DNA from: a virus
Lineage: Duplodnaviria; Caudoviricetes
DNA: 55,043 nt
Virus record (IMG/VR): IMGVR_UViG_3300048838_000123
Location: 1 to 55,043 of that record
Strand: one strand, 5' to 3'
Position 1 is the first letter of the stretch. The number at the start of each line of letters is the position of its first letter. The position numbers and the translations under genes were made by a program. Positions 1 to 55,043 of the stretch are shown here, one piece after another. The notes below the pieces were generated by a model. The model saw nothing but the letters and a program-made list of their open reading frames with translations, had not been told where the DNA came from and ran no database searches.

Positions 1-127
1 AGATGTATTGTACGTATACGACTAGATCGTTTGCATCTAGCTGTGCATCTGGATCGGCTTCAAGCATCGACGCACGGAACGCAGCCACTTCGGCCTTCTC
101 GTCGTCCGTTAGCCGATGCTTGACACC
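1..127. repeat. Terminal direct repeat copy 1 (circular assembly overlap)
   Basis: Identical to 54917-55043. 127 nt is a common assembler k-mer length, and an ORF reads through the junction. Confidence 0.97.
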
Positions 128-379
128 GAGTGTAACGTACAAGCGGCGAATGCGTGCTTCGAGATCCATCTGCCACGCTTCGATCGCACGCAGGTACTCA
201 ACGTCTTCTTCGTCAGCGACCTTTGCCGTGCCGCCGTTTGGTCTTGCGATCTCTGTCAGCGGCGGCTGCGGCCGTGGATAACGTCGGCGCAAGTCACTAA
301 CGACGATAGGACTAACGGGCTCGATAGCGACTGTGCGCCCCGAGCCCTCGAACGTGAATTGAACTAGTTTGGTTGTCAT
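1..379 (-). CDS. Tail assembly chaperone (gpG-like), N-terminal part; continues across the origin to stop at 54756
   Basis: ATG at 379 with GGAG SD. Open frame MTTKLVQFTFEGSGRTVAIEPV...YVQYI joins ORF 54756..55004. Lies between tail tube and TMP. Confidence 0.8.
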   Translation of the reverse strand, partial: MTTKLVQFTFEGSGRTVAIEPVSPIVVSDLRRRYPRPQPPLTEIARPNGGTAKVADEEDVEYLRAIEAWQMDLEARIRRLYVTLGVKHRLTDDEKAEVAAFRASMLEADPDAQLDANDLVVYVQYI

Positions 380-397
380 GGCCCCACTCCATTGAGA

Positions 398-1966
398 CTA
401 GAATACATTCGGCGCACCGAGCATCAGCGTACCGTCAGTCGTGGCCCCGAGGCCTGCGAAGATGGCATAGTTCACTGCGATGTTCGGTTCGACGACACGT
501 GGATACGCGATGCGATTGAACTTCTGCAATCCAGACGTCGGCAGTCCCGACAAACGCGGGTTGACCGTTCCAACGCCAGGCACAAACGTTACGCCGCCGT
601 TGATCGTGTACGCAACGCGAGCAAGTGGTCCGCTCGCCTGGTACGTGATGATGCCAGCTGCGTTTGTCGGGAAGCGAATGTCTTGGATCGCTGTTGGCAC
701 CGAGCCATCAATCGCGCGTGTGGTCCAAGCCGATTCGCCTGCGTTCAACGTGTAGTACACAACGCCCGACGCGTTACCGACCCACCAGCGATACTTGTCC
801 AACACTTCGACCGCAGTCAGTGCAGCGGCGCCTGGCGAAGTGGTCGTGGCCGCGAACGTCTGGCCCATGTTCCAACTCCGCACGACAGTTGCACTCGCGC
901 CCACAGCTACGATTGTGTCGTGTGCCGCGCTGCCAGAGATGCGTGCAAGGTCACTCGCTGTCACAACACCCAACGATTCAGCGCCTGCGACCACATCGCG
1001 AATGCGAAGGATCTCGCCGCTGTCGGTGCAGATGAACGCGAGACGATCATTTGCGACCCACATGTCACGCGGCTCGCGGTTGTTCGTGAAACCGGCCGTG
1101 ACTTTGGTCCACGAACCTGGCGCGCCAGTCAACGGGTTGATCAGCGCGTAATAGTAGCCACCATTCGTAGCTGTGTTTGCAGTCGGTGAAAGCACAACCA
1201 GATACGAACCCATGACTGCAATCTTGCACGGCGTTTCGGCGTTCGCGGCGGCCGTAATCGATGACGTCGACCAAGTCAGCCCACCGTCGGCGCTATAGTG
1301 CACGATAGGAGCTGCGCCTGCAGCGCCTTTCTCGACCGCGTAGATGTAGCGCGTGCCGTCGCTTGCAGGGCCACAGTCGCCGCAGTTGACGTAGTTGCCG
1401 TAGCATACGTCCAACACTTCGAGCGTAATGCCTGAAGCGTTCTTCTCTGCGAACTGGATGCCGCCGATGTTGTAGATGCTGGGCACGATGACTGTGCGTT
1501 CGGACATCACTGGGTCGTCGCTATCCATGACGAAGCGATCGCCTGGATTGTCTTCAGTGACCAAGCAGTGTTCGTAGACCTCGACGTAGTTGCCTTCCCA
1601 ACCGAAGTCGAAGTCCGCCAACGAGCGACAAGCGCCACGCGGGATGTACACGCTCATGCGGCAACCACGCGCAAGCAACGCACGCGGCAATGCGTTCAGC
1701 TTCTCGTAGAAACCAAACGTGGCCGATGCGAAGTCGGGCGGATCCATTGACTGGCCGATAGCCGCGTACTGCCCAAACTGAAACGGGTCGTGTGCGTTGA
1801 TGCGGTTGATGCCGCCACGCAGCGGATTCGACACGCCCGTGATTGAAAGGTACGATGTGTCGGCGCCGTAGAAGTACAACGGTGCCTGGGGCGTCGCCAA
1901 CCCGAATTGGATGTAGGGACGCCCGTGCTTTTGAGTGATCACTTCCTGACCGAGATTTGCTGGCAT
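398..1966 (-). CDS. Probable major tail tube protein with C-terminal Asp-box (BNR) beta-propeller
   Basis: Start refined to ATG 1966 (AAGGAG SD). Sits just upstream of the chaperone and TMP. Asp-box-like motifs YSADGGLTW, SWNMGQTF, TLNAGESAW, TINGGVTF. Confidence 0.6.
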   Translation of the reverse strand: MPANLGQEVITQKHGRPYIQFGLATPQAPLYFYGADTSYLSITGVSNPLRGGINRINAHDPFQFGQYAAIGQSMDPPDFASATFGFYEKLNALPRALLARGCRMSVYIPRGACRSLADFDFGWEGNYVEVYEHCLVTEDNPGDRFVMDSDDPVMSERTVIVPSIYNIGGIQFAEKNASGITLEVLDVCYGNYVNCGDCGPASDGTRYIYAVEKGAAGAAPIVHYSADGGLTWSTSSITAAANAETPCKIAVMGSYLVVLSPTANTATNGGYYYALINPLTGAPGSWTKVTAGFTNNREPRDMWVANDRLAFICTDSGEILRIRDVVAGAESLGVVTASDLARISGSAAHDTIVAVGASATVVRSWNMGQTFAATTTSPGAAALTAVEVLDKYRWWVGNASGVVYYTLNAGESAWTTRAIDGSVPTAIQDIRFPTNAAGIITYQASGPLARVAYTINGGVTFVPGVGTVNPRLSGLPTSGLQKFNRIAYPRVVEPNIAVNYAIFAGLGATTDGTLMLGAPNVF

Positions 1967-1977
1967 TTCTGTTCTCC

Positions 1978-3174
1978 TTAGCCTGATATGCTGACGCGGG
2001 ATGTCTTGTACTGCTGCGCCATCTTCCACGCGTAGATGTGCCCACGGCGCGTACCAAATGGGTTGTCGAGATCTTGTTGACTTACTGCGACTGCGTTATC
2101 ACCTCCTACTAACGCGAGGTCCTGTTGCCATGAACTGAACTCCCGATACGCTTGCTGACAGGCACAGATCGGTCGCGCCAGTTCGGCAGCGGCCATTCTG
2201 CAGATCGCCAATGTCAACGCTCGCGAGTCATAGCCTGACTTGTAGTGCACCCGCACTCGCGACGGTGCCCAATCATAAGGCCACTCGACCGCAATGTACG
2301 ACGATGCGGGTGTGCTGTATTCTGCTGCTTCGCCTGCGATGTAACCCAAGTCAGGATCGCGAATGACAAAGCGCGCTGCTGATGTACCGATGGCCGATGG
2401 GTCAGCGCCAACGCTTGCACACTCCCCATCCGGGCCACTCTCCCATATGAACTCGCCTTGCTGCGTCGTGTCGTACGCTGCTCGATACAAGGCGATGGAT
2501 GTTACTAAGTTACTCGTGTCGGCAGGATCGAGTGCCTGCAATCGCACAGCCTGTTGTTTGGCAGGCTTGACTAACAAGTACGATGGCCCAGTGATCGTCG
2601 CATTGCCGCTCGCGACTGTAATGCTCACGGGCTGCAGACGCCAACGCTCGTGCGATGCATCTTTGTCAGCGCCTATACGATCAGCGACTGCGATGTAAGC
2701 GCCCAACAGCGTCGCGTCGGTCTCTATTGTCGCAATCGTGGCTGTGAATGTTTCAGCTACGCCGTCGCCGTCTTCATCGCTGAACGCAACATTGCCTGTA
2801 CCGATCAACGCATGCGTCAACTTGCCAATCGTCAATGGCTGTGCATACGGCAATCGAAACGCGAGCCAACGCCCCCATGTGTCGACCGACAACCGATACT
2901 GATCGGTGACGTCGAAGAACTGTGGGAACGGAATGTCGACATACGTTGCACGCGGGTAAGGGTATGCACCGATCTCGTCTGCCAAACGCTGCTCAGCCAT
3001 CTCGATCGCGTCGCGTATCTCTGCACGGCCAACGGCGTCAGTCGCTTGCCAGCTGTGCTCGCTGACCAAAGTGTCGCAGCCAATAGACAACGGCACCTTG
3101 TCGTTAGTCAGCTGATAGAAGTGCCACGGGTGGAAGCCGAACACGCTGCGGAACGTATCGAGTGGTAGTGACAT
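1978..3174 (-). CDS. Head-to-tail adaptor/connector-like virion protein
   Basis: C-terminal RVRVHYKSGY...AICRMAAAEL resembles gp6/gp15-type adaptors; position in late operon. Confidence 0.55.
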   Translation of the reverse strand: MSLPLDTFRSVFGFHPWHFYQLTNDKVPLSIGCDTLVSEHSWQATDAVGRAEIRDAIEMAEQRLADEIGAYPYPRATYVDIPFPQFFDVTDQYRLSVDTWGRWLAFRLPYAQPLTIGKLTHALIGTGNVAFSDEDGDGVAETFTATIATIETDATLLGAYIAVADRIGADKDASHERWRLQPVSITVASGNATITGPSYLLVKPAKQQAVRLQALDPADTSNLVTSIALYRAAYDTTQQGEFIWESGPDGECASVGADPSAIGTSAARFVIRDPDLGYIAGEAAEYSTPASSYIAVEWPYDWAPSRVRVHYKSGYDSRALTLAICRMAAAELARPICACQQAYREFSSWQQDLALVGGDNAVAVSQQDLDNPFGTRRGHIYAWKMAQQYKTSRVSISG

Positions 3175-4850
3175 TATCGTGATCCCCTGCTGCGCGTGTT
3201 GTTCGACGAACCACGCGAACCTGTGTTCCTAAACGAGCGGCGTGCCCGCACGCTGTGCCCGCCGCTACTTGGCGTTGGATAGTTTTCAGGTGCCGCGCTT
3301 GACGTTGGGAACAGCGATCCAATGAATGCAAGCACACCGCCTAGTGTACGTGTGGTCAGTTTAGTAACGCTGCCCATCGTGTCTAGCACACCCGCAAGTA
3401 CGACGCGCACAACTCGCGTCGCGGTGACTCCGCCACTACTATCCAACGTCCCTTCGAGCTGGCGGCTCGTCCGCTTGAGTAGGTCACCCGTACTGTTTAA
3501 CGTCGCAAGCAGTGACTTGTTCACGCGCAATGTAACAACGCCTGTCGAGACAAGACTGCCTTGCAACAGCGCCAAGAACGTCTTGATGGTACCTAGCGTA
3601 CCTCCCATCGTTAGCACACCCGCCACTGACGTCGCGACCTGTTTGTAAAGAACGCCCACAGGGGCAAACGCACCTGCGACGCGTGTGGCAGTCCGGCGTG
3701 CTACGGCCCCTGACATCGTAAGCGTTCCACTGATGGCCTGCAACACTGTTCGGATTGCGGCTAACGCGCCCGATGACGTTAGTGCGCCCGCCACTGACTT
3801 CGACGTGCGTTTGACTGCCGCACCACTGCTTGTGAGTGTGCCCGCCACTGACTTGCTTGTACGCTTCGCAAGTGCGCCTGCACTAGTCAACGTTCCTGCG
3901 ATCGCCTGCAGTACAACTCGCGTACTGGTTAGTACACCTGAACTTGTCAGTGAGCCTGCGACCGCCTTACCAACTCGGCGCGTCAGTGCCCCCGCAGACG
4001 TCAGTGCACCTGCGACTGCCTTACCTGCCCTGCGTGTCAACGCACCTGCGCTTGTCAATGAACCTGCAACCGGTTTGTTGGTGCGCTTCACAACGCTGCC
4101 TGCAGACGTTAGCGCTCCCGCCGTGGCCTTGTTTGTCCGCTTGGTGATCGCACCGCTGCTTGTCAGTGAACCTGAAACCGATTGCGGATACTCAGTTGGG
4201 CCGCCGGCGTCTGGCGTAAGCGCCACTTGCGCGCCCCAGTTAACACGCCAGTTGACAGAGAACGCGGCGTTCTGCACGCCTGTCGCGCCTGCACTTGAAT
4301 ACACCTTATCAGCCGCGTACACATTACGCCAAGCCATTTCGTGCTCGACGCGTTCGGTGTAGCCACTTGGGGGCGATACGATACCAGCAAAGGCATAGTC
4401 GCTGAAGCCGTAGCCGATGAACACGACCATCGCGTCGGCGACCGTCGTCGTGACTGAAGGGGCCTCTATTGATCCGATCGCCGAGCCGTTGTATTGAAAG
4501 GCGTGAACATCAATCGGCGACGACGTATCGACGCCCGAGTAACACAGCATCTCCGAGGCTGAGTACTCATCTGTGTTGCTCATCGTCCACGTGTAAGACG
4601 ATGGTTCACTCCCGCCGGCGACCTTATACCAAACGTGCAACCTGTGGCCGGCGTTCGTTTCTGGCGTTACCTCTGACTTGTAATCAATCTCAGTCCAGCC
4701 ACTTGGCGGCGTTGGGCCGGCGTCCTGCCCGTAGTACGTCATGGCGCATAACAGAAGGTCGTCTTCGGCCGTGCCTGACGGTTTCGTGATGACGTGAGAC
4801 GACCCCGAACTATGCGAGACGGATGTGGCCGACCTGAAAGAGATTGCCAT
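3174..4850 (-). CDS. Virion fibre/decoration-like protein: N-terminal beta-sandwich plus 16 tandem 18/20-aa repeats
   Basis: Repeats of type VAGxLTSxGAL-xxRxxK; translationally coupled to the adaptor gene. Confidence 0.6.
   Translation of the reverse strand: MAISFRSATSVSHSSGSSHVITKPSGTAEDDLLLCAMTYYGQDAGPTPPSGWTEIDYKSEVTPETNAGHRLHVWYKVAGGSEPSSYTWTMSNTDEYSASEMLCYSGVDTSSPIDVHAFQYNGSAIGSIEAPSVTTTVADAMVVFIGYGFSDYAFAGIVSPPSGYTERVEHEMAWRNVYAADKVYSSAGATGVQNAAFSVNWRVNWGAQVALTPDAGGPTEYPQSVSGSLTSSGAITKRTNKATAGALTSAGSVVKRTNKPVAGSLTSAGALTRRAGKAVAGALTSAGALTRRVGKAVAGSLTSSGVLTSTRVVLQAIAGTLTSAGALAKRTSKSVAGTLTSSGAAVKRTSKSVAGALTSSGALAAIRTVLQAISGTLTMSGAVARRTATRVAGAFAPVGVLYKQVATSVAGVLTMGGTLGTIKTFLALLQGSLVSTGVVTLRVNKSLLATLNSTGDLLKRTSRQLEGTLDSSGGVTATRVVRVVLAGVLDTMGSVTKLTTRTLGGVLAFIGSLFPTSSAAPENYPTPSSGGHSVRARRSFRNTGSRGSSNNTRSRGSR
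3312..4181 (-). repeat. Coding tandem repeat, 54/60-nt units
   Basis: Unit lengths in aa: 18,18,18,18,20,18,18,20,18,18,20,18,18,20,18,partial. Confidence 0.85.
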
Positions 4851-4855
4851 TGCGT

Positions 4856-5491
4856 TTAGCCGCCTGCCGTTAGTGTCAGCACATACGTGAACTGAATGCT
4901 GTCACCGCTGGCCACGTTGATGGCGCTGAACACGCTGCGGTCCCAAAGCGTGCCGCCACCAGTCGCCGCTTGGTTAAAGATGCCGTGTTCGGTGATCGCT
5001 GCGCTCGCGTCGAACGTCACCGTGCCGACAGTCTGGAACTGGTTCGCTGCGGGTGTGCTTCGCGTACCAGTCGCGCGCGTGCTGTCGGGGTTCAATGCTG
5101 TCGTGCTCTCGGTAACCAGAGCTGTGTCACCAACTGCCTCAGCTGTCGTGCCAGTACCGCAGCCGTGGAAGTTCATGTTGCTGATGTCTTGTGCGCCGTT
5201 GTTGAAGTCGTCGCGCAAGAACGTTACGCCCGCAGTCGTGATCACGCGTCGCGAAAGCACACCGTAGTCAACCCATGTACCATCTGCCTTGCGCATGCGA
5301 CCGCGCAGTTCACTTGTCAGCGTCACGGCGCCAGTCAGCTTACTGAAGCCACGCGCCAACACGTTGACGAACGCGCCCCAGATGTAGCCCCATCGAAGCA
5401 CGTTGCGCAAGCGCCAGCTAAGCGGGGCACGCGCAGCCTTGATGTGGCGAGCTGTTAGCGCTCCCGATGGTCGAATGTCCGAAGTGATCAT
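4856..5491 (-). CDS. Virion structural protein (collar/fibre-base type)
   Basis: GTGTTA...DTAL...ITEHGIF...F..INV.SGDSI..TY pattern common in phage structural proteins; AGGAG SD. Confidence 0.6.
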   Translation of the reverse strand: MITSDIRPSGALTARHIKAARAPLSWRLRNVLRWGYIWGAFVNVLARGFSKLTGAVTLTSELRGRMRKADGTWVDYGVLSRRVITTAGVTFLRDDFNNGAQDISNMNFHGCGTGTTAEAVGDTALVTESTTALNPDSTRATGTRSTPAANQFQTVGTVTFDASAAITEHGIFNQAATGGGTLWDRSVFSAINVASGDSIQFTYVLTLTAGG

Positions 5492-5503
5492 GTGTTGTAT
5501 CTC

Positions 5504-6478
5504 CTAGTTTGGAACGACGACGCCTTCTTTTGCGTAGTCACGATTGACGGCTAAGAACTGTAGCCGGCACTGCCCGAACTCGATTTTGCAATCCTTGCGT
5601 ATCGATGCCTGTACGTCAGCGGGGAAGCGGTCGGCGTAGAAGATCCAGCCCATCGTTCTATACGTGCCAACGCCGCTCGACTTGTTTGCGTCGAAGTGCT
5701 GATTGCGTCCGCAGATCACCCACTCGGTATCGATGATGCCACCTTGCGCACCGCCATACCACGTCTCGCAGCCGCCATCGCCTTGTGACAAAATGATCGG
5801 CCGTTCGCCTGTGTCACTCGTTCGAAGCGGTGGCTGTGCGGTACATGGGCTCGCGTAGCAAAGTAGCCCATCCCAGTAAAAGATGTTGCCATCGGTAAGC
5901 TTTAGCCACACTTGGTAGTCGTGGTCACCGTGGCTGCGCGCCATTGCCGTCGAGAGGATGTGCGCGATCCAATAGGACTCTGCACCCGAGCTGTGCTTGA
6001 CATATACGCCTTTGTAGCCTGTGTGGCTCTCGCGTGACTGGCTGAACGGCATCGGCTTGTTGTTCGCCTGCGCGTACTGCGTTACCCATTGAGGCGGTGC
6101 GTCGCCATGCTCGTGGCCTGTAAAGCAGCTGCCCCATTTGTTCGGATGCCACACGTTCATTGGCTCACCGCATATGCCCACAGCTCCTGGCTCTGTCGTC
6201 GGATGGACATGCGGTGTAGCTGTTGGCGCGACTGCAGTTGCCGTAGGTGGCGGTGTCGATGTTGCTGTTGCTGTTGCTGTTGGCGTCGGGGGCTGTGCTC
6301 CGACACTCACGCCGTAGTTCGCGGCGATGACGCTTGTCAGTTCGTCCACGTCATGGATGTCAAGAATGCCATCGCCATTGATGTCGTACTTGGCGAGTGA
6401 TGTAGTCTGTGCTACTGCAGTGCCTGCCGTCAACAGCAAGACGGCAATGACCAACGCTACGAGTTTGTTGTGCTTCAT
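5504..6478 (-). CDS. Secreted protein: signal peptide, dockerin-like EF-hand, Pro/Thr linker, His/Cys-rich domain
   Basis: MKHNK + hydrophobic stretch + AVA; DINGDGILDIHDV; PPTPTATATATSTPPP; GHEHGD. Confidence 0.7.
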   Translation of the reverse strand: MKHNKLVALVIAVLLLTAGTAVAQTTSLAKYDINGDGILDIHDVDELTSVIAANYGVSVGAQPPTPTATATATSTPPPTATAVAPTATPHVHPTTEPGAVGICGEPMNVWHPNKWGSCFTGHEHGDAPPQWVTQYAQANNKPMPFSQSRESHTGYKGVYVKHSSGAESYWIAHILSTAMARSHGDHDYQVWLKLTDGNIFYWDGLLCYASPCTAQPPLRTSDTGERPIILSQGDGGCETWYGGAQGGIIDTEWVICGRNQHFDANKSSGVGTYRTMGWIFYADRFPADVQASIRKDCKIEFGQCRLQFLAVNRDYAKEGVVVPN

Positions 6479-6493
6479 GTAATGTCCTTTGGT

Positions 6494-6784
6494 CTACATT
6501 CGCCGCATGAGTAGAATGCTTACGGCGCTAATGCCTAGACCTGCAACTATGCCAGTTGCGTTGAGTCCCCACCAAGCGACGCCTGCCCCAAGCCCTAGCC
6601 AAAACGAGATACAAGATACGCACTGCAGTCCGCGACGCCACCAAGTGTTGCGTTCGGGGATCCGCCAGTGCATGCGCGCGCGATCGAAGATGCTCGCAGG
6701 CCCTTCGTCACTGATGATCAAGACGCAAAGCCTGAACACCGCCAACGATAGAAGCGCGAAGACGATCGCGTCGCCGATAGTCAT
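6494..6784 (-). CDS. DUF1360-like membrane protein
   Basis: LAVFRL..LI..D.GP..IF..R and CxxC..FW motifs with TM segments. Confidence 0.7.
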   Translation of the reverse strand: MTIGDAIVFALLSLAVFRLCVLIISDEGPASIFDRARMHWRIPERNTWWRRGLQCVSCISFWLGLGAGVAWWGLNATGIVAGLGISAVSILLMRRM

Positions 6785-7083
6785 TTTGCTTCCGTCACTT
6801 TTACCGAGCTCGGCTTGATCGTAGCAGGCACAGGTGCGTCTGGCGCTGAGGTCGTTACGACTTCTTCCCAGCCCAGAGCAGCCAGTCGCTGCCAGTCACC
6901 ATTTGGTACCCAAATCGGGTCGACAGTCTTGCCGCCTTCGTATGTACCGAAGAAGCGAATGCCGCCGTCGACCTTGGTGTACTTCATGAGCTTCGCGCCC
7001 GGTATCTGCAACGCTTTGGCAACTGGATCGCCAGCGTCTGCTGCGGCCTGCACAGCCGCTGATTGTTGTCCACAGCATCCCAT
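6781..7083 (-). CDS. Putative nested in-frame 100-aa protein (MGCCG...)
   Basis: Internal ATG at 7083 preceded by ACAGGAGAAAAGAACCT; the SD is built from rare AGG-AGA codons. Confidence 0.5.
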   Translation of the reverse strand: MGCCGQQSAAVQAAADAGDPVAKALQIPGAKLMKYTKVDGGIRFFGTYEGGKTVDPIWVPNGDWQRLAALGWEEVVTTSAPDAPVPATIKPSSVKVTEAK

Positions 7084-8724
7084 AGGTTCTTTTCTCCTGT
7101 CGATGTATTCGCCGAACTCACGTGTAAGGTAGTCAGCGATGTCTCCGCGTCGCTTTTGCGCTTCGGCTCGACGCTGGCCTGAGTCCACGCGGTAGCACAG
7201 CAGCGGATCGTCGACCCACTTACCATGTACACCGCGCGCTGCGCACTTGGCGAAGAACGCCCAATCTTCAAACAAGTCGATGCGCGGGTCGAAGCCATCG
7301 AGTTCGACAAACGTCTGCCGCGCCATCAACACAGTCACTGCGTGCAGTCCATCTGTTTCAGTCGTCAGCCACACATGCGGATCGTACGGCCGTGGTCTGT
7401 CAGTGTGCTGCTTTGCTTTGTTGTCAGCCACAACCCACCAACCGCTGTAGATGTAACCTGCATCGCCTTTCGCATAGCGCGCTACCATCTTCTCGAGCGC
7501 GTCTGGTGTTAAGTAATCGTCGGCGTCCAAGAACAGTACAAACACACCGCGCGAGACTGCGACGCCTGTGTTGCGTGCATCGCCTGCTGGTGTGCCTGCC
7601 TTAACTGTCACCTCGGTCACAAACGGATACGGTAGTAACGGCAACTCCTGCCCCGACGCGTTAACGACGACTGCTTCCCAGTTCCAAAGCGACTGCGCCA
7701 GTAGCGAGTGCAACGCTGTCGGCAACAGGTTAACATGCTTCGCGCCGACTGGAATGATCACACTGACCAATGGCTTTGTGTAGTCGCGAAGCTCAGGCAC
7801 ACCGCCTGTCGGTGCCACCAGCGGCTTAAAGCCTCTGTGTATGTTCGACCACAGGCCGATGTCAGGTATGGGCCGACTTGACATACTCGGGCCGTGACGT
7901 CGATAGACAAAGATGGGATCAGGAGTGGCCTTGACGGCATCTGCCCCAACGCCGATGATCCTTCCCCAGAAGTCAACGTCTTCGGCTGCGATTCGGTTTG
8001 CGTCGTATCCACCTGCTCGCTCCCACCGCGACTTGCGAAACATACTCGCCACTGGAATGCACGTTCGCGGCGGGTTTGTTTGCTGCATCATCCAGTCCCA
8101 GTTGAACACCGGCGGGAAGTCATGATGCACTGTGCGCGTGTTGTCGAAGTTCTCGTCGAGTGTTTGCACACCTCCATACGCGACGCCCACGCTGCGGTTG
8201 TCGAACGCGGGCAACAGTCTTTCGATGTATCGCGGTTCGACCATGTCATCGCTGTCGAGGCACACGATCAACTCGTTCTCTGCGACTGCGATGCCAGTGT
8301 TTCGTGGCCCGCCAACGTTGCCTGTATTGCGTTCGTGCCGCAGCACTAGCGTCTTGATTGGAGCTGTGCTTGCCCACGCTTGCGCGATGTCGTAACTATC
8401 GTCAGTCGAAGCATCATCGACAACGATGATCTCGTCCGGCGGCACTGACTGTGCGGCCAGTGAGTCCAACGCTTCGACGATGTACTTGCCGTAGTTGTAG
8501 TTAGGCACGATTGCCGACACGCCAGTCGGGCGAAGCTTCGTTGCACGATGCCACGCTTCGAACTCTGCCTTGTCGCCAAACACAGGCACACGCATGTCGC
8601 GCAACACCGCTTCGCGCACCACTGCGTCTGTAGTGATCACAGCGTCAGCGCCTCGCAAGACCTTGGCGTCAGCGGCGGTTAAGTCGCTGCGACGTATCTC
8701 GGCTACAGCCCTTGCTGGTTCCAT
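6781..8724 (-). CDS. Tandem two-domain GT2 glycosyltransferase with extra C-terminal domain
   Basis: VSAIVPNYN...VVDDAS.D...LDSDD and VSVIIP...FLDADD...EDW; start refined to ATG 8724. Confidence 0.9.
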   Translation of the reverse strand: MEPARAVAEIRRSDLTAADAKVLRGADAVITTDAVVREAVLRDMRVPVFGDKAEFEAWHRATKLRPTGVSAIVPNYNYGKYIVEALDSLAAQSVPPDEIIVVDDASTDDSYDIAQAWASTAPIKTLVLRHERNTGNVGGPRNTGIAVAENELIVCLDSDDMVEPRYIERLLPAFDNRSVGVAYGGVQTLDENFDNTRTVHHDFPPVFNWDWMMQQTNPPRTCIPVASMFRKSRWERAGGYDANRIAAEDVDFWGRIIGVGADAVKATPDPIFVYRRHGPSMSSRPIPDIGLWSNIHRGFKPLVAPTGGVPELRDYTKPLVSVIIPVGAKHVNLLPTALHSLLAQSLWNWEAVVVNASGQELPLLPYPFVTEVTVKAGTPAGDARNTGVAVSRGVFVLFLDADDYLTPDALEKMVARYAKGDAGYIYSGWWVVADNKAKQHTDRPRPYDPHVWLTTETDGLHAVTVLMARQTFVELDGFDPRIDLFEDWAFFAKCAARGVHGKWVDDPLLCYRVDSGQRRAEAQKRRGDIADYLTREFGEYIDRRKEPMGCCGQQSAAVQAAADAGDPVAKALQIPGAKLMKYTKVDGGIRFFGTYEGGKTVDPIWVPNGDWQRLAALGWEEVVTTSAPDAPVPATIKPSSVKVTEAK

Positions 8725-9395
8725 GAAACCCCCACGTGTGCCCATGTCTCTGCAGTGTATGCATGCAACGGTACCAGAACGCTTATGCTGCGCCCCAAGC
8801 CCATGCACAGCTCTTTGCAGTGCCCACTATACAGCCATTCGGTCATGCCTGTTGGGTGTCCTTCAGGCAAGTACCCAAACACTTCGGTCCACTTGCGCGC
8901 ATGAATCAGATGTGGCCTGAAGCTCATCATGAACCGCTCTTCGCAGTCGGGATGCACACGCCAATAGCGATCTGAGTCTAGCGTCGCCGTGAACTTATAG
9001 TGGTCGAAGTGCTCGTCGCCGCGTGCATCCATCAGTAAGTGAATACGCACAGCACGATCGTCGTTCATTAGCTTCGCGACATGCTTGTCCAACTCGATCG
9101 GTGCCAACATGTGGTGGTCGTCATCGAGCCCCATTAGGACTTGACAACCTTCACTGATCGCGTACTTCCACAGCCTGTTAACGTTTGCGCCTAGCGAACC
9201 ACTCGGGTTACTCAGCACGTGCAAGTCAGGCCACAGCGCCGCTAGATGCTGTGCTGTGTCGTCATTGCCATCGCACCCTACGTAGTAAGATATCTCGCCG
9301 CTGTATCGGAGATATCCCTTCAGGCGTGCAATCGTATCGGCAACTATGTCACGCCTGTTGTACGTTGGGACAACTATGCCCACTCGTGGTTGCAT
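8703..9395 (-). CDS. GT2-family glycosyltransferase
   Basis: VGIVVPTYNR, CDGNDD, LGANVN, LDDD motif. Confidence 0.85.
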   Translation of the reverse strand: MQPRVGIVVPTYNRRDIVADTIARLKGYLRYSGEISYYVGCDGNDDTAQHLAALWPDLHVLSNPSGSLGANVNRLWKYAISEGCQVLMGLDDDHHMLAPIELDKHVAKLMNDDRAVRIHLLMDARGDEHFDHYKFTATLDSDRYWRVHPDCEERFMMSFRPHLIHARKWTEVFGYLPEGHPTGMTEWLYSGHCKELCMGLGRSISVLVPLHAYTAETWAHVGVSWNQQGL

Positions 9396-9396
9396 G

Positions 9397-9729
9397 CTAC
9401 CTCGTTGGCTGTGCGATTGGCTGGACCTCGCCGACGGTCAACAACCAATAGAGCTTGGCGATCAAGATGCGCGACAGGTGCCCATCTGTGCCATGGCCGT
9501 AGTTGAGTGCGTACGTTGCCGCGAACTCACACTCCGCTCGCTCGCGCTGCGTTAGCGACGCTGCGAGGTTCGCTTTGCGTTCGGCGGCTACTTCCCATGC
9601 TGACTGCACGCGATCGCCCAACTCGGCCCACGGCGGAATCGGTTTGCCTGTCGCGCCGCTGATGCCATCCATCGCTGCGGCGTACACTTCGAACAATGCT
9701 TGACCAGGTGTTTTTGCTTGTTGAGTCAT
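9397..9729 (-). CDS. Hypothetical phage protein
   Basis: Tightly packed ORF after the capsid gene; TPGQ..FE.Y...PPWAEL....AW motif. Confidence 0.7.
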   Translation of the reverse strand: MTQQAKTPGQALFEVYAAAMDGISGATGKPIPPWAELGDRVQSAWEVAAERKANLAASLTQRERAECEFAATYALNYGHGTDGHLSRILIAKLYWLLTVGEVQPIAQPTR

Positions 9730-9758
9730 TTAAGCCCCCACGGCTATTGCCCCTTCAA

Positions 9759-11192
9759 TTACGCGGTGTACACAGTTGGCGGATACAGGCTCGGCGCGAT
9801 GCCGACCGTGTTGCCGCCATTGTAGAACCGATTGCCATCACCAGGGAAGCCACTGCGCGTCAGTTGCAACGGCGTGTACTTGACACTGGTAAAGCGAGTC
9901 GCGAGGAACGGAGTGTCCAAGCGAACGCGGCTGCGTTCAGTCGCATCCATGCTGACACAGAAACCGTTCTTGCGGCGGTTCCAGATCCAGCGGCCACCAT
10001 CGCTCGTCATGATCTCATCGCCGGCCGACATCGTGTTGCGAACAGCGCGTGCATCTTCGTTGTCGTAGTCGTAGTACTCGACATACAGTGCAGGCATGCT
10101 GCCAATCACACGCAGCGGCACGCGATAGATCGAAGCGCTGAACTCACCACCGGCGCCTTCGGTCTCGCGGATCGTGTCGTCGATGATGACTTCGTAGCGC
10201 TTGCCATCGATCGTCAAGAAGTTGCCCATGCGCATTTCGTCAGTCATGCGGCGCATGTCTTCGGCATTGACGTTCGCGGTCAGCGACGTGTTCTCGCTGA
10301 AGCAACGATTGGTCAAGTACGAGCAAGGCCAGATCGCAGTCAGTTCGTAGAACATCATCTCCGGCATCACGTACACGAACTCGACAGGATCGAGACCAGT
10401 GCGTGAAGCCAAGTGGCGCGCGCGGCGATTGTCGTACGTCAACAGCTCGACGAACGTTTGGCCATTGGTGCGAATGTTGTAGTTCACCGGCAGCACGATC
10501 GCGTCTGCGCTTGGCAGATACGCGCCCGTCTCGGCATCCTGGTAACCAGTGTTGATCAGGGTGTCGAGGCCGCGGAACTCAGCATACGCGCCAGTGTTGT
10601 TCGACGGGTTGCCTTCCCACAGCAAGCGGGCCCACACATCGCGACCCCATGCCACGTACAGCTTGAACAGCTCGGCATCGAGTTCGCGATTGAGAATGTT
10701 GGCCATCCCGCCCGGCATGGTCGGCGCTGCCTTGTTGAATGACGGATCCGGACCACCAATGAGGCGGAAGTCCTTGAACTCGCCGCGGTTCTTCACAGCA
10801 CCAAGATCGCCTGACAAGTCGAGCGTCTTCGTGCTCAAGCAGGTCTTGCCGAACACGGACGTGATCTTGCCAGTCTTGAGATCACCTGCGACTTGGCACG
10901 GCGAGCAGTTGTCGACCTGCTTGTCGCCAGTGATCGCCTTCTGCCCAGTCAAGAACGCCACGAGTGGGCGCATCTCGTTGGTGCCTGTTACCGGCAAGCG
11001 AGCCAACAGGCCAAGCTTGGGCAACACCATCGTATTGAACACATCACGGTTGAGGCCGTACGTGTTCATCATACCAGTCATGCCATGCATCCACTGGTTG
11101 TTTGCTGTGCCGCTTGCGTCACCGGCCTTGAAGCTCATCAGAGCGTCATAGGCTTGCGCGAGCTGCAACGCTTGTGCTGAAACCTTATCCAT
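9759..11192 (-). CDS. Major capsid protein
   Basis: 477 aa after protease and scaffold; GGAGG SD; LWEGNP...EFRGLD motif typical of HK97-fold capsids. Confidence 0.8.
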   Translation of the reverse strand: MDKVSAQALQLAQAYDALMSFKAGDASGTANNQWMHGMTGMMNTYGLNRDVFNTMVLPKLGLLARLPVTGTNEMRPLVAFLTGQKAITGDKQVDNCSPCQVAGDLKTGKITSVFGKTCLSTKTLDLSGDLGAVKNRGEFKDFRLIGGPDPSFNKAAPTMPGGMANILNRELDAELFKLYVAWGRDVWARLLWEGNPSNNTGAYAEFRGLDTLINTGYQDAETGAYLPSADAIVLPVNYNIRTNGQTFVELLTYDNRRARHLASRTGLDPVEFVYVMPEMMFYELTAIWPCSYLTNRCFSENTSLTANVNAEDMRRMTDEMRMGNFLTIDGKRYEVIIDDTIRETEGAGGEFSASIYRVPLRVIGSMPALYVEYYDYDNEDARAVRNTMSAGDEIMTSDGGRWIWNRRKNGFCVSMDATERSRVRLDTPFLATRFTSVKYTPLQLTRSGFPGDGNRFYNGGNTVGIAPSLYPPTVYTA

Positions 11193-11249
11193 GTGTTTAA
11201 TGTCCTCCGTTACGAACCGATTTTGTCACCAGCATCGTAGCAACAAGTG

Positions 11250-11873
11250 CTACTGCTCAGCGCCTACCTTACCCTGCACCCAGAAGTTCACCAACGGGTT
11301 GACTGCAGGCACAACCTGTGGCGGAGCCGGCGGAAGCTGTGTGCCTTCGCCATTGTTGTCGGCCGACTTGTTCGTCACGCTCTTACCGCTGCCGGTTGGC
11401 GCGCCACCCTCGAGAACGTTGATCCGCTGTTCCATCTTGTCGACGATGTCAGCGATCGCCTTCATCGTAACGAACATCGGTTCGAGGCTCTTGGCCGTGA
11501 CTGGCACCTGCTCGCCGAAGTCAACCTTCGCGGCGATCGGTGTCGTCGCCATTGCCTGCGCCAGCAACTGGTTGAAGAGCCCGCCGAACTCTGCAACTGT
11601 CAGGTCGCCAACGTAGTCCTGTTCGGTCACGACGTCTGCCGGCTTGTCGTCTTTCTTCTCAGTCTCAGGCGCTGCCGGAGCTTCCGCGACCGGCGTCTCG
11701 GTTACGTCCTGTGACTTGAAGGTCGCGCCACTCGCGTCTGCCTTCATCTGAATCTGCTCCGCACCACCAAGAACGGTTTCGATCTTTGCGAAGTCGTCCC
11801 CGAGTAGTGCCTTGAGCGCCGCCGTCTTGATTGGATTCATCGCGGCTGCTTGCTGCTGCTGTCCGTTCGACAT
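11250..11873 (-). CDS. Scaffold protein
   Basis: Between protease and capsid; Ala/Pro/acidic-rich with coiled coil; AGGAGG SD. Confidence 0.7.
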   Translation of the reverse strand: MSNGQQQQAAAMNPIKTAALKALLGDDFAKIETVLGGAEQIQMKADASGATFKSQDVTETPVAEAPAAPETEKKDDKPADVVTEQDYVGDLTVAEFGGLFNQLLAQAMATTPIAAKVDFGEQVPVTAKSLEPMFVTMKAIADIVDKMEQRINVLEGGAPTGSGKSVTNKSADNNGEGTQLPPAPPQVVPAVNPLVNFWVQGKVGAEQ

Positions 11874-11874
11874 A

Positions 11875-13176
11875 CTATCCTCCTGTCACTATGAAGCCCG
11901 TGAATTGGTTTGCTGCCGCGCCGGCTGGTACGACCGAGCGCTCGAAGATTCGAATGTTTGAGAACACTCCGTCGACCGGCTCGTCTGGCGGATGCGTAAA
12001 GCCGATGCTGACCTTGAGCTTGTGGGCGTTACGGGCAAACACGTCCGCAAGTTCAGGCGATCGAAATGTTCCACTCTCGACGAGCACACGCCCATGCATT
12101 GCCATGAAGTCGGTGTCGCCGATGTCCCAACCTGGACCAGCTTTCGCCGTTGTCCAGTCAAGAGCCTTATGCTCGATTAGGCCTGTGTGCCATATACGCA
12201 ACGGGCCGTAGTGGCCTTCAACGTCGGCCCAGTTAACTGCTGTCTCCAATGCTCTCTGTGATACGATCTCCTGCTCAACATCTTGATACGGTGTTGAGGA
12301 ATACGTGATCCAACGCATGGCTCCGTTGGCGTCCTTGAAGACTACAAACGGAGATGACTTGATGGCTGTTTGAGGCTCCCCTTGAGAGAGCCTGGCTCTA
12401 GCTTGCTCAACCAGCTTCTCAACACCGGGTCTCAAGTCGTCCGGTAGATCCTGTACTTGGAGCGAAAGTTCCTCAAGCCTGTTCTCAAGCCTGAGCCGCT
12501 GTTCGTCAGACTTCGGCTCACGCGCCGTCAACTCTTCGAGCCTGTTCTCTATCCGCACGGCTCTACGTTCGCTCATGGTCTGCTGTCGTTGAGCCTGTGC
12601 TTGAGAGCGTTCGTCTCTACGCTGTTGAGCCTCAGCGGCTCTAGCGGCTCTAGCTTGATCACGTTCGGATCTACGTTGATCTCTAGCGGACTGTCGTTGG
12701 ACTCTCTCGTTGTCTCTAGCACGAGACTCTTGGACCTTGGCTAGAGCCGCTGTGACTCCAGCTGCGTCTCCACGACGGACGGCGTTTGAGAATTGCCGTC
12801 CAGCGGGCGTCATCACGATTGAGCCATCATCGGCTCTAGTAGCGAATCCACGAGCCACAAGTCGCTCAGCCGTTTGAGCGTCGACCTGTCCGTTCTTCTT
12901 GAGCAGCTCTGCGTCCGCTAGATCCTGGCGTGAGGCTCCGAGCTGCCTCAACTTGTCGTCCGTTAGAGTCTTGTCGAGCTTACCCCGCTTGCCTCCGCCT
13001 CTAGGCTTTGGAGCGACACTGGATCCAAGAGGCACAGCTCCTACTCTCGCGAACCGTCCATCAGGTCCTCTGCCTAGGTTGCCTACGATGGCTTCGCCTG
13101 CACCGGCGTTCCACTTCGGAGCCTTTAGAGAGACGATCGCTCTATTCAGTTGACGCCGTAGCTCTCTCAATTGCAT
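11875..13176 (-). CDS. Prohead maturation protease (HK97/S78-like) with long basic N-terminal extension
   Basis: C-terminal LRIWH, KVSIGF, IFERSVVP..AAN motifs; N-terminal RGPDGRF and R/Q/A-rich coil. Confidence 0.8.
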   Translation of the reverse strand: MQLRELRRQLNRAIVSLKAPKWNAGAGEAIVGNLGRGPDGRFARVGAVPLGSSVAPKPRGGGKRGKLDKTLTDDKLRQLGASRQDLADAELLKKNGQVDAQTAERLVARGFATRADDGSIVMTPAGRQFSNAVRRGDAAGVTAALAKVQESRARDNERVQRQSARDQRRSERDQARAARAAEAQQRRDERSQAQAQRQQTMSERRAVRIENRLEELTAREPKSDEQRLRLENRLEELSLQVQDLPDDLRPGVEKLVEQARARLSQGEPQTAIKSSPFVVFKDANGAMRWITYSSTPYQDVEQEIVSQRALETAVNWADVEGHYGPLRIWHTGLIEHKALDWTTAKAGPGWDIGDTDFMAMHGRVLVESGTFRSPELADVFARNAHKLKVSIGFTHPPDEPVDGVFSNIRIFERSVVPAGAAANQFTGFIVTGG

Positions 13177-13636
13177 CGTTAATCTCCCGCGTCATAGTGC
13201 GCCTGAACTGCTTCTCGGCTTTGTCCACGATGATACGCAACGCGTGTCGTGGGCGAATGCCTGGGTGGTTGACCTCTTTGGCGACGACGAACATCTTACC
13301 TTTAGAACCCTTGACCGCAACGCTGCGACCAGGAATCGTCTTCGGCTTCCCGCCCATGAAGAACTTCAAACGGCCATTGCGCCGCTTGGGTCTGATCTTG
13401 TATGGCTTGGTACCTTCGTCAATCCACTTGACTCGCTTGTCACGAGTCTTGATCCGAATGTAGTCCTTACCGATCTTGGTCTCCCACTTAGGTTGCTTGT
13501 TCCACGTCTGCGTGAACTTGTCTAGGCCATCGCGAGCGACCTTCTCGGTCTCCTTGAACGACTTGTGCAGCGCCTGCTTCATCTTGAAGCCAGACGGTAT
13601 GCGACGGCGGGGCATGATAGCCTTGACCTTATACAT
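13142..13636 (-). CDS. HK97 gp10-like basic neck/morphogenesis protein
   Basis: WIDEGTKPYKIRPK...LKF...AKEVNHPGIRPR motif. Confidence 0.7.
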   Translation of the reverse strand: MYKVKAIMPRRRIPSGFKMKQALHKSFKETEKVARDGLDKFTQTWNKQPKWETKIGKDYIRIKTRDKRVKWIDEGTKPYKIRPKRRNGRLKFFMGGKPKTIPGRSVAVKGSKGKMFVVAKEVNHPGIRPRHALRIIVDKAEKQFRRTMTREINDAIERATASTE

Positions 13637-15555
13637 TACTTCTTCCGCTTACGCATCCAGCTACGTGGCGGCTTAGTCTGTGCCGCTCGCGTGATCTTCT
13701 CTGCGCCTGGGTAGTCTTCAACGTCAATGAACTTGTCGTTGGTCTGCATGTCGACGTTGCGCTGCATCGCCTCGCGTTGTGCACGGGTCATCTTCAGTGC
13801 CTTCTCGACCCAGTCTTGCGCCTTAGCACCTGATACGTACTTGGCGTAGATCGTCTTGTTACCGATCTGGAACTTGAGCGCCTTGCCTTTCGCCTTGATT
13901 GGGTGTCGTCCAAAGAGCACACTCCTGATGGCTACCTCAGGGCGGTTGGCGTTGCCAACGTACACCTTCAGCGTCATCGCGCGAGTGCCCTTCTGCTCAA
14001 CTTGCCAGCGTAGTGTCCTAGCGGTCTCACCTGTTCGCTGAGGGATCAAAGGCTGTGCTGCCTGTGTAAAGATCCGGCCGTACTCGGCGAAGTCTTTTGC
14101 AACGGCTTTCAGGTACGCCTCTTCTTCTGCCGACATCGGGCCACGCTTACGTGACTTGGGCACAGCCATGCTCAGGACCTCAGTCGCCTTGATGGTGACC
14201 ATCTCTCCTTGAGCCTGAGCCGGAGCGACTTGAGCCTGAGCCTGAGCCAACATTGGAGAGACCTGCTCTCCAGCCGTTGGCTTGTCATTTTCGTCGAGCT
14301 GCTCACCAAATGCGTTTGGATCCTGTACGACCTCCTCCGGGAGATCGCCTTCCCTCACAGCCATCTGTCTAGCGATCTCAGGCGTGATCTCGCCGGAGGC
14401 AATTTGAGCCGCTCGAGTATCAGCGCGGAGCTTCGCGATCTCAGCCTTGGCTCTCTGGTCGGCTAGGTCTTTCTCCGACCACGAGAACGTAGTACGGTTC
14501 AATGGATGCCAACGATCGGTGTCGTTAAAGAAGTGCAAGAGCTGTTCGCGTAGTGCAATCATGCCCTTGCTGTCTTGCTTGTCCTGCAACACCTGTGCCT
14601 GGCTACCTGCGCCCAACGATCGATTGCCGATCAGGCGTGGGTCCAAGTCAGTTGGATCGATGCCAAGTGCCGTCGCGAACTCGATCGTTACTTCCTGTTG
14701 GTGTGCCGATTGGTCGAACCAGTCAGGCAACGACGCGAACGGAATCTCGACCATGCTCACGCTCTGGGAACCTGTGTCGCCCCAGATCGCTGCACCAATG
14801 CGGGCAATGTTACCTGACACATCGGCCTGTGCTTGCGCGTCGGCCATCGCTTTGTTAATCGTGTCTTGGCGAATGCCGGCGACCAAGTACAAGCTCTGCG
14901 GCTTACGGCCTGTTGCCTTCTCTTTGAAGTAGGCAGCCACAGCCATCTGTTCGTAGATCTTGTCGTACACACGGCTCGTTGCACACAGCCCAACACCGTA
15001 GATCAACTGCTGTGGCATGTCACTGAACGCTGCAACCTGATGTGCGCGCAGGTCATGTAGCTTGCCAAGGCGATCAACGTACTGAACAGGGATCTCCGGA
15101 TCGCCTGTCCGCCAACAACGAAAGGTCGACAGCGGCACGAGGCCGAGCATCTTACTGCCTGGCGACTTGCTCGCACGCACAACCTCAACAAACGCACCGT
15201 TGTCGGTCGTGCACCAATCGCGTGCGATACTGGATGCCATTGGCGCCCAGTCGCGGTTCAGCATTGTCAACGCTTCTTTAGCACGTGCCTGGAACTTACT
15301 CTCGACATCGTAGCCGAGTGTAGCGATGCGTGTGCTCGCAATATGCACAGCGCTCGCCCACAAGCCACAATGGATGTAAGCGCCCCAAAGCGTAATGTCG
15401 CGATGCGGCGTCCAGTACTGTGGAAGCGTGTACGGCAAAGACCGAATCAAGGGGGCGTCGCCCATTGGTCGAAAGAACACAGCCGTGGGGCCGAGCTGTT
15501 CGACCTCTTCACGAGTCACGCTCTTCTTGATCAGGTCAGCGTCAATAGTCGTCAT
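13636..15555 (-). CDS. Portal protein with C-terminal HK97 gp10-like domain
   Basis: Start refined to 15555 (TGATG overlap with endolysin stop). DNGAFVEVVR, YGVG.CATSR, ALGIDP portal-like motifs. C-terminal PQRTGETARTL...LFGRHPIKAKGKALKF...IYAKYVSG. Confidence 0.8.
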   Translation of the reverse strand: MTTIDADLIKKSVTREEVEQLGPTAVFFRPMGDAPLIRSLPYTLPQYWTPHRDITLWGAYIHCGLWASAVHIASTRIATLGYDVESKFQARAKEALTMLNRDWAPMASSIARDWCTTDNGAFVEVVRASKSPGSKMLGLVPLSTFRCWRTGDPEIPVQYVDRLGKLHDLRAHQVAAFSDMPQQLIYGVGLCATSRVYDKIYEQMAVAAYFKEKATGRKPQSLYLVAGIRQDTINKAMADAQAQADVSGNIARIGAAIWGDTGSQSVSMVEIPFASLPDWFDQSAHQQEVTIEFATALGIDPTDLDPRLIGNRSLGAGSQAQVLQDKQDSKGMIALREQLLHFFNDTDRWHPLNRTTFSWSEKDLADQRAKAEIAKLRADTRAAQIASGEITPEIARQMAVREGDLPEEVVQDPNAFGEQLDENDKPTAGEQVSPMLAQAQAQVAPAQAQGEMVTIKATEVLSMAVPKSRKRGPMSAEEEAYLKAVAKDFAEYGRIFTQAAQPLIPQRTGETARTLRWQVEQKGTRAMTLKVYVGNANRPEVAIRSVLFGRHPIKAKGKALKFQIGNKTIYAKYVSGAKAQDWVEKALKMTRAQREAMQRNVDMQTNDKFIDVEDYPGAEKITRAAQTKPPRSWMRKRKK

Positions 15556-17531
15556 CAGAACTCCAAGAAGTCCATGTACTGCGACACGCCGTAGCCCGCA
15601 GTCCACTTAGGATCGTTCGGGTGGCCAGTGAACAAGCACACGCCCCGCATTGGCGATGGTTGGCCAAGCACAGGCTGGCTTAGCGTCTCTTTGATGACGC
15701 GGCACATGTCACGCACCTGCTCGCCAGTAAGGTTGTGTGCAGGCACACCTCCTACTCCGCCTTCATCGATGCCGCCTTCGCCACTAACGATCTTGCGCTG
15801 CTTAACATCGAAGCCGCAGTGCGTGAAGTACCAATGCCAACGATTGGCGAACCAAACTGGATCGATCCAACCAGATGCACGTGTAACCATGCGCGCGTTG
15901 TCTTGATCGACTTCGTCAATTGCCCAGCTGGCGCGATGGCCATTGCGACCAACGTTGCCAACTACTTTGACTTCGCGACCAGTCAGCGATCTGGACGCAG
16001 GCGGACGCATGTGCGCATTGGGCCAGTAGGTGTGGTAGTCCCACCAGAAGTACGCGTTGGTGTTATACAGCTGTGCGTACGTTGCCTTAAAGAACTCGGC
16101 GAGCTCTGGACTCAGGTCTGGATTGCCCATTGCGACGGCGCCACCTGCGTAGTGTTGTCCTGCGCGGGCACACATCTCTGCTAGGTCGCGTTCGATCGGC
16201 CAACGCTTCTTGTAGTCGTCGAGCTGCCAGCAACCGATCTGGTCGCCTTCGTTCATTGCTGTAACAATGACACCGGGATGGAAGGCCGACTTCAACATGT
16301 CGAACCACGCCGCTGCGGATGGCGATGAACCAGTCTGCGGTGTCCAACGACGGAACAGAACGCGACCGCCACGGGGCAGCACTGTGTCGGCAAGTCGCTT
16401 TGCAAAGACCTCGTCGTCGATTACAAGGAACCAGTTGGCACCTCGCGACGCTGCGTCTAGCGCAACGATCTGCGGCGCAGTACCGCCAGCGTTGGAGTTC
16501 AACATGTTGAAGCCGATACCCACCGCCTGTACCGGTGGGGGCGGCGGAGGCGGTGGGGTGCCAACAACAACACTTCGCTTAACTCGTGCGCCTGTCGACG
16601 TTACGATTTCAACGTTGTGTGTGCCAGCCGGAAGTGTGTGTGAACTGTGACCCTCCACGCCGTTACCGTTAAGGTACGCAGCCTGGACGAAGTCGATGTC
16701 AAGACGTAGAACGTTGTTCGTCACAGTCATGTCCCAGCGCCACTGGTGTTTGTTAACCAACGCCGGCGCCAAATGCGGCGACAGCTGTGGCGTGGGGTCG
16801 AAGATGTTGTTAGGCCACTTCTGTCCCTTGGCGTCAGTGTAGGTCTTGCCGACCTTCTTCAGCGTAAGATGTAAGTGGCTGCCTGAGGAGTTGCCCGTGT
16901 TGTTGGCGATGCCGATAAGGTTGCCCGCGAGCACCTTCTGGCCAACCTTAACACGCGTCTCGAGCAGGTGTGCATAGATCGTAACGTCGCCATCAGCATG
17001 CAGTAGCTGAACATAGCGACCATACGCGCCATCGGCGTTGTTGTCAGCGATCTGCACAGTGCCGTCGTCCACAGCCACGACCAGGGCACCAGTCGGCGCA
17101 CGCAGGTCAATGCCTTCGTGACCAGGCAAACCGAACTGTGCATAGGCTGCAGGGTTGGCACCGAACGGTTGTGTGACCACGCGCCCTTCGCCGGCAACGG
17201 GATAACAAGCGAAGGGCGCGCCAGGCGGTGGTACATCAGGAGTTGTGTCGCCTGACTCCCAGGAGAGGGGACCGGGAGCGATCACGGCAAAGTGCTTAAC
17301 GAGCGAGTCGATCTCGGCAGCACTATAGCCCCAGAAAATAACGTGTCGTGATTTGCTTGCCAGGTATTGCACACCCGCATCGACAAGATATACATTGCCC
17401 ATGCCATCGTGCAACGACCACATGACTGATTGGCGCGAGGTGAAAGCCTTCGCGAGGACCTCTTGACACTTGGCAAGAGGGAGTGCAGGATTGAGCAGAT
17501 GCACAACCCGATCATAGGTTACTTGGGCCAT
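15555..17531 (-). CDS. Endolysin: M23 peptidase plus C-terminal glycoside-hydrolase-like domain
   Basis: HEGID, YAHL, HLH (M23 HxxxD/HxH); poly-Pro linker; MNE...DYHTY...SGEGG TIM-barrel-like motifs. Confidence 0.85.
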   Translation of the reverse strand: MAQVTYDRVVHLLNPALPLAKCQEVLAKAFTSRQSVMWSLHDGMGNVYLVDAGVQYLASKSRHVIFWGYSAAEIDSLVKHFAVIAPGPLSWESGDTTPDVPPPGAPFACYPVAGEGRVVTQPFGANPAAYAQFGLPGHEGIDLRAPTGALVVAVDDGTVQIADNNADGAYGRYVQLLHADGDVTIYAHLLETRVKVGQKVLAGNLIGIANNTGNSSGSHLHLTLKKVGKTYTDAKGQKWPNNIFDPTPQLSPHLAPALVNKHQWRWDMTVTNNVLRLDIDFVQAAYLNGNGVEGHSSHTLPAGTHNVEIVTSTGARVKRSVVVGTPPPPPPPPVQAVGIGFNMLNSNAGGTAPQIVALDAASRGANWFLVIDDEVFAKRLADTVLPRGGRVLFRRWTPQTGSSPSAAAWFDMLKSAFHPGVIVTAMNEGDQIGCWQLDDYKKRWPIERDLAEMCARAGQHYAGGAVAMGNPDLSPELAEFFKATYAQLYNTNAYFWWDYHTYWPNAHMRPPASRSLTGREVKVVGNVGRNGHRASWAIDEVDQDNARMVTRASGWIDPVWFANRWHWYFTHCGFDVKQRKIVSGEGGIDEGGVGGVPAHNLTGEQVRDMCRVIKETLSQPVLGQPSPMRGVCLFTGHPNDPKWTAGYGVSQYMDFLEF

Positions 17532-17983
17532 CTTACGTTGGGTCTCCTACGTTGTACAATGTCGTGGAGGTCTTTGAATAGTCCACGTTGCTTGGCTGCG
17601 ACGACCAAGTGTGTCGCCTGCAGCTCGCGAGTGTCGCCTGCTGGTCGGTCCAGTGCCAGCTCCATCGCGAGTAGTTCGATCTCGTCTTCGCTGAAGTGTT
17701 CGTAGATCAATTGGCCAGTTGTCCACACCGCGTTGGTCTGGGTCGGCTTTATCGGCTGTTCGCCCATCTGCTCTAGCTGGGCTTCCAGTATAGCATTGCG
17801 GCGTTCAAAGTATTCAATTAAGTCGTGCGATGATCCTGCAGTGCGCGCTGCTGCTTCGGCTACATCACGTGCAGCCTGTGCCATTTCACTATCGCTGGTT
17901 CGCTGCTTGCGAAACAATGCTAACGCGCTGACTGCTATCGCCAATGCTGTCAGTATGTACGGGAAGATGGTTAGCGCGTCCAA
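17519..17983 (-). CDS. Single-TM coiled-coil protein with C-terminal effector-associated (EAD7-like, Death-like) domain
   Basis: N-terminal TM, then LIYEHFSEDEIELLAMEL...GDTRELQATHLV....RG....L..IVQRRRPNVRW. Confidence 0.7.
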   Translation of the reverse strand: MDALTIFPYILTALAIAVSALALFRKQRTSDSEMAQAARDVAEAAARTAGSSHDLIEYFERRNAILEAQLEQMGEQPIKPTQTNAVWTTGQLIYEHFSEDEIELLAMELALDRPAGDTRELQATHLVVAAKQRGLFKDLHDIVQRRRPNVRWPK

Positions 17984-18275
17984 TTGTGTATGCCGCCCCT
18001 CGCGACAATGCGATCAAGTACACAAGTAGCGCCCCCACAGCATGTATGTCGATTGCAATGCCCCAGTGCAATACCAATCTTGACATCTCAGGTCCTGTGA
18101 CCAACCCCCAGTGGTATGCATTAGCTACTAACAGAAACAGCGTCGCGTTGGCCAAGAACATAAGAGCCCAGATGGCCCACTTGGAACGCCAAGTGATGAC
18201 TAGCACACCCAGGCATACCAATGTGACGAACAGGTCAACGAGACGCAGGTACGGTACTACGGGAGCGTTCATCAC
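17889..18275 (-). CDS. Membrane protein (3 TM), holin/antiholin candidate
   Basis: Three hydrophobic segments; AAGGAGG SD; in lysis cassette. Confidence 0.6.
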   Translation of the reverse strand: MMNAPVVPYLRLVDLFVTLVCLGVLVITWRSKWAIWALMFLANATLFLLVANAYHWGLVTGPEMSRLVLHWGIAIDIHAVGALLVYLIALSRGAAYTIGRANHLPVHTDSIGDSSQRVSIVSQAANQR

Positions 18276-18604
18276 GCCTCCTTTCGTAGACTCCGCTCCT
18301 TCCGGCCTTCGCGTACTTCATAGGGAAGCGTAGCGGCCGTCAATGAACCAAAGCCCAACACCGTCGCAACGATGACGTGGTAGACAAAGTCAGCGATCGA
18401 GTTCAGCTCGCACGGTATCCCCTGGATCGCACGTCCACACGACAGGATGATGTACAGAACTCCGATCAACAATGCCACACCGCCTTTCACAGCTGCCTTC
18501 TCGTCATCGGGCAGGCTCGCTAGTTTCTTGCCGAGCGGCGGGATGACGGCGATCACAACTGCAATGCCGGTCGTTGTTAAGGTAGCCAGTTCAGTCGCGT
18601 TCAT
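18272..18604 (-). CDS. Holin candidate
   Basis: 110 aa, three hydrophobic segments, charged basic C-terminus, upstream of endolysin. Confidence 0.6.
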   Translation of the reverse strand: MNATELATLTTTGIAVVIAVIPPLGKKLASLPDDEKAAVKGGVALLIGVLYIILSCGRAIQGIPCELNSIADFVYHVIVATVLGFGSLTAATLPYEVREGRKERSLRKEA

Positions 18605-18605
18605 C

Positions 18606-20054
18606 TTATAGATACTCCTGGGCCATCCAGTTGGCCATGCTCAGGCACACCGCCGCATCGATCTTTAACGACTTCGAGCGCTTAACTAGTCGCAGGCGTT
18701 CGCGCTCTGTCGGGTCGACCTGTTTGTTGGCGTGCATGATGTGCGTGCGTAATGTTTCGTTGCCTGCGTGTGCGATAAGCTTGCTGATGATCCCATCGCG
18801 AAGCATCTTGTCTGACTTGAGTCGCAAGGCGTTCTGTTCGAATGGCTTGAAGTGGGCGTCAACGTGCCCACGCATCTTGGCCATAAACATGTGTAGCTGG
18901 TATGGGTCGTAAGTGACTACAGCGATGTTTGTGTCGCGTGCCAGTTCCTTGATTGCCTCGAACGGTTCGTCGAAGTCGATCTTACCGTTCTTCGGTGGCT
19001 TCCATTCCCTACTGCCGATTGCCAGCACACGCTGCGCACCTGCACGCTCGCGGCCCACCAACGTGAACGCAAACGAGTCATGGTCTGTTGCAGCGTCGAC
19101 AGCAAGCACATGCGGCTGGTTCGGGGGATAGGATAGCACAGTCGCATCGTCGCGTAGGCGATCCCACCAGACAATGTCGTCGAGGAACGGTGTGTCCTCA
19201 TCTGTGCTACCCCAGCCACCTTCGACGTAGACCTTTGCTTCTGCGTCGGAGAGCATCGAACTCCGGGTGTCGGTGTATCGCTGACTGAGCTGTGCAATGT
19301 TATCCCTTGTGTTAAGATTGAACGCCCGCGTTTGCGCCTTAAATGCAGCAAGCGGATCGTCCGGTTGCACAGGGCCGAACCAGTCGTACATCCAGTGCTC
19401 GCCTGGCGAACCTCCTCTAGGTGTACTAGAGAACATTACCTGCGGCGGGATGCCTCCTGGCCCTTCAATGCGTGCACGGCCAGCTAAGACCTTCACCATC
19501 TGGGCGGTCGGCGCTCGACGTACTTCATCGTACGCGCCGAAGTTGACGTTGCCGCCTTCCCATGCAATAGGTTCCTTGAACCCACCGCACATCAACTCTG
19601 TACCGTTAAGGAAGTTTAAGGTAAACTTGTGCTGGGGCTCCCAGTCTGGGTTTGCCCTGTAGCGCTGGCTGGGTACCACATGATGCCATGGACACCATTG
19701 CTGGAACTCTGTCCACAGCGACGTCCGGAAGTGCGGAAGGTCCGGCGATCCCATGATGCCGGTACATCCGCGTCGCAAACGTTCTAGTACCTTAATGACT
19801 AGCCAGGTCGTCTTACCTGAACCTTCTCCGCCAAGCGCTGCTATGTACGGTGTGTGGTCGTCCAGCAGCGCTTCTTGTTCTATGTCTGTGTGTGGTGCGT
19901 ATGTGCGACCTGTCTTCGCGTTAACGTAGATGCCGTCACTCTTGTCCCACGGCGTTGTCCGTTGTCGGTTGGTCGCCTTCCGGAGTTCCAGTTCCTCCAG
20001 CATTGAGTCCAAGGCGAGCAAGTCGTTCAGCGATGCGTTGCTTAAGTTGATCAT
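18606..20054 (-). CDS. terL: Terminase large subunit
   Basis: Walker A GGEGSGKT, Walker B FGAYDE, nuclease LAVD...D and KIDAAV; start refined to ATG 20054. Confidence 0.92.
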   Translation of the reverse strand: MINLSNASLNDLLALDSMLEELELRKATNRQRTTPWDKSDGIYVNAKTGRTYAPHTDIEQEALLDDHTPYIAALGGEGSGKTTWLVIKVLERLRRGCTGIMGSPDLPHFRTSLWTEFQQWCPWHHVVPSQRYRANPDWEPQHKFTLNFLNGTELMCGGFKEPIAWEGGNVNFGAYDEVRRAPTAQMVKVLAGRARIEGPGGIPPQVMFSSTPRGGSPGEHWMYDWFGPVQPDDPLAAFKAQTRAFNLNTRDNIAQLSQRYTDTRSSMLSDAEAKVYVEGGWGSTDEDTPFLDDIVWWDRLRDDATVLSYPPNQPHVLAVDAATDHDSFAFTLVGRERAGAQRVLAIGSREWKPPKNGKIDFDEPFEAIKELARDTNIAVVTYDPYQLHMFMAKMRGHVDAHFKPFEQNALRLKSDKMLRDGIISKLIAHAGNETLRTHIMHANKQVDPTERERLRLVKRSKSLKIDAAVCLSMANWMAQEYL

Positions 20055-20544
20055 CGGACAACGTCGACAGATTGATCTTGGTCTCCGTAGGCACAGCCGC
20101 ACGATCAAGGATCGACTTGGCTGCGGCAAGGGCATCTTCTGTGTTCAACAGTTGCACCAGCTTGACCGCTGCATCGGGAGCAAAGTACTGAAGCATGACC
20201 CTGGCTTCCATTGAAGCGCGCAGGGTAAGTTGGTTAACAAAGTCGTCATACGCTCCTGCCCTCGGTTCCCAGTCGTACAGCTGTGCTTGCCGCACCCAGT
20301 CAGTTACATCGTTTTTGGGTGCCTGGGTGCCGGCAGTCTTAGCCTTGGAACGGGCTTGCTGCACTGTACGGCTGGGACCGAGAGACACGTATAGGAGAAA
20401 CCTGTCATACCAAAGACCGTCTTCGTCTTCGCGGCGGCTCCACGGGCCAGGGGGAACATCGCTGGCGTCGAGTAGCCACAAGCGCTTAAACTGTTGGGCC
20501 AAGCGCGCCGAATCCGGAAGTGAATCTTCTGCTGACATGTTCAC
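19936..20544 (-). CDS. terS: Terminase small subunit
   Basis: Directly upstream of and overlapping TerL; W.R..E....Y..F..Y..LGPSR...W..RA.AYD pattern. Confidence 0.75.
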   Translation of the reverse strand: MNMSAEDSLPDSARLAQQFKRLWLLDASDVPPGPWSRREDEDGLWYDRFLLYVSLGPSRTVQQARSKAKTAGTQAPKNDVTDWVRQAQLYDWEPRAGAYDDFVNQLTLRASMEARVMLQYFAPDAAVKLVQLLNTEDALAAAKSILDRAAVPTETKINLSTLSDDQLKQRIAERLARLGLNAGGTGTPEGDQPTTDNAVGQE

Positions 20545-20549
20545 TTTTT

Positions 20550-20579
20550 ATTTTACGCCAAAGGACAAAAGAAAAGCAA
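20550..20579 (-). promoter_or_regulatory. Sigma70-like promoter of the late operon
   Basis: TTGCTT-N18-TAAAAT, 5 nt before GTG 20544. Confidence 0.6.
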
Positions 20580-20694
20580 TTGGAAGATATGCGCTAATAC
20601 CCCTATTTTTGTGGCGTCACGCAGATGCACACCCTCTTGAATGCGCCGAGCATCTACCGCAAAGTGTTTACCGTTCCTGGTGTGAAGATAAATG

Positions 20695-20871
20695 AAAAGA
20701 TCAAACGAGTCAGAAAAATAGGTCCTCTAAAAATTTCGTTGGATAAGCTATATATAAAAATTTGGAATATCTTCTCGTCAGTGCTTATCGCGTTCTTTAT
20801 CAACTTTGCATATATAGCGTATATGGGGGCAATGAATGGAGTCCCTATTTTTTTGACTCGTTTGTTCTTTT
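20695..20871. repeat. AT-rich dyad-symmetric element (origin or packaging site candidate)
   Basis: 28-bp inverted repeat 20695-20722 / 20844-20871 (2 mismatches) plus inner GCTATATAT / ATATATAGC, both centred near 20783. Confidence 0.7.
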
Positions 20872-20906
20872 TATTTTTCTTTCTTCTTTCTTTCTTCTTC
20901 TTCTCT

Positions 20907-20939
20907 GTTAAGGTTGATTTAAGGATTCAGGCGTACAAT
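20907..20939 (+). promoter_or_regulatory. Class A phased-repeat promoter
   Basis: GTTAAG-N5-TTTAAG-N10-TACAAT. Confidence 0.65.
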
Positions 20940-20985
20940 AGAGAGTCAGTCGCGTCACATTACACCGCGACAAGGAGCAAGTAAC

Positions 20986-21549
20986 ATGAGACAATGGGCA
21001 ATGAATCCGGCTATCATGTGCGATCGCCATCTGCTTGGTGAACACAACGAACACCACGCAATGCTGGGCACGATGCGCAAGAGGATGAAGATCGACAACT
21101 ACATCGCATGGAACCTCTTCAATCCAGGTACACTGGCGGGGCGCCACGAGTCGATCAAGATCGAGATGCTGGCACGCAACTTCAATCACGACACACCGAT
21201 CAACATCGCAGAGGCAGCTGGCATGGCAGCTATCTACGGCAACCATCCCATCGACATTCGACTCAGCAACCTCGAACTGCTGCGTCGCTGCCCAGAGTGC
21301 CGCAAACGTTTCTACGGTCGGCTCGGCGAGTACATCAAACTGGCAAAGGAAGAACAGCCACGCCACGCACAAGACACAACGATCATGTTGGACTACGCAC
21401 TCGCACTGATGAACGACGACTACGCAACTGGACTCGCCGTTACTGACTTCTTGGTCGCCAACAAACGACTAACGCTGGTGCTGCAAGACGAGTGCTACGA
21501 TCCGAAGCCGGCAAATCGCACGCGCTACGCTGCGCGGCAGGTAGCCTAG
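20986..21549 (+). CDS. Pyrimidine-dimer DNA glycosylase / endonuclease V (DenV-like) family protein
   Basis: MRQW..NP..MCDRHLLGEH.E.H...RH....EM..R..NH.TP pattern; AAGGAG SD. Confidence 0.7.
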   Translation: MRQWAMNPAIMCDRHLLGEHNEHHAMLGTMRKRMKIDNYIAWNLFNPGTLAGRHESIKIEMLARNFNHDTPINIAEAAGMAAIYGNHPIDIRLSNLELLRRCPECRKRFYGRLGEYIKLAKEEQPRHAQDTTIMLDYALALMNDDYATGLAVTDFLVANKRLTLVLQDECYDPKPANRTRYAARQVA

Positions 21550-21559
21550 AGGGTGTGCT

Positions 21560-22015
21560 ATGAGCGAACAACCTACCAACGATCGCCTGTCGCAAGACAT
21601 CATTGAACTGCATGAAGCCGGCATGTCGCGCGAACAGATCGCCGCCGAGCTGCAAGTGTCGCTGCGTACGGTAAAGATGACGATAGGCGTCGACAAAGAC
21701 GCCGTCGTGCAAGCGTACCAGGATCCCAAACAAGAGCCTGTGTCGTCGATCGCCTACCGCTTCGGCCTGTACGTGCCCGAAGTGTATGCGATCCTGGACG
21801 AGCGCAACATACAACGCCGGTCGTCAGGCAACATGGGTCCGAACTTTGATCGCCGGCGTGTGTCGAAGTTCCAACTCGACATGGCTGTGGAGATGTACGT
21901 CGACGGGCAACTACTTTCGTGGATTAAGAACGAGACCGGCATCAGTCAGCCGACACTGCACCACGAACTACGCAAGCGCGGCATCCCACTGCGCGGCAAG
22001 GGTAAGCGAGCATGA
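21560..22015 (+). CDS. Multi-HTH DNA-binding protein
   Basis: GMSREQIAAELQVSLRTV and two further HTH-like segments. Confidence 0.7.
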   Translation: MSEQPTNDRLSQDIIELHEAGMSREQIAAELQVSLRTVKMTIGVDKDAVVQAYQDPKQEPVSSIAYRFGLYVPEVYAILDERNIQRRSSGNMGPNFDRRRVSKFQLDMAVEMYVDGQLLSWIKNETGISQPTLHHELRKRGIPLRGKGKRA

Positions 22016-22311
22016 TCATCCTTTTTACATACGGCACTAAGGCGGTGTGCGGCACTCACCACGGCAACATCGTCGTCGACACGCTCGACAACGTTCGACG
22101 CAAGATCAATGGCTATGTTGGCCCGCAGCTGTATTGCATGCGCGTGCACGGTAACTCTGTCGCACTGGGCCCGCTTACCGATGGCGGCGACCCCGTTGTT
22201 CTGCAGCTGCGGCGCTATTACCACGGGGAACTAATCTTCAGCGCCGGCTATAGCGACCCCCATCACATTTGGGCCTATTTTGTTGCCGATGAAATTCTGA
22301 ATTCTAAATAG
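22012..22311 (+). CDS. Hypothetical protein
   Basis: ATGA-coupled to the upstream gene. Confidence 0.6.
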   Translation: MIILFTYGTKAVCGTHHGNIVVDTLDNVRRKINGYVGPQLYCMRVHGNSVALGPLTDGGDPVVLQLRRYYHGELIFSAGYSDPHHIWAYFVADEILNSK

Positions 22312-22430
22312 ACCTAAAGCATGGCGATTAAACCGGTTTAGTTTGCGATTTGAAGCGCGTTCCCCGGTGCCTTAATAGATTTGTCTAAAAGCGCCTGGAA
22401 CATTGAAATTTCGCGCGTTTTTGGCGCAAC

Positions 22431-22474
22431 AAAAAGGCTCGGGTCGCCTGGTCTCCCCAGCAACGACCCGAGCC
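22431..22474 (-). terminator. Rho-independent terminator
   Basis: 11-bp stem GGCTCGGGTCG / CGACCCGAGCC plus T-tract on minus strand, right after stop 22476. Confidence 0.8.
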
Positions 22475-22475
22475 C

Positions 22476-22874
22476 TTACTTTGTAGCTAGCGACTGCGCG
22501 AATGCTTCAACTGCCTGCCAGCCTACCGTGTAGTGGATGGTAGTCCACAGCAGCGTACCCCAAAACAAGAAGCCCACTAGTGCCTTACTGAACCACGCGC
22601 CGTCGGCACCTGTCTGTGTCTCGACAAAGGAGGTGTGCGCTACATCCCTGAACCCGGGTCGCAGTACGCGGTGCTCGAACACTTCGGCCACCTGCATGTA
22701 CAGCCACACTGGTGCGATACAGATGATCAAGCATTGTGTCAGGACAGGCTGTGCTGCCACGAACGCGACTAGGTCAGGCGACGCACCTTCATGAATGCCG
22801 AGCCAGACCGCGAATGCCAGTGCGATCAAGAGGATGTGGAAGATGATTGCACCACATGCATACAGTACACGCAT
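22476..22874 (-). CDS. Membrane protein (3 TM)
   Basis: Hydrophobic segments; GGGGGAG SD. Confidence 0.7.
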   Translation of the reverse strand: MRVLYACGAIIFHILLIALAFAVWLGIHEGASPDLVAFVAAQPVLTQCLIICIAPVWLYMQVAEVFEHRVLRPGFRDVAHTSFVETQTGADGAWFSKALVGFLFWGTLLWTTIHYTVGWQAVEAFAQSLATK

Positions 22875-22882
22875 GCTCCCCC

Positions 22883-24061
22883 CTACCGATACCGGTACAC
22901 ATTGCCGTCCACCGTAATCACGACGATGTCGCCCTGTACCATCTTCATGCGCACGATCTTGCTATCGAAGCGCTTCACCAGCGAATCACCACTCAGGCGC
23001 CGTACATCGCCAACGAAGTCAGCGTACCACACGTCCGCCCCCTGTGCCGCAACGCCAACGACGGACCCACCGAGATAACGATACTGGTGTACGGCATCGA
23101 CCTTAACCAGCGTACCGCACTTTCCACTCGTCCAGTCTGCAGGCCGCGAACCTTCATAGCACGGCCAGCCATAGTGCGGCACATCGTCGTCGTCTGCATC
23201 GGCAAACGTCAGATCAAGCAAGTTGATCTCTTCCCACGTACTCTCGCCAGGGTCGACAAACCACAGGCCGCCTGGCAGCAGCTCCAGTGCCCACGGGTTG
23301 CGAACACCGGTTGCGATCTGCTGTCGCACACCGGTAACGGGGTCCACAGACCACAGCGACCCGAACTCGTATTCAGGATCTGTCATGATCCAGTCGCCGC
23401 GCTGATCGTCGCCGAGCCCTACATACAGTCGCTTCGTCGCATGCGAGTACACCATGCCACCCGCTGCGTGCTTGTTGCCTACTTGCTGTGCGAACACAGT
23501 CACCGGATCGATGTCGCGTTCATCGGGTTGTATCTCGACCAGCGTAACGCGCCGATCGCCGCGCACGTACAACGCCCATATACGATTGACACCATCCGTC
23601 GCTAGTGCCAGCAATCCGTTCTCGCCGCGCGTGTCTACCGAATCGAAGTACGTCCACAGTTCGTTGCCCGCAAACACTCTGCCGTCTTTCGTGGCTGTGT
23701 AACACGTTCGCTGTGTGCACACGTAGTCGGTCACGATTGCGCCCGGCACTGACGCGACGATGTCTTGCGACACTGCCCGCACAGTATGCCACGTGCCCGG
23801 GCCGCGCCCAATGACCGGCATGTACACGTTCGTAGAGGTGTGCCATGGCGGATCGGCGATCACTTCGGTCTGTGCCCGGGCCGATCGCGCTGTACCGAAC
23901 AACATCAGTATGCCCAAGAGCACCACCGCGACTGCGAGCGCAATTACAAACAACACAGTCGCCGTGTTCCTGACCTGCATTGCCGCACGCCGATGCGAGC
24001 TCAAATCGTTCTGAGTGTAGGGGCCGTTGACTGACCCACCCTGCCCCAGTTTTCTGTTCAT
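22883..24061 (-). CDS. Exported glucose/sorbosone dehydrogenase (GSDH)-family beta-propeller
   Basis: LYVGLGD, GVRNPW, DPGESTWEEIN, YGWPCYEG; N-terminal TM/signal and VYMPVIGR motif; AGGAG SD. Confidence 0.85.
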   Translation of the reverse strand: MNRKLGQGGSVNGPYTQNDLSSHRRAAMQVRNTATVLFVIALAVAVVLLGILMLFGTARSARAQTEVIADPPWHTSTNVYMPVIGRGPGTWHTVRAVSQDIVASVPGAIVTDYVCTQRTCYTATKDGRVFAGNELWTYFDSVDTRGENGLLALATDGVNRIWALYVRGDRRVTLVEIQPDERDIDPVTVFAQQVGNKHAAGGMVYSHATKRLYVGLGDDQRGDWIMTDPEYEFGSLWSVDPVTGVRQQIATGVRNPWALELLPGGLWFVDPGESTWEEINLLDLTFADADDDDVPHYGWPCYEGSRPADWTSGKCGTLVKVDAVHQYRYLGGSVVGVAAQGADVWYADFVGDVRRLSGDSLVKRFDSKIVRMKMVQGDIVVITVDGNVYRYR

Positions 24062-24120
24062 GTGTCTCCTACCAATGAACGAGCGCCGACTTGCGCCGGC
24101 GCCCCTGCTTTCGCTTCCGC

Positions 24121-24375
24121 CTAGTCTTGCCAGGCTTTCGCACCCATGTACTCTTCGTCGTCTTCGTCTTCGTCGTCTTCGTCGTCGTCTTCTTCAGGAT
24201 TTTGCTCTGCTTCCACGGCAGAAGAAGAAGAAGCAAACGGCAAATGCAACTGTGCTGCCTGGTCTGCCGGCACTGCTTCGTAGAACCCAGTCTCGTCTGC
24301 CACGACGATTGAGAAGCCCGCTCGCCCTAGAATGTTGACCAGCAATGCAAGCCCACTATCTGAACTACCGGACAC
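24121..24375 (-). CDS. Small protein with highly acidic C-terminus
   Basis: GGAGGTGATC SD plus GTG; EEDDDEDDEDEDDEE. Confidence 0.7.
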   Translation of the reverse strand: MSGSSDSGLALLVNILGRAGFSIVVADETGFYEAVPADQAAQLHLPFASSSSAVEAEQNPEEDDDEDDEDEDDEEYMGAKAWQD

Positions 24376-24386
24376 GGATCACCTCC

Positions 24387-24560
24387 CTACGGACGTGTAG
24401 TGATGAACGCCGACACAAGAACCACTACGCTTAACGCGCCAACAACAAATCCTGCTGCGCGCACCATGCTCCGGGGTGTGCCTGGCTTCATGCGATTACC
24501 AACGGCAACAACCCCGGCAGCGACGACGAGACCGACAACTGCAAATGCTAGATCACCCAT
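24387..24560 (-). CDS. 57-aa two-TM protein (not in ORF track)
   Basis: MGDLAFAVVGLVVAAGVVAVG...GFVVGALSVVVLVSAFITTRP; fills the gap between neighbours; GAAGGGGG SD. Confidence 0.65.
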   Translation of the reverse strand: MGDLAFAVVGLVVAAGVVAVGNRMKPGTPRSMVRAAGFVVGALSVVVLVSAFITTRP

Positions 24561-24960
24561 TGTCGCCCCCTTCGTCTTCGTTCAACTGCGTCAACTCGTA
24601 CAACGTGTCGTCGTCGAGCTCTTCGGCCATGACGCGCACCTCTTCCACCGTAGTAGCTTTGTCGAATCGTTCCTTCGCCTCTGCAACCTTGTCGCGTAAC
24701 ACTTGTGGATCACCTCCCTGCTGTGCCCAGCGTGCCTGGATCAGTTCAATGGATGCCAGCGCCATGCGCGCCAGCTCGAATAGTGCGTTGATCGCCGCGG
24801 CACTGTCTTCGTACACGTCATGGCGATCCGCATCGTAGATGTTTTCGTCTTCATCGATCACATTGACCGTCGGTCGCAGTACTGCCGGATTGCCGATCAC
24901 TTCCACGGCATGCATCGCTGCGCCGTCCCAGTACCACTGCGTGTCGTCAACTGTTGCCAT
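24553..24960 (-). CDS. Hypothetical protein
   Basis: Start refined to ATG 24960 (GGGAGG SD). Confidence 0.7.
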   Translation of the reverse strand: MATVDDTQWYWDGAAMHAVEVIGNPAVLRPTVNVIDEDENIYDADRHDVYEDSAAAINALFELARMALASIELIQARWAQQGGDPQVLRDKVAEAKERFDKATTVEEVRVMAEELDDDTLYELTQLNEDEGGDNG

Positions 24961-25177
24961 CGTCTTCCTCCCTGAGCACCTGAACGTTGCTCTGGTCGAC
25001 GTACCAAAACTTGCCCGTGTCACGCCCCTTGAAGCCGACGCGCTTTACCTTGCGCCCCCACTTCGGTATGCCGACCCACGATGCAACACCTGCTTCGCCT
25101 ACTGGGCACTGTGGCGCTGTGCGATCTTCACGCGTTAGCTGCACCACGTCGCCCACCTTGATCTCTTCGTCACTCAT
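24947..25177 (-). CDS. Small SH3/KOW-like beta-barrel protein
   Basis: IKVGDVVQL...GEAGVA...VGF...WYV..SNV. Confidence 0.6.
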   Translation of the reverse strand: MSDEEIKVGDVVQLTREDRTAPQCPVGEAGVASWVGIPKWGRKVKRVGFKGRDTGKFWYVDQSNVQVLREEDDGNS

Positions 25178-25373
25178 TCTTGCTATCCGCCTTGCGAGCC
25201 TTGTCGTTGCACGGTTTCAAGTTGCCGCGCAGACGCAAGGCACGCCCCTTGCCGTGATCGAACTCGACCGTAACCACGTTCTTGTTCACCTGCACCACTG
25301 TTCCCGTCTGCGTCGATGCCGCGTCGACTGGACTCGTTGAAATCACACGGCTTCCCCTTCGAAACTTGAACAT
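25170..25373 (-). CDS. Small SH3/KOW-like beta-barrel protein
   Basis: FRRGSRV...GTVV...VTVEFD.G...NL; AGGAG SD. Confidence 0.6.
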   Translation of the reverse strand: MFKFRRGSRVISTSPVDAASTQTGTVVQVNKNVVTVEFDHGKGRALRLRGNLKPCNDKARKADSKNE

Positions 25374-25374
25374 G

Positions 25375-25629
25375 TCATTCTCCTGTATAGTTGTTGTATG
25401 TCTTGTTGTGCCACACCCTGACCTCGAACCCGCTCTTGAGTAACTGGTTCGCGATGGATGTTAACTCCGTGTCGTCTGCTGTCGTTTCGCCTTTGGTAGA
25501 CCAAGCTGCGCGGTCGTGCGCCCGTAGATACAGCGCGCGCCATACGATGCCCGAGATGCGTAGTGGCCCGTTCCAAGACACCCACATCCAGTCATTCGTT
25601 CCACGCAGCCGTACCTGTATCTTAAACAT
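25375..25629 (-). CDS. Hypothetical small protein
   Basis: Packed in the minus-strand array. Confidence 0.65.
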   Translation of the reverse strand: MFKIQVRLRGTNDWMWVSWNGPLRISGIVWRALYLRAHDRAAWSTKGETTADDTELTSIANQLLKSGFEVRVWHNKTYNNYTGE

Positions 25630-25645
25630 CGTCGATCGTCCTGCC

Positions 25646-25711
25646 CTACAGCCGCTTAGCTTTTGCCTTGCCCTTGCTGTCTGCCGGTAGTCGTCGTGCT
25701 CGCCTTGCCAT
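25646..25711 (-). CDS. Possible 21-aa basic micropeptide (MARRARRLPADSKGKAKAKRL)
   Basis: ATG 1 nt after the upstream stop; fills an intergenic gap. Confidence 0.35.
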   Translation of the reverse strand: MARRARRLPADSKGKAKAKRL

Positions 25712-25712
25712 G

Positions 25713-26006
25713 CTACTCTTTGTAGCCCAACGCCTCGAGTCGACCCATGGTCTCCGCGACGCCGTACACGTCACCCTTGTTCGCGAGTTGAATGCGCTCT
25801 GCCAGCAGCTCGTCGATGCGTGCCTTGAGGCCTTCTGGTGACACCGGCTGCACTGCCATCGTTGAAACCCACGTTGCTGTCTCTGCCCAGTACCCGCTCT
25901 CGCGAACGGCTTGTTGCGCGACCGTGAACATGCTATCGCTCAACATGTTCACGGTCTGCAGGTTCGTCTGTGAACGCTTGTAGCGTTGTAGTGCGACCTG
26001 AGTCAC
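25713..26006 (-). CDS. Hypothetical protein
   Basis: GTGA overlap with the upstream stop; GAGGAGG SD. Confidence 0.65.
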   Translation of the reverse strand: MTQVALQRYKRSQTNLQTVNMLSDSMFTVAQQAVRESGYWAETATWVSTMAVQPVSPEGLKARIDELLAERIQLANKGDVYGVAETMGRLEALGYKE

Positions 26007-26386
26007 CCTTCATCCTCCTCGTTGGCTTCGTGCACACCCACGTAGCCCATCAGTTCCTCAGCCACGCTGTCCATCTTGTCGTCGAGTACCTTCTGCAGCC
26101 CGTCGTTGTACACAAAGCCGACCTCATTGAAGTCCTGGCTCACTGCTGAGCTACCGCTACCGATACGCAGCGCCTCTGCGATGTCGCAATCGCGGCTGCC
26201 GTAGCCGCTAATGAACGCATCCAGGTGATTGAAGAAGTAGGCATCCAAGTACCCGTTGCCCCCAGTCATCTCCCGTACGCCCTCGCGCATCATGTCGACC
26301 GCCTGCCGAAGCAATGCGCCCCCAACTGCTATCTTCGCCACACTCGTCACGTTGTCGTGCGTCATCTCTGCCTTATTCTGTGCCAT
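26003..26386 (-). CDS. Hypothetical acidic protein
   Basis: AGGAG SD; follows a class A promoter. Confidence 0.75.
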   Translation of the reverse strand: MAQNKAEMTHDNVTSVAKIAVGGALLRQAVDMMREGVREMTGGNGYLDAYFFNHLDAFISGYGSRDCDIAEALRIGSGSSAVSQDFNEVGFVYNDGLQKVLDDKMDSVAEELMGYVGVHEANEEDEG

Positions 26387-26408
26387 GATTTGTTTCTCCT
26401 ATGGATAG

Positions 26409-26452
26409 ATTGTAACCTGTTCAGATGAGACTAGTATGAATGTTTGATGAGA
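26409..26452 (-). promoter_or_regulatory. Class A phased-repeat promoter
   Basis: TCTCAT-N5-ATTCAT-N5-TCTCAT-N10-TACAAT. Confidence 0.75.
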
Positions 26453-26461
26453 GTTTTTTCG

Positions 26462-26659
26462 TCACTCGATCTCGTGCACCGACACCTCGCAACCCTGGAA
26501 GCTGCGCAGCGCGCGCGCCATGGCGCGGGCGACTTTCGTCCACGATGTGTACTCAGTAGCGTTGCGGCGTTCGTCGACAATCTTGATCACGTCGTTCTGC
26601 CGGGTGTTGATGTACTTCCAACCGTTGCCCGTGTCGATCTTGATAATGTAGTGCTTCAT
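26462..26659 (-). CDS. Hypothetical small protein
   Basis: 65 aa downstream of a class B promoter. Confidence 0.7.
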   Translation of the reverse strand: MKHYIIKIDTGNGWKYINTRQNDVIKIVDERRNATEYTSWTKVARAMARALRSFQGCEVSVHEIE

Positions 26660-26692
26660 GATTTTGTTTCTACCGTACTGTTTGATGTTTGA

Positions 26693-26751
26693 ATTATACG
26701 TCAGGGCGACGACGAGGCCACCCTGACATCCGTACCGTTGTACCCGTGACG
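26693..26751 (-). promoter_or_regulatory. Class B promoter module 1
   Basis: GTGGCC-N17-TATAAT with upstream GTCA boxes 23 bp apart. Confidence 0.75.
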
Positions 26752-26753
26752 TT

Positions 26754-26975
26754 CTACGCCTGCTCGATCTTCACGCTGCAACCCGGGTAACGAACGATGG
26801 CATTCGCCATAAGGCGCTGCGCCTCACCTATGGTCAACTTCGATGCACGGTCTTCTACTGTCAGCATGTATATCGGGCCCATGTTGGAGTTCATCTTCAC
26901 CAAGTTCACGTAACCACTGGCAATCGTCGCTTCCACGTACATCGTAACTTTCGGGGTTTGGGTTTTGTTAGCCAT
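26754..26975 (-). CDS. Hypothetical small protein (leaderless; MANKTQTPKV...)
   Basis: Start refined to ATG 26975, 6 nt after TATAAT. Confidence 0.7.
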   Translation of the reverse strand: MANKTQTPKVTMYVEATIASGYVNLVKMNSNMGPIYMLTVEDRASKLTIGEAQRLMANAIVRYPGCSVKIEQA

Positions 26976-26981
26976 GTCTCT

Positions 26982-27052
26982 ATTATACGTCAGAGGCGCC
27001 GAATAGCACCCCTGACGTATGTCCCATTGTTCCCGGGACGGTCCGGGGACGG
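26982..27052 (-). promoter_or_regulatory. Class B promoter module 2
   Basis: GTGCTA-N16-TATAAT-N6-ATG; GTC boxes spaced 23 and 11 bp. Confidence 0.8.
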
Positions 27053-27055
27053 TGT

Positions 27056-27289
27056 TTACTTGAGCTTGTAGACAATAATCGACGTCTTGATCGTGCGCTG
27101 GACAATAACGTCCTGCGACTCCAGCACGTTTAGTGCGTGTATTGCCTCTTTCGTGCCACCGGGCGCATTCTTGCACAACCATTGTCGAGAACGATACTCC
27201 CATGCCGTACCGTACGCCTTGCTCAGTTGCTTGAGAATCCACTCTGCCGTGTTCGTGTTCACTTTCGGGGTTTTGGTGTTCTTATTCAT
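27056..27289 (-). CDS. Small winged-helix-like protein (leaderless)
   Basis: WILKQL...EAIHALNVLESQDVIV...VYKL pattern. Confidence 0.6.
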   Translation of the reverse strand: MNKNTKTPKVNTNTAEWILKQLSKAYGTAWEYRSRQWLCKNAPGGTKEAIHALNVLESQDVIVQRTIKTSIIVYKLK

Positions 27290-27295
27290 GGCTTG

Positions 27296-27368
27296 ATTAT
27301 ACCCCTGGCGCCGACGATGTCACCCCTGACAGCCGTCCCATGTTACCCGTGACATTCGCCGGGACGGG
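27296..27368 (-). promoter_or_regulatory. Class B promoter module 3
   Basis: GTGACA-N16-TATAAT-N6-ATG; GTC boxes spaced 23 and 12 bp. Confidence 0.8.
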
Positions 27369-27376
27369 CTCTGGGC

Positions 27377-27417
27377 AACAAAAATGGCACGATTATTGTC
27401 AACCGTGCCATTTATTG
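27377..27417 (-). terminator. Rho-independent terminator
   Basis: AAATGGCACG / CGTGCCATTT stem with T-rich tail right after stop 27418. Confidence 0.7.
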
Positions 27418-27699
27418 TCACCAGACGTTCGGGGTGTCGAGATAGATTTCAAGGGTGCCAGAAGTGCCATATTTGCCCTCAGGGATAAACGCATTGAACA
27501 CTTCGTCGCTCGGGAGGTCGAAACCGAACCAATCTGGCACGTCAACGCCCATTACTTCAATGCCGCGCGCATTTGGCCATTTATACAACATAACGCGTAC
27601 GGTATGTGTATTAGGGGCGACACGCGACACGTTTTTGTCGAACCAGGCGTTTCGTATCAAACCGCACACGATGAGTCGGGCTTCCGCTTGTGTAATCAT
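27418..27699 (-). CDS. Hypothetical protein
   Basis: Start refined to ATG 27699 (AAGGAG SD). Confidence 0.7.
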   Translation of the reverse strand: MITQAEARLIVCGLIRNAWFDKNVSRVAPNTHTVRVMLYKWPNARGIEVMGVDVPDWFGFDLPSDEVFNAFIPEGKYGTSGTLEIYLDTPNVW

Positions 27700-27718
27700 T
27701 TTATTGTCTCCTTCGGCA

Positions 27719-28012
27719 CTAAAGCGACCGGTATGTCGGAACTGACGGCAAAGCGTACACAGTGCCACGAGACTTCTTGTCGCCGCGAATAAAGAGTTCA
27801 TACTTGCACACCTTCCCGATAGTTACAAGATATGACAATTCGCGTCGCACCATGCTATATGTCGCGCCATCGATTGCCAGTGCACACTTCTCGACGATAT
27901 ACTCTTCGAATGCATAGTCACAAACGGGTGTGCTTGCACGCTTCGTCAGCAACGCCATAATCCACTGCTGCACCTGTTGCTCTGGTGTCATGGTTTCTGT
28001 TGTGTGTTCCAT
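27719..28012 (-). CDS. Small winged-helix-like protein (leaderless)
   Basis: WIMALL...TYSMVRRELSYLVTIGKV...VYAL pattern. Confidence 0.6.
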   Translation of the reverse strand: MEHTTETMTPEQQVQQWIMALLTKRASTPVCDYAFEEYIVEKCALAIDGATYSMVRRELSYLVTIGKVCKYELFIRGDKKSRGTVYALPSVPTYRSL

Positions 28013-28018
28013 GGCTTG

Positions 28019-28077
28019 ATTATACCCCCCGGCCGCCGAATAGCACGCCGGACAAACGCCTCATTGTTCCCGGTACA
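28019..28077 (-). promoter_or_regulatory. Class B promoter module 4
   Basis: GTGCTA-N16-TATAAT-CAAGCC-ATG. Confidence 0.8.
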
Positions 28078-28231
28078 TTCAACATGACTAGTAAGCCCCG
28101 CCAGCATGCCTGCCGCTAAGCCGCACCGCAGCGTCCCACGTGTGCAAGATTGACTGTTGTCGTTCCTACTAGTTCGTAGTGGGCGTGGCTACGATAGCGC
28201 CGTAGAGCCCCGCACGCCCCTTCTACTAATG

Positions 28232-28510
28232 TTATGAAAAGAACTCACCCCACTTGTATTCGTTGCCATCGTCGACGATCACGTTGACATCGAAGCCACC
28301 AGCAATGCACGCATTGCCGATCTGCGAGAAGTTGCCCATGTCGCGACGATTGCGGTCGACGAAACGCCTCGCGTTGCTTTCGCTGCCACATGCTGGCACC
28401 CAATCGTGTCGATTGACCTTGAGTTTGACCTGTGCGTTGCGTTCGTCTGAGATTGCGAACCACTTGTCCGCGATGTCTTCGTTGCGCACCAAAAGTTTAT
28501 AGTGTGTCAT
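28232..28510 (-). CDS. Hypothetical small protein
   Basis: Start refined to ATG 28510 (TAATG overlap; AGGTGG SD). Confidence 0.65.
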   Translation of the reverse strand: MTHYKLLVRNEDIADKWFAISDERNAQVKLKVNRHDWVPACGSESNARRFVDRNRRDMGNFSQIGNACIAGGFDVNVIVDDGNEYKWGEFFS

Positions 28511-28818
28511 TATGCTTCCACCTTCATGGCGACCAATGCAGGCTTGCCGCGCGCCTCGACGACAATTCCGTCGCGTGCGTACGTGTAGCGCCGCACATTC
28601 CATCCGTCCGACTTTAGCGCCTTGTGTGCCCGATCGCGCGCCTCGACTGTATCGTACGCCAAGTGCGATGTAGCGACGCCATTCACAAACTTCTTGTCAG
28701 TGTCTCCAAATAGTGCGTATGTTTTGTTCATTTGCCACTTTCCTTGCGATAAGCGATCAATGACGGTCCCATTCTGGGTTTTGCCACCTTTGGTATCCAT
28801 GCATCCAGTTTTGGTCAT
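28510..28818 (-). CDS. Hypothetical protein (alternative in-frame start at 28731)
   Basis: AGGAG SD before 28818 and AAGGA SD before 28731. Confidence 0.6.
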   Translation of the reverse strand: MTKTGCMDTKGGKTQNGTVIDRLSQGKWQMNKTYALFGDTDKKFVNGVATSHLAYDTVEARDRAHKALKSDGWNVRRYTYARDGIVVEARGKPALVAMKVEA

Positions 28819-28871
28819 TTTTGTTTCTCCTGGGGCGACAACTTGCGCTATCGCCCCACTCGTGTCGAATC

Positions 28872-29117
28872 TTATACGTCGAAGCGCCAACTCGCCGTAA
28901 GTGCGTTCTCGTCGCCGATTGCCGCACGCAACGTGTCTTGATCGAACTCAACGTCCTCAAACCACGATGTGTACATTTCGGGCGACACACTCCACGAATA
29001 GTTGCCACCTTCCGCCCACGCCCAGATGTCGACAACAAGTGCCGCGTTCAGGTGCGGGTGTGCCTGTCGCCAGGCGTTCGTCAGTACGGTTTGGATCCGG
29101 TTTCTGGCTTCTCTCAT
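28872..29117 (-). CDS. Hypothetical protein
   Basis: AGGAGG SD; follows a class B promoter. Confidence 0.7.
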   Translation of the reverse strand: MREARNRIQTVLTNAWRQAHPHLNAALVVDIWAWAEGGNYSWSVSPEMYTSWFEDVEFDQDTLRAAIGDENALTASWRFDV

Positions 29118-29140
29118 TTGTATGTACCTCCTACGCCTCT

Positions 29141-29200
29141 ATTGTACGCCCCTGGCGCACCCCCGGCACGCCGGACATCTGCCACGTTGTACCGGGGGGC
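29141..29200 (-). promoter_or_regulatory. Class B promoter module 5
   Basis: TGTCCGGC-GTGCCG-N17-TACAAT. Confidence 0.7.
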
Positions 29201-29214
29201 CTCTGTCATGTGCA

Positions 29215-29337
29215 CTACTTGGCGCCGAAGAACCGACACAGCTTCTGACCTTCGGTACGATTCTTGCGATCGGCTGCCGCCTTGCTGGGGATCTTGACAA
29301 TCTTTGCGATCCGGGTAGTTTTTGGTGTCTTGCTCAT
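29215..29337 (-). CDS. 40-aa basic protein (leaderless; MSKTPKTTRI...)
   Basis: ATG 6 nt after TATACT of a class A promoter. Confidence 0.6.
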   Translation of the reverse strand: MSKTPKTTRIAKIVKIPSKAAADRKNRTEGQKLCRFFGAK

Positions 29338-29343
29338 GTTATC

Positions 29344-29387
29344 AGTATATTCCGTCGAGATGAGACTAGTATGAGAATTACGTGAGA
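29344..29387 (-). promoter_or_regulatory. Class A phased-repeat promoter
   Basis: TCTCAC-N5-TCTCAT-N5-TCTCAT-N10-TATACT; shares 17 identical bp with 26423-26439. Confidence 0.8.
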
Positions 29388-29389
29388 GT

Positions 29390-29665
29390 TTAGGCTTGCC
29401 CGTCGTCCAGGTGCGCCCGGACAATAAAGTACGAATCCTTGGGCCACTGGTTCCAGCGATCGGACGATTCGTCGATGACGAGACCATTGACACGCTTCTG
29501 ACACGCTTGTTCCAACGCCTCGCACGACATGCCGAAGCGATAGAAGTACGTCCTCTTGATGGTGATTGTACCGTCTTTTGAGAACCGTACGGTGTCGCAC
29601 ACGTCGCACAGGGCTGCCTGGATCTCGTCTTTCTGCGTCTTGGTGAATTTGGTTATCTTAGCCAT
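29390..29665 (-). CDS. Hypothetical protein (leaderless)
   Basis: ATG 6 nt after TATACT. Confidence 0.75.
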   Translation of the reverse strand: MAKITKFTKTQKDEIQAALCDVCDTVRFSKDGTITIKRTYFYRFGMSCEALEQACQKRVNGLVIDESSDRWNQWPKDSYFIVRAHLDDGQA

Positions 29666-29671
29666 GGTTGT

Positions 29672-29742
29672 AGTATACGCCCCCGGCGACTAGAAGGCAC
29701 CCCGGACAAACGTCCCCAGTTCGCCGGGACGGTGCCGGGACG
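29672..29742 (-). promoter_or_regulatory. Class B promoter module 6
   Basis: GTGCCT-N17-TATACT-N6-ATG; GTCC boxes spaced 23 and 11 bp. Confidence 0.8.
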
Positions 29743-29750
29743 CAGGCAAT

Positions 29751-29775
29751 AAAAAAGAGCCGGGGGTCCGACTCT
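29751..29775 (-). terminator. Rho-independent terminator (distal of tandem pair)
   Basis: AGAGTCGG-ACCC-CCGGCTCT-TTTTT on minus strand. Confidence 0.7.
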
Positions 29776-29818
29776 ATTTGTTACCGCGGTTGACATTCGG
29801 TCCATACTTGACCGAGCC

Positions 29819-29859
29819 AAAAAGAAACCCGCGGTAGGATTGTGTCCCGCCGCGGGTTG
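29819..29859 (-). terminator. Rho-independent terminator (proximal of tandem pair)
   Basis: AACCCGCGG...CCGCGGGTT-TCTTTTT on minus strand. Confidence 0.7.
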
Positions 29860-29885
29860 TGCCGCACTCGATACGATTGTGTCGA

Positions 29886-30290
29886 TTATTCGACGCTCAG
29901 GCCCTCTTCGCCCTCGCTGCCGGCATCGCTCGCACCATCAGTGCCATCCGAGCGGAACTTCTTGTTCTTGTACACCGGGTTGAAACCCAGTTCCTTCAGC
30001 TGCTCGAACTGTTCAGCAGTGGCCATAACCACCACAGCGCGAGAACCAGCTGCGCGCGCGCCCTTGGTTGGTTGGCCCTTCGTCGCCTGGTACTTGTCCA
30101 GGCCGTCCTGCGGGATCACCCACTCGCCGTTCTCGGACTTCGTGGCGCCCTCGATGCGACCCTTGCGCAACAGTTGCGACATCTGCATATCACCGATATC
30201 AAGGTACCAAGCGGCACCACGAGTACCGGTATTGCCACTGGCATCGAAGACCTGGCGTTCGCGTTTGATGGTTTGCACGGTTTCTGACAT
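29886..30290 (-). CDS. Xis/MerR-like (HTH_17, BldC-type) DNA-binding protein
   Basis: AAWYLDI...SQLLRKGRIEGATK..GEWVIP...LDKY; AGGAG SD before ATG 30290. Confidence 0.75.
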   Translation of the reverse strand: MSETVQTIKRERQVFDASGNTGTRGAAWYLDIGDMQMSQLLRKGRIEGATKSENGEWVIPQDGLDKYQATKGQPTKGARAAGSRAVVVMATAEQFEQLKELGFNPVYKNKKFRSDGTDGASDAGSEGEEGLSVE

Positions 30291-30359
30291 GATTGTGTTT
30301 CTCCTGAAATTGAAAGAGTTTGCTTCGCACTCCCGTTGTTCGGTTGTGCCCATGGATGT

Positions 30360-30451
30360 AGTATCACCCGCGAAGCTGAAGATAGCCTGAATCGCACGTG
30401 AGAGTTTTCTCATCCGAATCCTCAGCTAGTACTCACACGATTGGGTATCAT
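30360..30451. promoter_or_regulatory. Back-to-back divergent class A promoters at the strand switch
   Basis: Minus: TCTCAC-N5-ATTCAG-N5-CTTCAG-N10-GATACT. Plus: TCTCAT-N6-CCTCAG-N5-ACTCAC-N9-TATCAT. Confidence 0.65.
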
Positions 30452-30496
30452 ATATTGCAAGCCGCAATCGAATAACCCGTTCTCTATACACGTGGG

Positions 30497-30895
30497 GTGA
30501 ATATGGACAAAATCAACAAGGCGGCAGCAGCTGGTGTCATCTTCTTCTCGGTGATACTCGCAGGGTTCGTAGGTGTCAAGATAGACCAGACAACAGTAGC
30601 ATTGCTTGGCGGTGCGTTCATTGGTCTCATCGTTGCCATACCTACGACGGCTCTTATCATGATTGTCGGAATGCGCAAGCGTGACGATACGCCGCGCAAT
30701 GTACACTATCATGACCAGCGCCGCGAGATGCCGATGCCGCCGCCCAGCTACTACCCGCAAGTCTCTCCCCCGCCACAGCAGTGGGATGGACAAGTGGTGA
30801 ACCCGCATCAGCAGCGCATGATCGCGCCGCCCGTTAAGCGACAGCACTACGTCATCGGAAGCAATGACGACAACGGAGTGCAGGAAGGTTGGTAA
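30497..30895 (+). CDS. Two-TM membrane protein with Pro/Gln-rich tail
   Basis: Two hydrophobic helices; TAATG-coupled to the FtsK gene. Confidence 0.75.
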   Translation: MNMDKINKAAAAGVIFFSVILAGFVGVKIDQTTVALLGGAFIGLIVAIPTTALIMIVGMRKRDDTPRNVHYHDQRREMPMPPPSYYPQVSPPPQQWDGQVVNPHQQRMIAPPVKRQHYVIGSNDDNGVQEGW

Positions 30896-32301
30896 TGGAC
30901 GCGCGACGCAAAGAAGAGCTGTGCGACATCGTTCAAGACGTATTCGACGCTCGCGAGATCCCCGTCAACATACAGGGAACTCGCGAGCTTCCTTCGTTTA
31001 TAGAACTGATGTGTGTGCCTGGAAGGGGTGTGGACATCAACGCCATCTCGCGCCAGGCAGGCAACATCTCTGTCGCCATTGGCATCCGCAACATTCGCAT
31101 CGCTGCTGCCAGGGGCTATGTCGCAATCCAAGTACCACTGGCAGAACGGCGGACGCTAAAGCTGACTGACTTGCTGTCGCGCGACCTGCCTACCAAGCCT
31201 ACGTTCGTACTAGGCCAGTCGGAGGAAGGCAACAACATCTACGCCGACCTCTCATCGCCAGACGTAGCGCACGTCGGCATCTTCGGTACAACAGGCAGCG
31301 GCAAGACTAATCTGCTGCACTGTATGGTAGGCAGCCTGTGCTACAACGTTCGACCCTCCCAGGTAGGCATTGTGCTGCTGGATCCCAAGCGCCGCGACCC
31401 TACGTCGTTCATGCGAGTCATAGCACCACATCTACTCGCACCCCCGTGCGTCGATACAAAGGACATGACGGCTGTGCTTCACCGTTGCGTCGCAGCAATG
31501 GAGCAACGCGTTGCAGGCCGGGTCAACGAACCTCGCATCGTGATCGTAGTCGATGAGCTAACCGACTGCATCAAGACGGGAGGCGATGTCTTCCTAAGCG
31601 CTGTGCAACGCATCGCCGCAAGAGGCAGGGAGGTGTGCGTACATCTAATCATGGCGACGCAGTACCCGACAGCACAGGCTGTGAGCAGTATCTTGAAGGC
31701 CAACATTCCCTTGCGCTTAGTCGGTCGCATGATGTCCAAACAGGAAGCAGTGGTGGCAGCGGGCGTAAAAGATAGCGGCGCAGAGGGCTTGCCAGGCAGG
31801 GGCTCGTTCGTTGCAGTTGCTGCAGGCCGCATTATACGGTTCGACGCACCGGTGTTCGATCTCTTGCCCGAGCGCGACGACATTATCGTCGACAGCACAC
31901 CCACTTCTACCGACGCATCGCTGCCTTCAACTGTCGTGTCGCAAGAGATAGTCGAGTACAGCCCGGACGCCGACACACAGCGCGTGTACGAATTGCTGCG
32001 GGATTCGTACGAGATTAGCGGCAACCAGCTAGCACTAAAGCTGACCGACGGCCGCAGCGGCTATGCAGGCATGTCGGTCATTAAGCGGGTCGACACAGCC
32101 CGCGCCAAGGCCGAACGCATGCTCATCGAAGAGTGGACTGAAGCCGCGCGCCTGCTAATGCAACAGAACCCTACATGGGGTGTGATGGAGATGACCCGCG
32201 CGCTTGTAGGCCGCAGCTTGTCGGGCAAGAGGCTGTCCGCAACCATGGCGCTCATCTACAACTCTGTTGCTTCTGCTTCTTCTGGCCGCTCAAATCCCTA
32301 G
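30895..32301 (+). CDS. FtsK/SpoIIIE-family DNA translocase lacking N-terminal TM domain
   Basis: HVGIFGTTGSGKT, LLDPK, IVVDEL, RGREVCVHLIMATQYP, GAEGLPGRG. Confidence 0.9.
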   Translation: MDARRKEELCDIVQDVFDAREIPVNIQGTRELPSFIELMCVPGRGVDINAISRQAGNISVAIGIRNIRIAAARGYVAIQVPLAERRTLKLTDLLSRDLPTKPTFVLGQSEEGNNIYADLSSPDVAHVGIFGTTGSGKTNLLHCMVGSLCYNVRPSQVGIVLLDPKRRDPTSFMRVIAPHLLAPPCVDTKDMTAVLHRCVAAMEQRVAGRVNEPRIVIVVDELTDCIKTGGDVFLSAVQRIAARGREVCVHLIMATQYPTAQAVSSILKANIPLRLVGRMMSKQEAVVAAGVKDSGAEGLPGRGSFVAVAAGRIIRFDAPVFDLLPERDDIIVDSTPTSTDASLPSTVVSQEIVEYSPDADTQRVYELLRDSYEISGNQLALKLTDGRSGYAGMSVIKRVDTARAKAERMLIEEWTEAARLLMQQNPTWGVMEMTRALVGRSLSGKRLSATMALIYNSVASASSGRSNP

Positions 32302-32339
32302 CGAAAGCAGCAGTAGAAGAAGTAGAAGAAGCGGGTGTC

Positions 32340-32393
32340 ATTAAGGAAGGTATAAGTTTTCGCTCAGATGCAAATCAGTTGCTTCCGTATAAT
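32340..32393 (+). promoter_or_regulatory. Class A phased-repeat promoter
   Basis: ATTAAG-N5-TATAAG-N5-GCTCAG-N5-AATCAG-N9-TATAAT, 8 nt before ATG. Confidence 0.7.
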
Positions 32394-32401
32394 AAGGCCG
32401 C

Positions 32402-33007
32402 ATGAATATTGCACAAGCAGCGAACTACCTTTACGGCAAGGGCATTGAGATCGGCGAGATGCGAGTGCGTAAGCTTTGCATGGCCGGCGATATCAAGGCA
32501 ACCAAAGACGCAGACAACCGGTGGACCGTTGAAGCGAGTGATCTCGACGACTACATTGGGCGGCGTGCCAATCGTACGCCCGCTGCGCAAGTACGCAAGC
32601 CTAGGACAGTCGAGACGCCGTACGAAGTTGCAACGTACCACAACACGCCGCGACCGAGTGCACCAGACGACGAGTACGTGCCACAAGGTAAACCGTATGT
32701 TATCTACATTCCCCCGATGCTGTTGCGGGAAGCCAACGAGTTCCTGAACTCAAGGGGCATCCTGACACAGTCGGCATATCACTTCAGTAAGCGGCGCGCT
32801 TGGGCGTGGCAGCAAGCACACGCAGCGTCTGCAGCTGAAGGCAAGGAGTTCGATCCACGTGCATTCTTTGCTAGAACAGCGGGCACGACACCGGAGCAGT
32901 GGTTCAGTGTCCAAAACCCGGACCGGCCCCTCCCGCCCGAACCAGATGCGGCTGACGAGATTGAAGCAGCACTCGAATCTGAAACCAATGCGACTACTAG
33001 CGATTGA
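32402..33007 (+). CDS. Xis/MerR-like (HTH_17) DNA-binding protein with C-terminal extension
   Basis: MNIAQAANYL...VRKLCMAGDIKATK...WTV..SDLDDY. Confidence 0.75.
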   Translation: MNIAQAANYLYGKGIEIGEMRVRKLCMAGDIKATKDADNRWTVEASDLDDYIGRRANRTPAAQVRKPRTVETPYEVATYHNTPRPSAPDDEYVPQGKPYVIYIPPMLLREANEFLNSRGILTQSAYHFSKRRAWAWQQAHAASAAEGKEFDPRAFFARTAGTTPEQWFSVQNPDRPLPPEPDAADEIEAALESETNATTSD

Positions 33008-33470
33008 CCCCGGTGGCACGACAGGCTTGTGCCTCATCCAACTCGACAGAGGTTGGGACCAGTTCGAGCTCATCGAGAGCGTTGAGTTCCCATGGCTCGA
33101 ACGGTTTCACATGTATGACTACATACGCCGCGTAGGCGCAGACATTCATGTCATCGAAGAGTTCAGGCTGTACCGACATGAAGCCATGAACCAGGTCGGC
33201 AGCGACTTCCCATCGTGCCAAGTTATTGGCGCTGTGGAGTACCTGCTGGAAGAGAAGGGCAAGAGGAAGAACCTGTTCTACCAGCCCGCATACGTAACCA
33301 AGAGCGTCGCGATCGAGAAGCGACATGAAGCGATGGTCGGCAAAGATAGCGAGCATCGCAAAGACGCCTACAAGCACGCACGCTACTGGGTGCTGCTAGC
33401 GACCAACAAAAATGACCACCCAAACAAGTCCATCCTCCAACGTGTATTTGACTCGCTGGTACCAAGATGA
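32988..33470 (+). CDS. RuvC-like Holliday junction resolvase
   Basis: Start refined to 32988; LLAIDPGGTTG, VIEEF, H.KDA. Confidence 0.8.
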   Translation: MRLLAIDPGGTTGLCLIQLDRGWDQFELIESVEFPWLERFHMYDYIRRVGADIHVIEEFRLYRHEAMNQVGSDFPSCQVIGAVEYLLEEKGKRKNLFYQPAYVTKSVAIEKRHEAMVGKDSEHRKDAYKHARYWVLLATNKNDHPNKSILQRVFDSLVPR

Positions 33471-34731
33471 AGCGGTGGACTTCACGCTGCGCCGCAACAG
33501 CTTGATCTGGCTACCGTTCGGCACAGGCAAGACCCTCATTGGCGCCCGTGCCATCTTGCGCGACGCGGAACTCAACGGCAAACGTGGCCGCTATCTGGTG
33601 GTGTGCCCAAAGCGTGCACGTGATCAGTGGCTCGATACGTTCCGCAACCTGGACGACTTCTACAGCCTCCACATCTGCGACCTTAGCAACCCGACTCCTG
33701 ACGTAATGAATGGCGACATCGTCATTACGCACTGGGAGATGCTACTGCGTAGCGACTGGCTGCAGATGCAAACGTGGACGACAGTCGTGCTCGATGAAGC
33801 ACACCGCATTCGCAATCGCAAGGCACAGCGCAGCAAGAAGGCCATCGCGCTAGATGCCCGCCACAAGATCGAGCTCACAGCAACACTGTTCGACAAGAGC
33901 ATCGATGAAGCGTGGCACGTCTTCCGGTGGCTGTACCCAAAGGTCTTCACCAGCTACCACCGCTTCCTTAACCAGTTCTGCGAAGTGTCCGAAGACTATT
34001 GGTCCGGCCGTAAGCAGGTCGTCGGCACGAAGAACGGAGAAGCACTTGCAAAGTTAATGTCCAAATTTGTCTATCACAAGACGTACGAAGACATTAGCGA
34101 CACCCTTCCACCGCTAGACATCGTCGTCGAACGCGTCGACATGTTGCCGCAGCAGCGCGCATTGTACGATCGCATGGATCGCCTGAACGACATCGTGTTC
34201 GATGACATGTTGATTCCCAACGGTTTGGCGAAGGCAGTACGCCTGCAGCAGGTCGGCACAGACCCTAGCCTGTTGGAGTACGCGGTAGGCAGTGGTAAGC
34301 TACAGTGGATCGATGAGTTCATGGAAGACCTGGATCAGCAAGCGATCATCTTCACTCGCTTCCGCAACACCGCAATAGCATTGGCGGCCAAGTACAATGC
34401 CCCTGTGCTTGTCGGCGGATCGCCACCGAGCGCTGCCGATGGCTTCAAGGCAGGTACAGACAAAGTTCTCTTCGGCACCATTGACAGCATGTCCGAATCA
34501 TTGGACTTCCCACGAGTAAACCTTGCTGTGTTCGTCGACAGTACATGGTCATCGCTACAGATGCAGCAAGCCATACATCGCATCTATCGACCTGCAGCAC
34601 CTAATCAACAGGCGAAGCGAGTGGTGCAGCTGTGCACTAGCGATACGGATGACCTGATCATCCAGGCAGGCGCCGGCAAGATAACCGAACAGCAGCTAGT
34701 TCATCAGCTGTTGCGTCTCACGAAACCTTAA
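33412..34731 (+). CDS. SNF2-like SF2 helicase
   Basis: YQ motif, GTGKT, LDEAH, LTAT, QAIHRIYR. Confidence 0.9.
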   Translation: MTTQTSPSSNVYLTRWYQDEAVDFTLRRNSLIWLPFGTGKTLIGARAILRDAELNGKRGRYLVVCPKRARDQWLDTFRNLDDFYSLHICDLSNPTPDVMNGDIVITHWEMLLRSDWLQMQTWTTVVLDEAHRIRNRKAQRSKKAIALDARHKIELTATLFDKSIDEAWHVFRWLYPKVFTSYHRFLNQFCEVSEDYWSGRKQVVGTKNGEALAKLMSKFVYHKTYEDISDTLPPLDIVVERVDMLPQQRALYDRMDRLNDIVFDDMLIPNGLAKAVRLQQVGTDPSLLEYAVGSGKLQWIDEFMEDLDQQAIIFTRFRNTAIALAAKYNAPVLVGGSPPSAADGFKAGTDKVLFGTIDSMSESLDFPRVNLAVFVDSTWSSLQMQQAIHRIYRPAAPNQQAKRVVQLCTSDTDDLIIQAGAGKITEQQLVHQLLRLTKP

Positions 34732-34770
34732 AAATTCTTTCAAGCGTATTTAAGGTTTGCTGATTAAAAT
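34716..34770 (+). promoter_or_regulatory. Class A phased-repeat promoter
   Basis: TCTCAC-N5-CTTAAA-N5-TTTCAA-N5-TTTAAG-N10-TAAAAT. Confidence 0.7.
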
Positions 34771-34794
34771 GGTAACTACGTATAGGAGCCCCGC

Positions 34795-35943
34795 ATGACA
34801 AACTTTCACATCCATATCAGTGACGTCCAGGCATTCAAGAAATGCCGGCGCTTTTGGGACTACAGTTCCCGGTTGCGCAAGGGACTCGAACCCAGACGTA
34901 TGTATGCCCCGTTCTTCACTGGTCGCGCACTGCATGCGGCTCTCGAAGCATGGCATACTGGCAAGGGCGATCTGTTCGCCACTGCCGAGAACTTCATCGC
35001 ACACAGCCGTGACGAGCTGAAGGCAGGCGGCTACTGGGAGCGCCAGCAGACCGAGTTCAACGAACAGGCTGCACTGGTGCGCGCCATGCTGTCCAACTAT
35101 CTCGAGTGGTGTGCCTACTACAAGGGCGAGTACGCCAACGACGAACTGGAGTTCATTGCCACAGAGGTCGACTTCAACGTGCCCCTTCGCAGCCCCACGA
35201 ATCCTCGAACCGACATCACGTTCTCTGGCCGCTTCGACGGACTCGTCAAGCACAAGCCAACGAACACTGTGTGGGTGTGGGAGACCAAGTCCACAGCCAA
35301 TGTCGACATGTACATCAACGGCCTCGATCGCCACGAACAGGCGACAGCATACACTATTGCAGCCGGCTACGTCCTGAAGCAGCCAGTCGCAGGTGTACTG
35401 TTCAACATCGTTCGCAAGAAGGCGATGCCGGAGACCAACGTGCTGAAGGATGGCACACTCAGTAAGGCCAAGACCTCTGACATCCCTGCACGCGTGTACC
35501 TGAACCGCATTCGCGAGCACCACAAAGACGACCTCGACATCATCGCCCGCGACACTCGTGCGCTTCTCGGTGAGGGCATTGAACAGCCGGAAGAGCTGGT
35601 CGAGAAGGAAGTCAAGCTGGCGCAGGACAAGTGGATCAAGCGCATGTACGGCGAGACGCTGGAAGCATTGGTTGAAGCCGACCGCCAGTACGTCGCACGC
35701 ATCCCGCTGGTCAAGACGCCCGAAGAGAAAAAGACGTTCTTGAAGGAGCTGTGGCAGGTTGCCATCGACATGGTCAACCCGAACATCCCCATCTACCGCA
35801 ACGAGTCCGACTGGAACTGCCAGCGCTGCCTTTACAAGTCACCGTGTGCTGCCAACAAACTGGGCGCCGACGAAGACTTGATCGTCAACCTGGACTACCA
35901 GCCGCGCACGTACGAAGCACACGCACTGTCGGTCGAGGAGTGA
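34795..35943 (+). CDS. Cas4/RecB-like PD-(D/E)XK exonuclease
   Basis: FKKC.R, G..LH, GRFDGL...WETKS, Q...Y, C-terminal CxxCxxxxxC. Confidence 0.85.
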   Translation: MTNFHIHISDVQAFKKCRRFWDYSSRLRKGLEPRRMYAPFFTGRALHAALEAWHTGKGDLFATAENFIAHSRDELKAGGYWERQQTEFNEQAALVRAMLSNYLEWCAYYKGEYANDELEFIATEVDFNVPLRSPTNPRTDITFSGRFDGLVKHKPTNTVWVWETKSTANVDMYINGLDRHEQATAYTIAAGYVLKQPVAGVLFNIVRKKAMPETNVLKDGTLSKAKTSDIPARVYLNRIREHHKDDLDIIARDTRALLGEGIEQPEELVEKEVKLAQDKWIKRMYGETLEALVEADRQYVARIPLVKTPEEKKTFLKELWQVAIDMVNPNIPIYRNESDWNCQRCLYKSPCAANKLGADEDLIVNLDYQPRTYEAHALSVEE

Positions 35944-35944
35944 C

Positions 35945-36751
35945 ATGTCGTTCAAGAAGGCAGACACATCCTCACCCAAGTTCCTGAAGCTGTGGTTGTT
36001 CGGGCCTGGCGGGTCGTACAAGACTCGCACAGTCGCCAGCGCAGCACTCGACGAACGTAGCTCGCCAGCACTGATCGTTAGCTTCGCAGGCAACCCAGTC
36101 AGCTTCACCGACTACGCGAAGAAGCCAGACGTCGTCGAAGTGTCCAGCATCAACGATCTGAACCTGTTGTACACGTGGCTGGCGAACAAGATGCCGGCAG
36201 ACCACAACCTGGTCAAGCAAGTCGGCCTGACGCCAGGCTACAAGACGATTGCGATCGACACCGTTACCGAACTGCAGCGCGAAGTGTTTCAGGTTGTGCA
36301 GGGCACCGGTACGAGCGGCATCGTCGACATTCCACCGGCAATGGAACAGTCGCACTTCGGCAGAGGTCTGGCTGTGCTGACTAAGTTCGCGCGCATGATG
36401 TACGCGCTACCTATGCACGTCATTTTGACCGCGCAAGAAGGTGACAAGACCAATCCGCAAACACTACTGACTACTTTCAATCCGCTGGTGTGGGGCCAGT
36501 CCGTTCGCGAGGTGGCAGGCTATGCGTACGCAGTTGGACGCATGGCTGCAGCGTCTAGTCTGCCATCGGACGTGAACCGTGTGATCAGAGATTCGAAACT
36601 ACCTACGCCCCAGTACTGCGCGATTTCGTTTCGCCCCAGCATTCAGTCGCCGCTGCTGAAAGACCAGTACGGCACGCTGGGCCCAGTAATGGTAGACCCG
36701 AGTATCACCAAGATGCTCGATGCACTACAACGTGATGGAGCGACTAAGTAA
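35945..36751 (+). CDS. Sak4-like (AAA_24) recombination ATPase
   Basis: KLWLFGPGGSYKT, TIAIDTVT, HVILTAQE; Cas4-Sak4-SSB synteny. Confidence 0.8.
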   Translation: MSFKKADTSSPKFLKLWLFGPGGSYKTRTVASAALDERSSPALIVSFAGNPVSFTDYAKKPDVVEVSSINDLNLLYTWLANKMPADHNLVKQVGLTPGYKTIAIDTVTELQREVFQVVQGTGTSGIVDIPPAMEQSHFGRGLAVLTKFARMMYALPMHVILTAQEGDKTNPQTLLTTFNPLVWGQSVREVAGYAYAVGRMAAASSLPSDVNRVIRDSKLPTPQYCAISFRPSIQSPLLKDQYGTLGPVMVDPSITKMLDALQRDGATK

Positions 36752-36780
36752 CCTACTGATTCAAACCGGAGAAACAAACC

Positions 36781-37278
36781 ATGACACAAGAAGATATGTC
36801 CGCAGGCGCGTACGAGATCGAGTTGGCCATTGACCTCGATTCGATTCCCGATGCTACCGAAACGATCCCGGCCGGCAAGTACAATGCCGAGATCGCGTCG
36901 GCAGTGCCCGGTAAGTCGAAGGCGGGGCAGCCCAAGATCGAACTGCGCTGGAAGATCATCGAGCCCATGTTCGAGACCGACGCCAAGGTCGAGAACCGCT
37001 CTGTGCTCGATTCGATCAGCTTCCACCCGAACAAGATGGGCATCACGAAGCAGCAGCTGAAGGCGCTCGGCGTCACAGGCCAGCTGAACATTGCACTCGG
37101 CGACCTCGCGGCACAGCTGCTGGGTATCCGCACAGGCATCGTGGTCGACATCGAGAAGGGTGTGAACAAGGATCCGCAGACCGGCGAAGTCTACCCTGAC
37201 CGCAACCGCATCAAGAAGATCTCGCCGAAGCTGTTCACGCCAGACGGGGGCGTCGACAACCTGCTGTCCGAGGACTAA
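36781..37278 (+). CDS. DUF669-type single-stranded DNA-binding protein
   Basis: IPAGKYNAEI...SKAGQPKI...W.I...NRIKK; acidic tail. Confidence 0.75.
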   Translation: MTQEDMSAGAYEIELAIDLDSIPDATETIPAGKYNAEIASAVPGKSKAGQPKIELRWKIIEPMFETDAKVENRSVLDSISFHPNKMGITKQQLKALGVTGQLNIALGDLAAQLLGIRTGIVVDIEKGVNKDPQTGEVYPDRNRIKKISPKLFTPDGGVDNLLSED

Positions 37279-37302
37279 AGCATAGCGAGCTCCATCACGG
37301 CT

Positions 37303-39732
37303 ATGCAGCAGTTTCTACAGCAGTTCTGTTACGGGCCGGGCTTGCTGGCGATCGCGACCAAGCATGTAGCGAACGTCGAGTTCTACAGCAAGCCGCCGGA
37401 CAGGATCCCAGAAGACACGGAGGTTTGGTTCGCGCCTGCGCTACGACGTAGCAAGGGCATGAACAAAGCCGATGTAATGGGGAGTGTTGCACTGTGGGCA
37501 GATGTTGACAACGAACAGCTGCCCACTGTTGTTCTACCTCCTACAGCCGTCGTGCGCAGTGGTCACGGCTGGCACCTGTACTGGTTCTTAGCACAACCGG
37601 TAGACGACACTGCGCTTCTCGAACGCTACAACCAGCTCATACTCGCCGACGTCGATGGCGCGGACATGAGCACATGGAACTGCAACAGACTACTACGTGT
37701 ACCAGGCACAGTCAACCTTAAAGATCCGCGCGACCCACGTTCGGTCATGCTATATGCTACTAACTGGTCGCTTCGCTATCGCGTTGAAGACATTGTCGCG
37801 GTTTCGAAACTCGATCCGAACACGGCATTTAGGATTAAGACCGGGCACACTCGGGGTTTCAAGACACGCAGCGAGCGCGACTGGGCTGTGCTGCGGGAGA
37901 TGCGGAAGCACGGTATCTCGTACGAGACCTGTGAACTCATCTTCAAGGCACACAAGATCGGGGACAAGCTGCGCGACGATAATGGTGCTGAGTACTTCAA
38001 GCATACGTGGGAGGCGCTCTCAACTAAACACGCCAAGGAGCTCACTGTTACTGGCAAGGAGCCACAAACAAAAGGAGCTGCTGCGGCCCCTGAACCGTTC
38101 AGCATACAGGAGCGACCTGACGGATACTACAAAGGTCTGAAGCGCCTTAGCACGTTCACATTCGAACCGCAGCTGCTGCTAGACGGATCGGCGAACAATG
38201 CCGAAGACGCTCTCGTCGGATCGGTGGAAGCGAATGGCTACAAGTGGGAGAACATAACGTTCAACCGCAAGTCGTTCACCGAGATACGTGCGCTAGACAA
38301 AGAGTGCCCTGTCGCAGCGTGGCAGTGGCTAGGCAACGACAACGACCTGCGAGCACTGCTGCCGTACTTGATCGATCGCCTGAAGACGCAGGGATTACCG
38401 CGTGTGCTGGCGACACCGCAAATGGGTTTGCACTTCATCAAAGGCGAACCGTTCTTTGTCGGAACCAAGCACACCCTCAGTGCGACCGATGTGTGGACTG
38501 ATTACAAAGGGCCACTGCACTGGTTGCCGAGCAAGCGCGAGCACCCTGAACTCGATCTGACGATCACGCCGCCGACACCAGACCAGGTTAAGATGCTAAC
38601 GATGCAGCTGCCGAACGTTAACGACCCAGAAGTGTTTTGGGTGCTAACAGGGTGGTTCACATCGTCACTGTTCAAGCCTTGGCTGGAGCAACGCAATCGA
38701 AGATTCCCGACACTGAACGTTACCGGCACACGCGGCAGCGGCAAGTCAACGCTAGTCACTAAGATGATGATGCCGTTGTTCGGGCAGTCGACGGCAAAGG
38801 CATACGACGCAGGCACAACTCGGTTCGTAGCACTGTCGCTGTTGGGCGCAAGCAATGCAACGCCTGTGAACTTCAGCGAGTTCAGGTACGAGACGTCGAC
38901 AGGCTTCGAGCGCTACATTCGATTGGCATACGATACAGGTCACGACCCGCGTGGTCGTCCTGACCAAACGACAGTCGACTATCCGCTCAGTGCGCCAATG
39001 GTGGTCGACGGCGAAGACCTGATCACAGATCCGGCAACACAGCAACGATTGGTAGTCGCGCTACTGCGCCCGGCAGTCGTTGCAGAACGAACGTTGGGGC
39101 ACACCACCTGGAACAGTTTGCGCGACAAACTTCCGAAGGGCTTTGGCGGGTGGATTACGCAGTACGCTGTCAGGGCAATCGCCACAGGTCTAGCAGACAC
39201 TTGGCTAGCCGAAGCGACAGAGGCTGTGCAGAAAGAGTTCACAGTCTCTATCCCAGACCGCGTTCGCAACAACCACATCGTGACGTACTTCGGCATGATA
39301 GTGTGGTGCAACGCTTTGCAGTGTGCATTGCCGCCAGCCGACGTACTAACGCGAAGCATCAGGGCGGTGTGCAACCTTGACGTAGGCCGTAGCCGCATTG
39401 CAGCAGACGACTTTGTGGAAGCAGTGGTCAACGAAGTCGCACGGCGTCCACAGTTGGCTCCGTTCAAGTGGGCGTTAGGCGATGACGGCAAAGTGTTGTT
39501 CGTTCAGCTGACACCTGCACACGCATGGTGGGCTGCAGTACGACAACGCGCACGGAAGGCTGCACTTGAACTTGCCGCAATCCGAAACCAGGTAGCCGAG
39601 ACAGACTACTTCGCCGGCACCAAGGCAATGAACGGGGCAATGATGTACGGGATTAACTTGCAACGAGCATGCGACGCAGGACTAGACATCGTGTCGCAGA
39701 TCGACGCAAGCCAAATTAGCATTACGTATTAG
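37303..39732 (+). CDS. Primase (RepB'/AEP-like) - helicase (DUF927-like) fusion
   Basis: WADVD, SGHGWHLYW, RLLRVPGT.N.K; Walker A GTRGSGKS. Confidence 0.85.
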   Translation: MQQFLQQFCYGPGLLAIATKHVANVEFYSKPPDRIPEDTEVWFAPALRRSKGMNKADVMGSVALWADVDNEQLPTVVLPPTAVVRSGHGWHLYWFLAQPVDDTALLERYNQLILADVDGADMSTWNCNRLLRVPGTVNLKDPRDPRSVMLYATNWSLRYRVEDIVAVSKLDPNTAFRIKTGHTRGFKTRSERDWAVLREMRKHGISYETCELIFKAHKIGDKLRDDNGAEYFKHTWEALSTKHAKELTVTGKEPQTKGAAAAPEPFSIQERPDGYYKGLKRLSTFTFEPQLLLDGSANNAEDALVGSVEANGYKWENITFNRKSFTEIRALDKECPVAAWQWLGNDNDLRALLPYLIDRLKTQGLPRVLATPQMGLHFIKGEPFFVGTKHTLSATDVWTDYKGPLHWLPSKREHPELDLTITPPTPDQVKMLTMQLPNVNDPEVFWVLTGWFTSSLFKPWLEQRNRRFPTLNVTGTRGSGKSTLVTKMMMPLFGQSTAKAYDAGTTRFVALSLLGASNATPVNFSEFRYETSTGFERYIRLAYDTGHDPRGRPDQTTVDYPLSAPMVVDGEDLITDPATQQRLVVALLRPAVVAERTLGHTTWNSLRDKLPKGFGGWITQYAVRAIATGLADTWLAEATEAVQKEFTVSIPDRVRNNHIVTYFGMIVWCNALQCALPPADVLTRSIRAVCNLDVGRSRIAADDFVEAVVNEVARRPQLAPFKWALGDDGKVLFVQLTPAHAWWAAVRQRARKAALELAAIRNQVAETDYFAGTKAMNGAMMYGINLQRACDAGLDIVSQIDASQISITY

Positions 39733-39739
39733 GAGGAAC

Positions 39740-40027
39740 ATGGATCGAAATGGAGGTATGACACGCGAAGAGATGCTCGCAAAGCTATCGCCTGAGGAAC
39801 GGGCACAACTCGCGGCCGAAGAGAACGCAGCCAACGCACCTGGGTTCGCAGTGGCAATGGCGCTGTTAGCCGCAGCGTGCTTCGGTGTCTCGATCGTTAC
39901 GGCATTGGTCGGCAAGGCAACAGGCGACGCCTTGTTTTGGGCCATAGCAGTTGTGGTCGCGTTGTTGGGCGTTGTGCCGAGCGTGGGCCTGCTGTGGGCA
40001 TTCTTTACTCGAGGGAACAATGGCTGA
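39740..40027 (+). CDS. Two-TM membrane protein
   Basis: AGGAGG SD; hydrophobic C-terminal half. Confidence 0.7.
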   Translation: MDRNGGMTREEMLAKLSPEERAQLAAEENAANAPGFAVAMALLAAACFGVSIVTALVGKATGDALFWAIAVVVALLGVVPSVGLLWAFFTRGNNG

Positions 40028-40724
40028 TCAAAAGGGATCTGTGGTAGTGATCAGTGGCGGGCTCGATAGCACTACGCTACTGCACTACGTTGTCAAGCGA
40101 CTGCGGCTGAATGACCAACCGATATTCGCATTGACGTTCGACTACGGGCAGACACTCGTACGCGAAATCGAATGCGCGAAGTACCAGTGCGAGCTTCTGG
40201 GCGTGCCTCACCAGGTCATCGATCTGAAGCACCTGGCACAGCAGCTGTTCAGCACCAGCGCGCTGCTGCAGGGCACAAGCATCCCAGACGTTGAAGCTGT
40301 GATGGGCGACCCACAGCCAGTGACGTACGTGCCGAATCGCAACACACTGTTCGTGGAGATCGCGACTGCGTTCGCCGAGAACAACAATTGCGATACGGTC
40401 TACATCGGAATCCAGCGGCACGACTTGTACGGCTACTGGGATACGACGCCGCAGTGGGCAAAGGCGATCAACGGTGTGCATGCATTGAATCGCAAGAACC
40501 AAGTGTGGGTCTCGGCACCGTTCGTCAACTACACCAAGGCAGCTGAACTCGAACTCGGCATAAAGCTGGGCGTCGACTACAGCAGGACCTGGTCTTGTTA
40601 CAAGGGCGGCGGGAAGGCATGCGGCGTGTGTGCAACCTGTGCCGAACGCATCGCGGCGTTCAAGGCGATTGAAGTCGTCGATCCCGTTCCTTACGAAATC
40701 GAGATCGACTGGAGTACCAAGTAA
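40020..40724 (+). CDS. queC: 7-cyano-7-deazaguanine synthase
   Basis: ISGGLDS, FDYGQ, YVPNRN, WSCY...CGVCATC; start refined to 40020. Confidence 0.95.
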   Translation: MADQKGSVVVISGGLDSTTLLHYVVKRLRLNDQPIFALTFDYGQTLVREIECAKYQCELLGVPHQVIDLKHLAQQLFSTSALLQGTSIPDVEAVMGDPQPVTYVPNRNTLFVEIATAFAENNNCDTVYIGIQRHDLYGYWDTTPQWAKAINGVHALNRKNQVWVSAPFVNYTKAAELELGIKLGVDYSRTWSCYKGGGKACGVCATCAERIAAFKAIEVVDPVPYEIEIDWSTK

Positions 40725-41446
40725 TGTGTGGCATCTTCGGAGTGATCGGGGGTTCGCGTAAGCTGCGAGCGGCGCACATGCAACGCTTCCTGGAACTTGG
40801 GGAGTTGAACTCAAAGCGTGGCGGTCGCGGCTTCGGTTTGGTAGCGGGCAACAGGACGAGCACACTCTCGTTCCAACGTGGCACTGGCAACTTCGCTAGC
40901 CGCGAGTACGATGTGGATCTGCCGATCGGTGTGGACTTCTATCTCGGGCACACGCTGGCGCCGACCAATGGCGACGACGTTACACTCGAGCGCACACACC
41001 CGTTCGAGACAGATCGCTTCCTGTTGGCGCACAACGGTATCCTGCACAACAGCGATGACCTGTTCGCCGAGTGGGGTTTCTTCGAGAACTTGCCCGACAT
41101 CGACAGCGTTGCAATCCTGGCAGGCATCGTTCACTTCATCGCCGAGGGTGACAGCGTCGTCGATGCCATTGTGACTACGGCGTCAGCGTGCCAGGGACAG
41201 TTCGCTTGCTGGCTGTACGACAAGCAAGATGGCGGCATCTATCTGTGGCGAGTCATGTCACCAATCCATGTCGAGATCTATCGGAAGCACACCCCGAAGA
41301 TGCTGCTCTTCAGTTCTGAACCTACCGAGAAGTCAGTACTGATCCCGCAAGGCGAAGTGTTCTCGGTCACACAAGCGGCTGTGCTTACGCCAGTACGCAA
41401 GTTCACATTCTACGATCCCTACTATAGGGGTGAACATCATGCATGA
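40724..41446 (+). CDS. Class II (Ntn) glutamine amidotransferase, Gat-QueC-like
   Basis: MCGIFG, GHT.APT, HPF, AHNGIL.N, DS; TAATG-coupled to queC. Confidence 0.9.
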   Translation: MCGIFGVIGGSRKLRAAHMQRFLELGELNSKRGGRGFGLVAGNRTSTLSFQRGTGNFASREYDVDLPIGVDFYLGHTLAPTNGDDVTLERTHPFETDRFLLAHNGILHNSDDLFAEWGFFENLPDIDSVAILAGIVHFIAEGDSVVDAIVTTASACQGQFACWLYDKQDGGIYLWRVMSPIHVEIYRKHTPKMLLFSSEPTEKSVLIPQGEVFSVTQAAVLTPVRKFTFYDPYYRGEHHA

Positions 41447-41846
41447 GATCAGCAAAGAGTTCACGTTCAGTGCCAGCCACCAGTTGGGGCATCTCGAACG
41501 TGACGACCATCCATGTAAGCGATTGCATGGCCACAACTATATCGTTCGCGTAACGCTACGCGGTACACCAGACGCGAACGGCTTCGTACAGGACTACCGC
41601 GACTTGGACTTCTTCAAACGGTACATCGATGAAGTGTTCGATCACCAGCACCTGAACGAGGTCATGCAGCGCCTCTTCGACCTGCCGCCATATGGAGCAT
41701 CGCGGTTGACGACGGCAGAGAATTTGGCGACGTACTTCTACCACTGGATCGCCGAGAGCGGTAAGTGCCCAGGTCTCTACAGCGTGGCTGTCAGCGAGAC
41801 GCCAAAGACATGGGCGGTCTTCATCCCGGAGGTCGACAATGGATGA
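41439..41846 (+). CDS. queD: 6-carboxy-tetrahydropterin synthase
   Basis: FSASHQL, CKRLHGHNY, DHQHLN, TAENLA, VSETP. Confidence 0.95.
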   Translation: MHEISKEFTFSASHQLGHLERDDHPCKRLHGHNYIVRVTLRGTPDANGFVQDYRDLDFFKRYIDEVFDHQHLNEVMQRLFDLPPYGASRLTTAENLATYFYHWIAESGKCPGLYSVAVSETPKTWAVFIPEVDNG

Positions 41847-42210
41847 TGTACGCCGAACACTTGAACAACGTGGCAGGCAGTACGAACAGGTAGGGCCTAC
41901 GTGGAAGATTGTCGGCCAGATCATCAGCACATTGAACTTGTCGGTGCTGCAGCGCACGCCATACACGCACAACTGGGTGCAGATCCTTGGCAAACTGATT
42001 CGCGCGCTGTCGTCGCCTAACGACCCAGAGCATTGGCGCGACATTGCCGGCTACGCAACATTAGTGCTGGACGACATTACTACTCAGCCGCCACCGACAG
42101 TTGCAAACTACAACAGCGACATGGTGCCGATTACTGAAGCGGACATAGAGAACGCACTACGTGGAGTAGTGCCTACAGGAGATAGCTATGACATCGTACC
42201 AGGTAAATGA
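41839..42210 (+). CDS. DUF6378-like all-helical protein
   Basis: TL..RG.QY...KL.R.....D...W.DIAGYA.L pattern. Confidence 0.65.
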   Translation: MDDVRRTLEQRGRQYEQVGPTWKIVGQIISTLNLSVLQRTPYTHNWVQILGKLIRALSSPNDPEHWRDIAGYATLVLDDITTQPPPTVANYNSDMVPITEADIENALRGVVPTGDSYDIVPGK

Positions 42211-43240
42211 AATCTTTACAAGCGTGCAGGGCGAAGGTTACTGGGTGGGTGTGCCTTCGACGTTCATTCGTTTGCAGGGCTGCCCAGTCGGCTGCAAGTG
42301 GTGTGACAGTGTTCGCACTTGGGGACCAGGTTCGATCACCGAACACTACATGCGTGGCTGGCTGCAAGCAGGCCGACACTTGCCGTTCATGTCCGCGCAG
42401 CCGCAGATTGCCGATCTGGAACGCGAGTACGCGATGCAGCATGGCAGACCGCAGAGCGACTGGCCAGACGACAACTACGATACGCAACGAGGCTTCGTAG
42501 CAGGTGTGATCGATCGCGCCGCGATCTGGTGGCCCGCACGGCCCGAAGCAGCCGTGTCGTTTGCGGCGAGCGGCGAACTGCGCGAAGTGATGCTGACTCT
42601 GCTTCGCAAGCAAGGCATCGAACCTTACATCGATGAGTCGCCAGCCGTGCTCAGCGAGCAGATCATGGTTCCGATGGCGCAAACACAGCTGCTGTTGGAC
42701 TACTACCAACCACGCTTGCCGGTTGCTGGTTGGAAGCCGAATCGCAACGGCAAGCGCATGGTCGTCGATGACATCGTTGACTTGATCGACACGACGCACG
42801 TCATCATTACTGGCGGCGAACCGATCCTGTTCAATCTCGATCCGCTGATCAAAGCGATCCGCGAACGCGACTTGCGCTACATCGCGATCGAGACCAGCGG
42901 TGCCAGCGACTTCAAGGGCAAGGAACGCCCGCAGTGGATCACGTGGTCGCCGAAAGAGAACTTGGGCTTCGATGCGCCTGAAGAGTTCAAGACGCAAGTC
43001 AGCGAAGTGAAGTGGGTCGTCGACGACAAGTTCGAACTGGGCACGGCGATCAAGACAGCGGAGTGGATGGCCAATCACGGCAACGAACCTTCGTTCGTGT
43101 TCATGCCTGAAGGATGTCCGCCAAGCAAGGAGTCGCAGACAAAGGCGTTCGCGATGACGTTGGCGTTCGAACGACTGTTCGGTCATCGCCTGCCAACTCG
43201 GTTCGGGACGCGACTTCAGTACACGTTGGGGGTGCGGTAA
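42188..43240 (+). CDS. queE: 7-carboxy-7-deazaguanine synthase (radical SAM) with ~140-aa insertion
   Basis: EIF.SVQGEG, CPVGCKWCD, ITGGEP, IETSG, WITWSPK. Confidence 0.92.
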   Translation: MTSYQVNEIFTSVQGEGYWVGVPSTFIRLQGCPVGCKWCDSVRTWGPGSITEHYMRGWLQAGRHLPFMSAQPQIADLEREYAMQHGRPQSDWPDDNYDTQRGFVAGVIDRAAIWWPARPEAAVSFAASGELREVMLTLLRKQGIEPYIDESPAVLSEQIMVPMAQTQLLLDYYQPRLPVAGWKPNRNGKRMVVDDIVDLIDTTHVIITGGEPILFNLDPLIKAIRERDLRYIAIETSGASDFKGKERPQWITWSPKENLGFDAPEEFKTQVSEVKWVVDDKFELGTAIKTAEWMANHGNEPSFVFMPEGCPPSKESQTKAFAMTLAFERLFGHRLPTRFGTRLQYTLGVR

Positions 43241-43413
43241 TGGCACCACAAGGCGTTCAGTCTCCACAACCAACAGCACGCGACGCGCAGGCCAGGACGC
43301 AAGCGCGAACTGTGGGGCAACTCGTTCTCGTTATCCTGGCAGCGTCATTGGTGTGCAACTGCGTGCTGTTCAGTACTACCGTTGCACTGTTGGGGGCAGC
43401 AAGTGGCAAGTAA
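43240..43413 (+). CDS. 57-aa single-TM protein
   Basis: TAATG-coupled to queE; hydrophobic C-terminal half. Confidence 0.55.
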   Translation: MAPQGVQSPQPTARDAQARTQARTVGQLVLVILAASLVCNCVLFSTTVALLGAASGK

Positions 43414-43453
43414 GAAGACATTCAACCCGCTAACAAAGCGCATTGAGGAGACA

Positions 43454-44011
43454 ATGAAACCCATTGAAGATGTGGCGCGACTCGCCGACATGTTGACAGA
43501 TATCTTTGGCGTCGAAGCGTTCGATGATGGCGCAGCACAGACAGCTCGCCGCGTGTTCGAGATGTGGCAAGAGTTCGCACCTGAACACGAGATCCCATTC
43601 AAGTTCACGACCTTCGAATGTACCGACCCGCAGATGATCGTGTGTGACCATATCGAGTTCAGCAGCTTGTGTGCACACCACCTATTGCCGTTCTATGGCT
43701 ACGCACATGTCGCGTACATTCCCGCCAAGCTGCAAGTCGGCCTGAGCAAGATCCCGCGACTCGTCAAGTGGCTTGCGAAGCGGCCGCAGGTGCAGGAACA
43801 GCTGACAGCCCAGATCGCCAACGAGATGAAGCATCGACTGGACGCGCATGGCGTAATGGTCGTTGTGGAAGCGCGCCATACGTGCATGTCATGTCGCGGC
43901 GTCGAAGCGCACAATGGCATGATGCGAACGTCGCTGCCAAAGGGTGTGTTCCTATCTAGCCCGGCTGCACGCGACGAGTTCTTTGAACTGATCAAGAGGA
44001 ACGCGCTATGA
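43454..44011 (+). CDS. folE: GTP cyclohydrolase I
   Basis: SLCAHHLLPF.G, GLSK..R, QVQEQLT, HTCM..RG; GAGGAG SD before 43454. Confidence 0.95.
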   Translation: MKPIEDVARLADMLTDIFGVEAFDDGAAQTARRVFEMWQEFAPEHEIPFKFTTFECTDPQMIVCDHIEFSSLCAHHLLPFYGYAHVAYIPAKLQVGLSKIPRLVKWLAKRPQVQEQLTAQIANEMKHRLDAHGVMVVVEARHTCMSCRGVEAHNGMMRTSLPKGVFLSSPAARDEFFELIKRNAL

Positions 44012-44748
44012 AGTATGCCCCCATCACACATGACGTCGACGCACTGGCAGCTGTCGTTCGCGAAACACATTGCGCGTACCACATGTGTTTGGCACCGGCA
44101 GTGTTGCGCGACGATCACTATCGCATAGCGTACGCAGGGCTGGCAAGGCGCGGGCACTTCATCATACTGGACAACGGCGCGGCTGAAGGGCAACGACTCG
44201 ACACTACCGATCTGATATCGGCGGCGAACAAAGTCAGCGCCGATGAGGTTGTGCTACCTGACGTACTGCGCGACAAAGAAGCAACGCTGGCACTGATGCT
44301 GGACGACAGAGTGCTGAACGCGATCCCGCCGGCAATGCGCTGTGTCATTCCACAAGGCGATACGATCGAAGAGTGGTGTGCCTGCTACGACGAGCTCGAT
44401 GTGTTGATCTCGTTTGCGACTGTCGGCATCCCGAAGCATCTCGAACGCTTCCCACAAGGTCGCGCGCAGGCATTGGCACATGTGATCGAACGGGGCGGGC
44501 ATGCGAAGTACAACGTGCACATGTTCGGTGTGTGGGGCGATCTGTACGCTGAGCTCGAGAACGTGCGAGCGTGGAACATGCGGCCATTCATTCGCGGCAT
44601 TGATAGCGCGCTACCGTTTGCGTTGGCACAGCGCGGCGTACACTTGGTCGGCCACAACGGCATCCATGTCTCGTACGAGTGGGGCAAGGCATTCGATCAC
44701 AAGTTGGCTGTGGAGAACGTTGCGACAGCCATGAAGTTCTGCCACTGA
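44008..44748 (+). CDS. DpdA/TGT-like base-exchange transglycosylase (predicted active)
   Basis: IILDNGA, VLPD, VIPQG, HMFG, RGIDS match TGT-fold motifs; lies in the preQ0 cluster. Confidence 0.7.
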   Translation: MKYAPITHDVDALAAVVRETHCAYHMCLAPAVLRDDHYRIAYAGLARRGHFIILDNGAAEGQRLDTTDLISAANKVSADEVVLPDVLRDKEATLALMLDDRVLNAIPPAMRCVIPQGDTIEEWCACYDELDVLISFATVGIPKHLERFPQGRAQALAHVIERGGHAKYNVHMFGVWGDLYAELENVRAWNMRPFIRGIDSALPFALAQRGVHLVGHNGIHVSYEWGKAFDHKLAVENVATAMKFCH

Positions 44749-45485
44749 TGAAACTGGCATTGGTAATGCCCACAGCTCACCTGAAGCTGTTGAACACGCT
44801 CCGCATGGGCTACCAGGAGCTCGACTTGCAGCGCGTGCTGATGAAGGAACCTTGGTACACAACTATCTACCAGCGCATGCAGCATCGCGGACACTACATC
44901 ATCGCCAACGTTGGTCTCGCAGGTTCGCAGATGCGGCCAGGCGACATAACGAAGGCGCTGTCGATCTATGAACGCGAGATAGACGAGTTCGTGTTGCCGA
45001 GCGTACCTCGCGACATCAATGCAACGCTACGACTGGCGACTAGCGATGAAGCACAGCTCGTGGCTAGGCACACCCGCGTAATGGCTGTGCCGCAGGGCGC
45101 TACTATCGATGAATGGTTCGATTGCATGTACGCGTTAGTCGCAATGTTCAGCAGGGCAGTTGTCGCTGTGGGCATTCCAGCCTACTACGAAGACATCGGG
45201 CGCGCAAGGATCATCGAGCGCATTAAGGAAGACAATCTGTTACACGGCAAGTGCGTTCACCTGTTTGGCATTCACAACCATCCGCAAAGAGAGATACAGC
45301 AACTAGAACGCACTGGCATGGTGCGGGGTATCTCGACTGCGGTTGCATGTTCGTATGCACAGACAGGTCACGCAGTGTGGGCAGACAAGCCGGTCGAGCG
45401 CTTTGACATTGGCGCACGGCCGAACCGAGAACTAGTCACGAACAACATACACATACTACTGAGGTGGTGCAATGGCGGACGTTAA
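44748..45485 (+). CDS. DpdA/TGT-like paralogue, predicted catalytically inactive
   Basis: Start refined to 44748 (TGATG). Aligns end-to-end with the upstream gene but has IIANVG, VLPS and RGIST. Confidence 0.7.
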   Translation: MKLALVMPTAHLKLLNTLRMGYQELDLQRVLMKEPWYTTIYQRMQHRGHYIIANVGLAGSQMRPGDITKALSIYEREIDEFVLPSVPRDINATLRLATSDEAQLVARHTRVMAVPQGATIDEWFDCMYALVAMFSRAVVAVGIPAYYEDIGRARIIERIKEDNLLHGKCVHLFGIHNHPQREIQQLERTGMVRGISTAVACSYAQTGHAVWADKPVERFDIGARPNRELVTNNIHILLRWCNGGR

Positions 45486-47805
45486 CAAACACCCACTAGC
45501 GCGATGCAAGGAGTGCACACTGTGCTCACAGCCTTTCGTGCCTAGCGCGATCATCGAGACAAGTAAGCTTGTCGTCGTTGGCGAAGCGCCTGGCGCAGAA
45601 GAGGCCCAGCATGGCACACCCTTTGTTGGGCCCAGTGGCAAGGTACTGCGGGCTCTGATTGCCAAGCACGGTGTCGATCCTACAGCGCAGGCATCCTACG
45701 TCAACGTTGTGGCATGCAGGCCGCCGAACAATCGTGAACCTACCGACGACGAAAAGCAGGCGTGCAGGGCTCGCTTCACCTACGATCTAATGGAAGCGGG
45801 CGGAACGATCTTGGCAGTAGGGGCAACAGCTGCCGACGCACTGAAGACGACAGGCGAGAAGATCGGCAAGCGACGTGGGCTGTGGACTCGTGTGCAGAAC
45901 GATCGACCGATGATGACTACTTGGCATCCTGCCTACGTGCTGCGTAAGCAAAGCGAGATGGAGACGCTGAGCACTGACATCCGTCGGGCGATTAGCGGCA
46001 ACCAAGATGGCGTCGTGCCTGAACCGAACATCAGGATCATTCGAACGCGAGCGGAGCTGCAGTCACTTGTCGACGAGTTGAGCATCGCGAAGTACACGAT
46101 CGCGTTCGACATCGAGACAGACCAGCTGCGATGGTTCGATACGCCAACCGAACTTGCCGATCCCATCTTGATGTTGGCACTGGCATGGAGTGAACGCGAT
46201 GCAGCGATCATCTGCGACGGCCTGCTGTACGACATTCCAGGCGCGGCATCGTTAATCAACGAACTGTTCCACGCGCACGAGATGGTCGGCCACAACAGCA
46301 AGTTCGACGTTGTTTTTCTACGGGGGCAAACGCAGGTGAAGGCACGCGTCGACCACGACACGATGCTGATGCACTACGCGTTGAACGAGCAGCCAGGCAC
46401 ACACGGCTTGAAGCAACTGTCGAAGACGTACTTGGGCATCGATGACTACGAAGAGGAGCATGTGCAGAAGTACCTTCGCAGTCGCAACGATCAGTACAGC
46501 AAGGTACCGTTCGACGAGCTGAGCAAGTATGCCGCGATCGACGTGTGCGTGACGTGGCGACTGTTTCACCTGTTCAAGGCACAGCTCATTCAGCAGTACC
46601 TGTGGGATGAACCGTATCGCAGTTTGCTGATGCCACTGGCGCAAGCACTGACAGAGGTCGAGTTGAATGGCATGGCCGTCGACGTTAAGTACTTGAAAGA
46701 GGCGACCGACAAGCTCGAGCGCGAGATGGCCGAACTGGAGACGCAGATCAGAGAACTGGCAGGAGCACCCGAGCTTAACCTGAACAGCCCAGCACAGATG
46801 GCCAAGGTGCTGTACGACCAACTGAAGCTGCCGAATCCCAAAGGCAAGGACATCAACCCAAGAGCGACAAGCAAGGAAGCGTTGGCACAGCTCAAAGGAA
46901 CACACCCTATAATCGCGCTAATTGCGCAGTACAGGCGTGTCATGAAGATTAAGACCAGCTACCTTGATAACTTGTCGGACCGCGTCGATTCGAATGGACG
47001 TGTGCATGCAACGTTTCAGGTACACGGCACTGAGACTGGCCGGCTATCGGTTCGCGATCCTGCATTGCAAACGATACCGCGTGAAAGCACAGACGCATAC
47101 GGCAAGCTAATCCGCAACGCGTTCTGGGCGCCGCCAGGGACGAAGCTTGTAGTCGCTGACTACTCGCAAGCAGAGTTGCGGGTGCTCGGTGCGCTGTCAG
47201 GAGATGAGTTCCTGCTGGGTGTGTATCACGAGAAGCGGGATCTGCACACCGAAGTGGCGAAGGCGATCTGGGGCGACAACTGGACAAAGGAGCAACGCAT
47301 CCAGGCCAAGATGTTGAACTTCAGCGTCGCGTACGGCGGCAGCGAGTACTCGTTCGCCGAGACAGCAGGCCTGCCGCTAGACATTGCGCGTGAAGTAGTG
47401 CGCAAGTTCAACAACAGCATGCCGCGCGTGAAGCAGTGGAAGGAAGAACAGTTCAGGGCTGCCCGCGCACACGGCTATGTTCAGTCGCGCACTGGGCGGC
47501 GACGTCGGTTCCCTGTCATCGATCGCATAAACCTGGACGAGGTTCGTAAGGCATCGATCAACTCAGTGATTCAGGGGCTCGCTAGCGACATCACTGCCAT
47601 CGCAGCAACGAAGCTAATCAATGCCGGCTACAAGGTTGTGCTGCTGGTGCATGACTCGATCATTGTCGAGGTGCCAGAAGAAGCAGCCGAAGCAACCGCA
47701 CAAGTGGTGACTGACACGATGGTCGCAGTCGGCACGGTGGTGTGTCCTGAAGTCGCATGGAAGGCTGACTGCGACATCGTCAGTCGCTGGGGCGCGAAAT
47801 CTTAA
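45472..47805 (+). CDS. polA: Family A DNA polymerase with N-terminal family-4 UDG-like domain and 3'-5' exonuclease
   Basis: GEAPG/FVG/CRPPNNR/HPA; FDIET, HNSKFD, YAAID; DYSQAELR, AKMLNF..YG, VHDS. Confidence 0.95.
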   Translation: MADVNKHPLARCKECTLCSQPFVPSAIIETSKLVVVGEAPGAEEAQHGTPFVGPSGKVLRALIAKHGVDPTAQASYVNVVACRPPNNREPTDDEKQACRARFTYDLMEAGGTILAVGATAADALKTTGEKIGKRRGLWTRVQNDRPMMTTWHPAYVLRKQSEMETLSTDIRRAISGNQDGVVPEPNIRIIRTRAELQSLVDELSIAKYTIAFDIETDQLRWFDTPTELADPILMLALAWSERDAAIICDGLLYDIPGAASLINELFHAHEMVGHNSKFDVVFLRGQTQVKARVDHDTMLMHYALNEQPGTHGLKQLSKTYLGIDDYEEEHVQKYLRSRNDQYSKVPFDELSKYAAIDVCVTWRLFHLFKAQLIQQYLWDEPYRSLLMPLAQALTEVELNGMAVDVKYLKEATDKLEREMAELETQIRELAGAPELNLNSPAQMAKVLYDQLKLPNPKGKDINPRATSKEALAQLKGTHPIIALIAQYRRVMKIKTSYLDNLSDRVDSNGRVHATFQVHGTETGRLSVRDPALQTIPRESTDAYGKLIRNAFWAPPGTKLVVADYSQAELRVLGALSGDEFLLGVYHEKRDLHTEVAKAIWGDNWTKEQRIQAKMLNFSVAYGGSEYSFAETAGLPLDIAREVVRKFNNSMPRVKQWKEEQFRAARAHGYVQSRTGRRRRFPVIDRINLDEVRKASINSVIQGLASDITAIAATKLINAGYKVVLLVHDSIIVEVPEEAAEATAQVVTDTMVAVGTVVCPEVAWKADCDIVSRWGAKS

Positions 47806-48343
47806 TCGCAACGAGTGACGGATAGAAGTGCATCGTGAAGGGGGCGGTCCATCTAGTTGCGCCGCCTCCTATCGTTAAGTCAAGCAACGGTCGATAGATG
47901 CGATCGAACGCTCCGTGCTTACTAGTCTGCGGCCACCACAGGGTGTGCAAGTCCTCGACAAAGTACCACTGTCGAGTTCGCGGCAACAACCAGTTCAGCG
48001 TTGCCTTCTGTTGTTCCTCTTGGTGACTCGCATCGTCAATCACAACGTCGACAAAGTCAGGCACACCCTCTACTGGCTCGGAGACATCGGCTTCGATAAA
48101 CGTAGTGTTGCCGACGCGCCGAACGTAGTGATCCCCGTTCAAGTCGATCCCGATCACAGTTGCCTTAGGGAAGTACTCGCGCCACATTGCCAACGATGCG
48201 CCTTCCCACACGCCCAGTTCGACTAGCGTGATCTGCTTGTTGCGCAGTGGCGACAGCAGGCGATCGTAGACCTCGGTGTAGTTGTGCCCATCTGGCCCTT
48301 TGTCTGTGCCGTACTTAAGCGCTAACTCGTGTAGTGTCTTCAT
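47780..48343 (-). CDS. Class I SAM-dependent (sugar O-) methyltransferase
   Basis: YGTDK..HNY...Y, VELGV..GASL.MW.EYF, GID, IDDASH, VEDL. Confidence 0.85.
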   Translation of the reverse strand: MKTLHELALKYGTDKGPDGHNYTEVYDRLLSPLRNKQITLVELGVWEGASLAMWREYFPKATVIGIDLNGDHYVRRVGNTTFIEADVSEPVEGVPDFVDVVIDDASHQEEQQKATLNWLLPRTRQWYFVEDLHTLWWPQTSKHGAFDRIYRPLLDLTIGGGATRWTAPFTMHFYPSLVAIKISRPSD

Positions 48344-48738
48344 GCGAAGTTTGGGTTGGTTGGGATCACGCGTACGCGATACGTACGATTGCCGCCACGT
48401 AGGTTCTGCAGAAACAACTTCTTGTTCGCGTTCACATACAAGTTGGTACGCGATGCAGTGCCTGATGTCGTGCTGAACGTTGCGCCATGACTGATTACGG
48501 CGATTGAGCCGGCTGCTGGCTGAAAGAAGTACAGTCCGTGGTCGCCGTCGCTTGCGTTATACACGTACAGCAACCCTGCGAGTGTGCCATCTGTCGCAGT
48601 TGTGGGGAACAGTTCCACAGCTGTGTTGTTGGCAATGACAGTGTCCAAGAACATTACGCCAACGAAGTCTCGGCTGCGCAAGCGTCGAACTTCCGCTTCC
48701 AACTGTGCCACACGTCGAACCAAAGAGTCGCTACTCAT
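48340..48738 (-). CDS. Small tail-tip/fibre protein
   Basis: Start refined to 48738; N-terminal coiled coil then beta-rich domain; follows Tal. Confidence 0.6.
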   Translation of the reverse strand: MSSDSLVRRVAQLEAEVRRLRSRDFVGVMFLDTVIANNTAVELFPTTATDGTLAGLLYVYNASDGDHGLYFFQPAAGSIAVISHGATFSTTSGTASRTNLYVNANKKLFLQNLRGGNRTYRVRVIPTNPNFA

Positions 48739-49921
48739 ACCAAGGCCTCGTGGATGTAACAGTTGCTTCGACGTCCTCGCCTGTCTCCGACACCGTGACG
48801 TGCACCTGTGTAACGCGACAGTCCGCTTCGTACCCGAACATACGTATACGAACGATGTCGCCATGATTCCAATGTAAGCCATAGCGCTTGTCGGGGATCG
48901 AGGCAAGGCGAGCCGAGACGCGTGTGAACGGACGGTTGTTAACAAGCGCACGATACCCCTCAGTGACTAAGAAGCTTGTGTTTGTGCCCTCGCCAGTGAC
49001 GTAGATCTCTCGTCTGCCGAATGGACCGCCTCGCCGTAGTTCTTCAATGTTGGCCTGTAACGCGGCTATTGTCTGTGCCGCACCTTCACCCTCTCCGCCC
49101 ACTCGAACATAGTTTGCATACGCCGAATAGTCGTACTCGATCTTAGGCACTGTTAGTTCACCACGATCCCAATCGAACACGATCGCATTGACGCCGGCAG
49201 CTGCTCCGTGGTTGGTGCCGCGAAGATCGTAGTACACCTTGAATGCCACGTTCGGCGGAGCACCGTTTCGGATGACGTCGTAGCCCATCCAGTTGTTCGC
49301 GCCAAAGCCGCCAGCCGGGTTAATGCTGTAGTCGTCAACTAAGTCGCTGAGCACATCCAGCAGGTTCATCCACGCCGCCTTCTTCTGCGTCGTTAACACT
49401 AGCTCGGGGGCCGTCTGCAGGTATTGCATCGCAGAGACCGTTCGCAAGTCTTTCGGCCCCTCGACTGTACCGTCGGATGCTTGTGTGTCGAATGCTCCGC
49501 GGACGTGTGCGAACATGATGTTGCCATACTCGCCCGCTGTTTCAGCTCGTACTGACCCTTGCCTGTAGTTGATGATGCGTCTGCGTAACAGCTCTTTGCT
49601 GTCGGCGCATCTGACTGTGATCAGGTTCTGGTGTTGGTTGTTCACTTCCTGCTGGAACCCGATTACGTTCCACACAGCTCCTTCGCCGCCTGACCCTTCG
49701 AGATAAGGTGCCGCGCCGTCAACTGATCTCCACACCTCAAGCTGGAAACCGTCTTGCCACATCGTCACAGGAAGACCCGTAGGTTCGGGCGCTGCGTATA
49801 CCAACGTAAGCGCGCCTGGTTCCTTTTCGTTGAGCACGTACTCAAGGCGACTGAACTTGTCCAATCGGCACAGTAACGTACCTGCGTGGTTGTACACTCG
49901 TACGTGGTAGTAGTTCGTCAT
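48731..49921 (-). CDS. Tail tip/hub protein (Tal, ReqiPepy6 gp37-like)
   Basis: NYVRVGGEGEG, GRREIY, YGLHWNHGDIV; position after Dit. Confidence 0.75.
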   Translation of the reverse strand: MTNYYHVRVYNHAGTLLCRLDKFSRLEYVLNEKEPGALTLVYAAPEPTGLPVTMWQDGFQLEVWRSVDGAAPYLEGSGGEGAVWNVIGFQQEVNNQHQNLITVRCADSKELLRRRIINYRQGSVRAETAGEYGNIMFAHVRGAFDTQASDGTVEGPKDLRTVSAMQYLQTAPELVLTTQKKAAWMNLLDVLSDLVDDYSINPAGGFGANNWMGYDVIRNGAPPNVAFKVYYDLRGTNHGAAAGVNAIVFDWDRGELTVPKIEYDYSAYANYVRVGGEGEGAAQTIAALQANIEELRRGGPFGRREIYVTGEGTNTSFLVTEGYRALVNNRPFTRVSARLASIPDKRYGLHWNHGDIVRIRMFGYEADCRVTQVHVTVSETGEDVEATVTSTRPWYE

Positions 49922-52440
49922 GGCATGTCAATGGTTGTGTGGTACGAGAAGCGCTCGAGCGTCGTCGTTACGTTGAGTGCAGTCAACTGAATACGGTTGT
50001 CACCTGGGTTCAATCTAAACGCTCGCGGGTCGCTGCCGTACAGCACTGCCCTTAGGTCGCCTCGCAAGTTGCTTGTGAACTCGAACGATGCACCCGTCTG
50101 TAGCGTCAGCACTTCGTTGGGCACAGTAACCAGATCGAAGTACAACACTTGGCCCGTCGCCCAATTGCGTAGTGACGTAATGCTGCCGTTGGCGTTCGCG
50201 GCTGTGAAAGTAACGCGAGGGAATGCGACTTCGTTGCCTGGCACGTTGACCGTCGTCGTTCCCGGTATCAACAAGTTGGTTGTGAAGTTACCACCGCCAA
50301 CGAGATATGGTGCACTGTAGTCAAGGGTAAAGATGCCCTGCGCTGTTGGGTACGTCTCGATGTCGTAGCGGAGAAACGTCGATCCAGTCCACAGCGCCGT
50401 GCCGCCAACCGCTTTGCCGCCTGCTGTGTTAAAGTTGCCAGCGACTAGCATGCCCTCTGGAATCCGTTTCAGTGCGCCGACGCCTTGCGCACTTACACCT
50501 GAGCCTACAGGCGACCACGTGAAACCATTCCACTTCGCCAGGTGACTAACAGGTATTGAAGTGCCTGCCGCAGTCGTAAAGATGCCGCCAACATACAACG
50601 CACCGTCAGCACCGAACTCCATGTCGACGACAAAGCCGCCGCCGCCTTGTACGCCCCCGCCTACAGCTTGCCATCCAACGCCTATCGTGTATTGCGCCAG
50701 CCCTAAAGTCGTTACACTGTTGACAGCACTGATTGCAGAGCCCGTTTGACCTGCCCCAATGAAAACAGGCCAGCCTGGCGCCGTCTCGATAACGCCCACT
50801 TGACCTGACATTGATGACGCGATCGAAGGTCCCCACGCACCGCCATGCGAAGGGTTCCAGTCGTAGTAGATAATGTTGCGTGACGAGATGGCTGTGCCGA
50901 CCGTGTTACCTATTGCGGTGAAGTTGCCGCCGATCCACATCAGGTATGTGCTGGGCTCGAACTTCAAGGCATACACTGGCCCGTTAACGTAGAACGAACT
51001 AAAGTTGCCCTTCTGCCCTATGCTCGGCAGCCAGCTGTCGTTGTATCCAAGGTACGGCGACGTTGCCTGCCCGACCATTATCAGTGTCGTACCGCCGCCC
51101 ATGTTGAGAGTAGAGATGGCTGTTACGTTTGCGGGTACGAACGCACCGCCGCCGTCATCGACAGTAATGAACGTACTCGTGACTGGATCGAACTCGCGAA
51201 TGCCGAACGTGCCGCCCACCAGGATGCGACCTTCCCACGTGACGTGTACGACATTAATCACACCGCCTGGGTTCGCTGCAGGATTGGGTAGCACACTCCC
51301 GTCACGATAGTCGCGCGCGAAGAAGTAGTTCAGCGTTTGCGTCGTTGTACCAGCAAGCGCCTGTGTCGTTGTGCCCAAAGACGTTCCGAGAGCCGCGTAC
51401 GGCAAGTACACGTTGAACGTCATCGCGGCAGTCTCGATGCCGAAGTCGGTCGTTTGATTGCCTTCAAGTCCGCCGGCGTACACTGCGTCGACAACGATTG
51501 CGTCTGCTTGGTCGATGTCGTGCTCAGCGCGACGCCGAATGAACATACGCACCGGCTGCTGTGGAACCGTCGCTTCAGGCCGCACAGCGCTGTGCAGGGC
51601 CCGTCGGTCGTTAATCAACTGCGCGCGCGAGATATGTTCCCAAACACCTGCGATCGTTAGCGTCCGCATTGGCGTTAGCGATTGCTGATAGTCGGCGCCG
51701 CCGATCTGTGCGTAAGGTACGACAATCGGGCTTGTAGGGGCTGCTGCGAACCCTATCAGGGCTGTGACAGTCAAGCCAAACTGTTTGAGCGACATGGGTC
51801 TGCCACCAGCTCGCGTAGTCGCTGAACGTGTGGACACAGATCGATGAGCTACGCCAGTCCATGTGCAGCCTTGTTGTGTGCCATCGATGAATGTGGTAGC
51901 GTAGGGCAGCGGCTCGATTTGCACACCATCAAGCCACACTGTCGTCTGCGTACCGCCTCCTGCGCCTGTAATCGTCAGGCGCACTTGCGTCGCAGTCGAC
52001 GGAGGTTGAAAGGTCGCGGCAAACTGATGCCACTTCGTGGTGTTGCCGCGGCGCAAGTTGCGAACGTAGATACCAACGATGTTGTTGCTACCGTCGCGAA
52101 ACGATACTTCAACGCGAGCGCCAAACGCATCCCCGCTCTGCTGTTGGTACGCAAAAGAGACTGTGCACACTGTCGCGCCAGACCACGAAGTGTTGAAGTA
52201 CGAGCCGCCGTTGCCGCCGCTGTCGGATTGTATACGACCGCACGCGATGCCGTAAAAAGCCCTGTCAGTCTGGCGTGTGACTGTGCCGCCAGTGTTTGTC
52301 CATCCAACCGTGCCCTCTTCGAACGAAGGGTTTGTACAGACATTAGTGCCTGGCGTCGGCACAACGATCTGGATCTCGACGTCCTCGAGCACATGCTGCG
52401 GTTGCGTAACCGGGTTGCGGAATGTTCTTTGCCGTGTCAT
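49918..52440 (-). CDS. Evolved distal tail protein (Dit) with CBM-like and beta-propeller modules
   Basis: N..TNPSFE...WLDGVQIE; repeated LYVGG.FT..G...A.WNG..W; C-terminal F.L.PG.N.I; follows TMP. Confidence 0.7.
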   Translation of the reverse strand: MTRQRTFRNPVTQPQHVLEDVEIQIVVPTPGTNVCTNPSFEEGTVGWTNTGGTVTRQTDRAFYGIACGRIQSDSGGNGGSYFNTSWSGATVCTVSFAYQQQSGDAFGARVEVSFRDGSNNIVGIYVRNLRRGNTTKWHQFAATFQPPSTATQVRLTITGAGGGTQTTVWLDGVQIEPLPYATTFIDGTQQGCTWTGVAHRSVSTRSATTRAGGRPMSLKQFGLTVTALIGFAAAPTSPIVVPYAQIGGADYQQSLTPMRTLTIAGVWEHISRAQLINDRRALHSAVRPEATVPQQPVRMFIRRRAEHDIDQADAIVVDAVYAGGLEGNQTTDFGIETAAMTFNVYLPYAALGTSLGTTTQALAGTTTQTLNYFFARDYRDGSVLPNPAANPGGVINVVHVTWEGRILVGGTFGIREFDPVTSTFITVDDGGGAFVPANVTAISTLNMGGGTTLIMVGQATSPYLGYNDSWLPSIGQKGNFSSFYVNGPVYALKFEPSTYLMWIGGNFTAIGNTVGTAISSRNIIYYDWNPSHGGAWGPSIASSMSGQVGVIETAPGWPVFIGAGQTGSAISAVNSVTTLGLAQYTIGVGWQAVGGGVQGGGGFVVDMEFGADGALYVGGIFTTAAGTSIPVSHLAKWNGFTWSPVGSGVSAQGVGALKRIPEGMLVAGNFNTAGGKAVGGTALWTGSTFLRYDIETYPTAQGIFTLDYSAPYLVGGGNFTTNLLIPGTTTVNVPGNEVAFPRVTFTAANANGSITSLRNWATGQVLYFDLVTVPNEVLTLQTGASFEFTSNLRGDLRAVLYGSDPRAFRLNPGDNRIQLTALNVTTTLERFSYHTTIDMP

Positions 52441-54599
52441 GGTGATGCCAGTGCGCGCATTAGGTTAAAGTCAGTCGTCACAGTACCAGTGGACTGCATC
52501 GACGTTACGTTAAGGTTGTACGCTGTGCTGAAGTTGCTTACGTTCGAGGTAGTACTGCTGCCCGCAAAGCCTGACATGGTTGTCGTTGCAGGTATCCCCA
52601 AGAACGATCGCAGTGCTTCTTGAATGGGGCCGGGGAAGATACTAAGCGCAGCATTGAACGCCGACAGGATTGCGTTGCGCAGTGTGTTGACCAATAGCTC
52701 GGCAGCGTTGCGTAGACCCGTTACGATCGAGTCGATAATGCCCTCGCCGATCTTGATCCAGTCAGTCAACGTTTGCACAGCGGCGTTGTAAGCGTTTGTC
52801 AGGCCGGTGCGCAACGCATTCGCGATCTCGGTGACCTTGTTGTTGATCGTGCGAATGATGCTGTTAAGTGTATCGCGGACTGCGGTTTGGATGTCCTGCC
52901 ATATCTTCTCGAACAGCTCAAGTATGTTAACCAAGTCGGTGTCAAGCTGCCCAGTGATGAGCGACATGACGACCTTCAGCACAGTCTGTATGATACCAAT
53001 AGCGACCTTAACAACCGTCGAGATCACTGTCCACACGGCTGTCCAAATCGCTTGTATCGTTTCGCTGTTCTCGTTGATGAAGGATGCGATACGGGCAATG
53101 CCTGGCACGACGACATTGGTGATGATCGCGATGGCGGTCTCAACGACCATACCAATCGTCTTCCACACCTCCTGGAAGATCGCTTGTATCTCATCACCGT
53201 GTTCGCTTAAGAAGATCTGGATCTGTGCAACAGCGGCTTGGATGTAGGTACTCATTGCCCACATCACCTGTTCGACGATTGCACGGGCTGCTTCGAACAC
53301 AGGAGCGAACTGTTCCAGCACCGGGAACATCGTCATCAGTGTCTCGCCGAAGCCCTTGCCTTCGCCTGACGCTGCCTGGAACGACTGCACGATCGACATG
53401 ATCGCGTTAACGCCCGGCGTCAGTACGTTGTTGAACAGGTCGGTCAAGATAGGCAAGAGGAGTGTGCCAAGCACGATCTGCAGCGTCTCGATTGACCCTG
53501 CGAACTGCTCCTGCGCAAAGGCTAGGCCCTGCTGTTTCTTGCCTGCCTGATCTGCAGCGCTTCCAACCTTGGACATCGCTGCTGCCATATCGTTGTAGCC
53601 TGCAGCGCCTGCGTTAGCAAGTGCGATGGCTGCACGCGCAGCATCGGAGCCAAAGATAGTTGTGAGTGTGGCGTTCTTTTGTTCGTCGCTTAGGCCCGCC
53701 AATGCTGTCTGCAACATCTGGGCCGTTTGCTCCATGCCAACGAACTGGCCATTGGCATCGAAGAACGCTGACTTGCCGTCTTCTGTTGCCAAGCCTAAGG
53801 CCATCATTGCCTTGGTGGCTTCCTTCGACTGCGGCGTAAGACGTTGCAAGAACGTCTTGAAGCCTGTGCCCGCATCGCTGCCACCTGCGAACTGGGGTCG
53901 GATAAGTGCGATGGTCTTGATGAGGTCGTCGAACTCAACGCCGGCACCTTCAGCTTGGCCTGCTGAGTTGGCGATGCCCAGTGCCAGGTCGTCGACGTCC
54001 AACGAGCTAGCGTTCGCTGCCTGCGACAACAGGTCGACAACGTTGGTTGCTGTGATGCCGTGCCGACTCCACACCGCCAAGTTCGTTGCGACGATTTCGG
54101 CTGCAGGCGCAAGCTCCATATCGGTCGCGCCTGCAAGATCAAGCACAGCGGCAGTTGCATCGCTTTGTACCTTCGCGATGTCGACGCCGCCCTTGACTAG
54201 TTCGATAGTTGCCTGCTGTGCGTCTGCGGCACTGAACTTGGTAGCTGCGCCCAAGTCCAACCACATCTGCTTGAACTCTTCTAGTTTACCGACGGGCAGT
54301 TCACCTGCGACGGCTTCGAAGTTGAGTGTGTTGGCCTGGAAGTCCGCAGCGACGCCAATCGAGTCAGCGACAAACCCTGACACCGCCTGAGCTGCCTGCG
54401 CGGCCATGTCGATGACAGTAGTCGCCATGGACACGAACGCGCCTGCAATGATACCTGTCTTCGCGGCAACACGGGTCTCGGAGCTTTCCGTTTGATCGAC
54501 AAAACGATTCAGCGCACGAGACGACTCATCCATCGACTTGATGAACTTGTCGGTTTGGTCCGCTGTTAACGTAATGCCTGCTTGGTTTTTATCGGACAT
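52437..54599 (-). CDS. Tape measure protein (TP901-type core)
   Basis: T.FSA......EL.K.G, GSDAGT.FKT.L.RL, FFDANGQF, TIFGSDA.RAA; amphipathic W-repeat region. Confidence 0.92.
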   Translation of the reverse strand: MSDKNQAGITLTADQTDKFIKSMDESSRALNRFVDQTESSETRVAAKTGIIAGAFVSMATTVIDMAAQAAQAVSGFVADSIGVAADFQANTLNFEAVAGELPVGKLEEFKQMWLDLGAATKFSAADAQQATIELVKGGVDIAKVQSDATAAVLDLAGATDMELAPAAEIVATNLAVWSRHGITATNVVDLLSQAANASSLDVDDLALGIANSAGQAEGAGVEFDDLIKTIALIRPQFAGGSDAGTGFKTFLQRLTPQSKEATKAMMALGLATEDGKSAFFDANGQFVGMEQTAQMLQTALAGLSDEQKNATLTTIFGSDAARAAIALANAGAAGYNDMAAAMSKVGSAADQAGKKQQGLAFAQEQFAGSIETLQIVLGTLLLPILTDLFNNVLTPGVNAIMSIVQSFQAASGEGKGFGETLMTMFPVLEQFAPVFEAARAIVEQVMWAMSTYIQAAVAQIQIFLSEHGDEIQAIFQEVWKTIGMVVETAIAIITNVVVPGIARIASFINENSETIQAIWTAVWTVISTVVKVAIGIIQTVLKVVMSLITGQLDTDLVNILELFEKIWQDIQTAVRDTLNSIIRTINNKVTEIANALRTGLTNAYNAAVQTLTDWIKIGEGIIDSIVTGLRNAAELLVNTLRNAILSAFNAALSIFPGPIQEALRSFLGIPATTTMSGFAGSSTTSNVSNFSTAYNLNVTSMQSTGTVTTDFNLMRALASP

Positions 54600-54855
54600 T
54601 GCTTCTCCGTGTCTGTAAGTCTGTGCTTACTGCATCCAGTAACCGCTTGGCCTGCCACGTTGCCACTACTTCGCTCTGCTCGTCTGGTGTCAGTGCATCG
54701 AACTCACTATACGATTTGAACCCCGATTCAAGCGCCGCGAGTCGATACTCGAACTCTATCGAGTAGGTGATGCCGGATCGTCGGAGAGGATAGTGCCTGA
54801 CGTCGACGCCGTTTGCTCTGATTTGCCATTCGTCGAAGAGCTGGGCGATTTTGGG
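54589..54855 (-). CDS. Tail assembly chaperone -1 frameshift extension (gpGT-like)
   Basis: Slippery C CCA AAA at 54855-54849; -1 frame PKIAQLFDEWQ...RRSNVR stays open until it overlaps the TMP start. Confidence 0.75.
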   Translation of the reverse strand, partial: PKIAQLFDEWQIRANGVDVRHYPLRRSGITYSIEFEYRLAALESGFKSYSEFDALTPDEQSEVVATWQAKRLLDAVSTDLQTRRSNVR

Positions 54856-55043
54856 CTCGATGGGCCACCAGTCGCCGCCGCCACGAAGCTGGTGTAGTCG
54901 CTGGCGGTCTTGATGCAGATGTATTGTACGTATACGACTAGATCGTTTGCATCTAGCTGTGCATCTGGATCGGCTTCAAGCATCGACGCACGGAACGCAG
55001 CCACTTCGGCCTTCTCGTCGTCCGTTAGCCGATGCTTGACACC
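54756..55043 (-). CDS. Tail assembly chaperone, C-terminal part (continues from 379..1)
   Basis: In frame with ATG 379 across the 127-bp overlap. Confidence 0.8.
   Translation of the reverse strand, partial: GVKHRLTDDEKAEVAAFRASMLEADPDAQLDANDLVVYVQYICIKTASDYTSFVAAATGGPSSPKSPSSSTNGKSEQTASTSGTILSDDPASPTR
54917..55043. repeat. Terminal direct repeat copy 2
   Basis: Identical to 1-127. Confidence 0.97.

Follow-up and report, generated by a model that had tools for sequence, protein, structure and literature searches.

In bacterial cells, EAD7 is a homotypic adaptor through which effectors are brought to NTP-dependent conflict systems, and it is found there fused to an enzyme or an NTPase (PMC7159879, PMC8195603). 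Within the accessible portions of these two reports (Kaur et al. 2020 and 2021, respectively), EAD7 is known only from immune-type systems and no phage-encoded EAD is found. A connection to lysis is provided by the CARD-NLR-like LypABC of Caulobacter, a host-encoded, tripartite system with a peptidase and an ATPase that is essential for gene transfer agent lysis (PMC13236601). Among phage lysis proteins, the F1-cluster mycobacteriophages encode LysF1b, a one-TMD holin-like protein that is paired with the 2-TMD LysF1a; its gene overlaps the upstream lysF1a by 4 nt and is needed for efficient lysis (PMC13056207). The lysis cassettes of Gordonia phages likewise encode one-TM N-out/C-in proteins of 79-145 aa, which are reported, in the part of the source concerned with them, to be without coiled coils (PMC9671378).

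We analysed the virus record IMGVR_UViG_3300048838_000123 over its entire length of 55,043 nt (hereafter the window), a complete 55-kb phage genome in which no tRNA genes were found. Among its late genes lies one for a 154-residue protein which combines a TM helix, a long helix predicted to form a coiled coil, a Pro-containing linker and an EAD7 domain. One-TMD, N-out/C-in, holin-like proteins of actinobacteriophages, exemplified by LysF1b, may be regarded as its published functional analogue, one that is absent from an earlier note made on this DNA from the sequence alone. The likeness is one of layout and described features and we claim no homology. [quoted passage not shown] The LysF1b-like gene order, with an overlapping multi-TMD holin-like gene directly upstream and a signal-less lysin in the cassette, is present in the window, and the layout holds in five of the six phage lineages described below. 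The two differ in the composition of the cytoplasmic tail, of which about 50% is K/R/D/E in LysF1b (PMC13056207) as against 39 of 130 residues (30%) in the EAD7 protein, where the tail consists of a coiled coil and a folded Death-like domain. The hosts of LysF1b phages are Actinomycetota, whereas those of the EAD7 phages are probably Chloroflexota.

Compared with its cellular counterparts, the phage EAD7 domain shows the described features of being small, all-alpha, non-enzymatic and terminal, here at the C-terminus, and homotypic association is expected of both (PMC7159879, PMC8195603). In place of an enzyme or NTPase, its fusion partners are a TM helix and a coiled coil; it has no second copy in the same genome and is surrounded by lysis genes instead of MoxR-vWA, STAND or GTPase cores. 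As with LypABC, a protein or system containing a Death fold is tied to the lysis of a phage or phage-like element; in the window, however, this is a single small phage-encoded membrane protein with no coupled NTPase or peptidase (PMC13236601).

The cassette between the terminase and portal genes

The late operon of the window runs in the order TerL, 110-aa 3-TM protein, 128-aa 3-TM protein, EAD7 protein, 658-aa lysin and portal. According to the list of open reading frames, the four cassette genes share one strand and overlap by 4, 95 and 13 nt. The upstream boundary is the large terminase gene (18606..20135, minus strand; Pfam TerL_nuclease and PHROG terminase large subunit) and the downstream boundary is the portal gene (13636..15606, minus strand), whose product matches PHROG portal and is 51% identical to the portal of phage record L005. 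The EAD7 gene occupies positions 17519 to 17983 of the minus strand, stop codon included, and begins with TTG.

The 110-aa protein (18272..18604, minus strand) is a holin candidate with three predicted TM segments and a charged C-terminal tail. Its gene overlaps that of the 128-aa protein by 4 nt (GTGA). A homologue is present in L005/L006 (E 1.8e-4), and in L007 and L004, too, a member of this family neighbours the EAD7 gene (with E about 1e-20 among these members), although no holin HMM of Pfam, PHROG or NCBIfam matches the window's member. The gene for the 128-aa protein (17889..18275, minus strand) has a GTG-ATG double start and encodes three to four predicted TM segments; the final 95 nt are shared, in a different frame, with the beginning of the EAD7 gene. 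This protein is homologous to the product of the same-position gene in L005 and L007 (blastp E about 1e-6), belongs to no Pfam, PHROG, NCBIfam or PADLOC family, and is likely to be the membrane partner of the EAD7 protein. The holin models of the three family collections likewise gave nothing better for the 154-aa protein than phrog_1350 holin at E 0.26. We therefore speak of the 110-, 128- and 154-aa proteins as candidate holins, a label drawn solely from size, number of TM segments and position.

Downstream lies the gene for a 658-aa putative endolysin (15555..17531, minus strand), its first 13 nt coinciding with the last 13 of the EAD7 gene. In this enzyme a poly-Pro linker joins an M23 peptidase at residues 137-229 (Pfam M23, E 5.1e-24) to a C-terminal domain of the TIM-barrel, glycosidase-like kind, and the protein matches PHROG endolysin and peptidase families as well as NCBIfam peptidoglycan endopeptidases. 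Atlas look-alikes of residues 340-658 point to the glycosidase-like domain and are treated as a lead only. No TM or signal segment is predicted in the lysin; lacking an export signal, it therefore needs a holin.

A fusion of the 3-TM and EAD7 reading frames by frameshifting was also considered. It was rejected as unnecessary, since every full-length member has a conserved start and a TM helix within the EAD7 frame itself; the tail of the upstream 3-TM frame stops at differing places in L005 and L007, which also counts against such a fusion.

The EAD7 protein, its membrane anchor and its fold

The Pfam EAD7 profile (PF19960) matched residues 91-148 of the 154-aa protein over profile positions 3-62 of 62 (E 4.7e-10), with 39.6 bits against a curated gathering cut-off of 32 bits. 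A six-frame EAD7 search of the phage record returned the same site, 17540-17713 (E 6.9e-10). Apart from the TM helix and coiled coil no other fused part is present, and Pfam detects no enzymatic domain; the membrane anchor fused to EAD7 may itself serve as an effector. A search for longer fused forms of the protein found none, which is weak evidence.

The start of the gene bears directly upon the presence of the anchor. In the database gene call (P0001, 141 aa) the protein begins 13 residues later than in the 154-aa frame, which cuts the TM helix. P0002, a relative of 152 aa with 73% identity, retains the start of the 154-aa protein and its hydrophobic first 25 residues. From this sequence comparison, we conclude that the N-terminal TM helix is real and that the longer start is supported by P0002.

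A model of the protein was produced with AlphaFold2 from an alignment of 32 family sequences (mean pLDDT 80.9) and was used in place of a single-sequence model that proved unusable (mean pLDDT 52.1). The first helix spans residues 3-26 (17906..17977, minus strand), with a hydropathy of 2.27 over residues 6-24, the extent of the one TM segment predicted. It is followed by a long helix, predicted to be cytoplasmic, at residues 31-72 (17768..17893, minus strand; pLDDT 61-69) and by a linker at residues 73-79 (17747..17767, minus strand), which lies in the predicted dimer interface and contains Pro77, invariant in family alignments A1 and A7. The EAD7 Death-like domain makes up residues 80-154 (17522..17746, minus strand), the Pfam match being part of it. 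Four helices are modelled over residues 80-146, and pLDDT exceeds 90 over residues 90-154 (91-98 within the helical domain from residue 90).

A wide structural search with VIA gave as its best match 8ss1, a bacterial Death-like domain (69 residues, rmsd 1.9 A), at Z 8.3, a value that is moderate for a helical domain and falls in the range where the tool warns of common helical arrangements. DD, DED, CARD, PYD or bacterial Death-like domains account for 31 of the 50 matches listed, and for 31 of the 40 that align to the C-terminal domain; these Death-fold matches have Z scores of 8.3 to 5.2 over 62-79 aligned residues, with sequence identities of 6-21%. Foldseek searches of the model against the PDB (best rows E about 1) and against the viral library BFVD returned no match at E <= 0.001. 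In the model, then, the C-terminal domain is Death-like in fold. It resembles the Death-fold superfamily, including 8ss1 and the CARD, DD, DED and PYD domains of animal signalosomes, in its predicted fold, and homotypic assembly is likewise expected of it, although the classic Death fold has six helices whereas four are clear in the phage EAD7 model.

These results agree with what had been proposed from the bare sequence. The earlier note placed the gene between holin candidates and the endolysin, where two multi-TM genes are indeed found upstream and an M23 gene downstream. Its assignment of residues ~87-154 to EAD7 is confirmed by the profile match, the outcome of the hmmscan that it had suggested as a check. 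Its description of the domain as Death-like, which a lack of any HMM or structural match would have contradicted, is in keeping with 8ss1 as the best solved match, while the proposed membrane anchor and coiled coil are borne out by the TM helix kept in P0002 and the long helix of the AlphaFold2 model.

The window protein has no K/R before the TM helix and an RKQR motif after it. Among 32 aligned family members, 26 have an N-terminal TM helix, and in all 26 no K/R precedes the helix and at least one follows. By the charge rule, the sole basis of the call, the EAD7 proteins are predicted to be N-out/C-in.

Self-association was assessed by folding four copies of residues 28-154 with the family alignment. 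The result was 0.67, compared with 0.00 for the best of three controls. In calibration, 20 of 30 proteins with solved structures of same-chain pairs attained this value, as did 1 of 23 whose solved structures are single chains; these counts are only rough here, since the alignment was our own and the calibration had folded two copies instead of four. At least 58% of contacts are shared between runs, and the partner pLDDT is at least 80. The closest contacts are 66:66, 70:70 and 63:63, and the predicted interface includes residues 75 and 77-78, with the nearly invariant Q69 and the invariant P77 within it. The predicted complex is a closed dimer with a parallel, in-register coiled coil, the domain being docked on the helix of the partner, as opposed to the helical filament of Death-fold assemblies. 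The modelling thus supports self-association of the EAD7 protein.

A phage family beside lysis genes

The window protein belongs to a family of about 150-190-aa proteins with a TM helix, coiled coil and EAD7 domain. Members were found in nine further phage records (L002-L007, L011, L012 and NZ_LN890657.1), which together with the window constitute six lineages. The proteins of these lineages are only 24-39% identical, and the phage relatives match Pfam EAD7 with E values of 2.6e-13 to 9.5e-17. The nearest relatives of the 154-aa protein are phage proteins (P0003, E 2.6e-22), the best cellular match having an E value of 3.4e-5 at 29-32% identity. Its matches also include P0009 and P0013, long proteins in which an ATPase is combined with three EAD7 repeats. 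Each of seven phage records searched contains exactly one EAD7 match, and the sole homotypic partner available within the phage is therefore the EAD7 protein itself.

Pattern-based scans, which see only fairly close relatives, revealed no relatives of the window protein, TerL, P0003 or alignment A2 in viral_contigs, none of the window protein or P0012 in metagenome_contigs, and none of the window protein, portal or Promineifilum homologue in the deposited phage collection. The same kind of scan with A2 and A4 in genome_contigs, covering one genome per species, was likewise negative.

In all six lineages the EAD7 gene stands no more than three genes from a holin-like small TM gene, a wall hydrolase gene or both. 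A multi-TM gene stands immediately upstream in five of them. The L005/L006 and L007 loci contain a 97/98-aa homologue of the 110-aa protein together with a homologous 3-TM gene; these L005 and L007 records, estimated by CheckV to be only 57% and 48% complete, contain no M23 or GH25 gene. At the L003/L002/L004 loci a 116-aa multi-TM gene (4-nt overlap) is accompanied by a member of a 98-aa holin-like family and then by a GH25 protein. A reading frame at 10657-11136 of L003 was set aside as a gene, because this frame is probably not the right one; in L004, the sequence immediately following the EAD7 gene encodes the 98-aa holin-like protein. The neighbours in the Promineifilum phage are a 98-aa 3-TM gene that overlaps by 4 nt, a gene for a beta-helix protein and one for an 81-aa holin, this holin matching phrog_565 (E 1.5e-6) and Pfam Phage_holin_9 with 25.4 bits, below the cut-off of 27. 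The L011/L012 loci encode a protein of 965 aa that includes an M23-like region and has one domain in common with the GH25 protein; a 105-aa relative of the Promineifilum holin follows. L011/L012 are without the upstream multi-TM gene; partnership with a 3-TM protein is thus not universal, a point against the LysF1b-like reading set out below.

Six of the 32 aligned sequences are without the TM helix. A separate soluble class was considered and rejected, as four of the six begin at residues that are internal in full-length relatives; a fifth starts just upstream of the point at which those four are truncated. Overlap with the upstream reading frame has probably pushed gene callers to a later start in these members, as in the 141-aa call for the window.

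The family also sheds light on the hosts. The phage genome NZ_LN890657.1 entered the databases as a plasmid of Ca. Promineifilum breve, a filamentous, sludge-bulking member of the Chloroflexota, and its possession of a family member strengthens the guess of the earlier note that these are Chloroflexota phages. The clusters nearest to the lysin C-terminal domain have Chloroflexota or Armatimonadota as their commonest phylum, which again is a lead only. The hosts are probably filamentous Chloroflexota.

Proposed role in lysis and alternative explanations

We see an even chance that the EAD7 protein is a membrane component of the phage lysis cassette, of the LysF1b-like one-TMD class, in which a Death-fold domain drives or regulates assembly. 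The short N-terminus would lie outside and the single helix would anchor the protein in the cytoplasmic membrane. The parallel cytoplasmic coiled coil would bring together at least a dimer, with each EAD7 domain packed on the coiled coil of its partner. In concert with its 3-TM neighbour of 128 aa and the 110-aa holin candidate, the EAD7 protein would set the moment of membrane breach, and this breach would let the cytoplasmic M23/glycosidase-like lysin reach the wall. Homotypic self-association is the usual job of Death-fold adaptors; here EAD7 would provide it cooperatively, and the association would either cluster the holin partners or restrain them until a threshold. What the analysis establishes is the identity of the domain, its fold class, the predicted topology, the gene context with its conservation, the single EAD7 copy in each phage and the model support for self-association; the role in lysis, the 3-TM partnership and the contribution of EAD7 are what we infer. 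The earlier note had envisaged a decoy for host effectors, their recruitment, or oligomerisation that times lysis, and the last of these fits the evidence best. It gains from the four-copy fold, the conserved lysis context and the single EAD7 copy.

Since EAD7 is known only from immune-type systems, host-directed roles stay plausible. Tethered at the membrane, the phage EAD7 might hold the EAD7 of a host NTPase sensor or effector and block abortive infection while virions are completed. The function of cellular EAD7 as an adaptor for conflict systems (PMC7159879, PMC8195603) lends itself to such a decoy, as do the ATPase proteins with three EAD7 repeats among the matches, and the likely host group, the filamentous Chloroflexota, is among the multicellular bacteria reported to be rich in conflict systems (PMC7159879). 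The phage is also without a second EAD7, hence any heterotypic partner would be host-derived. Yet a decoy needs no TM helix, coiled coil or place among lysis genes, all of which are conserved across the six divergent lineages. Furthermore, nothing points to a host copy having been mimicked recently, because the nearest relatives are phage and not cellular proteins; the gene belongs to the late operon, and no PADLOC model matches the three small cassette proteins or P0012. We consider the decoy unlikely. The arguments from conservation apply equally to the converse proposal, in which the phage EAD7 recruits a host EAD7-linked effector (a peptidase, nuclease or pore former) to the membrane late and so aids lysis. 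LypABC is a precedent for such a use of host machinery (PMC13236601), and the same EAD7 coupling logic is shared with the decoy (PMC7159879). The phage, however, already encodes holin candidates and a two-domain lysin, and no host partner is known, so that recruitment appears distinctly improbable.

Two further explanations were considered. An i-spanin-like protein would have the N-in/C-out orientation. Its coiled coil and C-terminal domain would then stand beyond the membrane and connect the layers of the envelope in the final stage of lysis. EAD7 is elsewhere fused to cytoplasmic NTPases (PMC7159879, PMC8195603), and the restriction of K/R to the region after the helix in all 26 TM-bearing members predicts the opposite topology. 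A TM helix and coiled coil within about 150-180 aa do correspond to the layout of Rz-type i-spanins, and the first 65 residues of the Promineifilum homologue weakly match the Rz-like phrog_89 (E 5.1e-4) and phrog_739 (E 1.9e-3); the window protein has no spanin PHROG match. A lipobox-like signal occurs in none of the 44 reading frames of at least 30 aa within 15001-18700, which leaves no o-spanin candidate in that region. We consider an i-spanin highly improbable. We give just as little credence to the idea that the gene is defence or exclusion cargo carried by the phage, encoding a membrane-damaging effector which a host EAD7 sensor would trigger against other phages and which sits near lysis genes by chance. 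Small membrane effectors are common in abortive-infection systems. EAD-linked effectors are, moreover, often encoded apart from their sensors (PMC7159879). The fixed place of the gene within tightly overlapping late lysis genes in six lineages is nevertheless unlike a cargo island, and this explanation too is without a PADLOC match; no copy was found in the two one-genome-per-species scans, whose reach is limited to fairly close relatives.

The proposed lysis role can also be set in a broader proposal, which we offer tentatively and with more doubt than conviction. A Death-fold adaptor whose other known settings are all bacterial systems of programmed death and immunity may be a conserved part of the lysis machinery in phages probably of filamentous Chloroflexota. 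As a membrane-tethered coiled-coil dimer it would act as a nucleation-limited, all-or-none holin trigger or as a link to host EAD7 death effectors, which would be blocked until assembly is done, or borrowed. Death-fold signalosomes behave in a nucleation-limited, all-or-none manner.

The proteins described here make up a branch of EAD7 that is borne by phages and has a fixed place in the lysis cassettes of several lineages. Should the role in lysis be confirmed, EAD7 would be a new kind of cytoplasmic module in holin systems and would offer a tractable route to whether Death-fold assembly can be a biological timer in bacteria. Should the domain instead engage EAD7 systems of the host, it would represent the first viral candidate for an inhibitor or hijacker of such immunity. 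For experiments on either, the phage genome of Ca. Promineifilum breve provides a named starting point. On either version of the broader proposal, phage lysis and bacterial 'apoptotic' immunity would use one and the same adaptor, and it may be asked in which of the two it first arose.

Coding potential and neighbourhood of the EAD7 gene

The open reading frame at 17519-17983 (minus strand) encodes a protein of 154 residues from a TTG start. Residues 91 to 148 were found to match the Pfam EAD7 family (PF19960) with an E-value of 4.7e-10 and 39.6 bits, above the curated cut-off of 32, and the match covers profile positions 3 to 62 of 62. When all six frames of the record were searched independently with the family model, EAD7 appeared at this place alone. 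The TTG start finds support in P0002, a relative of 152 aa with 73% identity that begins with the same residues and keeps the hydrophobic N-terminal stretch with conservative changes. The database gene call (P0001, 141 aa) begins 13 residues later and cuts into the transmembrane (TM) helix.

The window spans an entire IMG/VR virus record, which carries an exact direct terminal repeat of 127 nt (1-127 and 54917-55043). It is a complete genome of about 54.9 kb, despite a CheckV completeness estimate of 67%. Elsewhere in this genome, a family A DNA polymerase (45472-47805) carries an N-terminal uracil-DNA glycosylase-superfamily domain fused ahead of its 3'-5' exonuclease domain.

On the minus strand, the listed gene order begins with the small terminase and continues with the large terminase (18606-20135), a 110-aa protein (18272-18604; three TM segments, charged tail), a 128-aa protein (17889-18275; three to four TM segments), the EAD7 gene, a 658-aa putative endolysin (15555-17531) and the portal (13636-15606). 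Neighbouring genes of the cassette share 4, 95 and 13 nt. The earlier note had proposed an EAD7 domain at about residues 87 to 154 of this gene and had placed the gene in a lysis-type cluster. Both proposals are borne out, the former by the Pfam match and the latter by the position of the gene between the 3-TM genes and the M23 protein, with these overlaps. The 658-aa protein comprises an M23 peptidase domain (E 5.1e-24), a proline run and a C-terminal region of ~320 residues resembling a TIM-barrel glycosidase; a search for a TM or signal segment in it found none. As a lead only, the nearest Atlas clusters of that C-terminal domain are commonest in Chloroflexota and Armatimonadota. The small membrane proteins of the cassette matched no holin model in Pfam, PHROGs or NCBIfam and no PADLOC defence model.

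The 128-aa reading frame enters the EAD7 gene by 95 nt in another frame, with its stop at 17889-17891, and an in-frame ATG of the EAD7 gene (Met34, 17884) lies 4 nt past that stop. Judging from this layout, termination-reinitiation at Met34 might produce, alongside the anchored form, a soluble protein with only the coiled coil and the EAD7 domain, recalling the way in which single genes give rise to both holin and antiholin. Two other IMG/VR phage records encoding the family do not share this arrangement: the upstream frame stops 308 nt into the EAD7 gene in L005 and 230 nt into it in L007. The 128-aa gene also has two adjacent starts, GTG (18273-18275) and then ATG (18270-18272), with no charged residue between them; adjacent double starts are known from dual-start holin genes. 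The same five residues precede the first TM helix in the window EAD7 protein (17969-17983) and in the 3-TM proteins of L005 (7613-7627) and L007 (3678-3692), which may be chance or a trace of an EAD7 anchor derived from the neighbouring gene.

Predicted fold, topology and self-association

AlphaFold2 modelled the 154-aa protein poorly from its sequence alone (pLDDT 52.1); given an alignment of 32 family sequences, it produced a model with a mean pLDDT of 80.9. In this second model, the helix at residues 3 to 26, corresponding to the membrane anchor of this minus-strand gene product, is followed by a long single helix (residues 31-72, pLDDT 61-69), a linker containing the family-invariant Pro77 and a compact C-terminal domain with helices at residues 80-96, 99-108, 119-132 and 136-146 (pLDDT 91-98 from residue 90).

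A Foldseek search of this model against the PDB yielded nothing at E <= 0.001; the highest-ranking rows, with E around 1, included CARD chains of Apaf-1/caspase-9. Searching BFVD, a viral structure library, returned nothing below E 0.27. The top result of a wide VIA search, which is independent of Foldseek, was 8ss1, a solved bacterial Death-like domain (Z 8.3, rmsd 1.9 Å over 69 residues, model range 84-154), and CARD, DD, DED and PYD domains followed. Counted from entry titles, Death-fold domains made up 31 of the 50 rows listed, and 31 of the 40 listed rows that aligned to the C-terminal domain. As a VIA Z below about 8-13 may reflect a common helical arrangement, the call leans on how uniformly the list points to Death folds, not on its leading score. 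Together, the 8ss1 match and the 31 of 50 listed rows uphold the Death-like fold put forward in the earlier note.

An N-terminal TM helix is present in 26 of the 32 aligned sequences. [quoted passage not shown] Among the six sequences lacking the helix, four have a first residue that lies within the sequence of full-length relatives, and a fifth starts just upstream of that point; these five look like late start calls.

Residues 28 to 154 were folded as four copies using the family alignment, alongside three controls. The score was 0.67, versus 0.00 for the best control. A mark of 0.67 was reached by 20 of 30 solved one-chain pairs and 1 of 23 solved single chains, counts that calibrate the result only roughly, given its own alignment and the use of four copies versus two in the calibration. 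Contact agreement between runs was at least 58% and partner pLDDT at least 80. The modelling supports self-association of residues 28 to 154. The predicted interface is a parallel, in-register coiled coil (contacts 63:63, 66:66 and 70:70), with the linker and EAD7 residues 83-87 and 115-132 placed against the partner's helix. Both Q69, which is nearly invariant, and the invariant P77 lie inside it.

Distribution of the family and its gene context

A full scan of 1.84 billion representative proteins revealed 13 matches at E <= 0.001, comprising the window's own protein, eight small proteins (129-187 aa) with alignments spanning most of the sequence and four longer ones (296-740 aa) whose similarity runs through EAD7 repeats only; two of these four have an N-terminal ATPase. 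A profile search brought the small family members to 25 in all. The nearest Atlas clusters hold EAD7 proteins of about 170 aa (53, 55 and 79 members), the viral share being 80%, 63% and 50% of the 8-10 known-phylum members in each, which is taken as a lead. Each of seven records searched contained exactly one EAD7 match. No family member was found among 50,697 deposited phage records with two queries, nor in two pattern scans covering one genome per species.

Genomic context was read in nine further records, which with the window represent six lineages; they came from pattern scans, which miss distant members, and CheckV estimates put several of the IMG/VR records at roughly half completeness. 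Holin-like and/or wall-hydrolase genes lie within three genes of the EAD7 gene in all six lineages, and a multi-TM gene lies immediately upstream of it in five. In two lineages (L005/L006 and L007), a 97/98-aa homologue of the window 110-aa protein and a 3-TM gene homologous to the window 128-aa gene (blastp E about 1e-6) precede the EAD7 gene, with terminase and portal genes lying downstream of it; the portals of L005 and the window share 51% identity. Directly after the EAD7 gene of L007 is a 135-aa reading frame (4460-4867) with a positive N-terminus, one TM helix and a coiled-coil-like region. Its predicted topology is opposite to that of the EAD7 protein and it looks spanin-like; L005 has a shorter, 80-aa relative (8402-8644).

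In L003/L002/L004, a tail-fibre gene and a 116-aa multi-TM gene (4-nt overlap) are followed by the EAD7 gene, a 98-aa protein from the holin-like family of the window 110-aa protein, an exonuclease and a GH25 protein of 1128 aa. L011/L012 lack a multi-TM gene immediately upstream; downstream of the EAD7 gene they encode a 965-aa protein and then a 105-aa relative of the Promineifilum holin described below (E 8e-9). An M23-like region (E 3e-10 against the window lysin) and a domain shared with the GH25 protein (E 1e-34) are present in the 965-aa protein.

One record, NZ_LN890657.1 (loci L008 and L010), was submitted as plasmid III of the Chloroflexota Ca. Promineifilum breve, strain Cfx-K; it is a circle of 40,759 bp. 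Genes annotated as small and large terminase, phage protease, capsid cement protein and major capsid protein, together with a lysis cluster, mark it as a probable phage or phage-plasmid. In the lysis cluster, a 98-aa 3-TM gene (4-nt overlap) precedes the EAD7 gene (E 4.9e-12), and a beta-helix protein of 491 aa and a holin of 81 aa (phrog_565, E 1.5e-6; Pfam Phage_holin_9, 25.4 bits, below the cut-off of 27) are also encoded. A glycosyltransferase adjoins capsid genes in this Promineifilum phage; in the window, a 675-aa family 2 glycosyltransferase (6781-8808) sits inside the virion-gene arm. This one named record and one look-alike lead point to a probable host among the filamentous Chloroflexota.

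Proposed function of the EAD7 protein in lysis

The one role reported for EAD7 in two EAD papers (PMC7159879, PMC8195603) is that of a homotypic adaptor coupling effectors to NTPase-based conflict systems of multicellular bacteria. From this role, a phage EAD7 could bind host EAD7 proteins, whether as a decoy for immune proteins or by borrowing them for lysis. The latter has a precedent in the Caulobacter gene transfer agent, which, according to PMC13236601, needs the host CARD-NLR-like LypABC system for lysis. However, the membrane anchor, coiled coil and lysis-gene context are conserved across proteins just 24-39% identical, the gene sits in a late operon, and a close cellular look-alike is absent from the scan of 1.84 billion proteins, all of which argue against both possibilities. 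A spanin-like protein is weakly suggested by PHROG matches of one homologue, but the charge rule opposes this and no lipoprotein partner was found among the 44 reading frames of 30 aa or more in 15001-18700.

The most economical reading, from context and models, is that the EAD7 protein would be a lysis-cassette membrane protein. By analogy, its closest described class is that of the LysF1b-type holin-like proteins. According to PMC13056207, LysF1b of F1-cluster mycobacteriophages is a holin-like protein of 124 aa with one TM domain, N-out/C-in, with basic residues after the TM domain and a helical cytoplasmic tail; lysF1b overlaps the upstream lysF1a, encoding two TM domains, by 4 nt, and its deletion causes severe lysis defects. 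Similarly, PMC9671378 reports that lysis cassettes of Gordonia phages encode one-TM proteins (79-145 aa), in every case together with other holin-like genes, and that the D29 holin has a coiled-coil tail important for its oligomerisation and timing. The EAD7 protein resembles the LysF1b class in topology, size and the arrangement of genes, but it is less charged (30% K/R/D/E) and additionally has a coiled coil and a folded Death-like domain.

In the literature searched, no paper combined 'effector-associated domain' with 'holin', and among the top papers of a wider search none paired that term or 'death-like' with a lysis term. PMC7159879 does not contain the words prophage, holin or phage-encoded, its phage passages concerning other topics, and the phage and viral passages found in PMC8195603 show no phage-encoded EAD; the supplementary tables of both papers list architectures and may include such entries. 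We conclude that a known domain and a known lysis-protein class are joined here in a combination that is conserved, mostly viral and apparently not previously described. In the proposed mechanism, the coiled-coil/EAD7 unit would let the protein self-associate cooperatively on the cytoplasmic side of the membrane, which would promote or restrain assembly of the TM partners.
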